NCBI GenBank assembly: GCA_040752695.1
Contig: JBFMGO010000005.1
Coordinates: 1 to 31,621 of the forward strand
Direction of reading: 5' to 3'
Origin: a bacterium
Lineage (GTDB): Bacteria > SZUA-182 > DTGQ01
Length of the DNA stretch: 31,621 nucleotides
A program made the translations under genes and the position numbers. The notes under the pieces were generated by a model. It made no database searches. It saw nothing but the letters and a program-made list of their open reading frames with translations, and was not told the origin of the DNA. Positions 1 through 31,621 of the stretch are shown here, piece by piece. Positions within the stretch are counted from its first letter, which is position 1; each line of letters begins with the position of its first letter.

Positions 1-16
1 ACAAGGGAGGTATAAC

Positions 17-520
17 TTGATCATGAATAATTTACCATCTCAACAGGCCGCTTTCACCTTAGTTGAAGTTTTGGTTATCGTCGCGATAATCGGAATTCTT
101 TCCGCAATTGCTGGACCAGATCTTTTAAACATGATGCCAGGAATCCGCCTGAACAACGCTGCTCAGCTCATTGTAAATGATCTCCAGTTTGCGCGAATGC
201 GATCGATTTCGACAACCAGGGAATATAGAATCAATTTTGACGCCTCTTCTGAAAGCTACCGGATTGAGGAAGGTGACCAATCAATCGGATCCACCTGGCC
301 GGGAACATTAATTGAGCAGGAGAGGAGACTTAATGACAGTTCCAATGTGTTTTATCAAAAAGGCATTGATCTGAATAGCGTAACACAAAATCCGGTTTTC
401 AACTCCAAAGGATTATGTTCAACCCCCTCAACGATTAAGATTCAAAATAACAGCGGAGGCAAAAAAAAGGTTGTTATTAATATGACTGGAGGGATTAAAA
501 TCTATGACGGATGGGATTAG
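17..520 (+). CDS. Type IV minor pilin / pseudopilin, FimT/FimU/GspH family
   Basis: Class III signal A|FTLVEVLVIVAIIGIL (Ala rather than Gly at -1, E5 present). FimT/GspH-type 'RLNNAAQLIVNDLQFARMRSI' helix and C-terminal 'FNSKG...INMTGGIKI'. SD GGGAGG lies 6 nt before TTG at 17; ATG at 23 is an alternative start. Confidence 0.88.
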   Translation: MIMNNLPSQQAAFTLVEVLVIVAIIGILSAIAGPDLLNMMPGIRLNNAAQLIVNDLQFARMRSISTTREYRINFDASSESYRIEEGDQSIGSTWPGTLIEQERRLNDSSNVFYQKGIDLNSVTQNPVFNSKGLCSTPSTIKIQNNSGGKKKVVINMTGGIKIYDGWD

Positions 521-935
521 AAAAAGCCGCCTGCACGTCCGCCAGTACTCAAAAAGATGTCTTTTGGCAGAAGAGGGATTTACCCTTGTAGAGCTCCTCG
601 TTTCACTGGCTATTCTCGCCCTTGCTCTTCGGGGAATTGGAAATATCATTGTAACCGCATCCCGAAGCAATGGCATGTCCCGTAAAATTACTTTAGCCTG
701 TAACCTCTGCCAGGCGAAGATTGAGGCTATCAAGGCACTGGGCTATAGTGCCATAGCCGACAGTCAGGAATGCGGTATTGATGAAAGGGGCGAATCTGGA
801 GGGGGCTTCGACCGTACCGTTACTGCGGTAACCGGCCCTGTGAGTGACACCAAATTGATTACCGTAACCGTCAGTTGGACCGATTATACCGGGCCCCGTC
901 AGGTTTCGGTACAGACCCTGTTTGCAGATTTGTAA
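504..935 (+). CDS. pilV: Type IV minor pilin, PilV-like
   Basis: G|FTLVELLVSLAILALAL prepilin motif, 'A..L.Q.KIE.IK' helix and 'F.RTV.V...K.ITVTVSW' C-terminus. Sits between the fimT-like and pilW-like genes. Confidence 0.8.
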   Translation: MTDGIRKSRLHVRQYSKRCLLAEEGFTLVELLVSLAILALALRGIGNIIVTASRSNGMSRKITLACNLCQAKIEAIKALGYSAIADSQECGIDERGESGGGFDRTVTAVTGPVSDTKLITVTVSWTDYTGPRQVSVQTLFADL

Positions 936-1016
936 TTTCCCTTTAACACGTTTTCCTGTGACCCGTTATTTTTCAGCCCCTTATCCCTTTTTATGATCGT
1001 TCTGCAAGGAGACGAT

Positions 1017-3485
1017 ATGCCTGAACCTTTTAAACTTTCCCTCTATCCAGACGCGAGCGGTTTCAGCTTTGTGGAGTTGATGGTGAGCATGGGCATTTTC
1101 CTCATTGTTCTTCTTGCAGCTTTTGAGGTTATCACTTCTCAGAAAGATACTTTTAAACAAGAGCAGGCGATGATCGAGACGTCCCAGAGTTCGAGGGCAT
1201 CCCTTGACATTCTGCTGAGAGAACTCCGTACTTCGGGCTATAAAGTACTCGAAGCCGACTTTCTCGGCTCCCTGTCCAGATGGATTTCCAGCGGATACCT
1301 GCCTACCAGCCCAAAAGATGTCGTTCTGTCTTACGGCACCTGCCCCATTTTTACGGAAGGTAATGGTTCGGAGCCGGATATGATCACCCTTTTTATGGCT
1401 GATATCAAAGAGAATACTCTTTTAGCTCACGTAGCCAGTGACTGCAATGTCATTATCCTTGACGCCAATGCTCCCGGTTTTTCCTGTAGCGGCAAATTCA
1501 GAACCGATGATATCATACGCATTGGCGATCATACTGAGTTTGCAAAAGTTATCGGTGTTTCTGATAACTCCCTGACTATCGATACCAACCCCTCATTACG
1601 GGGAAATCAGGGACTGACCTGCAGCTATCAGGCCGGAGTGCCCATAAGGGAAATCAATATCGTCACCTATACCGTGTTTAATGATGAAAATGATCCGACA
1701 AACCTATATCATACGGCAGGACATCCCGTTTTGAAGAGAAAACATAATGAGGCTGTCTATATGGATGTTGCTGAAGATGTGGAAGATCTTCAAATCATAC
1801 CAGCCACTTTTCCGAACTATAAGCTGCAGATCATTTCCCGGACCTCAACCAGGGGCAATTATACATCCGGTTCCCCGGACGGTTATAAACGGGTTGAATT
1901 GCTGACAGATTTTCGGTTACGTAACTTCATCGATAAACACTGCCTCCTGCCGGCAACTGTTGCAACTCCCTCATTGAGCGGTCTTGATGAGTCATATCCC
2001 TGCACTATCCATGTCAGTTGGGCTGCGGTTACAAAAGATTCACAGAACGAAAGCCTCTCAGCCGAATGCAGCATCAGTGAGTATGTCATTGCCTACGATA
2101 CCACACCGCAAACCCGCTCCCACTCTACATATACCAGTGATGGTACCAGTTGTGACATCGACATCAATGACATAAAAGATCCCAATCATCAAACATACTA
2201 TGTCAGTGTTGCCGCTGTCAATGCTGCCGGTTTAGGTGCTTTTTCTGCTGAAAGATCGATTACTGACACCCATCCCCCTTCTAGCGTCAGCAATCTGACG
2301 GCCACTGCAGATGGTCATTCGATCACCCTCAATTGGACCGCCGATCTGGAATGTGATGTGGTAGCTTTCCGTATTTATCGCAGTACTAGTTCCAGAGGGC
2401 CCTATACCTTGATCTTCGACGATCCGAACTTCATCGACCATAATACCGAGACTGAAGGTCTTGATTCCTATACCTACTGTGATACGAACCTGCCCTGCCA
2501 CACCTATTACTATCAGGTGAAGACCTTTGATGATAAATTCGAAAGCACCAGTTCTCCGCAATCTTCTTATTCCATAGTCGATAATGATCCTCCTGAAGTG
2601 CCGACTGATTTTTCCTATACGCCGTCAGCGAACAGCATGGTAGACTTCAGGTGGAACCTGTCACCCGATGATCCATACTTGAATCCGGAAGAGAATTCGG
2701 GAGATAACGATGTGAGGGCCTACCGCATCTTCGCCCTTGACGGAGTGGTTCCGATTCTCCTGAACACCTCTGTTATTCCGGCAGGGCAGAATACAGCGAG
2801 TCTCTACTCACTAGGATACCACAGCTTTGGCATTAAAGCGGTCGACATTTGCGGCAATACCAGCGATCTAGTCGCCCTGGCGGATGCCTGCCAGGACCCG
2901 CCGCAAGTCGTTTTCATCATACCTTCCTCTGGTGACACCCTGTCAGGAAGCTCGATTATCAATGGCACTGCATCTTCATCTCATCCACTCGACTGGGTCA
3001 AATTAAAAATCGGCGATGGACCATGGATTCAGCTCAATGATACGAGCAACTGGAGTTACGAATGGGATACCTCGTCTATAGCTGACGCGAACTATGCCAT
3101 TACCGTACAAGCCCACGATAGTGAAGACTGTCTGGGAAGTGCCTTCATCACTGTCATTGTTCAAAACTCAACAGGACAGGGCGAAAATGAAGCCCCTGAT
3201 CTGGATGTAACTCCACCTTCGATCAGTAATGTCGTGGTCACATCATCCGGTCGCGGTTGGGTGGACATCGTTATAACCGCTACCATTACTGACGATTCTG
3301 GAGTCTCATCCGTAACGTATACCTGTAAAAATAATGGGAATATGGTGAGAGTTGATGAGATGACCCATATTGGTGGTGACTCTTACCGGTGCACCTACGT
3401 GCGACATCAAAATGACACCTATTCCGTTACCATATCTGCTACTGACGGAGTTTCCAATACAGGGACCTATACTACCACTGACTGA
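1017..3485 (+). CDS. pilW: PilW-like minor pilin with a long C-terminal FN3 and Ig-like extension (~822 aa)
   Basis: G|FSFVELMVSMGIFLIVLL, PilW-like 'RASLDILLRELRTSGY' and 'VAEDVEDLQI...LRN' ending near 1930. FN3 motifs follow (IHVSW...YYVSVAAVNAAG; ITLNW...FRIYRS...YYYQVKTFD; FRW...YRIF...KAVDICGNTS), then an Ig domain (W.YEWDTSS..D..Y.ITVQA.D) and a DVTPPSI Ig domain. SD AAGGAG precedes ATG 1017; the ORF track starts at 993. Confidence 0.82.
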   Translation: MPEPFKLSLYPDASGFSFVELMVSMGIFLIVLLAAFEVITSQKDTFKQEQAMIETSQSSRASLDILLRELRTSGYKVLEADFLGSLSRWISSGYLPTSPKDVVLSYGTCPIFTEGNGSEPDMITLFMADIKENTLLAHVASDCNVIILDANAPGFSCSGKFRTDDIIRIGDHTEFAKVIGVSDNSLTIDTNPSLRGNQGLTCSYQAGVPIREINIVTYTVFNDENDPTNLYHTAGHPVLKRKHNEAVYMDVAEDVEDLQIIPATFPNYKLQIISRTSTRGNYTSGSPDGYKRVELLTDFRLRNFIDKHCLLPATVATPSLSGLDESYPCTIHVSWAAVTKDSQNESLSAECSISEYVIAYDTTPQTRSHSTYTSDGTSCDIDINDIKDPNHQTYYVSVAAVNAAGLGAFSAERSITDTHPPSSVSNLTATADGHSITLNWTADLECDVVAFRIYRSTSSRGPYTLIFDDPNFIDHNTETEGLDSYTYCDTNLPCHTYYYQVKTFDDKFESTSSPQSSYSIVDNDPPEVPTDFSYTPSANSMVDFRWNLSPDDPYLNPEENSGDNDVRAYRIFALDGVVPILLNTSVIPAGQNTASLYSLGYHSFGIKAVDICGNTSDLVALADACQDPPQVVFIIPSSGDTLSGSSIINGTASSSHPLDWVKLKIGDGPWIQLNDTSNWSYEWDTSSIADANYAITVQAHDSEDCLGSAFITVIVQNSTGQGENEAPDLDVTPPSISNVVVTSSGRGWVDIVITATITDDSGVSSVTYTCKNNGNMVRVDEMTHIGGDSYRCTYVRHQNDTYSVTISATDGVSNTGTYTTTD

Positions 3486-3557
3486 TGGAAGAAGGTAACG
3501 AGTAATTCAACGTGACCGAACGCTGAAAAAGCCTGACAAAAGGAGAGAGGATCCGGC

Positions 3558-4601
3558 ATGCCCCAACTACCCTTTCCCGCCGATAACAGGGGAATAGCCC
3601 TGGTGACTGTTATGGCCCTCATGGCTATTCTCTTTTTATTAGGGTCGGCTGTTTTAACCAATACAATCGTCGAATCGAAGATCAGCCAAAACCACAAGCA
3701 GAGTATACAGGCACTTTATGATTGCGAGGCCGGTATAGCTGAGGCCATTTCCCATATTAAAAACCGCACTGCTACCCTGGACCAGGACGGCGACCCTAAT
3801 TGGATTTTAGCTGCAAACAGTTCCCCTGCTTTCCATTACCGCTATTCTATCAGCTATGATACCGAAAGCCGCATCTATACAATTATATCTCAAGGAAAAG
3901 ACGCTACCCTGACAGCCAATCGCAGGATCATTGCTGAATTGATACGTCCCTTTTCTTCAGGCGATATAAACTCGCCGGTTTATTGCGGATCTGGCGACAA
4001 CAGAGGGCAGCCTAATAGAATCAATGGGGATTCATCCTGCCCGGTATGGGCCGATGACGGTGATCCGAACAATAACACCAGTGCACCCTGCATTTCTACT
4101 CCCAATCCACGTGTCAGCGATACAGATCCTCTTGATTTTGACCAGGATCAGCTCATTACCTCGAATCCGGACAAGATGATGTACGATGTTCCTCCTATTA
4201 ATTTACAAGCTATGGCAGATTATTACAGCACCGTTGCTGACTTAACCAGCATTCCGAATGGGAATGGGGATATTGGAGCCTATGATGACCTCAAGGTGGT
4301 GTACGTAAACGGTTCTGAAACTATTGCCGGAAACAGGAACGGCTATGGCATTTTGGTGGTTACCGGCGATCTGCACCTTTCAGGGCAGCTCCATTGGTAT
4401 GGTGTCGTTATAGTCCTGGGAAATATCAGACAAACGGGCGGTGGTAGTCATGGTATTCAGGCTACCGGAGCGGTTTTGACACCGAATAATTTTTCAATGC
4501 GGGGAAATCCCGATATTCAGTGGTGTGACGACATGGTCCGGAAGGTGATGCAGGACGCAGGTACCCCCCCCTTCAGCATCTTAAGCTGGATTGAAGATTA
4601 A
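3558..4601 (+). CDS. pilX: PilX-like minor pilin with C-terminal beta-solenoid-like extension
   Basis: G|IALVTVMALMAILFLLG lacking E5, which is typical of PilX. 'ALYDCEAGIAEA' PilX-N motif, 'GILVVTGDL...GVVIVLG' repeats and an 'LSWIED' end. SD AGGAGAGAGG. Confidence 0.82.
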   Translation: MPQLPFPADNRGIALVTVMALMAILFLLGSAVLTNTIVESKISQNHKQSIQALYDCEAGIAEAISHIKNRTATLDQDGDPNWILAANSSPAFHYRYSISYDTESRIYTIISQGKDATLTANRRIIAELIRPFSSGDINSPVYCGSGDNRGQPNRINGDSSCPVWADDGDPNNNTSAPCISTPNPRVSDTDPLDFDQDQLITSNPDKMMYDVPPINLQAMADYYSTVADLTSIPNGNGDIGAYDDLKVVYVNGSETIAGNRNGYGILVVTGDLHLSGQLHWYGVVIVLGNIRQTGGGSHGIQATGAVLTPNNFSMRGNPDIQWCDDMVRKVMQDAGTPPFSILSWIED

Positions 4602-4666
4602 AGCATGTTTGCCCCAGTGGTTTTTGTAGGTATTACAATGCTCTTTGGTGTTTGTCATGCGCTTTC

Positions 4667-7600
4667 TTACGGCACAGGTTTCTTTTCCGTAGTGGCTGGC
4701 ATCATTTCCGTGCCCCCCCCGGCGCCAGCCGGTTTCATATCTTGTCCGGGCTTCCAATATTTTTGATGCCACTCCGAGGGGACATGATAATTCTTATACC
4801 TGAGGATAGCGTCAAATCCATGGCAGTCAAGGCAAATGGAAAAGTCTGCGCCACTATTTCTCAGAAAGCTGTTGCGCGGATCGCCTTCGATATTTTTCCC
4901 AATAGCCGGATACTCTGGAAATTCGGGATCCCACTGGTGAGCATTGTGGCAGGTGATGCAGGTTACAAAACCTACCGCCGATTTTTTGGCCTGCTTATCG
5001 TAGAGTGGAAAATAGGTCTTGTAATCCGTATTTCCCATCGTGCGGAATTGGGATATTTTCCCTGTATAGACAAAGGAACTGGGATGAAGACCGATAAATA
5101 CGCTCTTACTTTCAGCGCACTTACCCTTTTCATGACAGGACAGGCAGGTAGCCAGGGCGAGGTCGTTCTCCGGTGGAAGTTGTTTTGCCCAGAGCAGGGT
5201 TTTGTAGATACTATTATGAACAAGATGGCAGGCAGAACAGATACCTGATTGCTCTACGGTGTATCCCTGTATATTGACCTCCTTGTTTGCGAACAGGCTC
5301 AAGTCATGTTCACTCTTTATGACATGCTTTTTATCTTTGTGGCAGTCCGTGCACAGATTTTCCTTTTCCTTTTCATCCAGTCGTAAAAAGCTGCTGTGAA
5401 TATCCCCTTCCTGATTCCTCACGACAACCGTTTTCCCTTTACCGAATGGCCGCTCTTTGACGGCAGGTTCACTCTTTTGCAGCCGCTCGTCAGGAGCCCA
5501 CTGATGAGGATTATGGCAGGTGTTACAGGTTAAAAACCCTTTGGCAGAATTTTCAACCTTGCCACTCAGCGTGTAAAGCGGCAGTGTGGTGGCAATTCCT
5601 TTTTCCGCAAGGACCAGGTCTGTGGGATGAGAAAAATTCGCGATAACTTTTTTCTCCCCAACCCTGCCCTGACTGTGGCAGCTTGCGCATTCGCGGGTGG
5701 TGAGACTGAGGCTTCCGGCATGGGAGGGAAATTCCCTGGCCCACATATCGCCTGATGGAGCATTGTGAATTAAATGACAGGCAGAGCAGACCCCCGCTTC
5801 ACTGACCGTCTGTTTCTGAATATTCTTTTCGGTGTCAGCTACGAGGCCCATGTCATGATCGGTACCGACCACGCGGCATTCCTTCTGGTGACATTCCTCA
5901 CACAACTCGGGCCGGGGCAGCATGGACAGCCGAAGGAAACTGTCTTTTGCCGTTCCTTCAATGTTTTCTCCCGTCCCTTGCACCAGTTCACCCGGTGCCC
6001 ACTGGTGGAGGTTATGGCAGGAAGCACAGGCAACCCTGCCTTCCGGCTGCTTTGTGCCATCGGGTGCATAGAGAGGTAGTCTGATTTGTCCATCCGCCAG
6101 TTTAATACCCTTATCCATGGGATGCGTATGAGTGGAGATAACCTTCTTTTCTCCACAACACTTTTCCTTATGACAGGAAGTGCACAGTCGGTTGGCCAGA
6201 TCCCCTTGCAGCCCATCAACGGATTTTGCAAACATCAGAATCGATGTACCGTTATGGGCAAGATGGCAGGTGCCGCACAGGCCGGATTTACTGGGCAGGT
6301 CACCGGGATAATTCTTTTCCCTGGGAGCGATAAACCGCAAGTCGTGATCGGTTCTGGCTATATACTGCTGCTTCCTGTGGCAGTCAAGGCAGAGAGTGGA
6401 GTTGATATCGTTGACGATTCGGAGGAAACTATCGTTTCCATCTCCTTCCAGGTTCTTCCCTATCCCCATCCTTTTGAGATCCGGTCTCCACTGGTGAACA
6501 TTGTGGCAGGTAGCGCAGGTGACCAGTTTGCCCAGTTCGGAGGCAACTCCCATCTTGTCAAAGAGAGGAAGTGTGGTTTTATCTTCAGCCAGACGAATGT
6601 CCACTCCAGCCGGATGCGTGTAGGTGCCGACGAGTTTCTTCTCTCCGCAGGCTTTTTCCCTGTGGCAGCTTTCACAATATGCGGTTACGGGATCCTGGAC
6701 CTTTGGCAGCACCCTGGCCCACAGTCTGTTACCTTGAGCCTGATGCACTGCATGGCAAGCGCTGCAGGGGCCGGATTCAACACATTTTTGCTCCAGTGCA
6801 TTGAGATCTTCTGCGGCAGTGATGCGCAAGTCGTGATCTGTCTTTAAAACAGTTTTTTGGTCCTCATGGCAGGTTACACAAAAATCGGAATTTTCCGTAT
6901 TCGCCATTCTCAAAAAGCTGTTCGATTGTCCGCCTTCCACCATTTGTCCGGGACCCTGCTCTTTTTTCCCTGGGTCCCACTGATGGGGATTATGGCAGGT
7001 AGTACACAGGATTTTCCCCTGAGTACCCTGGGCGCAAGGGACCCCCAGTACGGTGTAGGTGGGAAATTCGACTTTTCCCTTCACCTTGGCAATATCCCGG
7101 TTAACAGGGTGGCTGTAGGTACCGGTCAGCTTCTTTTTGCCGCAGGAGTTCTCATTATGGCAGCTCTCACACATCTTCGATCCTGCATCGCCGTTCAAAC
7201 CTGACAAGGGCCGAGACCAGAGCCGGTACTTTTCTGCATTGTGAGGCTGGTGACAGGCACCGCAAATACCAGTCTGAGAGCCTACCTTGGTTGAAAAATC
7301 AAGCTCCGTTGGTGCTGACAGAGTAAGATCATGCTCGGTTTTCACCACCAGATTTTCCTGCTGATGGCATTCGATGCACAGCGGGGATTTTCCCCCCTTT
7401 ACGAGGATCGAAGTCTCTTTTTGTGCCCCGTGCGGAGAGTGGCAGGTCAGGCACAGAATTTCATCCTTCGCTCCGGTAATGAGCTTTGTACCTTCACTCC
7501 ACTTCTGAGGCAGATTGGCTTTTGGAACCACATCCACCGGATGGGTGCCCATTCCAATCCCTTTCCCTTTCATACTGGGATTGGGTGTATGGCAAGACTC

Positions 7601-8332
7601 GCATAACTGAGCATTCCATTCTCCATCGGTTTTATTGGGAATGACCAAAAGGTTTTTATCGATACTGCCATGAACCGTATGGCAGGACTCGCAAATGACC
7701 GTATCCTTTTCCACACCAGATCTGCCGTAATTATCCAGGATTCTGACAGGGATCGGTAATGAGTTGACACCGATGGGGTGATTGCCCGCACGTGGCCCGC
7801 CATCTTTCCCGATGTGGCATTTGAGGCAAATTTCCGAATTGCGGTTTGGAAACCGAAGGTAAATCGATTGCTGGAAGCGCAACTCATCAGCAACACCGTG
7901 GGCTGTGTGGCATGTGCCGCATACAATCTGCTTTTTCTCTCCCAGAGGCATCTCAGGCGGAACGGTCACTTTTTCCGAAGGCACGATATTCACCCGGTGC
8001 CCCCGCTTGGCCCAGAACCGCTCCCGCGAATCGACCAGGATGCCATTGTGGCAGCTATAGCACATCATCTCATCAGCGGCATCTCGTTCTTTCTGATATT
8101 CGACCAGGTCAGTACCACGGCCTTCATAGTAGAATTGGTCCAGCCACCGGAAATGACAAATCGCGCACTCCTTGGCAGAGTTGGCAACCATCTGTGCATT
8201 TACTTTCGGAGTCAAGGCCAGAAGAAAGGATAAAAGCCAGACAACGGCACCATAAAAACCTGAAGGAGGTAATCCCTGGGGACACCTCAGGGAAGAGGGA
8301 AAAACAGCCTGTTTTAAACGATCATGAGACAT
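4667..8332 (-). CDS. Secreted 28-heme cytochrome c: 8 N-terminal hemes plus five tandem OmcE-like tetraheme modules
   Basis: 28 CXXCH counted by hand. Sec-type signal (VVWLLSFLLALTPKVNA|Q). Five repeats of HD[LM]...CxxCHxxH...CxSCH...HP...CxxCHNxHQW...SFLR...CxxCH. Confidence 0.93.
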   Translation of the reverse strand: MSHDRLKQAVFPSSLRCPQGLPPSGFYGAVVWLLSFLLALTPKVNAQMVANSAKECAICHFRWLDQFYYEGRGTDLVEYQKERDAADEMMCYSCHNGILVDSRERFWAKRGHRVNIVPSEKVTVPPEMPLGEKKQIVCGTCHTAHGVADELRFQQSIYLRFPNRNSEICLKCHIGKDGGPRAGNHPIGVNSLPIPVRILDNYGRSGVEKDTVICESCHTVHGSIDKNLLVIPNKTDGEWNAQLCESCHTPNPSMKGKGIGMGTHPVDVVPKANLPQKWSEGTKLITGAKDEILCLTCHSPHGAQKETSILVKGGKSPLCIECHQQENLVVKTEHDLTLSAPTELDFSTKVGSQTGICGACHQPHNAEKYRLWSRPLSGLNGDAGSKMCESCHNENSCGKKKLTGTYSHPVNRDIAKVKGKVEFPTYTVLGVPCAQGTQGKILCTTCHNPHQWDPGKKEQGPGQMVEGGQSNSFLRMANTENSDFCVTCHEDQKTVLKTDHDLRITAAEDLNALEQKCVESGPCSACHAVHQAQGNRLWARVLPKVQDPVTAYCESCHREKACGEKKLVGTYTHPAGVDIRLAEDKTTLPLFDKMGVASELGKLVTCATCHNVHQWRPDLKRMGIGKNLEGDGNDSFLRIVNDINSTLCLDCHRKQQYIARTDHDLRFIAPREKNYPGDLPSKSGLCGTCHLAHNGTSILMFAKSVDGLQGDLANRLCTSCHKEKCCGEKKVISTHTHPMDKGIKLADGQIRLPLYAPDGTKQPEGRVACASCHNLHQWAPGELVQGTGENIEGTAKDSFLRLSMLPRPELCEECHQKECRVVGTDHDMGLVADTEKNIQKQTVSEAGVCSACHLIHNAPSGDMWAREFPSHAGSLSLTTRECASCHSQGRVGEKKVIANFSHPTDLVLAEKGIATTLPLYTLSGKVENSAKGFLTCNTCHNPHQWAPDERLQKSEPAVKERPFGKGKTVVVRNQEGDIHSSFLRLDEKEKENLCTDCHKDKKHVIKSEHDLSLFANKEVNIQGYTVEQSGICSACHLVHNSIYKTLLWAKQLPPENDLALATCLSCHEKGKCAESKSVFIGLHPSSFVYTGKISQFRTMGNTDYKTYFPLYDKQAKKSAVGFVTCITCHNAHQWDPEFPEYPAIGKNIEGDPRNSFLRNSGADFSICLDCHGFDAILRYKNYHVPSEWHQKYWKPGQDMKPAGAGGGTEMMPATTEKKPVP
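4820..7345 (-). repeat. Five diverged intragenic tandem repeats (~490-550 nt each) encoding tetraheme modules
   Basis: Units begin at KTEHDL (~7345), KTDHDL (~6850), RTDHDL (~6357), GTDHDM (~5867) and KSEHDL (~5318). Each unit carries four CXXCH, HQW and SFLR. Confidence 0.9.
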
Positions 8333-8344
8333 GGATAAATTTCT

Positions 8345-9490
8345 TTATTTCCCGATTGAATAGACACTTATCGTACTGGTATACATTTGAACAACATACA
8401 GCCGGTTTTGCTGATCGATACATAAATCCGCCGGAACCTTGAAGCGAATCTTCTGATTCGACATATCCCCGACAACGCCTAAAAAGTTGCCCTGCTGATC
8501 AAAGACTTGAATTAACCCGATCTTGTCGTAGTTTTCTCCGACAAAGATTCTCTCCTGCTGATCCATACAGATTGACTGCGGCCTGAAGAATTGACCTCTT
8601 TCGATACCCCACTCACCGATGCTGCGGATGTACTCACCCTGGGGGGAGAGAACCTGCACTCTGGTATTGATTACGTCCGTTACGTACATATTGCCAGACT
8701 TATCCAGACATATGGCATAGGGGTAGCGGAAATCTCCATTTTCATAGCCAACCCCCCCGACCTCTTTGAGCAGTTCGAACTTCTTATCGTAGATTAAAAG
8801 CCTGTGGTTATCATTATCGACGGCGACAAGCTGCTGATTCACCTCATCGAAAGCCATATCCGTAGGGTCGGACAACGACCTGTACTTATCTGGAGGGACC
8901 GGGATTTCCGTTACCGGACTTGCGCGATCATCGAATACCTGAATCCGGTGATTTTTTGAATCGGCAACGTAGATGCGATCTTTGGAATCAATCATTAATC
9001 CAAGTGGAGACTTGAATTCTCCACGATCGCTTCCTTTTTTCCCGAACTGAGCCAGATATTTCCCATCATAGGAAAAGAGCACAAGCCGGCCGTTGACTCC
9101 ATCCAGAACCCAGATCCTTTTCTGGGAATCAACAGCCACTGCACTGGGTTGATCAAGAGGCGGTATTACAGCCTCTTTTTTAATATCAAAAAGATGCTTT
9201 ACCTGGATAATCTGAAGAGGAGCCGCCGTCACAGGATTGACCACTGCTGCTGGTTTGTCGGCTGGTGCCGGTGTTCCGCTTGGAGATGCAGATATTCCAT
9301 GAATGGGGGCGACCGGTTGTTCCGCTTTTCCACTTACGGAGACCGGCTGTTCCGGTTTTCCACTCACCGAAGCCGACATTCCCCTCTCAGACCAGAGAAA
9401 AACAAGAGCCGGGCAGAGCAGAATCAAGAAAAGCCACAGCCAAAGGATAGAATCCGTGCCCTTAAAATGGCTTGTATGGTTATTACTCAT
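8345..9490 (-). CDS. NHL-repeat six-bladed beta-propeller protein, exported or N-terminally anchored
   Basis: Repeated NHL motifs (P.AVAVDS...IWVLD..NGR; GEFKSP.G...DS.DRIYVADSKNHRIQVF; GDFRYPY...YVTD..N.RVQV). N-terminal hydrophobic segment followed by a Pro/Ala/Ser linker. Confidence 0.92.
   Translation of the reverse strand: MSNNHTSHFKGTDSILWLWLFLILLCPALVFLWSERGMSASVSGKPEQPVSVSGKAEQPVAPIHGISASPSGTPAPADKPAAVVNPVTAAPLQIIQVKHLFDIKKEAVIPPLDQPSAVAVDSQKRIWVLDGVNGRLVLFSYDGKYLAQFGKKGSDRGEFKSPLGLMIDSKDRIYVADSKNHRIQVFDDRASPVTEIPVPPDKYRSLSDPTDMAFDEVNQQLVAVDNDNHRLLIYDKKFELLKEVGGVGYENGDFRYPYAICLDKSGNMYVTDVINTRVQVLSPQGEYIRSIGEWGIERGQFFRPQSICMDQQERIFVGENYDKIGLIQVFDQQGNFLGVVGDMSNQKIRFKVPADLCIDQQNRLYVVQMYTSTISVYSIGK
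9311..9370 (-). repeat. 30-nt imperfect tandem duplication in the NHL protein linker (SVSGKPEQPV / SVSGKAEQPV)
   Basis: gaccggttgttccgcttttccacttacgga is followed directly by gaccggctgttccggttttccactcaccga. Confidence 0.85.
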
Positions 9491-9512
9491 TCTCCTCTCC
9501 CGGCATCAGCGA

Positions 9513-10433
9513 TCATTCTTCTCCACCCTGGTCCATTACCGGAAGGGGAATCTTGCCATCTTTCAGATTTTCCTTCCCTTCGATGATGTTTTCCGGTCGA
9601 AACATGGTAGGCAATTTCAGAGACTTATATTTGGAAACCATACCAGCCACTTCCGTTCCGGTAAACTCGTCGCACAGGTGCTGAGGATAACCGAGTGCCT
9701 TGAAATCCAGGAAGGGATTCCTTCTGCGGTGACACTCGGTGCAGGTGACAGGCTCCTGAGAAAGATGCTTATGCGCCTCAGCCTTGGCCTGTGACTGCTG
9801 ATCGTAGGTATATTGTGCCCAAAGCCCCAGATACTGGCGTGCATATTCTTCGGTGATGGGTTGGTCCAGCCTTTTATGCTTCCCGATCTTGTCCAGGATG
9901 CAGGGCACAATTTTGGCCCCATAATTTCCCGCATACACCCCATCAGGAACACGGTCCTTGATCTCGGGGATTTGTTCGCCGGTGTAATTATCGTACCAGA
10001 CAAAAGTAATCTTTGGAGAGCGCATATGACAGGTTTCACAGGCGCAAAAATAGGTATGCATATTATAAAGTGATCTGACTTCCTTGTTTTTACTATGCGG
10101 ATAGTTTCCGTGGCAGATTAAACAAAGCGTGGGAACCCGCTTTTTCACATCCAGACTCGTGTCGATATTATGAAAATGTTCCATTTGTGAATAGGTCTTC
10201 GTTTTTAAAATATTTTTAAAAACGTCCTTATCTGCAGGCCTTACATCGAGCGCATCATCCTGGGAAGATGATTTCCCTGTAGTTACTTTCTCGAACTCAA
10301 CGGCCGGAGGTCCATGGTGAACTCCCTTTTTCGGGAAGAAGAATACCTTAATCATCATCAGCAGGCTAATTACCAGGAGTACTGCTGCTATGCTGCTGAT
10401 TGCCTTTACAATTGGTCCGCGGGATTTCAACAT
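9513..10433 (-). CDS. Membrane-anchored triheme cytochrome c, probable accessory subunit of the Cbc-type complex
   Basis: N-terminal TM helix (AISSIAAVLLVISLLMMIKVFFF). Motifs CLICH, CETCH and CTECH. Extra His in HFH, YPH and NMH. Lies directly after the cytochrome b gene. Confidence 0.8.
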   Translation of the reverse strand: MLKSRGPIVKAISSIAAVLLVISLLMMIKVFFFPKKGVHHGPPAVEFEKVTTGKSSSQDDALDVRPADKDVFKNILKTKTYSQMEHFHNIDTSLDVKKRVPTLCLICHGNYPHSKNKEVRSLYNMHTYFCACETCHMRSPKITFVWYDNYTGEQIPEIKDRVPDGVYAGNYGAKIVPCILDKIGKHKRLDQPITEEYARQYLGLWAQYTYDQQSQAKAEAHKHLSQEPVTCTECHRRRNPFLDFKALGYPQHLCDEFTGTEVAGMVSKYKSLKLPTMFRPENIIEGKENLKDGKIPLPVMDQGGEE

Positions 10434-10436
10434 CGC

Positions 10437-11237
10437 TTATTCCTCCTCAGTTTCCAGCGTATTGTTATGATGACCATGGTGTTCATGTTGCCCACCCCAT
10501 GAGGCTGAGTTCGAGGAGGCACCCTTCGTTTTCGCTTTGGCCATTTCTCTTTCCTTTACCACTCGCTCCCACTGAAGGGGATGCTCGTGTTTTAAATGCT
10601 CCATACTTACCAGCCCATCGATCCATGAGGTATCTTGCGGGAATTTCCCGGGTTTCCAGTGTACGCCGTAAAAGTGCCAGATCGAAATGGTAATACTGGC
10701 CAGCGTAGCCTCGCACAGGTGGACGGTGCCGCACAGATCGACCATGAACCTTGGAAAAAACTGGGCAAAGGTCATTACCACCCCGGTCACACAGATAACT
10801 GTCGTACCGATGAGTCCGAAGATATACTCCATTTTTTCACGATAATCGAACCGATCGAATTTAGGCTTGAAATCGGATACACCCAGCATGTAAAGAATAT
10901 TCTGCTTCATCTGGACTGCATCCGTAAGATTGGGAATCATATCCAGCAGCATCTGCCTTCCTGGCTTGGTAATTGCTCCATAAGCAAGGTGCCATATGGA
11001 GCCGAAAATTAAAAGGGTGGCCAGGATTAGGTGTGCAATGCGTCGATAATAATAAATCTGGCCTGTATACCTACCGAACATCACCGTTACCCAGTCGGTT
11101 GGTATTAAAGACATCATTCCTGTAGCCACCAGCAAAACAAAGCAGATCCAGACAATGTTATGCTGCCACACCTCTACCCGTGACAGGCGAGGAAAATATT
11201 CCTGGTCTTCAGCTCTCCTTCCCCATTTCTTTGCCAT
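10437..11237 (-). CDS. cbcB: Inner-membrane cytochrome b (FdnI/HyaC-like, CbcB-type quinone oxidoreductase subunit)
   Basis: Four hydrophobic helices with His ligands (WQH, IAH, IWH, TVH, IWHFY). Also 'FDRFDYREKMEY' and 'G.VS.EHLKHEHPLQW' motifs. Starts 1 nt after the CbcA-like gene ends. Confidence 0.82.
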   Translation of the reverse strand: MAKKWGRRAEDQEYFPRLSRVEVWQHNIVWICFVLLVATGMMSLIPTDWVTVMFGRYTGQIYYYRRIAHLILATLLIFGSIWHLAYGAITKPGRQMLLDMIPNLTDAVQMKQNILYMLGVSDFKPKFDRFDYREKMEYIFGLIGTTVICVTGVVMTFAQFFPRFMVDLCGTVHLCEATLASITISIWHFYGVHWKPGKFPQDTSWIDGLVSMEHLKHEHPLQWERVVKEREMAKAKTKGASSNSASWGGQHEHHGHHNNTLETEEE

Positions 11238-11238
11238 A

Positions 11239-12390
11239 TTAATGTCTCCCTTCCCTTCTTTCTTTCAAGGTTATTCTCAAGTCAAGCAATTGGTGCAAGA
11301 ACATAAAACCTCCAACCAAAACGATCATCAACTTATAGAAACTCTTAATGGCCCAGATAATGGTCAGCTGCAATTTCGTCATGCTCTTATCATCGATTTC
11401 GGCTCTCAGCTTCGTCTTTTCCTCCGGTGTTAAATCTTCACTCTTTTCCCTGAGTTCCTTTTCCAGCAAGGCAGCTTTTACGCCCGTACCATGAACCGCC
11501 CCTGAGGCGAAATACTTGTTGGCTCCCTCGTGGCAGCCGGGCTGACCGCAGACCTTGGTACGATTGTCCTGAAAGAGAAGGGATTCCGGATCATCAGCAG
11601 CCTTGATTAAATGGGCTGATAACCCTAATTGCCCCGGTCCATGGCAACTGAGGCAATCCGCGCCATTTACAGCTTCATACTTTACGTTTCGCCAGTGAAA
11701 GGTCTGTTTGAAGTTATCCGTACTTTCAAGGCCAAAGTTCTGCATCAGTTTTTTATCCGCATGGCAGTTATTACAAAGATCCACAATCTCCTTCTTGTTC
11801 CATCGCGGGGCTGTCCGGGAAGCGAAATGTTTCAAGAACCGGTCAGCCCAGGGACTCTTTTCATGACAGGCTATGCAGCGGGCCAATGACTCTGACTCAC
11901 AGCCGGGCTTTTCCGCCAGGATTCCTTTCAAAGGGGAGTAGAGCGGGTTGGTATGGCAGTATTTACATCTTGGCTGTCCATCCTCAAAGACGAATAAAGG
12001 AGACTTGCCATGAATACTTTGCTTAAATTCATCGACTGTAATTTTATGTGAAAAATCTTTGCCTGTGGAAGGGTCCTTGACATGACACTTGGTTTCACAA
12101 TTCACTTTTTTGGCAGGTTTGTGAGGAACTTCTTTGACATCCTGATGACAATGACTGCATAATACACCCGTGTGAACAGTATTCCTATAGAGACCTTCGC
12201 TTACGTAAAATATCTTTTTGGCTCCTGATTCTTTGTCAAAGCATCCAAGACCTGAATACCGGTGACAAAGCATACAGTTTTCCTGGTCTGCAGCCCGTGC
12301 AGATCTGGGGCTCCAGGCAACGCAAACGAAAATCATAAAACATAGGACTATAAGCAGGAAAGTGAATCGAGGAACTCTTTTATCTGCCAT
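11239..12390 (-). CDS. cbcA: CbcA-type multiheme cytochrome c with C-terminal membrane anchor (6 CXXCH plus CX3CH and CX4CH)
   Basis: Signal peptide ending ARA|. Motifs CMLCH, CSHCH, CETKCH, CKYCH, CIACH, CNNCH, CLSCH and CGQPGCH. C-terminal helix YKLMIVLVGGFMFLHQLLD contains a His. Paired with the cytochrome b gene. Confidence 0.8.
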   Translation of the reverse strand: MADKRVPRFTFLLIVLCFMIFVCVAWSPRSARAADQENCMLCHRYSGLGCFDKESGAKKIFYVSEGLYRNTVHTGVLCSHCHQDVKEVPHKPAKKVNCETKCHVKDPSTGKDFSHKITVDEFKQSIHGKSPLFVFEDGQPRCKYCHTNPLYSPLKGILAEKPGCESESLARCIACHEKSPWADRFLKHFASRTAPRWNKKEIVDLCNNCHADKKLMQNFGLESTDNFKQTFHWRNVKYEAVNGADCLSCHGPGQLGLSAHLIKAADDPESLLFQDNRTKVCGQPGCHEGANKYFASGAVHGTGVKAALLEKELREKSEDLTPEEKTKLRAEIDDKSMTKLQLTIIWAIKSFYKLMIVLVGGFMFLHQLLDLRITLKERREGRH

Positions 12391-12433
12391 GGGGACGGAC
12401 TCCTATTGTTTCGGTTAGTTATGGATTTAAAAT

Positions 12434-12470
12434 AGTATAATAGGGCGACGATTTGTTTAAACTTCCACAA
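12434..12470 (-). promoter_or_regulatory. Putative promoter of the cbcA-like unit with an overlapping imperfect palindrome
   Basis: Minus-strand TATACT at 12439-12434 in a 240-nt AT-rich intergenic gap. TTGTGGAAGTTTAAACAA (12470-12453) covers the expected -35 position. Confidence 0.35.
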
Positions 12471-12630
12471 ACTTTTTATTTGTAGATATGGTATATTATC
12501 TTGTAAGCCGGGGGTATTTAACTTATTAAATAACATACTCTCAGGTAAAAGGCAAATAAAAAATGGGAAAATTAAATTACCTCTTCGCCTACAATTTGGC
12601 CTATTCTTTCTCTTAGCTCCTTGTCGGAAT

Positions 12631-14385
12631 TTATTCCTCCTTTACGCTACCTTGCTCTTGCTTTCCACTCCCTTGATCTTCTTCTATCGTATTTTTGTCT
12701 TTGGGATTCGAAACGCTCTTTAAATATTTTTCAATGATTGCGCTCCTATTGGGGTGACACACAGAACAGAGGCTCTCCTTCGATTCAACGCGTAATTTCG
12801 GTCCCTTGGCACCGTTGTGAGGGTCATGGCAGGTAAAACAGCCGATCTGACCGCTCAGCGTCAGGGGAAATATCTGCATATCCAGGCCATCTCCCATCGA
12901 ACAAATACCTGATGCGGCTTGAGAGCTGTCCTTGAATTTGTTTTCCCAAAACCGCTCGACGAATTTTCCCGTATGCACAACCCCATACGGATGGTTCGTC
13001 TCTTTGTTCGCATGGCAGCCGAGGCAATAATAATGAAGCGAGGCCCTGTATCCGAAAGCGACCTTATCCTCCCCGGCCGGGTCAAGGTCATTCTGAGAAG
13101 GAGTCTCTTGAATGGCTGCGGACTCTGCCTTGCGGGTAATCCATCTGTCGGTTTCGTCTGCACCTTTTTGAACGATTTGCCCATACTTTTTATAATGGCA
13201 TTGTCGGCAGCTCTTATTAACGTCATTAATGCGCAATTTTGGCCCTTTTCGAACATCATGGGGATTGTGACAGGTGGCGCACATGATTTTTCCACTGATG
13301 CTGATGGGAAACATCTTGAACTTTTCCTGCTGAGAAAGCTTATTTCGTTCCGATGGCTTAAGCCCTTCCCATATGGTATGGAGCTGCCGCCCGGTATGGC
13401 TCGCCCCAAAGGGGTGCTTTTCAACGCTGATCGGGTGACAGCCAAGGCAGTAAAACTTAAAAGAAGCCTTAAACTTAAAGGCCAGCCCTGTTGCATTTTC
13501 CTTATTGATATCATGACAAAACAGACACCGGTCTTCCCTGATCTCACCGGCATCCGTCACCTGGTCATGAGGATTGATTTTCTCGTACTGCTCCCTGATA
13601 TGGCAGACCAGGCAGGTATCAATGCGTCTTTGATACGGCCCGCCCCGTAGGAAAAAGGAATTCTTCGTTCTCTCTCCACCCGCACAGTTCATCTTATGAC
13701 AACTGATACAGGTCAGTTTGCCTTTTTTCAAAGGGAATTCCGCAGGAACCTTTACCCCGCGCTCCGTGGATGGAACGATTTCCACCGGGTGGTTATCGGC
13801 TCTGACACGCTTGTTATTATGACAACTCTTGCAGAGCTGAACGGTATTTCCACCTGATTTTAAATACAGTTCTTTGTCCCCTGGCCGCGGCTCCTTTTCG
13901 TGACACAAAAAGCAAAAGACACCGGATTGATGGGGATCGATCGTTTCGGAAAGTGCGCGAAAAGGTTGATAGGCACTTCGCAAAAGGAAGGGATTTTTCT
14001 CTTTATCAGGTACCTGATGGGTAGTATGGCAGCTTGGGCAACTAATTTGATTCTGAAAAAGAGGCAAGGGCAAGTCAGGTATCTGGCGCATCAGGGTCAG
14101 GCTGACTTCCTTTGATGATATTAAAAGACAGCTTTGGGGAAGCTTCTCCTCGTGACATCGAAAACACTTCTGGCTGTAATCCGGCCTCAGGTTTTCACCC
14201 TGTTTCTCTCCCATGGTCGCGCTTGATCCTTCTGGCTTTTCCAGGTGACAATTTCGGCAGTTCACCCTCAATAAATCCTGCGGATTGCCGTGTGGAGAGT
14301 GGGAAGACTGTCCCTGGGCAAACGAAAATCCCCACCAGGCGACAATCGAAAGAACAACCAATAACCAGCATATACGATGAATCAT
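12631..14385 (-). CDS. Exported 14-heme cytochrome c
   Basis: Signal peptide ending SFA|Q. 14 CXXCH counted. The N-terminal 8-heme half is paralogous to 14454..15350, and the C-terminal triheme module is duplicated. Confidence 0.9.
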   Translation of the reverse strand: MIHRICWLLVVLSIVAWWGFSFAQGQSSHSPHGNPQDLLRVNCRNCHLEKPEGSSATMGEKQGENLRPDYSQKCFRCHEEKLPQSCLLISSKEVSLTLMRQIPDLPLPLFQNQISCPSCHTTHQVPDKEKNPFLLRSAYQPFRALSETIDPHQSGVFCFLCHEKEPRPGDKELYLKSGGNTVQLCKSCHNNKRVRADNHPVEIVPSTERGVKVPAEFPLKKGKLTCISCHKMNCAGGERTKNSFFLRGGPYQRRIDTCLVCHIREQYEKINPHDQVTDAGEIREDRCLFCHDINKENATGLAFKFKASFKFYCLGCHPISVEKHPFGASHTGRQLHTIWEGLKPSERNKLSQQEKFKMFPISISGKIMCATCHNPHDVRKGPKLRINDVNKSCRQCHYKKYGQIVQKGADETDRWITRKAESAAIQETPSQNDLDPAGEDKVAFGYRASLHYYCLGCHANKETNHPYGVVHTGKFVERFWENKFKDSSQAASGICSMGDGLDMQIFPLTLSGQIGCFTCHDPHNGAKGPKLRVESKESLCSVCHPNRSAIIEKYLKSVSNPKDKNTIEEDQGSGKQEQGSVKEE

Positions 14386-14453
14386 CTCACACCTTATAAA
14401 CTTATCGTAACCTCATGTTTTATAACCGTTATCGCAGCCTTCTCATCGCAAAC

Positions 14454-15350
14454 CTATATGATATGGCAGTACAGACACTTATTTTTCATGATATGGCCTT
14501 TATCATCAACCTGGATATGAGGATTGACAGCCTGATATCGCTCCTTCATATGGCAGGAGAGGCACACATCGACTCTCTTTTCATAAGGGCCTCCCCGCAG
14601 AAGCTTTTGTTCCGGGTTCCCCCCTTTGCAGGGCATCAGATGGCAGGTGAGACAGGTTATCTTTCCATCACTCAACGGAAAAATCTCGGGGACGTTTACC
14701 CCTTTATCTTTCGAAGGGGCAACCCTGACCGGATGATTGTCAGAACGCGCCTTTTTTCCGTCGTGACACTGGACGCAGATCACTACTTGATCTGCATCGA
14801 ATTTCAATGCAAGATTGTGGGCTCCGGATTTGGCCGGTGTTTCATCATGGCAGAGCCGGCAAAAAACATTTGCCTTATGCGGATTAACCTTTTGAGCCCG
14901 GAACCAGAAGTTAGGATAGAGATTGTTGAGCTTTTTGTCGGCACCTTTTGTGCCCCGGTCATGGAAAAAGTGGCAGCTCCCGCACCAGATAGACCCTGAC
15001 GACAGAAGGGGCAGCCCCACATAGTCCAGTTGAGATTTGAGAATTTGAGTCGCTTTTTCCGTGGACACAAGAGTACAGCTTTGCGGAACCGTGTGACAGG
15101 TGCTGCATCGGGCTTTGCACTTTTCGAACTGAATCGTGTCTGTCCCCTGGTTCTGCCCGGTTGGATCGGAAGAATGACATTCTTTGCAGCTTTGCTGGAA
15201 CGACCCGATATCTTCTTTATGAGGGTTTTTCTCATCGGCCTTCAAAGGGGCAGCACACCAGGCGATTGCCCTGCAAAGAACCCCAAGGAGCACGATCACA
15301 ATTACACCTGACCTGATCGTATGAAGGTGTCTTATTCTCTTACCGCTCAA
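14454..15350 (-). CDS. Exported 8-heme cytochrome c, shorter paralog of the adjacent 14-heme protein
   Basis: 8 CXXCH. TTG start preceded by GAGGAG/AAGGGA. Collinear with the first ~290 aa of 12631..14385. Ends CLYCHII-TAG. Confidence 0.85.
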   Translation of the reverse strand: MSGKRIRHLHTIRSGVIVIVLLGVLCRAIAWCAAPLKADEKNPHKEDIGSFQQSCKECHSSDPTGQNQGTDTIQFEKCKARCSTCHTVPQSCTLVSTEKATQILKSQLDYVGLPLLSSGSIWCGSCHFFHDRGTKGADKKLNNLYPNFWFRAQKVNPHKANVFCRLCHDETPAKSGAHNLALKFDADQVVICVQCHDGKKARSDNHPVRVAPSKDKGVNVPEIFPLSDGKITCLTCHLMPCKGGNPEQKLLRGGPYEKRVDVCLSCHMKERYQAVNPHIQVDDKGHIMKNKCLYCHII

Positions 15351-15451
15351 TGTCCCTTTATCTCCTCACCTTAGCCATTTGATATCCACCAGCATAAGAC
15401 AGGCACTCAAATTGAGTATTTTTATACTTTTCTAAATGCCTTTATGTGGCT

Positions 15452-15497
15452 TATTTGTCATACAAATATTATACCCGATTCCCTACTTTCGAATCAA
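15452..15497 (-). promoter_or_regulatory. Putative sigma70 promoter (TTGATT-N18-TATAAT) with a 7-bp inverted repeat over the start site
   Basis: Minus strand TTGATT at 15497-15492 and TATAAT at 15473-15468. Perfect inverted repeat TATTTGT-N3-ACAAATA at 15452-15468. Confidence 0.5.
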
Positions 15498-17057
15498 ATC
15501 AATCCCGTCAATTCCGAATGGTGCTCTGCCAACTCTTATAGATTCAATAAGTTGCTCTTGACGTAAATCGATAACCGACAGGCTGTCTTCCGCGCTGTTA
15601 ATTACATACAAATAGTTCCGGGCGCTGTCGAGGGCAAGTCCACAAGGGCTTTTACCTGTCCGGTACCGGCTTTCCTGAATGCCCGCCGAAGCAGGCATCT
15701 TCTGAGCGGCAGACAGTAAAGGTACCCGAAAGCTGCTGACTGAATTATCTTTCCGGTTGGTGACAAAGAGCCTGCCCCTGTCTTCATCGAGAACGATCTG
15801 GTCAGGACCATACTCCGCCTGGAGTAATGACGATTTTTTCACCGAATATCCGGGATCGTTTCCGGCTTTCCCCTGATTTTCCAGAAGGGTTAGATCGATA
15901 TCGAACAAAAATACCGATGAGGAACCGAAGTTGGCGACAAAGAGCAGGTCGGAAGAAAACCCGTCGCCCGATACCACTATTCCCGCAGGCTCGGACTGCA
16001 AAGGAATCCTGTCCGCCAACCGATGACTCTCAATGCCGATAACATAGATGTCGTGAGAGCCCTGGTTTGTGACATATAACCATTTCCCGCTGGAGCTTAC
16101 TTCAAGATCCACCGGCTGATGTCCGGCATCGAACGTATCGATGGACTTTTTCAAATCCGTATCGATCATGCTGACATTATCGCTGTCCATATTGGCTGTA
16201 AATACATACTTACCATCCGATGTAATGGTTATCCGGGAGGGAGCGATACCCAAAGGCAAATCGATCGCCTCCTCTTCCAGTTCGTTGGTCATGGTATCAA
16301 TGATCGAAACGGAATTGGAGCCCGAATTTGCCACATACGCATAAATGCCCCTTGGATTAACCACGATACCCTTTGGCGCCTTACCGACCTGGATAACCGT
16401 GATGGTAGAATTGGTCAAGCGGTCCAGAACCGATACCGTGTTATCATCCGTGTTGGTTACATAGAGCATCAGGGCTTTGACTCCCGCAGGCTTTCTCCCC
16501 TGGCTCAGGCGGGGAGAGAAGAGAAGCCCTGTATCGCTGCCCTTTTTTTGTGACTTCACTTCAAGATTGACGTAAGCGTTGGTAGTTCTTTTGGGGGTAA
16601 TGAGAAAGGGGACGTCCAAAAAGGTATAGCCTTCTTGAGACTCCAAAAGAATGGTCTCCCCCGATCGGTTAATAGAGGCACCGGTAAAAGAAAGCCCGAT
16701 TTTCTGGTAACTGCCGGTCGGTACCTTCACTTCGATGAAAACCTGTCGCCCATCGGATCCTGCCTCAAGGGGTTGGTTTACAGGCCGCGAAACCAGTGCA
16801 CCATCCGCACCCTCAAGCTGGATATCCTTTACCGTAAAAGAGATTTCTTCTTTCGCCGGACTGCAAAAACGAACATAGAGCCCCAACGAGCCAGTCTGAA
16901 CCTGTTGCGGTCTGTCATGTTCCGAAGCCAGATAGGCACAGCCTGAGAGGAAAAGAAAAAAGGACAGCACGCAGACACACTGCCACACGCAGAGAAAATC
17001 CAGGCTTTTCTCTCCACCTTTGTGCCTGTGAGGTTTTTTGATCTGATTTTGATTCAT
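15483..17057 (-). CDS. Lipoprotein with an N-terminal beta-sandwich (DUF4382-like) and a YVTN/YncE-type beta-propeller
   Basis: Lipobox LSG|C. Repeats LYVTN.DDNTVSVLD, AYVAN.GSNSVSIID, VFTAN.DSDNVSMID, LYVTN, LFVAN, LFVTN and LYVIN. Confidence 0.88.
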   Translation of the reverse strand: MNQNQIKKPHRHKGGEKSLDFLCVWQCVCVLSFFLFLSGCAYLASEHDRPQQVQTGSLGLYVRFCSPAKEEISFTVKDIQLEGADGALVSRPVNQPLEAGSDGRQVFIEVKVPTGSYQKIGLSFTGASINRSGETILLESQEGYTFLDVPFLITPKRTTNAYVNLEVKSQKKGSDTGLLFSPRLSQGRKPAGVKALMLYVTNTDDNTVSVLDRLTNSTITVIQVGKAPKGIVVNPRGIYAYVANSGSNSVSIIDTMTNELEEEAIDLPLGIAPSRITITSDGKYVFTANMDSDNVSMIDTDLKKSIDTFDAGHQPVDLEVSSSGKWLYVTNQGSHDIYVIGIESHRLADRIPLQSEPAGIVVSGDGFSSDLLFVANFGSSSVFLFDIDLTLLENQGKAGNDPGYSVKKSSLLQAEYGPDQIVLDEDRGRLFVTNRKDNSVSSFRVPLLSAAQKMPASAGIQESRYRTGKSPCGLALDSARNYLYVINSAEDSLSVIDLRQEQLIESIRVGRAPFGIDGIDLIRK

Positions 17058-17082
17058 CCCTGCCCCTTCTTAGTCTTTCTGC

Positions 17083-18369
17083 CTATTTCTTCTTGTGACA
17101 CTGTTCACACAGTGCCTGTGAGCCATCCCATCGCAATGCATGCATAAACTTGGTCCCCATAGGATCGTGACACGTCTGGCATGTAATTGGACTCTTCCGG
17201 TCCCTGGGGTCAATAGCCTTTTCTCCTACAGGGTGGCAGGCATTCTTTTGCCTGGCATGGCATTTTGTACATAATGTGAGAATATCTGTTTTATAGAAAT
17301 TGGGCAGTGAAGAGGAATGGGGATCGTGGCAACTGGTGCAGTTTCCCTTCACAACTTCCGGATGCCGGTAATCCCCTGCGTTCTGCTTTAACCGCGCTGC
17401 TATTCGGGGATGGCAGCTTTCGCAGAGGGCTCTGACATCTTTTCGAGTTAAGTTCTTTCGCTCAGAGGCATGGGGATTATGACAATAGGTGCATTGTGTA
17501 TCCCCGGAAGCCATATGAGTTCTTGATGCGCGTTGGAACTTCTCTTTTTCTTTTTGGTGGCAAGTATAACATAATTTTGCTCCATGAGCAACTAATGTAG
17601 ATTTTTTTTCGTTCTGATGACAACTTTTACACTTTTGCTCCTCATACGGAGTGTGGGTAAAATCATAGATCAGCCCTTTCCTGTTGGACGCGTGCGGGCT
17701 ATGACACAGGGTACAGTCGCTGCCTCGGACATCAAATCCCTGATGAAATTCTGTCAGGTTTTTTTGACCGTGACAGCCAAGGCAAAGAGTACGCAGTGGC
17801 TCAATCAGCAGGAAATCCTCTTTCGAAGCATGAGATACATGACAGGTTTGACACTTTCCCTCCTTAACCGGCTCATGCACCGTGCTCGCCGTATACTTTT
17901 CTTTCGAATGACACTGAAAGCAAAGATTCTGCCCCTTCGCTTTCAACTGGGATCGGTAAGGGGATACATGTGCCTCATGGCAGCCAAGACACCCCCTCCC
18001 CTCCTCCCGAAGGGGCCCGTGCACTTTCAGTCCCTGCCATTTTTCTTTTTGTTCACGGTGACAGCGGTAGCAAAGCCCGGCTCCTTCATCGATCAGAAGA
18101 TGATTGAACCGGGCTGTGTGCGGATTATGGCAGCCTGCGCAATTCTCCTGCCTGACGACCCGATGAACATACCCCGAGGCGCATTTTGTTTTCAGGTCCG
18201 GATGGCATTGGAAGCAATCGACACCTGCGCGCGATTCGGCTGATGGAAAAAGTACGAGAAGCAAAAAGAGCGGAAGAACCACTGAGAAAGAAGCGCTCTT
18301 CCCCCTGCACTTTCCCCTCCACTTTTCCAAGGAGCGTCGATTGTTCCTGCACTGATCATTCTGGCACAT
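17083..18369 (-). CDS. Periplasmic 16-heme cytochrome c with paired-CXXCH repeats (~428 aa)
   Basis: 16 CXXCH arranged as H.P...CxxCHxxH.S...LL...LCxxCH units. Start reassigned to ATG 18369, which has AAGGA upstream, a 14-nt overlap with the preceding gene, and a signal peptide ending SRA|. Confidence 0.9.
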   Translation of the reverse strand: MCQNDQCRNNRRSLEKWRGKCRGKSASFSVVLPLFLLLVLFPSAESRAGVDCFQCHPDLKTKCASGYVHRVVRQENCAGCHNPHTARFNHLLIDEGAGLCYRCHREQKEKWQGLKVHGPLREEGRGCLGCHEAHVSPYRSQLKAKGQNLCFQCHSKEKYTASTVHEPVKEGKCQTCHVSHASKEDFLLIEPLRTLCLGCHGQKNLTEFHQGFDVRGSDCTLCHSPHASNRKGLIYDFTHTPYEEQKCKSCHQNEKKSTLVAHGAKLCYTCHQKEKEKFQRASRTHMASGDTQCTYCHNPHASERKNLTRKDVRALCESCHPRIAARLKQNAGDYRHPEVVKGNCTSCHDPHSSSLPNFYKTDILTLCTKCHARQKNACHPVGEKAIDPRDRKSPITCQTCHDPMGTKFMHALRWDGSQALCEQCHKKK

Positions 18370-20506
18370 TATCTTTGGTCCTTCGATGGCAGATATCACA
18401 CTTTTTCGATTGAAACGGCTCATGAACAACCCTTCGAAATAATCCCCCCTCTTTTGAGGAGTGAGGATCATGGCAATCGAGGCAATGGTTCTTGTCCGGC
18501 CTGATATTCCCATGGGCACGAAGAAAAAGCTTCTCGTCCTGCTTATGACATTCAAGACACATCGAATCCACTCCCGCGGCTAAAACAGATGGATGCGAAG
18601 CCCCGTGCCCGCTGTGACAGGTGAGGCACTTGCCTTTCTGTACCGGAGTGTGGACATGGGCATTGGCCTGCCCGATTTTTTCTTCCATGCTCTTATGGCA
18701 TGGAAAGCACAAGCTGCCGGATTGGCTCAGCAACAGGCGGGAAAGCCTGCTTCCATGGGGATGGTGACACGATAGGCATTGAAAGCTCCTGACCGGGCTG
18801 TGTGTGACTGATGCCGGAGATTTGCCACCTGCCGCCAGGTCGCGGCCCAGCGGCTGATGACATTCACCGCTCAGGCACAAAAGGCCACTATTTTGGATAA
18901 GCATATTCTTGCAGTCACTGGCATGGGGGTTGTGGCACTCCATGCACTGGCCGTTTTTGAAGGGTGAATGCAAGGATGCATCTTCAAGCTGTTTTTGCAA
19001 TGGAAGATGGCACGTCCAGCACAATTCCTGTGCCGGAAAAAGCAATAACTTTTCATGATCCCCTTCATGCGCCGTATGACAGCCCAGACAGTTACCGTTT
19101 TGCACCGGGGTATGGGCATTTACTCTTGTATACTGCTTTTCCTCCTTCATGTGGCACTGATAGCACACCTTGGGAATGGGTTCCTTGAGGAGACCTGAAA
19201 CGGTTGAGGCGTGATTGGCATGGCAGGACAGGCATTCTCCCTTTTGAACCGGGCTGTGAATACTGTAAGAGCCCGGCTGGCTCGCTTCACCGGCCTGGCT
19301 GTCCGGGTCGAGGTCTTTATGGTCACCTTCCGGGTATTTCCCCTCCTCTGACATGCCTTCCTTATGACATTGATAACAAAGGCCGGCCTGTCCCCCTCTT
19401 AACGGCCATTTCACCTGTGCGCTGTGGGGATCATGACAGACGGTGCACTGGCCATTTTTCATGGGCTTATGCACGCTCCTTTGCTCTGTTTCCTTTAGCA
19501 CTTGCAGGTGGCACTGGTAGCAGACCCAAGGCTCGCGATACGATAAAAGCCCTTTGGAATCCGAGGCATGCGGGGCATGACAGGCAAGGCACCTGCCCTC
19601 TTGCACGGCCTTATGAGCATCCTGCCCGATCGCCGTACGGTATTTCTCCCCGTCATGACATTGGTAACACAGTTCACCGGTTTTTTCCTTTTTGAGGCGA
19701 AACGGCTCATTCGCATCTTTCGAAAGATGGCAGAAAGAGCATTTTTTTTCCTGCATCGGCTTATGGATTCTGGCTCGCAGCAAGGATTGCGTGTCAGAAG
19801 AATGCGGGTTGTGGCACTGTGAACAGCGCTTTTCTTTCACCGGATACCCCTGATGTGCTGCAACCAGACGATCATCCGTGGTGCGGTGGCAGGTAAGACA
19901 CAGCCGTTTTTCCTCATCTGCCAGAAGCTCCGGTTTATCCGAAGCATGGGGAAGATGGCACAACTGACAGCCCTTTTCCAATGCCTTATGTTTAAAGGGC
20001 CGGTTAAACGGTTCCTGATCCTGGGCAGGGTCATGACAGCTAAAGCACAATTCCTGCCCTCTTTGCCTGGTCAAATTCGCATTATCAGAAGAGTGAGGAT
20101 CATGGCACACCGTGCATTTTTCCACCGGCTTATGTACCGAAAAAGCTCCCCCCTGGGCAGCGTCTTGTTTTGGCGTCTTGCTTTGAGACACCTGGGCTTG
20201 TATCTTCGGATGACAGCGAAAACAAAGCTCCGGCTTTCCCTGTTCCCAAAGGTGCAAAGTGCCGACAAAGCCATGAGGTTCATGACATCGGCTGCAATCC
20301 TTTTCGCTGACCGGTTTATGCACCGTGAGCTTTTGCAGATAGTCTTGTGCTTTTTGCGTATGGCATTCGACGCAGCGGCTGCTGGCAAATCTGGTCCTTT
20401 TCCTCTGAAGCAGCACACAGGAAGAGAATATCAGGCTACAAAGAAAGAGGATAAGAACCATGAAAGAGGGGCTGATTCCTTCCTTTTGCGTGGGTCTTTT
20501 TATCAT
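18356..20506 (-). CDS. 26-heme cytochrome c lipoprotein (25 CXXCH plus one CX4CH)
   Basis: Lipobox-like FSS|C. Paired-CXXCH repeats throughout. CLSGECH occupies a slot where a CXXCH is expected. Confidence 0.92.
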   Translation of the reverse strand: MIKRPTQKEGISPSFMVLILFLCSLIFSSCVLLQRKRTRFASSRCVECHTQKAQDYLQKLTVHKPVSEKDCSRCHEPHGFVGTLHLWEQGKPELCFRCHPKIQAQVSQSKTPKQDAAQGGAFSVHKPVEKCTVCHDPHSSDNANLTRQRGQELCFSCHDPAQDQEPFNRPFKHKALEKGCQLCHLPHASDKPELLADEEKRLCLTCHRTTDDRLVAAHQGYPVKEKRCSQCHNPHSSDTQSLLRARIHKPMQEKKCSFCHLSKDANEPFRLKKEKTGELCYQCHDGEKYRTAIGQDAHKAVQEGRCLACHAPHASDSKGLLSYREPWVCYQCHLQVLKETEQRSVHKPMKNGQCTVCHDPHSAQVKWPLRGGQAGLCYQCHKEGMSEEGKYPEGDHKDLDPDSQAGEASQPGSYSIHSPVQKGECLSCHANHASTVSGLLKEPIPKVCYQCHMKEEKQYTRVNAHTPVQNGNCLGCHTAHEGDHEKLLLFPAQELCWTCHLPLQKQLEDASLHSPFKNGQCMECHNPHASDCKNMLIQNSGLLCLSGECHQPLGRDLAAGGKSPASVTHSPVRSFQCLSCHHPHGSRLSRLLLSQSGSLCFPCHKSMEEKIGQANAHVHTPVQKGKCLTCHSGHGASHPSVLAAGVDSMCLECHKQDEKLFLRAHGNIRPDKNHCLDCHDPHSSKEGGLFRRVVHEPFQSKKCDICHRRTKDNVPE

Positions 20507-20554
20507 AATGAACCTTGCTTCAAACAGTGAAAGGTGGCTGATAAAACGTCACTA

Positions 20555-22036
20555 TCAAGGCTGATGCCTGGAGGTCAATCCTTGCAGGTATTTTTCATCG
20601 ATAACGATCGTGGATGCTGCCCGGAGGCGCCGGAGCCAGTCCTGGACGAGGGAATGCAGCTTTTGTGCGGCAAGCTCTTTTTCAATGTGCATCTTCACCT
20701 TTTCAAGGGGGATCTTATCACCCCCCTTTTTCTCCTTCACTCTGAAAATCGAATATCCGCTCCCGGTCTTAAAAGGTGGGGTGATCTGCCCCTCTTTCAG
20801 GCCCTGAGCCACGAGCAGGGATCTTAATTCCGGCTGCATCCTTTGGAGCGACACCCATTTTCCTCCTGTCTTTCGATTCACTTCGGGTTGACCTGCCCCC
20901 TGACTGTCAAAAGTCCCGGCTGCCCGGTGCTTGGCCATAAAGGAGAAATCCCCTCCCTGAAGCAATTCCCGGTAATCACGCCAGGCTGAATTGGGGTCTT
21001 TTTCGGCGATTTCTTCCAGATAGACCATAGTCTCATGCAGCAGGAGTGTTGAATTTTCCCGGTAGTAGCGGTCAATCTCTTCGCTCCTTATCTCCACCTT
21101 CGGGGCAAGCACTTTTTGCAGGAAGGTTTGATAGAGCAATTCATCCTCAAAATGCTTAAGCTGCTCTCTGACCTTCTTTCCTGCACCATACCCCTTACGA
21201 TGCGCTTCCTGCCTGAGCAGCCAGTATTCGATCAGGCGTTCGAGTCCTTTTTCGGCATATGTGGATATCTCCTCATCCGGGGCATCTTCTTCTTTGGCCT
21301 CTTTTGTCCTTACGCTTTCCTTTCCAGCGCTTTGCTTTCCAGCCTTCATTCTTGCCCTGATTTCCTCATAGAGGTCCTGTCCCTCGATTTCTTCTCCATT
21401 GACACGGGCGATGGGACCGGAAAGGGTACCAAGGCTCATCGGATCGGACAGATCGAAAATCTCTATGTCGGACCTTGTTTTCAAATCCTCGATATAGGCC
21501 CGGCTCAAAGCATCTTCTTTCCTCATCCTCACTTTTTGCAATTCAAGCCAGTTCATTTCCGATATCCGGGGAGGCCGCCGCCCGTCCTGCCCCTTAAAGT
21601 AAGCGTCTACATCCTTCTGTGTCAGGGATTGGGATGGCTTGACGATTTTTTCCTCTCTCAACGCAGCAAGGCACATCTGTTCGTTTTTATCAGACAATGC
21701 CCTTTGAAACCCTTCCTGCTGATCCAACCCCATTCGCCTCGCTTCCTGAATAATCAGCCTGCGGTCTATCATATCCTGTAAAAAAGAGGCAATATCCAGC
21801 TCTTTTGCCTGAGCCGTAGGTCTATTGTGGAGATGAAACTGCCGCAGTTCCTCCACGAAATCAGCCTGAGTTATGGGAAAGTCATTGACGCGTGCAATAA
21901 CAATACTATTCGGTCGAAGGGAGGATACACAGCCACTCGTTACGATGAGAACACAGAAAGAAAGAAATGCTATTCGATAATAAAAGGCAGAATGCATTCG
22001 ATGGGGCATGCTGACACGGTACTTTTTACAATACAA
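20555..22036 (-). CDS. SurA/PrsA-like foldase lipoprotein with a parvulin-type PPIase domain
   Basis: Lipobox-like TSG|C. Two SurA-N-like segments (IARVNDFPIT...MIDRRLIIQEARRMGLD; IARVNGEEI...LIEYWLLRQEA). Parvulin-like 'GGDFSFMAK...LKEGQITPPFKTGSGYSIFRV'. Exact start uncertain. Confidence 0.88.
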   Translation of the reverse strand: MYCKKYRVSMPHRMHSAFYYRIAFLSFCVLIVTSGCVSSLRPNSIVIARVNDFPITQADFVEELRQFHLHNRPTAQAKELDIASFLQDMIDRRLIIQEARRMGLDQQEGFQRALSDKNEQMCLAALREEKIVKPSQSLTQKDVDAYFKGQDGRRPPRISEMNWLELQKVRMRKEDALSRAYIEDLKTRSDIEIFDLSDPMSLGTLSGPIARVNGEEIEGQDLYEEIRARMKAGKQSAGKESVRTKEAKEEDAPDEEISTYAEKGLERLIEYWLLRQEAHRKGYGAGKKVREQLKHFEDELLYQTFLQKVLAPKVEIRSEEIDRYYRENSTLLLHETMVYLEEIAEKDPNSAWRDYRELLQGGDFSFMAKHRAAGTFDSQGAGQPEVNRKTGGKWVSLQRMQPELRSLLVAQGLKEGQITPPFKTGSGYSIFRVKEKKGGDKIPLEKVKMHIEKELAAQKLHSLVQDWLRRLRAASTIVIDEKYLQGLTSRHQP

Positions 22037-22042
22037 TATGGG

Positions 22043-22612
22043 TTATAGGGTAAAATCTTCAAATATCTTTTTTAACCTGGCGCTCTCGGTTTGCAGTTTT
22101 CTCACCATATGTTCCGAGCAGGCTCCAGGCAGGTCTTTTTGAATCATGGCATCAAGATAGTGGGATGACTCTCTGGCTGCCAAAAGCCGCTCTCGCAAGC
22201 TTGCGCCCATCTGGTTGATCTCTCTGGCCAGATCCTGTAATTCATCGTTCGATCTCAGGCGAAAATCCTCGTGCAGGTTTCCCAGAGCGATGCTCTGGAT
22301 TCTGCGCTCCAGGCGGTAGAGAGGGCCCGCCAGTTTTTGCGGATAAAACAGGGCAACCGTTAAGGCCAGAAAGCCGCCAATGCCTATGGCCAGTAGCGTC
22401 CACGGGATGAGAACCTGTCTCATGTTATGCAGTTGAACATGAAACTGCTTGTAAGTCGTATCGATTTGACGATTACTGTAATGGTAAAAGATTCCTCCGC
22501 TGATCAAAGAGGAGATGACCACAATGAGCAGAATCCATCCTAAAATCCGCAGTTGAAACTGCCTTTTTATACCGAGGTTAAACCATTTTCTCTTTTGGTG
22601 GGAATGCTCCAT
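22043..22612 (-). CDS. Small two-TM membrane protein with a HAMP domain and no output domain (~189 aa)
   Basis: Two TM helices, then HAMP 'AGPLYRLERRIQSIALGNL...LRSNDELQDLAREINQM' and a short coiled coil. Start reassigned to ATG 22612 (SD GAGGAGAGG). Confidence 0.82.
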   Translation of the reverse strand: MEHSHQKRKWFNLGIKRQFQLRILGWILLIVVISSLISGGIFYHYSNRQIDTTYKQFHVQLHNMRQVLIPWTLLAIGIGGFLALTVALFYPQKLAGPLYRLERRIQSIALGNLHEDFRLRSNDELQDLAREINQMGASLRERLLAARESSHYLDAMIQKDLPGACSEHMVRKLQTESARLKKIFEDFTL

Positions 22613-22634
22613 GTCCCTCTCCTCACGCTCACTC

Positions 22635-23480
22635 TTATTTCGGGTTATATATTTCTTTTGGATGGCAGGCCAGGCACAGTTCCTCGCTGACTGCCCTTCG
22701 CCCCAGGTAACTCTTGCTGCTCGCATGGGGGAAGTGGCAGGTAATGCAGAGAAGGAGCCCGTTTTTCCCAGTCGGCAAATCAGCCGTTCTCATCTTTTCC
22801 CTGACTTTCTGGGAAGGCACGACATTCACAGGATGGGACACTCCCAGAGTCTCTTTGAGATGACATTGATAACAGGCGTTGATCCCGATCTCTGCACTCA
22901 GTATCGAATTTTCTGCATGAGCGGTTTTGGCCTCTGCCATCGGATCTTTCGGTTCTTTCCATGAGTTTTGCGTTTCACTCCACTCTAACATGCAATAATC
23001 GGCTGTCTCCGTTTTCCAGGTAACGATGGCGGATGAGGGATCCTGAGTATTCGAGGTGAGCTCTATCTGTGAAAAGCCGCCTGAATCGGGAAATGACATT
23101 ACCGCGCCTCTTATGTCTATATTCCTGGGGGAAAAAGAATAAACCGAAGATACATGCGCTTTATTTTCGGCCACAAGAGTTTTCAAACGAAAATAAAACG
23201 TGTGGTCAAAAGCGAGGGATGGAAAAGTAAATGAATGATCCTGTACTGCCTTGAACTTAAACTGAAACTGATGACACTGATAACATTTTCCCATCCCAAA
23301 AGGACTGTGTACACATGCTGGTAAGTTATCGAAGGCTTTCTCATGGCAAGGCAGGCATTCATTCTTTTTGGAAGAGAATTGCGGAGCCTGGCTGAAAGCA
23401 AGACGGATGAAAGGTGCCATGCAGGCTGCCAGAGCGAGCAGCAGGACACCGAGTTTTCTTTTCTTTGGGTAGTTTGGCAC
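22635..23480 (-). CDS. Pentaheme cytochrome c with hemes split 2+3 around a beta-rich FN3-like insert
   Basis: CLPCH and CYQCH, then ~130 heme-free residues including SAIVTWKTE...MLEW, then CYQCH, CITCH and CLACH. N-terminal signal peptide and GTG start. Confidence 0.85.
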   Translation of the reverse strand: MPNYPKKRKLGVLLLALAACMAPFIRLAFSQAPQFSSKKNECLPCHEKAFDNLPACVHSPFGMGKCYQCHQFQFKFKAVQDHSFTFPSLAFDHTFYFRLKTLVAENKAHVSSVYSFSPRNIDIRGAVMSFPDSGGFSQIELTSNTQDPSSAIVTWKTETADYCMLEWSETQNSWKEPKDPMAEAKTAHAENSILSAEIGINACYQCHLKETLGVSHPVNVVPSQKVREKMRTADLPTGKNGLLLCITCHFPHASSKSYLGRRAVSEELCLACHPKEIYNPK

Positions 23481-23579
23481 GATAGTAACCCGATCCGTAA
23501 TCTGTTTTTTCTCTTTTCAAATGACACTTCAGGTCCTGCCACAAAACCCTTCACGTTTCTCTTTAAATTTACGAAACCT

Positions 23580-24164
23580 TCAAATCCTGCCGCCGAGTTC
23601 CTTCAAAAAATCCCTCGCAACGTTGACGGTGAGCTGAGAGCAAAATCTAATTTCGCCGATATCGAATACTTTCACTGCGTCCCGCCCTGTTCTCGTCTCC
23701 CGCCCGAACCACACAGTCTGTCCGTTTTCACAATCGACGAGCCTGGCAGAAATTTCCACAACCGCAGGCTCTTTCCCGTCCGGGCTCCATTCCCGGTACT
23801 GATTAATGGTTCCGAGAATGACCCCCTCTACTGAAAACCTGTCCACCAACTCCTTTACTACCTCTTTGGTAATCGTTTCGGTGGATTGAACATTATGCTG
23901 CCATAAAAACTCCTGAACATCTCCATATTTTACAACTGAAAATCGCCTCTCATTCGCAATTTCGCTAATAAAGAGATTTGTTACGATAATTTCCGCATCC
24001 AATCGCTCGCTCAGGTTATAAAATGGCAGTACCGCAATCCGTTTGATACGCTGCACTCTTTCCATTTGGAGTACAGCGCTGGCTTTCCCTTTCGGCGATC
24101 CCGTACAGCCGCCCGCTGCTACGATCAGGAAAAGAACAAGGAGGATTCCCCCTATTCGGGTCAT
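23580..24164 (-). CDS. CsgG/PelC/GNA1162-fold lipoprotein
   Basis: Lipobox AGG|C after MTRIGGILLVLFLIVA. 'RIAVLPFYNLS...GVILGTINQY...VEISARLVD..NGQTVW'. Start reassigned to 24164; ATG near 24269 is an alternative. Confidence 0.8.
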   Translation of the reverse strand: MTRIGGILLVLFLIVAAGGCTGSPKGKASAVLQMERVQRIKRIAVLPFYNLSERLDAEIIVTNLFISEIANERRFSVVKYGDVQEFLWQHNVQSTETITKEVVKELVDRFSVEGVILGTINQYREWSPDGKEPAVVEISARLVDCENGQTVWFGRETRTGRDAVKVFDIGEIRFCSQLTVNVARDFLKELGGRI

Positions 24165-24336
24165 CCGGCATCCGTTTCCATTGTCTCCCCTCCAGTCGAA
24201 TCCTCTTTCACTGTCTTCTCTGCCCTCGAATTTTCCGCGATGACCGCTGACGGATTTCCCGTTCATCATCTTCGATAATAACTGACTGTTCGATAGCAAC
24301 TGACTGATGGTCTTCGTTGATGAATAGATCAATTTT

Positions 24337-24906
24337 TTATCTTTCTTTACTTTTCGGCAAAGACCGGAGTAAATCTTCGGCCACACTGTGCATTAATGAT
24401 GACCAGTCTATGTGGATGTCTCTTTGCAGGAGATAGATCTCCTGCTGCCCAACGGCGCAGAAATATTTCGACCACAGAACCGGTGCCGACCCTTTGGTTG
24501 AAATCAGATTGCAGAAAAATGATACCTGTGGCAGCGGCTCTTGTCGAAAGCTATCGATCATTCCCAGTAAAAGAGTCTTGACTCTCAAACGCTTGCCGAT
24601 TTCATTAATCTGTTCAGTGGTGAGAAATCCCGTATGTCTCACCTTAAGTTCAGTCAGGATTTTCTCCACTTGATGTGCAGGGACAATGGAATACTCTTCT
24701 TCAAGCGATTTCGCGATGTCCTCCATTACCTGCTCGCTCGCGCCGAATTTCCCGCTCAGGTTCTCGAAGGGCAGGACAGCAATAATCCCCTCGTTCGCTT
24801 CTCTAGCCGGTGAAGCGGTCGCAACAGGCCGAGTGCCTGGGAAAAGACTTGCCAGGATAATAAAAACGATCAGTAAGGAATGCTTCATACCCTTTTGACT
24901 ACTCAT
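24337..24906 (-). CDS. CsgG/PelC/TolB-N-fold exported protein without a lipobox
   Basis: Signal peptide. 'IAVLPFENLSG...EIGKRLRVKTLLLGMI...VLWS'. Paralogous to both flanking genes. Confidence 0.78.
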   Translation of the reverse strand: MSSQKGMKHSLLIVFIILASLFPGTRPVATASPAREANEGIIAVLPFENLSGKFGASEQVMEDIAKSLEEEYSIVPAHQVEKILTELKVRHTGFLTTEQINEIGKRLRVKTLLLGMIDSFRQEPLPQVSFFCNLISTKGSAPVLWSKYFCAVGQQEIYLLQRDIHIDWSSLMHSVAEDLLRSLPKSKER

Positions 24907-25489
24907 AAACGAGAGTTTTTACTACGAAATTGGTTGCTTTGGCGGCCACATTACTCAATGAGTCCTCACCAATACCAAATATCGTTGGTAATACCCGACG
25001 GCCCATTGTTGTATGACTGACTGACCAGATGATATTCCCTGTCTTTGCATCGAGCATTCGCATGGTGATCGCGATTTCCGGAAAAGATCCTGACATGGTT
25101 CGGTTCATGGAATATTCCTCGACCGTCCCCAGGATCAGACCCTGAACGCCGAGCATCTGGCCGACAACTTTGGCCACATCTCCGGTTACCGCTTCCTGGG
25201 AGGCAACCCCTTGAGTTTCCAGTGCTTTTAAAACCTCCCCCAACTCCGGCACATCGATTACATTCGTTGACAGAAGTGAAGTCACGAATACATCGCGCAC
25301 CTTTTTGTCAGCAAACCGGTCTGAAGTAAGATTTTCGAAAGGAAGTACTGCAACCCGTTTAATGAAACCAAAATTGGTGTTCGGATTAATATAAACCTTT
25401 GGTTTAACCCCACATCCAGCGATACAAAGAATGAAAACTACGACACTGGTGATAATTGAACGGCCCCTTGGCACATTTTTCACAGACAC
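24899..25489 (-). CDS. CsgG/PelC/GNA1162-fold lipoprotein
   Basis: Lipobox IAG|C. 'RVAVLPFENLT...VGQMLGVQGLILGTVEEY...MRMLDAKTGNIIWS'. GTG start with AAGGAGG. Confidence 0.85.
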   Translation of the reverse strand: MSVKNVPRGRSIITSVVVFILCIAGCGVKPKVYINPNTNFGFIKRVAVLPFENLTSDRFADKKVRDVFVTSLLSTNVIDVPELGEVLKALETQGVASQEAVTGDVAKVVGQMLGVQGLILGTVEEYSMNRTMSGSFPEIAITMRMLDAKTGNIIWSVSHTTMGRRVLPTIFGIGEDSLSNVAAKATNFVVKTLVYE

Positions 25490-25508
25490 TGCCTATGCCC
25501 TCCTTACA

Positions 25509-27149
25509 TTAAGTTTTCAGGGTGAATCGGAAAGAGACCACCTGATCGTCTGACGGATACGTATATTTAAATCTGAACTTCAAGGTCTTGGTAATATTGA
25601 AATTCATTTCGCTCGAAAAATACTTTTCTTCGTTTGTGTCGGAAGATTGGTACTGGGCCTCAAGTCGCAACTTGGGTACAGGAACCCAGCCAACCCGGTA
25701 GCTGTAGGTCACCGTGTGCGTATCACCATAGGTAAGTTTGTTATCGAAGGTTAAGAAAAGTTGATCCGCCGGTCTGTAGGTGATAAGGTGCCAGATCTCA
25801 CCATCGAAGGTATCGACCGTGGTTCGCTCCCCTTCCTGATCTTTTTGCTCGATGCTTATCCAGTCGTTTTCATTCCGGAAATAATACTTCAAATCTTGCC
25901 GTAAATCAAAGCTGGCATCAAATTTAATATCTTTTTCCCATTTTTCATCATGATCATTATAATCCTTGGCATTGATCAGTTCAAAATCAGTACGGATCTC
26001 GACTCCATGGTATATTTCCGTCGAGCCTTTCAAGAGAGCGGAGTTCATCCGGTAATCAGGCTCTCCATTTATCTCGTTCAGGGAGCTGCTCAAAAGGAGC
26101 GATGTCTTCAAGGGAGGCATCGGAAGAGCCAGAAATAAGCCCGGAATTTCAGGCTCCAGCCTCAGTCCATATGTCAATACGCTGTTACGTATATCATCCT
26201 GTGAGTCCCAATGGTTATCATGGCTTGCCTCTAAGGTCGTTTTCAGATACGTAAGGGGGAGAAACTCTGTTTTTATGGAATTCCCTACGCTTCTTTCGCG
26301 GTCATGCTCCGACATTTTCTGAATCTCTCCCAAAAACAAATTATAATACACTGCCGTATCATGACCCGGCAAGACATGAAACCTCAGGTTCGCTTTTTGC
26401 TCCAGTGACCGGTAGGTATTGTTGGCTTCCTCATCCTGTTTTTCATTGTGTGATAATTCGTAATCGGAATTCACCTGCAGCCGGGAATCGAAAGCGGAAA
26501 ACTGATAATTTATCTGTCCTCTATTGTTAAGGTCATGATTATCATAATCCACGGTATCTCCTGTGTCATCGCTGGTCACTTCTCTTTTTTCGATGGCAAA
26601 GCTGTGGCTTAAAACAAAAATTCCCATCGCCAGACGGTAATCATCTCTCAGGATCAGTCTTTTTTCCCTGCCGCTGTCCTCTTTTTCATCGAGATCTTTA
26701 TCCTCGGTCTGATACTGGACCGTAATTTTGGGCAGGTAGAAGGGTTTCCAGATAAATGTACTGTAGCCTCGAGCCAGATCATAATTGAGATCCTGTTCGC
26801 GGATGCTGTCTTTACTATATCCTGAATCCAGCCTCAGAACCTGGTTTCCAAGATGAAGGGCCACAGATGGCAGATTCTGTACCCGGTTCTTCGTATCCTC
26901 TTCCTTTTCAGATCTGAATTGAATCTTGAATTGGAGGTCATAGAGGGGACGTACGCTCTTTTCCAGGATCACATCGTAGATTTGCGTAAACCGGTACTCG
27001 GACGTTTCCTCTGTTTCCGGACGCTTCTCATAGAGATAGTCTACCCCTAATCTAATCAACTGGCAATAGCATGGGCTGACTAAAAAGAAAACAGCTATCA
27101 CGATTATCACGGGCACTATGTTTTTTCTTTTACTGACAAATCTCCCCAA
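25509..27149 (-). CDS. Putative outer-membrane beta-barrel protein
   Basis: Signal peptide. Many amphipathic Tyr/Phe-rich strands alternating with acidic loops. C-terminal strand VVSFRFTLKT. No CXXCH. Confidence 0.72.
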   Translation of the reverse strand: MGRFVSKRKNIVPVIIVIAVFFLVSPCYCQLIRLGVDYLYEKRPETEETSEYRFTQIYDVILEKSVRPLYDLQFKIQFRSEKEEDTKNRVQNLPSVALHLGNQVLRLDSGYSKDSIREQDLNYDLARGYSTFIWKPFYLPKITVQYQTEDKDLDEKEDSGREKRLILRDDYRLAMGIFVLSHSFAIEKREVTSDDTGDTVDYDNHDLNNRGQINYQFSAFDSRLQVNSDYELSHNEKQDEEANNTYRSLEQKANLRFHVLPGHDTAVYYNLFLGEIQKMSEHDRERSVGNSIKTEFLPLTYLKTTLEASHDNHWDSQDDIRNSVLTYGLRLEPEIPGLFLALPMPPLKTSLLLSSSLNEINGEPDYRMNSALLKGSTEIYHGVEIRTDFELINAKDYNDHDEKWEKDIKFDASFDLRQDLKYYFRNENDWISIEQKDQEGERTTVDTFDGEIWHLITYRPADQLFLTFDNKLTYGDTHTVTYSYRVGWVPVPKLRLEAQYQSSDTNEEKYFSSEMNFNITKTLKFRFKYTYPSDDQVVSFRFTLKT

Positions 27150-27236
27150 TGAGTAAAAATCCTCTCTTTGTATATGAATTCAACAGCTTATCTGTCAGAA
27201 TGCAAAAGGAAAAGAATGTTTTCCTCCTTAAAAGGC

Positions 27237-27287
27237 CCCTTGCGATCAGGTTTTTCAAGACTCCTGACTTTTTGTTCCAGGCAAGGG
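27237..27287 (-). terminator. Possible stem-loop (weak terminator or processing site) after the FN3/Ig gene
   Basis: Outer arms CCCTTGC/GCAAGGG and inner arms TCAGG/CCTGA. Followed on the minus strand by only a short T run. Confidence 0.25.
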
Positions 27288-27288
27288 A

Positions 27289-30200
27289 TCAATACAATCC
27301 CTTTTCAGCGATCCGGATTCTATCCAGCACTTTCGAATCAGGAATACTCGATAGTGCTCGCGCCCGAATAGTGACGGTTTCGGGTTTGGTGCCTGCCAGG
27401 TACTTGAGTCTGCATTCTCCATGGAAATCGGTAACAGCCTCTTTGTTCAGCAGGATCAATTTTCCCCCGCCCTGGATGATTTCAACTTCCAGCGGGATTC
27501 CCCGGTTGGGATTGTCGTTGATATCTCCGACCCGGATGGTCAAATCAGTGGTGCTCGCACCATCAGCCCAGATTGTGAGAGGCGCACCCTGAAGCTCGAT
27601 TTTGGAAGGAGCATCGCTTTTGAGGACGATATAAACCTTCCGGCTCAAACCCATAGAAGTATCAACTGCGGTAATTTCCACCGTACCGATATGTTTTCCC
27701 GAAAAGTAGCGGGCCAGAGCCTCACCGGAGCTATTGCTCGTCGGGATAATCTCCTCGATCCGTCCTTCTCCCGAAGTGATGGAAAAACTGATATGATGTC
27801 CCTCAAGCGGATGTCCTTGCTCATCCAGCACCTTGGCATGGATATCGGTCCTGCTGTGTCCATCATCAGCGGTCAGCCACTCACGATCGGCCCATACCTG
27901 AAGAGTGGGCCCGCTTTGAATCCCGCGCATGCGCTGCCGGTTGGGTGGAGTAAGGAGTTGGATATTTATTACTCCCTCGATATATGAAGTGATATATCCT
28001 ATGCCCACGCAGCCGGTAACTAAATCTTTAGCCCGCATGATGAGTGTCTTGGCTGCCAGTCCTGAGACATAAGGCACCTTTACCTGTCCTGCGAAATCGG
28101 TAACCAACTGATAGAAATTATCGAGATACCCATATTTACTCTCATCGAAACGGCCGACTCCGGCGATACCCGTATATTCATCGGTAGTGAATAATTCTAT
28201 GGCAACTTCCCGGTTGCCGACTCCGACCTGCCTGGCATCTTTTACTTCGATCCGGACGTCGGTTCTTGATTTACCATCAGCCTTAAGGCACTTCTCCTCG
28301 GGTGTCACGGCTATGGCCACTGTCGTATCGATCGTAACCGTGCTGTCAGCCAGGGCCGGGAGGGACCGCTCTCCCTGCCGGTTGACCAGATAGGCCGTTA
28401 TCTTTCCATCCCTTACATAATCCCCCGGCTGGACTTCGTAAGTTCCCTCATAGAGGCCAGGGCTTACTTCCTCCAGCGGAATATGCATTCTCGGAGTCAG
28501 GATAACCTGTTCATCTCCCGCGCTTTTTTTGGCAGTCACAAACAGGTATCCTCCCCGGTAATTTTCGATCCGGTATGAGGCACTCCCTTTGGGGAGTTCC
28601 GCAACCGGCCATACTCCCGGTACCTGTGAGCCAATGAAAAGATTGATCAGCGAAGAGGGATTTTGCTGACAATAGACCTGGTAGGAAACGATATCATCTT
28701 CAAAGCTCCTGAGCAAGCCTTCATTTCTATCCCACATCAATTCGACACCCGTTGTTCCCTGCTGGGATTCGCTCATCAGCGCTCCCAAATCAACATAGGC
28801 CGTACATCCCGTCTCGCCAAGGACCGAAATGCGCAGTACGTCTCCGGCCACGAGCGGATTGACTCCTGCCAACTGAAAAGCGTTATGCCTGACTTGTTCG
28901 ATTTCCGGCTGCCTTGACGCATTGTCCGTAGTATCGATAGAAACTGTAAAGTCTCCTGATAAAGTGCCCCGGTTCCCTGAAGGATCGACCAGTTCGCAGA
29001 AAACAGGTTCTTCCAAAAGGTCATCTCCCGCCTGAACGATGTATTCTCCCCGGTATAAGCCCGGCCCGATCTCCTGTAACACCTGACTGATTCCAGAACC
29101 GATAGAAAATTTCCCTTCCGCCTTCGGCTCTCCCGTCATTTGAATACGGATGATATCTCCCAGGCGCTTTGTTCCGGGAGCGCTCAGTTCCTTCACCGAA
29201 TAGATTTTCGGGGGAGTGGAATCGGGCAGTGTGACGAGTGAAAGGCACTCCAGTGCCTCATTGCCGGCACGGTCATACACTGCGACGGAATAAGTATACC
29301 CCTGGCCGGGCAAAAATGACTGGTCACAAAAAAGAGATGCGCCAGGAGCAAGCTCTTCGCCGATCAGTCCCATGCTTTTGCCTTCCGCGCACTCACGCTT
29401 TGTGACGCCACCTGCCGCACTCCCCTTTGCAGCGTCTGTCAGGGATCGAAAAACCTTCACTGCGGCGATATCACCCTTTTGCCCTGCAAGATCCCACGTA
29501 AGGCAAACGGCATCCTCGGCCACTCGCGCTTTAAGCGAGCGGACACCTTCAGGAGATACGTTATCGATGGTGATTTTATCTTTCGATACATATTCGACCC
29601 TCTTCCCCTGATCGTCCTGCACGCTGCCGGTCAGGATAAGTTCGGCCCGTTCGATATCCTGCGGAATCGTGTACTGACCATAATAGATCCCTTCCTGATC
29701 GGTCTCTCTGAGTGGGATATTTTGAGTGGGCGCTGTCGTGGCTCCTTGAGAATCGCCGATGCTGACGAAAGCATTTTTCCCGGAAGAGGCGATCATGGTT
29801 ATGGTCAAAGACTTCCCTCCTTTTAAAGGGAGTCCTCTTGAGTCATCAGTCAGGGAACTGATGTAAAGATCAGCCACGGTCACGTACAATTCCTTCGGAA
29901 ACCGTGCCTCGTTTTTGTCTTTATCGACAGCTGCAATGAGGTAATAGTAGCTCTTTTGGGGCTTGACATCTTCATCCAGAAAGGTTGTTACCATGAGCGG
30001 CGAAGAATTGAGCATCCTGTAATCTGCTATCCCTCTGGCCTCGTCCTCTTTTGTCCGGCGATACACGTTATACCCCGCGAGATTCTCCATCGCGACCGGC
30101 TCCCACCGCAGGATAACCGCACCATGGTCCACGCTGATCCTGAAACCATTCACCCGCTCAAGTACGGCCAGCTCTTCCTGGCTGATCAAAAGAGAGGTTG

Positions 30201-30843
30201 CCGCCACCTCCTCGGAAAGAGCGCTTTCCTGCCAGGAAATATCTACCGTGCTTATCCGGTAATAGTAGTTTTTGCCAGGCACGGTATCCTGATCGAGATA
30301 TTCGTGATCCGTATCGAGAACGCTTGCAATTTTAAGCATCTTCATGCCTGCTGCCGCCTCTGAGCGGTAAATATGATATCCCCGGATCTTTGGGTTATTG
30401 GTCTTGCGCCAGGTCAGCCTGACACTTCGCTTCAAGCCAAATGCCTCCACGTTGGATGGAGGACCTAAAGGCGGAATTGCCTGCACGATCGAGGAACGCG
30501 GTCCCTCAAGTCCCTGCTTGTCAACCGTGGTCAGGGCATAGGAATAGCACATCCCCCGCTCGATGCTCTGATCTATATAGAATACATCCTTGACTAACTG
30601 ATCATTTATTTTCCGGAAAGTTCCCTCGCCGTCCAGGCTTCGGAATATATTATACCCGGCAATCTCAGAAGAAAAAAGCCTCTCTCCGGTGATCCTTTGG
30701 TTCGGCTCGGTCCAGGAAAGCTGTATTCCATTCTTTTGATAGTCCACCATGATTTCAGTCTGACCAACCCCGTAAACTGCCAGAACGATCACCTTCACGA
30801 CTACGATACTGAGTATAGCCACCCCAAATTTGCCGTTTCTCAT
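27289..30843 (-). CDS. Large exported FN3 / Ig-like / invasin (Big_1) multidomain surface protein
   Basis: Three N-terminal FN3 (W...GYNIFRS/GYHIYRS/GYNVYRR...Y.Y...VD) plus a fourth FN3. Three G.Y.G.Y Ig-like units. Three C-terminal Big_1-like repeats (LKADGKSRT, LTADDGHSRT, IWADGASTT). ATG 30843 with AGGTGG is preferred over TTG 30900. Confidence 0.85.
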   Translation of the reverse strand: MRNGKFGVAILSIVVVKVIVLAVYGVGQTEIMVDYQKNGIQLSWTEPNQRITGERLFSSEIAGYNIFRSLDGEGTFRKINDQLVKDVFYIDQSIERGMCYSYALTTVDKQGLEGPRSSIVQAIPPLGPPSNVEAFGLKRSVRLTWRKTNNPKIRGYHIYRSEAAAGMKMLKIASVLDTDHEYLDQDTVPGKNYYYRISTVDISWQESALSEEVAATSLLISQEELAVLERVNGFRISVDHGAVILRWEPVAMENLAGYNVYRRTKEDEARGIADYRMLNSSPLMVTTFLDEDVKPQKSYYYLIAAVDKDKNEARFPKELYVTVADLYISSLTDDSRGLPLKGGKSLTITMIASSGKNAFVSIGDSQGATTAPTQNIPLRETDQEGIYYGQYTIPQDIERAELILTGSVQDDQGKRVEYVSKDKITIDNVSPEGVRSLKARVAEDAVCLTWDLAGQKGDIAAVKVFRSLTDAAKGSAAGGVTKRECAEGKSMGLIGEELAPGASLFCDQSFLPGQGYTYSVAVYDRAGNEALECLSLVTLPDSTPPKIYSVKELSAPGTKRLGDIIRIQMTGEPKAEGKFSIGSGISQVLQEIGPGLYRGEYIVQAGDDLLEEPVFCELVDPSGNRGTLSGDFTVSIDTTDNASRQPEIEQVRHNAFQLAGVNPLVAGDVLRISVLGETGCTAYVDLGALMSESQQGTTGVELMWDRNEGLLRSFEDDIVSYQVYCQQNPSSLINLFIGSQVPGVWPVAELPKGSASYRIENYRGGYLFVTAKKSAGDEQVILTPRMHIPLEEVSPGLYEGTYEVQPGDYVRDGKITAYLVNRQGERSLPALADSTVTIDTTVAIAVTPEEKCLKADGKSRTDVRIEVKDARQVGVGNREVAIELFTTDEYTGIAGVGRFDESKYGYLDNFYQLVTDFAGQVKVPYVSGLAAKTLIMRAKDLVTGCVGIGYITSYIEGVINIQLLTPPNRQRMRGIQSGPTLQVWADREWLTADDGHSRTDIHAKVLDEQGHPLEGHHISFSITSGEGRIEEIIPTSNSSGEALARYFSGKHIGTVEITAVDTSMGLSRKVYIVLKSDAPSKIELQGAPLTIWADGASTTDLTIRVGDINDNPNRGIPLEVEIIQGGGKLILLNKEAVTDFHGECRLKYLAGTKPETVTIRARALSSIPDSKVLDRIRIAEKGLY

Positions 30844-30937
30844 ATACTTACACCACCTGACCGAAACCATGAACAACCATAAGACACGATCCTTAAGCAA
30901 ATCTGCTCTTTTTTTATAACGATTATGCTCGATTCTC

Positions 30938-30952
30938 TCAATAAGCCTGCCA
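30938..30952 (-). promoter_or_regulatory. Possible sigma54 (-24/-12) promoter
   Basis: Minus strand TGGCAGG-CTTA-TTGA against consensus TGGCACG-N4-TTGC. Spacing is correct but there are two mismatches, including the -12 C. An AT-rich tract lies upstream. Confidence 0.25.
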
Positions 30953-31007
30953 TATTATTTTGTAGAATTTGTATTTTATAAATACCCTGCTTGCCAACAT
31001 CCTTCAC

Positions 31008-31621
31008 TTAAGGAGGCGAGGGAGGCGCTATACCAAAGAATTTTACATCACAAAAGAATCTTCCCAGAGGGCCGGGAGTTATTTTCACTGCCTTAATGGT
31101 AAGGTAGCCTCCTGCGATGAAATCAAACTCTGGACTGATATGACTATCTGATGTAAAGGTATTGTCCACTTCCCACGTAACCGTTGGAAGCACTGTCTTA
31201 TCATCCGGATTATTATGAATCCAGGCATCTACCCGGCTTCTACCGCCGCCAGTATCGCCGCCAATGACCTGAATCCGGGAAACCCCATAGTGTGCATCCG
31301 GGTCGGCAGCCAGTTGGAAAGTAACTTCTGCCTCCCGGTATCCGAAAAGAGTCCAGCAGGTGGTATTCGGATCATTATCGATCGAATTTGCAGCATCCCT
31401 GCCAACTGAAAATGTGTAAACCTTTGCCGGGCTGTACCAGTCCGCCACAGGATTAAAGGATCCTTCCAATAAAACCGACCCTGTCAGCGGATTTCCTGCC
31501 TGATCAAGAACTGCGTCCTTCCCAAGAGTGATGAAGTCGCCAACCGCAATCGTGGAAAAAGATGTATCACTGTCAAAGGTTATGGTTAAGGTATCGTGTA
31601 CGGGTGCATTCCACTCAGCCT
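31008..31621 (-). CDS. 5'-truncated extracellular protein ending in Ig-like and discoidin/F5-8C-like domains
   Basis: Manual translation shows the frame is open to the window edge (...DTLTITFD...VLDQAGNPL...). 'AANSIDNDPNTTCW' is discoidin-like. Confidence 0.65.
   Translation of the reverse strand, partial: AEWNAPVHDTLTITFDSDTSFSTIAVGDFITLGKDAVLDQAGNPLTGSVLLEGSFNPVADWYSPAKVYTFSVGRDAANSIDNDPNTTCWTLFGYREAEVTFQLAADPDAHYGVSRIQVIGGDTGGGRSRVDAWIHNNPDDKTVLPTVTWEVDNTFTSDSHISPEFDFIAGGYLTIKAVKITPGPLGRFFCDVKFFGIAPPSPP

Follow-up and report, generated by a model that had tools for sequence, protein, structure and literature searches.

A 28-haem cytochrome best explained as a secreted covalent concatemer of OmcE-type modules, and a candidate fixed-length electron wire

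The window analysed here is a stretch of 31,621 nucleotides of bacterial DNA (GCA_040752695.1 JBFMGO010000005.1:1-31621), which carries on its minus strand, at positions 4667..8332, a reading frame that stays open over 1221 amino acids. A motif scan of the translation returned exactly 28 CxxCH haem-binding motifs and none of the variants CX3CH, CX4CH or CxxCK, giving an amino-acid-to-haem ratio of 1221/28 = 43.6. The first 46 residues (8195..8332, minus strand) read as a Sec-type signal peptide, with the hydrophobic core GAVVWLLSFLLAL followed by VNA and then Q; the cleavage site after VNA was placed by eye from the translation. Neither a lipobox nor a recognisable surface-anchoring domain was found in the translation or by Pfam, no enzyme family of Pfam or NCBIfam matched the protein above its cut-off, and the Pfam Cytochrome_C7 match (E=7e-26) is one stretch, residues 646-722, that straddles a junction between two of the modules described below. 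Judged from the translation, the product is best explained as a secreted 28-haem c-type cytochrome.

Haems 9-28 lie in five canonical repeats arranged in tandem, each of 163-183 residues and all on the minus strand: R1 (residues 329-494, haems 9-12; 6851..7348), R2 (495-657, haems 13-16; 6362..6850), R3 (658-820, haems 17-20; 5873..6361), R4 (821-1003, haems 21-24; 5324..5872), which carries an insertion of ~20 residues ahead of its EGD..SFLR segment, and the terminal R5 (1004-~1174, haems 25-28; 4811..5323). Searched against the whole 6.05 Mb genome, a module profile matched them at E=6.4e-55, 4e-58, 7.3e-53, 2.3e-51 and 6e-50, respectively. Pairwise identity among the five is 36-43%, and 35 columns are invariant across all copies, including the four CxxCH motifs, an F-L-R motif and four histidines outside the haem motifs, namely H6 (T[DE]HD), H36 (CxxCHxxH), H80 (HP) and H122 (CHNxHQW). 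Tandem repetition of this kind is far beyond chance. Across a wider set of modules, drawn from 78 related loci and the window, H6, C29xxCH33, H36, C59xxCH63, H79, C112xxCH116, H119 and C154xxCH158, plus F-L, are the only residues invariant in 149/149.

The eight haems ahead of these repeats fall into two further segments, also on the minus strand. Module N2 (residues 177-328, haems 5-8; 7349..7804) is shortened, and the module profile matches its residues ~209-306 (7415-7708) at E=3e-14. Module N1 (residues 47-176, haems 1-4; 7805..8194) is degenerate; the profile matches residues ~49-176 (7805-8188, profile positions 22-161) at E=2.5e-5, and its alignment to the profile, spanning positions 26-161, is without the N-terminal T-x-H-D histidine and the CxxCHxxH histidine. 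Behind R5, a C-terminal cap with the pattern G-x-D-A-x-x-R-Y-K-x-x-H is followed by a low-complexity tail (residues 1175-1221; 4670..4810, minus strand).

The nearest structurally characterised relative of the module is OmcE, whose homologues, according to the available text of PMC13712944, share a signature of four CxxCH motifs and four other haem-ligand histidines. A profile built from all 149 modules and searched against all PDB sequences matched OmcE of G. sulfurreducens (7tfs_A) at E=3.9e-11 (46.4 bits) and the D. soudanensis homologue 9yuq_N at 1.1e-9; the next match, at E=1.7e-5, covered a local two-haem stretch only. Narrower queries recovered the relationship less clearly: a profile from just the five repeats of the window gave a marginal OmcE match (E=0.01), and phmmer with the whole protein reached 9yuq_N at E=0.031, with 7tfs absent from its 8 matches at E<=1. 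The HMMER alignment to 7tfs_A runs in the order TKHDL, CVFCHTPHNA, LWNR, CMSCH, DHPV, LPLF, CGSCHKVH, FLR and LCLGCH. Modelled alone with AF2, R2 reached a pLDDT of 94.6 and a pTM of 0.87, and when the model was compared with 48,161 chains by VIA-align, four had Z>=2, with 7tfs_A on top at Z 8.9 (125 residues aligned at an rmsd of 2.6 A and 31% identity, pairing 5-159 of the model with 30-231 of the chain) and OmcS (6ef8) as runner-up at Z 4.2. Foldseek likewise placed 7tfs first (E=8.1e-3, probability 0.99; next match E=2.7). Archaeal ECN structures were absent among the structural matches of the R2 model, an absence that is uninformative. In the AF2 model of the full mature chain (pLDDT 80.6, pTM 0.66), residues 453-606, the extent of one module, cover the whole OmcE chain at Z 7.3, and Foldseek alone gave a non-significant E=0.85 for 7tfs. 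The 10-residue blocks that span the junctions were modelled at pLDDT 87-94, the cap region at 50-74 and the first 56 mature residues below 50.

By profile and predicted structure, then, each repeat is homologous to the OmcE nanowire subunit and is predicted to have the same fold. On the profile matches, haems 1-8 belong to two copies of the same OmcE-type module that have become shorter and have diverged, so that the chain counts seven modules, and its apparent architecture is best explained as seven OmcE-type tetrahaem modules, the first two shortened and the other five canonical, joined covalently into a concatemer. The original prediction, made from the sequence alone, had described 28 haems with five tetrahaem repeats, given the order of the OmcE motifs, and proposed that the repeats resemble OmcE and that a single chain joins them head to tail; the motif count, the alignment to 7tfs_A, the profile and fold matches, the single open frame and the well-modelled junctions bear this out. 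Its suggestion that the 8-haem N-terminal part could serve as an adaptor gives way to the two degenerate modules.

The histidines at the junctions and at the chain ends bear on whether such a chain is complete in itself. OmcE subunits are joined partly by a histidine given to a haem of the neighbouring subunit (the available descriptions report this ligation between subunits and a rise of 34 A), and the junction histidine of T-[DE]-H-D would do that job here, with the haem chain then probably unbroken through all 28 haems. Counted from the preceding CxxCH, the junction histidines lie at +12 (His185, in the NHP of N2, 12 residues past the last CxxCH of N1), +11, +11, +11, +11 and +11 (His1009), after which the cap histidine, His1183 (nt 4784-4786), lies 12 residues past the last haem-motif histidine. 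Junction and cap histidines are 100% conserved in the 101 aligned relatives, and 66 of the 68 complete reading frames from the related loci have a cap histidine at +10..+14. Both solved OmcE chains (7tfs_A, 9yuq_N) end 2 residues beyond their last CxxCH, so an invariant histidine at +12, where OmcE simply ends, suggests a capped chain rather than a polymerising protomer. With a first module that has no donor-type histidine, the chain seems complete at either end. The conserved candidate sixth ligands number 27 for 28 haems, N1 being without the CxxCHxxH histidine, and no conserved Met was found in the alignment of relatives; one end may thus be open to a ligand from another protein or another copy. 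As the N-terminal region is poorly modelled, the missing N1 ligand may also simply be non-conserved.

The cytochrome is the last of five genes on the minus strand, separated by 1, 3, 22 and 12 nt. The first encodes a hexahaem periplasmic cytochrome c (11239..12390; 383 aa, 6 CxxCH; homologue in 60/78 loci). It is followed by a putative dihaem cytochrome b (10437..11237; 266 aa; homologue in 62/78 loci) that resembles FdnI and Ni-hydrogenase cytochrome b, both matches falling under the family cut-offs (Pfam Ni_hydr_CYTB E=5e-6, 26.9 bits against 30.1; NCBIfam formate dehydrogenase gamma E=3.3e-7); it has one HX13H and one HX14H pair within hydrophobic segments, and a sequence search found no relative in the PDB. 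The third gene encodes a trihaem cytochrome c (9513..10433; 306 aa, 3 CxxCH; homologue in 66/78 loci) with a hydrophobic N-terminus as membrane anchor, and the fourth an NHL-repeat beta-propeller (8345..9490; 381 aa; Pfam NHL E=3.9e-30) whose stop codon lies 12 nt ahead of the start codon of the 28-haem protein. A homologue of the NHL gene stands directly upstream in 54 of the 71 loci with enough upstream DNA, and the exact order hexahaem cytochrome, cytochrome b, trihaem cytochrome, NHL propeller recurs in 31 of the 59 with at least 4.5 kb upstream, a count affected by crude calling of reading frames and by cytochrome matches that can cross-match. The five genes form a widely conserved, tightly packed cassette, which in many loci sits among housekeeping genes; in several, an NHL gene and an 11-haem cytochrome of ~660 aa lie downstream. 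None of 56 downstream reading frames matched a porin family, 17 of them having no family at all. Further multihaem cytochromes of the window, with 16 and 25 haems and of the 'paired CXXCH' kind, have ~29-31 amino acids per haem; a large MtrB-like barrel is encoded as well, and the beta-propellers of the window number two, one of which has a lipobox.

Relatives of the 28-haem protein occur in over 600 genome loci, from many uncultured and a few cultured bacteria, and many hosts bear the name of a genus that oxidises sulfur or iron, such as Thiobacillus, Sideroxydans, Sulfuricella and Thiohalomonas. Databases label the family only as "cytochrome c3 family", and a literature search found no paper describing it. 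Repeat number was surveyed in the 68 complete reading frames: 42 have 24 haems and 14 have 28, together 56/68. The module missing from the 24-haem relatives is R2, since the invariant columns vanish over that stretch of the alignment. In a quick tree, one supported clade unites the R5 modules from 11 of the 13 proteins, and modules from different species sort by their place in the chain: the tree has 17 label changes, where shuffled labels average 40.2 and 0 of 200 shuffles came as low, which indicates that the architecture is old and stable.

We lean, on balance, towards reading the protein as a capped covalent wire of seven OmcE-type modules, fixed in length at ~24 nm, that spans the periplasm as a conduit tied to the quinone-linked cassette. 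The length would be set by the gene and, should each unit add the same rise as in OmcE, come to about 7 x 34 A = 24 nm, and electrons would be carried across the periplasm between the quinone-linked module in the cytoplasmic membrane and partners at or in the outer membrane; candidates for these in the window are the 16-haem and 25-haem cytochromes nearby and the MtrB-like barrel. Haem ligation, continuity of the haem chain and absence of polymerisation are in this account drawn from the sequence, and the periplasmic location and the quinone coupling are likewise presumptive. The original prediction of a single-chain nanowire thus stands as regards the covalent concatemer; an extracellular location is not supported, the conserved partners being a cytochrome b, anchored or periplasmic cytochromes and an NHL propeller, with no conserved porin found, and its proposal of further polymerisation is disfavoured by the cap histidine and the form of N1. 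A broader proposal, which we put forward tentatively and hold at somewhat less than even, is a length-encoded periplasmic cable: several phyla would have fused six or seven OmcE units, sealed the ends and wired them to a dedicated quinone-linked membrane module, with the N1 end as docking or reaction site and the module number as a ruler. If so, a count of 24 or 28 haems, for some 20-24 nm, would be matched like a ruler to the width of the envelope, and one solution to haem packing would occur both as a non-covalent polymer outside the cell and as a covalent cable inside it.

The same covalent wire might instead be exported: the nearby MtrB-like barrel or a type II system would secrete or thread it, and it would be a single-chain nanowire at the cell surface or outside the cell, reaching ~20-25 nm off the outer membrane. 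We consider this rather unlikely. In its favour, the nearest structural relatives are extracellular filaments, and OmcE gene clusters, in the available text of PMC13712944, contain besides OmcE a pair of multihaem cytochromes, a pair of beta-propeller lipoproteins and a large beta-barrel, every one of which gene kinds occurs within 22 kb in the window; in addition, 5 of 16 distant relatives with several modules carry fused beta-helix and Ig-like domains. On the other side, a homologue of the barrel, which in one relative immediately follows the wire gene, is present in just 1/78 loci, the YVTN propeller in 4/78, and the pseudopilin genes that adjoin the wire gene on the opposite strand have homologues in 0-1/78. 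The downstream reading frames without a porin family, the housekeeping surroundings, the lack of a lipobox or anchoring domain, and the membrane-bound cytochrome b and trihaem cytochrome as conserved partners also speak against export.

A second alternative, which we judge improbable, holds that the protein is mainly a periplasmic electron store, or a wire whose N-terminal end carries a haem for catalysis or substrate binding. In some multihaem enzymes the active-site haem has no ligand partner of the His or Met kind, and N1 has one haem for which neither is conserved; many hosts, moreover, bear the names of sulfur- or iron-oxidising genera. As for storage, 28 haems of the bis-His type could hold many electrons, and other periplasmic cytochromes with many haems have been proposed to act as capacitors (PMC10734462, available text). 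The modules are, however, of the type described as insulated wire in the available text of PMC13712944, the predicted junctions are ordered, and no enzyme family scored above its cut-off. Least probable by our estimate, and very unlikely, is that the 28-haem chain is a large protomer polymerising head to tail into long filaments: OmcE-type units do polymerise through histidine donation, and the C-terminal histidine beyond the modules' set could in principle be donated in trans to the N-terminal-module haem of another copy that has no conserved sixth ligand, but its +12 position matches the in-chain spacing of +11/+12 and fits a cap in cis, N1 is without the donor-type histidine, the narrow length classes would have no obvious reason if polymerisation set the length, and no conserved secretion conduit was found in the 78 loci and 56 downstream reading frames.

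The preferred reading, a capped periplasmic wire, has partial counterparts in several known systems. CbcBA and CbcL of Geobacter combine a quinone-linked cytochrome b with multihaem c modules, and the first three cassette genes, likened to them by gene content, similarly pair a small FdnI-like cytochrome b, below family cut-offs as noted, with multihaem c. The uet cluster of Ca. Tenderia and the occ cluster of Ca. Dechloromonas occultata contain, in their available descriptions, multihaem cytochromes, NHL propellers and a peptidyl-prolyl isomerase, and the NHL gene and 11-haem cytochrome that follow the wire in several loci recall them; the proteins named there are undeca-, tetra- and trihaem ones and a porin, with no mention of a 24-28-haem protein of tandem modules. 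The NCBIfam model of the MtrA/DmsE decahaem family (TIGR03508) scored 70.5 bits against a cut-off of 192.2.

The PCC3 cytochromes of iron oxidisers (He et al. 2017; Hoover et al. 2023) are described, in the available text of PMC5566968 and PMC10734462, as periplasmic and extracellular, repeat-built proteins with very many haems (21-27 in the periplasmic ones), whose proposed length would suffice to cross the periplasm. They share with the wire the very many haems, the repeats and some genera, e.g. Sideroxydans. Set against descriptions rather than by sequence comparison, the wire stands apart from them: its ratio of 43.6 lies outside their 22-39 (median 26), haem number in their periplasmic members rises in threes (21, 24, 27) and that of the wire in fours, and their genes, as far as described, neighbour a porin and a ~300-aa five-helix membrane protein, no porin family having been found in the 56 reading frames downstream of the wire. 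The window's own 16- and 25-haem cytochromes look more PCC3-like.

The GSU1996-type periplasmic dodecahaem 'nanowire' of Geobacter, as partly described in 10.1101/2022.05.06.490989, joins four c7-type trihaem domains in one chain, and is likewise a single chain of tandem small multihaem modules, to which conduction or storage of electrons in the periplasm is attributed. Its module is the trihaem c7 domain, in contrast to the OmcE-type tetrahaem module here, and the corresponding NCBIfam model, TIGR04257 (nanowire_3heme), gave no match at E<=0.01. OmcE itself (7TFS, 9YUQ) shares with each module four CxxCH motifs and four further conserved histidines in the same order, a fold of mostly coil with short helices that matches nearly the whole OmcE chain, and beta-propeller genes nearby. 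OmcE is known as extracellular filaments, whereas the wire is known from sequence and predicted structure alone; OmcE belongs to a porin cluster, the wire to partners that are a cytochrome b, trihaem and hexahaem cytochromes and an NHL propeller. Where OmcE consists of separate subunits of ~200 aa with long loops, a donor-type histidine at the N-terminus and an end just after the last CxxCH, the chain described here fuses seven shorter units (~163 aa) that dispense with those loops, begins with a module that has no such donor, and carries its conserved cap histidine beyond the last haem motif.

The 28-haem cytochrome is encoded by a single open frame of 1221 aa (window 4667..8332, reverse strand) that contains 28 CxxCH motifs and zero variant haem motifs, with totals of 61 His and 65 Cys. 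Its N-terminus, judged by eye from the translation, reads as a Sec signal peptide, in which a hydrophobic core precedes the sequence VNA and a cleavage site before Q (aa 46/47). Starting at aa 329, five linker-free repeats of 163-183 aa (R1-R5) follow one another head to tail, with 36-43% identity between pairs and 35 invariant columns across all five, among them the four CxxCH motifs and four other His. Given these shared haem motifs and His, the original prediction of a 28-haem chain with five tandem tetrahaem repeats is therefore correct. When a profile of the module was compared with the whole 6.05 Mb assembly, the five repeats matched at E=4e-58 to 6e-50, and the same protein was also matched at aa ~209-306 (E=3e-14) and aa ~49-176 (E=2.5e-5), which correspond to two degenerate N-terminal modules, N2 and N1. 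The profile alignments pair all four haem motifs of N1 and of N2 with those of the module, and several 28-haem relatives are tiled by seven full modules. Judged by these alignments, the haems are arranged as seven sets of four rather than as eight followed by five sets of four, and the eight-haem N-terminal part, earlier proposed as a separate adaptor, resolves into two module copies. Other very long frames in the window organism's genome match the OmcE-type module partly and more weakly (E=2e-17 to 1e-3), on contigs C4 (~80-90 kb), C50 (~4-14 kb), C83 (~15-17 kb) and C5 (~38-42 kb, a 2747-aa frame); this genome is predicted to encode further giant multihaem cytochromes. A promoter and terminator scan gave no signal above shuffles.

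The relationship of the modules to OmcE, the filament subunit of G. sulfurreducens (7TFS), was evaluated by sequence and structure comparison. In a phmmer search of PDB sequences with the whole protein, NrfB ranked first (E=0.0011), 9yuq_N, the OmcE homologue of D. soudanensis, was found at E=0.031, and 7tfs was absent among the 8 matches at E<=1; a profile of the five window repeats alone reached 7tfs_A only at E=0.01. These matches were weak, and a deeper profile was therefore needed. A set of 280 full modules from 78 related loci (276 with four CxxCH) was thinned at 65% identity to 146, of which the first 144 were aligned with the five window repeats to yield a 149-row profile. This profile matched 7tfs_A at E=3.9e-11 and 9yuq_N, from an entry of 16 chains consistent with the published OmcE bundle of D. 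soudanensis, at E=1.1e-9, followed by NrfA (E=1.7e-5) over a local two-haem stretch. The alignment is colinear with OmcE residues 26-232, pairing each haem motif and each extra His. An AlphaFold2 model of R2 (aa 495-657), built on the module alignment without templates, reached a pLDDT of 94.6; 7TFS was released in 2022, later than the AlphaFold2 training cut-off. Among 48,161 representative chains, only four gave Z>=2 against this model, led by 7tfs_A (Z 8.9, rmsd 2.6 A over 125 residues, chain 30-231) with OmcS second at Z 4.2; the archaeal ECN chains (8E5F, 8E5G) and OmcZ were not among the four, an uninformative absence. Foldseek likewise returned 7tfs for R2 at E=8.1e-3 and probability 0.99, the runner-up lying at E=2.7. 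In the mature whole-chain model (pLDDT 80.6, pTM 0.66), residues 453-606, comprising one module, superpose on one OmcE chain at Z 7.3, and Foldseek with this model ranked 7tfs first but not significantly (E=0.85). Thus, at the level of sequence and structure search tools, the profile, AlphaFold2, Z-score and Foldseek matches establish that the modules are homologous to the OmcE subunit and share its fold, which bears out the likeness originally proposed.

In the OmcE filament, the interfacial haem is described as being ligated by one His of the adjacent subunit (PMC9473688, PMC13712944). The 28-haem protein carries a His 11 residues past the last CxxCH of each module (12 after N1), in contexts that read, in order, NHP, T[DE]HD four times and SEHD. 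Each of the 101/101 aligned relatives has these junction His and the remaining module His. After the last haem motif, the chain reads G-F-D-A-I-L-R-Y-K-N-Y-H, placing His1183 at +12; this cap His is kept in the same 101/101 relatives and lies at +10..+14 in 66/68 complete homologous ORFs. The 7tfs_A and 9yuq_N chains terminate two residues past their last CxxCH, and in the alignment N1 is without a His matching the N-terminal T-K-H-D-L of OmcE. By analogy with the filament, a concatemer descended from an OmcE-like protein should have a free donor His at one terminus and an unsatisfied haem at the other. At the ends of the 28-haem protein, the free donor His is missing and the last haem has a tethered His at junction spacing, from which we therefore infer a chain closed at both ends; such closure argues against further OmcE-style polymerization. 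The cap region has a pLDDT of only 50-74 in the whole-chain model. Across the family, there are 27 conserved candidate sixth ligands for 28 haems. A conserved W replaces the CxxCHxxH His in N1 (CAICHFRW; window 7805-8194, reverse strand), and no conserved Met was found as a sixth ligand in the family alignment. The one N1 haem without a conserved His or Met could be open, or ligated by a partner, at the N-terminal end of the protein.

Near-length relatives of the protein number more than 1328, the module is present in 949 clusters at 50% identity, and a relative is encoded in 603/660 scanned stretches of species-representative genomes. The closest relatives come from MAGs at 66-72% identity, some recorded as Pseudomonadota. 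According to genome records, gammaproteobacterial hosts include Thiobacillus, Sideroxydans, Sulfuricella, Sulfurimicrobium, Sedimenticola, Thiohalomonas and the cultured isolate Noviherbaspirillum denitrificans TSA40, while Nitrospirota, Desulfobulbaceae, Schekmanbacteria and Desantisbacteria are other host groups. Full modules range from 1 to 8 per protein and haems reach 49 among 257 proteins compared; in 68 complete locus ORFs, the haem number is 24 in 42 and 28 in 14. A quick maximum-likelihood tree, built with 65 modules taken from 13 five-module proteins, groups modules by position (17 label changes, compared with a mean of 40.2 after shuffling and 0/200 shuffles as low), and one clade unites 11/13 terminal modules with an SH-aLRT of 98. 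Because modules group by position across proteins, the duplications are read as old and the layout as stable. In 5/16 scanned distant multi-module relatives (P0121, P0122, P0148, P0173, P0199), the chain also contains fused right-handed beta-helix, NosD-like domains, and a NosD-like beta-helix protein is encoded as its own gene directly after the cytochrome in four loci (L011, L025, L035, L064). The family is genuine, widespread and as yet without a name, and its architecture follows a clear logic; its members appear in databases as 'cytochrome c3 family protein' or 'hypothetical'.

The cytochrome gene is the last of a five-gene cassette (window 12390..4667) with intergenic gaps of 1, 3, 22 and 12 nt, encoding, in order, a hexahaem cytochrome, a 266-aa membrane protein, an N-terminally anchored trihaem cytochrome, an NHL propeller and the 28-haem protein. 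Family searches matched the 266-aa protein to Ni-hydrogenase and FdnI-type cytochrome b below threshold, and two His pairs lie within its hydrophobic segments; PDB sequence searches with this putative cytochrome b and the hexahaem protein returned nothing useful. Homologues of these neighbours occur in related loci at frequencies of 60/78 (hexahaem), 62/78 (cytochrome b), 66/78 (trihaem) and 70/78 (NHL). The exact order is retained in 31/59 loci with enough upstream DNA, and the NHL gene lies directly upstream of the cytochrome in 54/71. Downstream genes differ between loci, comprising housekeeping, ResB-type cytochrome-maturation and NosD-like beta-helix genes; the 56 downstream ORFs of related loci gave zero matches to a porin family, and 17 belonged to no family. 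The genes that stay with the cytochrome gene across loci point to a putative quinone-linked membrane module rather than to an outer-membrane conduit. Six Betaproteobacteria-type loci (L022, L029, L037, L040, L053, L062) carry an NHL gene, a ~660-aa 11-haem cytochrome and a ResB-like gene ~3-6 kb downstream, a run reminiscent of the undecahaem clusters described as uet and occ.

Farther along, the window encodes cytochromes with 14, 8, 16 and 25 haems, two lipoproteins, one a YVTN propeller and the other a PPIase, and a barrel of 546 aa; the Atlas model of the barrel is similar to MtrB/PioB barrels (TM 0.68). Only in its closest relatives is the 28-haem gene found together with these additional genes (barrel in 1/78 loci, YVTN propeller in 4/78). 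The 16- and 25-haem 'paired CXXCH' cytochromes and the barrel (window 17083-20506 and 25509-27149, reverse strand) together resemble a distinct porin-cytochrome conduit, which may be PCC3-like. The 25-haem protein carries a lipobox and has ~29 aa per haem; the 16-haem ORF as called shares 200 nt with the 25-haem ORF and therefore probably begins further downstream than called. Flanking the barrel gene (window 23580-25489 and 27289-30900, reverse strand) are genes for a 1203-aa protein bearing fn3, invasin-D3 and Big_1 domains and for three small lipoproteins, which match LpoB, GNA1162 or CsgG-like families and have an LPFEN motif in common; these genes may form a surface-structure or adhesion module. 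A 227-aa HAMP-only protein (window 22043-22726, reverse strand) overlaps the called start of a 5-haem cytochrome ORF (22635-23480, reverse strand), and similar proteins lie near relatives in L003, L012, L019 and L053. Four genes at window 2-4601 (forward strand), one encoding an 830-aa protein with Ig-like domains, carry pilin-type N-terminal methylation motifs or a PilX_N domain and converge from the opposite strand on the 3' end of the adjoining cytochrome gene; as a secretion link they were rejected, the pairing recurring in 0-1/78 loci.

The rise of OmcE is reported as 34 A per tetrahaem unit (PMC12954529). If this rise applies, seven units would span ~24 nm and six ~20 nm. Such lengths are of the order of the Gram-negative periplasm width. 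Because the conserved partners form a putative membrane module and the length is of periplasmic order, we lean towards a periplasm-spanning conduit of fixed length, which would connect the cytoplasmic-membrane module to outer-membrane partners; in the window organism, the 16-haem and 25-haem cytochromes and the barrel are plausible candidates. A similar role was suggested earlier for PCC3 and further periplasmic cytochromes with many haems (PMC5566968, PMC10734462). The main rival, which we consider possible though rather doubtful, is export of the protein as a single-chain surface wire: every component type described for OmcE filament clusters (PMC13712944) is present in the window, and the barrel gene directly follows the cytochrome gene in locus L008. 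Location and function of the 28-haem protein are predictions from sequence and models, and a storage or catalytic role appears improbable. Least probable is the originally suggested protomer that polymerizes further, which the cap His at +12 and the missing N1 donor argue against.

The cytochrome nanowires known so far are non-covalent polymers, and there is debate over their assembly, termination and physiological role. A widespread natural single-chain wire would provide a monodisperse, expressible model of the OmcE type, with fixed length, defined ends and a defined partner set, encoded at over 600 loci of species-representative genomes, among them that of cultured Noviherbaspirillum denitrificans. 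Possible uses include conduction measurement, end-capping tests and the study of periplasmic electron crossing in sulfur- and iron-oxidizing and other bacteria, and a large family labelled just 'cytochrome c3 family protein' would gain a name and a testable role.

Regarding known systems, identity with the PCC3 periplasmic cytochrome was set aside on haem ratio and gene context, as taken from PCC3 descriptions, and the Slit_1321-1324 set was rejected as a counterpart, being dihaem and unrelated. No published account of tandem or fused OmcE modules was found in a literature search covering main texts. The D. soudanensis paper of 2026 describes OmcE homologues that are single units, spread over five phyla, as well as five-haem variants of about the same length, and the words fused, tandem, concatenated and duplicated do not occur in its text (PMC13712944). 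Single-chain 'nanowire-like' cytochromes have been reported in GSU1996 (10.1101/2022.05.06.490989) and the long Desulfuromonadia cytochromes (PMC11492766); these resemble the 28-haem protein in being single chains, but are built from modules other than the OmcE type.

Follow-up and report, generated by a model that had tools for sequence, protein, structure and literature searches.

A rearranged copy of the described osc/oet cytochrome gene block in an uncultured bacterium

The analysed stretch of DNA, hereafter called the window, comprises 31,621 nucleotides of contig JBFMGO010000005.1 (C5) from an uncultured bacterium of the GTDB lineage Bacteria; SZUA-182; DTGQ01. Between positions 15483 and 27149 it carries a module of ten open reading frames, all on the minus strand and all found where a first-pass annotation, made from the sequence alone, had placed them (Table 1). 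The module belongs to a cluster of genes on one strand that spans about 39 kb (C5:4667-43478). Its gene order recurs in 9/9 loci fetched from relatives and is thus not a matter of chance.

For comparison, the reference loci L066-L069 start with a near-identical copy of OmcS (L067:1812-3122 matches 6ef8_A over its full length, E 3.2e-160), followed by a YVTN propeller, a protein of 757-770 aa, a lipoprotein of ~200 aa, a protein of ~431-445 aa, a PPIase, a 26-heme and a 16-heme cytochrome and an NHL propeller. These eight genes after OmcS form the osc block, which we take to be GSU2500-2493 of Geobacter sulfurreducens.

Table 1. Features of the module and its surroundings in transcription order. 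The letters OscD to OscK were given to genes by counting gene order.
Feature	Position	Strand	Basis or remark
C-terminal piece of a giant ~2,980 aa 24-heme protein	31008..31619	-	continues beyond the window
Surface protein of 1203 aa with Big_1/Invasin_D3/fn3, immediate upstream neighbour of the barrel	27289..30900	-	Pfam
Outer-membrane beta-barrel, OscE-position counterpart	25509..27149	-	hhalign and AF2 model
PelC-fold lipoprotein 1 (lipo1), OscF-position type, lipobox IAGC	24899..25489	-	reciprocal best match
PelC-fold paralogue 2 (lipo2), signal peptide	24337..24906	-	phmmer, hhalign
PelC-fold lipoprotein 3 (lipo3)	23580..24164	-	ORF listed to 24386; likely start Met at 24164
Pentaheme cytochrome	22635..23480	-	5 CXXCH, 2+3 around an insert of ~135 aa
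Two-TM HAMP protein, no output domain	22043..22612	-	Pfam HAMP E 4.4e-8; ORF listed to 22726
SurA_N + parvulin PPIase (Pfam SurA_N + Rotamase_2), lipobox TSGC, OscH position	20555..22036	-	Pfam, position
26-heme lipoprotein cytochrome, OscI type	18356..20506	-	25 CXXCH + one CX4CH
16-heme cytochrome, predicted periplasmic, OscJ type	17083..18423	-	16 CXXCH; ORF listed to 18555
YVTN beta-propeller lipoprotein, OscD type	15483..17057	-	Pfam Lactonase/YNCE, TIGR02276 repeats
8-heme + 14-heme pair, downstream of the propeller	12631..15350	-	14454-15350, 8 hemes; 12631-14385, 14 hemes
28-heme protein	4667-8332	-	28 CXXCH

The barrel protein matches no family in Pfam or NCBIfam, and among 1.84 billion representatives only 15 relatives were found at E<=1e-3. 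Its likeness to the OscE-position proteins of 694-770 aa became visible by hhalign (97.8%, E 6.7e-13, 480 columns); phmmer alone gave no match to the reference genes. The AF2 model comprises 28 strands at moderate confidence (pLDDT 66.6), and Foldseek returned only large outer-membrane barrels for it, with MtrB (6r2q_B) as the best match at a TMq of 0.52. No TPR domain was detected in the protein.

Three PelC-fold paralogues follow. Lipo1 and the 198-aa reference lipoprotein are reciprocal best matches (E 6.4e-27), and G25 and C26 of lipo1 are conserved in 18 sequences. In Foldseek, the lipo1 model (pLDDT 79.9) is closest to PelC, namely to 9h80_A, which is PelC within the PelBC complex (E 6.7e-11); against the PelC structures 5t0z, 5t10 and 5t11 it reaches a TMt of 0.68-0.81, while CsgG and LpoB fall below PelC in score. 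LpoB/GNA1162/CsgG-like Pfam matches were obtained for the reading frames of lipo1 and lipo3 (24899-25489 and 23580-24386), that of lipo3 being a GNA1162-like match of 27.5 bits, above the cut-off. Lipo2 matches no Pfam family and is identified by hhalign as a paralogue of lipo1 (98.6%, E 1.4e-15) and of lipo3 (99.4%, E 3.6e-21). It lacks a conserved lipobox cysteine, and no cysteine is invariant in its alignment; G19 and C20 of lipo3 are invariant. In a 431-aa OscG-position reference protein, residues 24-153 in the N-terminal half match lipo2 (phmmer iE 2.4e-6) and residues 274-420 in the C-terminal half match lipo3 (iE 1.9e-7). This two-domain protein, a single one in the osc block, is here divided between two genes, and the lipo2 product has no lipobox. 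The fusion of both types in the reference suggests that lipo2- and lipo3-type proteins act together. Modelled jointly, the three paralogues scored 0.57, the best control scoring 0.02, with contact agreement between runs of at least 82% and partner pLDDT of at least 80. Of 157 solved complexes 116 reach the mark used for such scores, as do 2 of 215 mismatches, but only 18 of the solved complexes lie among the scores of 0.60 or below, together with both mismatches; the joint model thus lends weak support to an assembly of the three proteins.

In the window, as in every reference locus, the PPIase gene directly precedes the 26-heme gene; it is a counterpart of the OscH-position gene by position only. 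Its match to the OscH-position reference amounts to 42 bits, while three paralogues in the same genome reach 70, 47 and 38 bits, and a tree did not group it with the Geobacter-type proteins, although the relevant splits have only 81/87 support. The two large cytochromes match their reference counterparts with E 2.1e-121 (26-heme) and E 8e-65 (16-heme), and motif counting bore out the heme numbers of 26, including one CX4CH, and 16 that had been noted at first pass. GSU2495 is described as a 26-heme protein in 10.1101/2025.11.06.686851. The CX4CH site is kept in 6/6 relatives. The two cytochrome genes are adjacent, and among the best 120 database matches to the 26-heme protein 48 hold exactly 26 sites and 62 hold 42 hemes (26+16). 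Such fusions suggest that the two proteins may form one continuous heme chain. The reference OscD-position gene has the propeller as its sole match (E 4.5e-37), and this match is reciprocal; the propeller belongs to the YVTN/7-bladed-lactonase type. No NHL propeller (OscK) follows the 16-heme gene. Within the cluster, NHL propellers are encoded at 8345-9490 and to either side of an OmcS-like gene described below, and their mutual similarity is generic.

Other genes of the module and its surroundings are not part of the reference block. The pentaheme gene was not found there. It is present in seven of the nine relatives' loci (absent in G006 and G009), in two of them, G004 and G010, without the insert and with a length of 161-162 aa. 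In the relatives the HAMP gene always adjoins it, and the Desulfuromonadales locus L011 ends with a pair of a pentaheme homologue and a HAMP gene. The Big_1/Invasin_D3/fn3 protein keeps its position in 9/9 relatives' loci. Next to it, the giant protein with 24 CXXCH and an F5/8 type C domain is interrupted by a run of N after the window's end, and a relative's single open reading frame matches both sides of this run.

The stretch carries a previously described gene block in rearranged form. Six to seven of its genes match the eight-gene osc block, namely those for the barrel, the three PelC-fold proteins, the 26-heme and 16-heme cytochromes and the YVTN propeller. For these, homology and shared order with the reference loci support the osc-like module proposed by the first-pass annotation. 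The PPIase is not a best match. Besides the homologous parts, both arrangements share the PPIase gene directly before the 26-heme gene and an OmcS-family hexaheme gene upstream on the same strand. However, the propeller gene precedes the barrel gene in the osc block and follows the 16-heme gene here, the barrel is ~220 aa shorter, the pentaheme/HAMP pair is inserted, the NHL gene after the 16-heme gene is missing, and the one OmcS-like gene, with a CX5CH as third site, is separated by 13.9 kb that include the genes of two giant surface proteins.

This OmcS-family gene (C5:41093-42406) lies on the strand of the module, 9.5 kb beyond the window's end and upstream of the barrel gene. Between it and the module an NHL propeller, the ~2,980-aa 24-heme protein and the 1203-aa adhesin-like protein are encoded. 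The first-pass statement that the window holds no omcS is thus literally true, and no reading frame of the window strongly matched OmcS-like queries. Since the cluster spans ~39 kb, such an absence from 31 kb says little. No other gene of the genome gave a strong match; among the weaker profile matches is the giant 24-heme protein (E 8.5e-12). Its product has five CXXCH and the CX5CH, giving six heme sites if CAGVSGCH binds heme. Against OmcS (6ef8_A) it scores E 6.8e-9, with CSECHTMH aligned to CEGCHTMH, which preserves the CxxCHTMH motif and places H63 opposite residue 16 of the 6ef8 chain; against cluster-linked OmcS-like genes of Desulfuromonadales MAGs, E values range from 1e-27 to 1e-50. 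The histidine in CxxCHxMH is presumably the residue that ligates the heme of the next OmcS subunit. Inter-subunit His ligation in OmcS has been described (PMC9473688). Of the 21 genomes searched, the source genome included, 11 have an OmcS-like gene. By family of the order it occurs in 5/5, 4/6 and 1/1 genomes, and outside the order in 0/9. Of the ten relatives with the gene, five carry it on one contig with the module and five on different contigs, in fragmented assemblies. A scan for sigma-54 motifs found nothing.

This one block has received two published readings, osc for nanowire biogenesis and oet for a porin-cytochrome conduit. In Geobacter it reportedly folds and exports conductive OmcS cytochrome filaments, and the roles of OscH, OscEFG and OscD are summarised in PMC13194489. 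According to 10.1101/2025.11.06.686851, a hexaheme of the GSU2501 type is invariably found with the eight-gene block. We consider it likely that the module at 15483-27149 corresponds to the block found after omcS in Geobacter and works as an export gate for an OmcS-family product. The product it most likely serves, we infer, is the hexaheme encoded 13.9 kb upstream. The cytochromes would be exported by Sec and matured in the periplasm, where the SurA-like PPIase, presumably lipid-anchored, might hold or fold them. The 28-strand barrel in the outer membrane, above a periplasmic assembly of the three PelC-fold paralogues, would form the export gate, in a PelBC-like build, with the soluble 16-heme protein and the 26-heme lipoprotein as one long heme chain at this gate. 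The YVTN propeller may then act on the surface product, and the OmcS-family hexaheme would polymerise outside the cell. By analogy, the resemblance to PelBC (9h80; PelC 5t0z, 5t10, 5t11) is one of architecture, not of family membership: both place a lipoprotein gene beside an outer-membrane barrel, and the lipo1 model is closest to PelC. However, PelBC has one PelC in contrast to three different paralogues here, its barrel is of the PelB type with TPR in contrast to 28 strands and no detected TPR, and its cargo is a polysaccharide while a protein is presumed here.

In the conduit reading, the barrel would sheathe a heme chain whose periplasmic side is the 16-heme protein and whose outer face is the 26-heme lipoprotein; electrons would cross the outer membrane through it, and nothing would be secreted. 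We regard this as possible, if rather unlikely. The PelC-fold proteins and the PPIase would then only build or stabilise the conduit. The conduit reading is compatible with the export reading. Likened by description, the OetABI conduit consists of the periplasmic cytochrome OetA, the porin OetI and the extracellular lipoprotein cytochrome OetB, with omcS-like genes nearby in positions analogous to Geobacter omcS and omcT, according to Murali et al. 2023 (PMC10553843); the equation of OetA, OetB and OetI with the 16-heme protein, the 26-heme protein and the barrel is our inference from that text. The same composition is found in the window, where a 16-heme protein with signal peptide and a 26-heme protein with lipobox accompany a barrel. 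The conduit is also favoured by the 42-heme fusions, in which both cytochromes form a single chain, and by the best structural match of the barrel, since MtrB of the Mtr complex is a cytochrome sheath and not a secretion pore. However, PelC-fold ring proteins are known from the export machine PelBC and are not known from MtrCAB-type conduits. Loss-of-secretion roles of OscEFG, reported in papers citing Shen et al. 2025, argue against a mere conduit as well. One might also speculate that gate and conduit are one structure, in which the 16-/26-heme chain runs from the periplasm through the PelC-fold ring and the 28-strand barrel to the base of an OmcS-type filament and the pentaheme/HAMP pair reports the redox state of the chain. 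Though we consider this unlikely, it would reconcile the osc and oet readings.

A different cargo was proposed at first pass: in place of OmcS, the machine would export or fold either the 28-heme protein or the 8/14-heme pair. This proposal is not supported, since an OmcS-family gene was found just outside the window, the observation that the annotation itself had named as removing the idea, and in the genome search it had called for this gene was the one strong match. In its wider form, with such cargo instead of or besides an OmcS-type protein, the proposal appears quite improbable to us. The 8/14-heme pair directly follows the propeller in 7/9 relatives' loci, the other two contigs ending earlier, and it was not seen in the reference loci; it is thus a lineage-specific companion, which fits a special cargo. 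However, the cluster contains the OmcS-family gene, and a sequence comparison of the 8-, 14- and 28-heme proteins with the PDB gave no match to a filament-forming cytochrome. The 14-heme protein matches 6r2q_A (E 5.4e-6), the chain of the periplasmic MtrA. The 28-heme gene stands in a cassette of its own (TM-cytochrome, cytochrome b, 4-heme, NHL, 28-heme), and loci L035 and L038 have this cassette but not the module.

The osc/oet cytochrome-filament cluster extends to an uncultured lineage for which sulfate respiration is improbable: in the genome, which is 96.6% complete, no dsrA passed the family cut-off, so that the source organism is probably not a sulfate reducer. The PPIase/26-heme/16-heme/propeller core of ANME partners, mentioned at first pass, is in print (Skennerton 2017, PMC5539420). 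The operon's PPIase, 26-heme and 16-heme genes are adjacent in the same order here, while its propeller is a six-bladed NHL type and the adjacent one here is of the YVTN type. Split, fusion and position variants of this kind point to parts that act together, and they make the choice between export gate, conduit and a combination of the two testable. This natural variation may aid work on the model system: the OscG-type protein, split in the window, is one fused protein in the reference; the 26-heme and 16-heme proteins, encoded separately in the window, occur elsewhere as 42-heme fusions; and the propeller changes its position.

Genome G000 (GCA_040752695.1), an assembly of 6.05 Mb and 96.6% completeness, encodes a protein of the OmcS family on the same contig (C5, JBFMGO010000005.1) as the module, a run of ten head-to-tail minus-strand genes that extends from 27149 down to 15483 of the window (C5:1-31621). 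The list of these ten genes and their heme counts in the first-pass annotation is correct, since ORF, motif and family checks agree with it. That annotation had found no omcS in the window and proposed other cytochromes as cargo, an idea which lost its premise when the search of the genome for omcS that it recommended delivered one OmcS-family gene, on the same strand and 13.9 kb upstream of the barrel gene. A scan of every G000 ORF located the motif C..CH[TS]MH only once, in the 437-aa product of this gene. Compared with OmcS (6ef8_A), the protein gave an E-value of 6.8e-9, with CSECHTMHNS aligned over CEGCHTMHNS and the C-terminal heme region aligned too. It matches 11 of 11 OmcS-like proteins of Desulfuromonadales clusters (E 1e-27 to 1e-50), and a profile of such proteins recovered it at E 2.7e-123, the neighbouring giant cytochrome being the only further match below 1e-5 in G000. 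It has five CXXCH sites and, where OmcS has its third site, a CAGVSGCH as putative sixth; the form C[AS]GxxGCH is common to 9/11 of the Desulfuromonadales proteins. One OmcS-like protein of the fetched locus L011 had no match in the PDB.

The OmcS-like and barrel genes are separated by those for an NHL propeller, a giant 24-heme protein that carries an F5/8 type C domain, and a 1203-aa Big_1/fn3 protein, and a further NHL propeller gene lies ahead of the OmcS-like one. At the head of the cluster, the genes of a PAS histidine kinase and of a sigma-54-dependent response regulator run in the divergent direction. A scan of C5:1-46000 for the sigma-54 promoter motif gave no site on the cluster's strand, and sigma-70 and terminator scans delivered no usable operon limits. 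Parts of a T2SS or type IV pilus are found at both cluster ends.

Features of the cluster and of related loci (positions without prefix are those of the window; the last column gives results with reference-locus proteins as queries)
Feature	Position	Strand	Content	Match from reference loci
Barrel	25509-27149	-	546 aa, without family match	757-770 aa barrel-position protein: hhalign 97.8%, E 6.7e-13, 480 columns
Small protein 1 (lipo1)	24899-25489	-	~190 aa	~200 aa lipoprotein: E 6.4e-27, top match in G000
Small protein 2	24337-24906	-	~190 aa	431-aa protein, residues 24-153: iE 2.4e-6
Small protein 3	23580-24164	-	~190 aa	431-aa protein, residues 274-420: iE 1.9e-7
Pentaheme, then HAMP protein	22043-23480	-	Periplasmic cytochrome; two-TM HAMP protein without output domain	
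PPIase	Between HAMP and 26-heme genes	-	SurA_N and parvulin	
26-heme cytochrome	18356-20506	-	716 aa; 25 CXXCH and one CX4CH	26-heme protein: E 2.1e-121
16-heme cytochrome	17083-18555	-	16 CXXCH	16-heme protein: E 8e-65
YVTN propeller	Last in module, ending at 15483	-		Propeller: E 4.5e-37, sole match in G000
Giant protein, C-terminus	31008-31619		Protein of ~2,980 aa (24 CXXCH, F5/8 type C domain), continued past a run of ~100 N	
OmcS-like gene	C5:41093-42406	-	437 aa	
Kinase and response regulator	C5:43834-46995 (L047:12834-15995)	+	PAS; sigma-54-dependent	
GspC	C5:49199-50128 (L047:18199-19128), beyond the cluster	+	With PDZ	
Pseudopilin genes	2-4601	+	GspH-like, N-methyl pseudopilins (one of 830 aa with Ig domains), PilX_N	
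Second PPIase cluster	C4:73766-88970	-	569-aa PPIase; 1432 aa (26 CXXCH); 1201 aa (21 CXXCH); 8-heme protein; paralogue of the 1203-aa Big_1 protein	
Fourth PelC-fold paralogue	G000:C47:6572-8640	+	240 aa	
Pentaheme/HAMP pair, distant lineage	L011:18431-20184			
Tandem OmcS-like frame	G010:C98:26855-30244	-	1617 aa	

To compare the module with osc, the omcS-companion block of Geobacter sulfurreducens (GSU2500-2493), reference loci were needed. A search with a six-sequence alignment of the 26-heme protein led to loci in Desulfuromonadales MAGs and to one MAG whose title reads Geobacteraceae, with no Geobacter sulfurreducens record among them, and the comparison was made against loci of other genomes rather than a named record of that species. 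In the family of the latter MAG, the 26-heme query found matches in 10 of 41 genomes at E<=1e-25 and in none of the 41 at E<=1e-60. Four of the ten were chosen, in which an open frame of 665-678 aa is followed by one of ~428 aa, and 20 kb were taken from each. All four begin with a hexaheme of 436-478 aa, and that of L067 matches the PDB chain of OmcS (6ef8_A) over its full length (E 3.2e-160). There follow a 4-heme protein, a second OmcS-like hexaheme, a YVTN propeller (467-552 aa), a 757-770 aa protein, a lipoprotein of ~200 aa, a 431-445 aa protein, a PPIase (591-615 aa), the 26-heme and 16-heme proteins, an NHL propeller and a third OmcS-like hexaheme. This order fits the osc operon as citing papers give it, and the letters D to K were given to the genes by counting along it. 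The available parts of these papers name omcS as GSU2504, the OmcS-like oscC as GSU2501, oscI as GSU2495 and oscJ as GSU2494 (PMC13194489), describe GSU2495 as a 26-heme protein and state that the GSU2501-type hexaheme is always accompanied by the eight-gene block GSU2500-2493 (10.1101/2025.11.06.686851). In three of the four reference loci, the OmcS-like protein of G000 scored slightly better against the paralogue at the GSU2501 position than against OmcS.

The claim of an osc-like module thus stood for the barrel, the small proteins, the two large cytochromes and the YVTN propeller, whereas the PPIase corresponds by position only and the NHL gene that follows the 16-heme gene in the reference is absent from this place in G000. 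For the barrel, phmmer gave no match to the reference loci and the relation is visible by profile comparison only; the reference proteins have an insertion of ~220 aa relative to it. Small proteins 2 and 3 correspond to one fused reference gene, because they match its two separate residue ranges. A further difference concerns the four-gene core of Skennerton et al., which according to the accessible part of that paper has a six-bladed propeller (PMC5539420), whereas the adjacent propeller in G000 is of the OscD type. With regard to the PPIase, the one of the window scored 42 bits against the reference protein, and three other PPIases of G000 scored 70, 47 and 38 bits. In a maximum-likelihood tree of 18 PPIases, those of the module group with those of Desulfuromonadales clusters and Geobacter-type PPIases with the G000 paralogues, although on long branches and at splits of only 81/87 support. 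It is its position that designates the window's PPIase as the putative equivalent of the reference PPIase (OscH position). G000 has a second cluster of a PPIase and giant cytochromes on contig C4.

Lipoboxes were found in the sequences of small proteins 1 and 3, the PPIase, the 26-heme protein and the propeller, and plain signal peptides in those of small protein 2, the barrel and the 16-heme protein. In the alignments of small proteins 1 and 3 (A5 and A7) the lipobox cysteine is invariant; in that of small protein 2 (A6) it is absent. The barrel protein is rare, with 15 relatives (E<=1e-3) among 1.84 billion representatives. Its AlphaFold model (mean pLDDT 66.6) has a signal helix followed by 28 antiparallel strands, and Foldseek matched it to large outer-membrane barrels only, with the best E-value for BtuB (1.3e-7) and the best TM-score for MtrB (6r2q_B, 0.52). 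Small protein 1 was modelled at pLDDT 79.9, and its model is nearest to PelC, namely that of the PelBC complex 9h80 (E 6.7e-11), Geobacter metallireducens PelC 5t0z and the PelC dodecamers 5t10/5t11, and below these follow GNA1162, FlgT, CsgG and LpoB. All three small proteins are mutually paralogous. Their three-chain complex prediction scored 0.57 (best control 0.02) with contact agreement of at least 82% and partner pLDDT of at least 80; this mark was attained by 116/157 solved complexes and 2/215 mismatches, and scores up to 0.60 comprise only 18 of the 157 solved complexes, yet both passing mismatches. The prediction thus gives weak support to a complex of the three paralogues. A fourth PelC-fold paralogue (73 bits to lipo1) is encoded away from the cluster, beside an NHL propeller.

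Shen et al. 2025 reportedly regard the osc block as machinery for the biogenesis and secretion of OmcS filaments. Papers citing that work, as far as the available text of PMC13194489 goes, ascribe roles in secretion to OscE/F/G, in folding to OscH and in morphology to OscD. The same block has been read differently, in the accessible part of Murali 2023 (PMC10553843), as OetABI, a porin-cytochrome conduit that draws electrons from OmcS-like filaments. Thus, two published readings of one block exist. For G000, we consider export and assembly, with the OmcS-like protein as cargo, to be probable as a whole, and this reading ranks first. The results fit a PelBC-like gate, in which a PelC-fold assembly would lie beneath the large barrel, associated with one long heme chain. 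A pure conduit ranks second and is rather doubtful; the two readings are compatible with each other.

The cargo proposed by the first-pass annotation was the 28-heme protein or the 8/14-heme pair. This is improbable and ranks low: the 28-heme gene is part of a cassette of its own, together with genes for a cytochrome b and a membrane cytochrome, and loci L035 and L038 have this cassette but lack the module. Sequence searches of the PDB delivered no filament cytochrome for the 28-heme protein (NrfB at E 0.0011) or the 14-heme protein (6r2q_A at E 5.4e-6), and no match for the 8-heme protein. The cluster type as such is already published; the novelty lies in the host lineage and in the rearrangements.

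In nine loci of relatives at genus, family and order level, followed only to the end of each contig, the run of Big_1, barrel, three PelC-fold, PPIase, 26-heme, 16-heme, YVTN, 8-heme and 14-heme genes is always present, and the pentaheme/HAMP pair is absent from two. This pair, which may be redox-sensing, appears again beside osc-type clusters in distant lineages (e.g. in L011), and HAMP and small-cytochrome pairs are present in the Chlorobiaceae locus L025 too. The CX4CH variant of the 26-heme protein is kept in 6/6 relatives. Among its best 120 database matches, the number of sites is exactly 26 in 48 and 42 in 62; the latter, from the hits P0034-P0149, measure ~1060 aa, the size of a 26+16 fusion, and are labelled Zixibacteria, Latescibacterota, Krumholzibacteria, GN15 and others. 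No dsrA was detected above the cut-off in G000. The OmcS-like protein occurs in 11 of 21 genomes including G000 (5/5, 4/6 and 1/1 in three families of the order) and in none of nine outside the order. Its gene shares the module's contig in G002, G004, G008, G009 and G010, and lies on another contig in G001, G003, G005, G007 and G011, all of them fragmented assemblies. In addition, G010, from the same order, has a single open frame in which at least three OmcS-like units follow one another in tandem (E 6e-40, 1.5e-38 and 4.8e-24 against the G000 protein) and which may represent a covalently concatenated OmcS-type protein.
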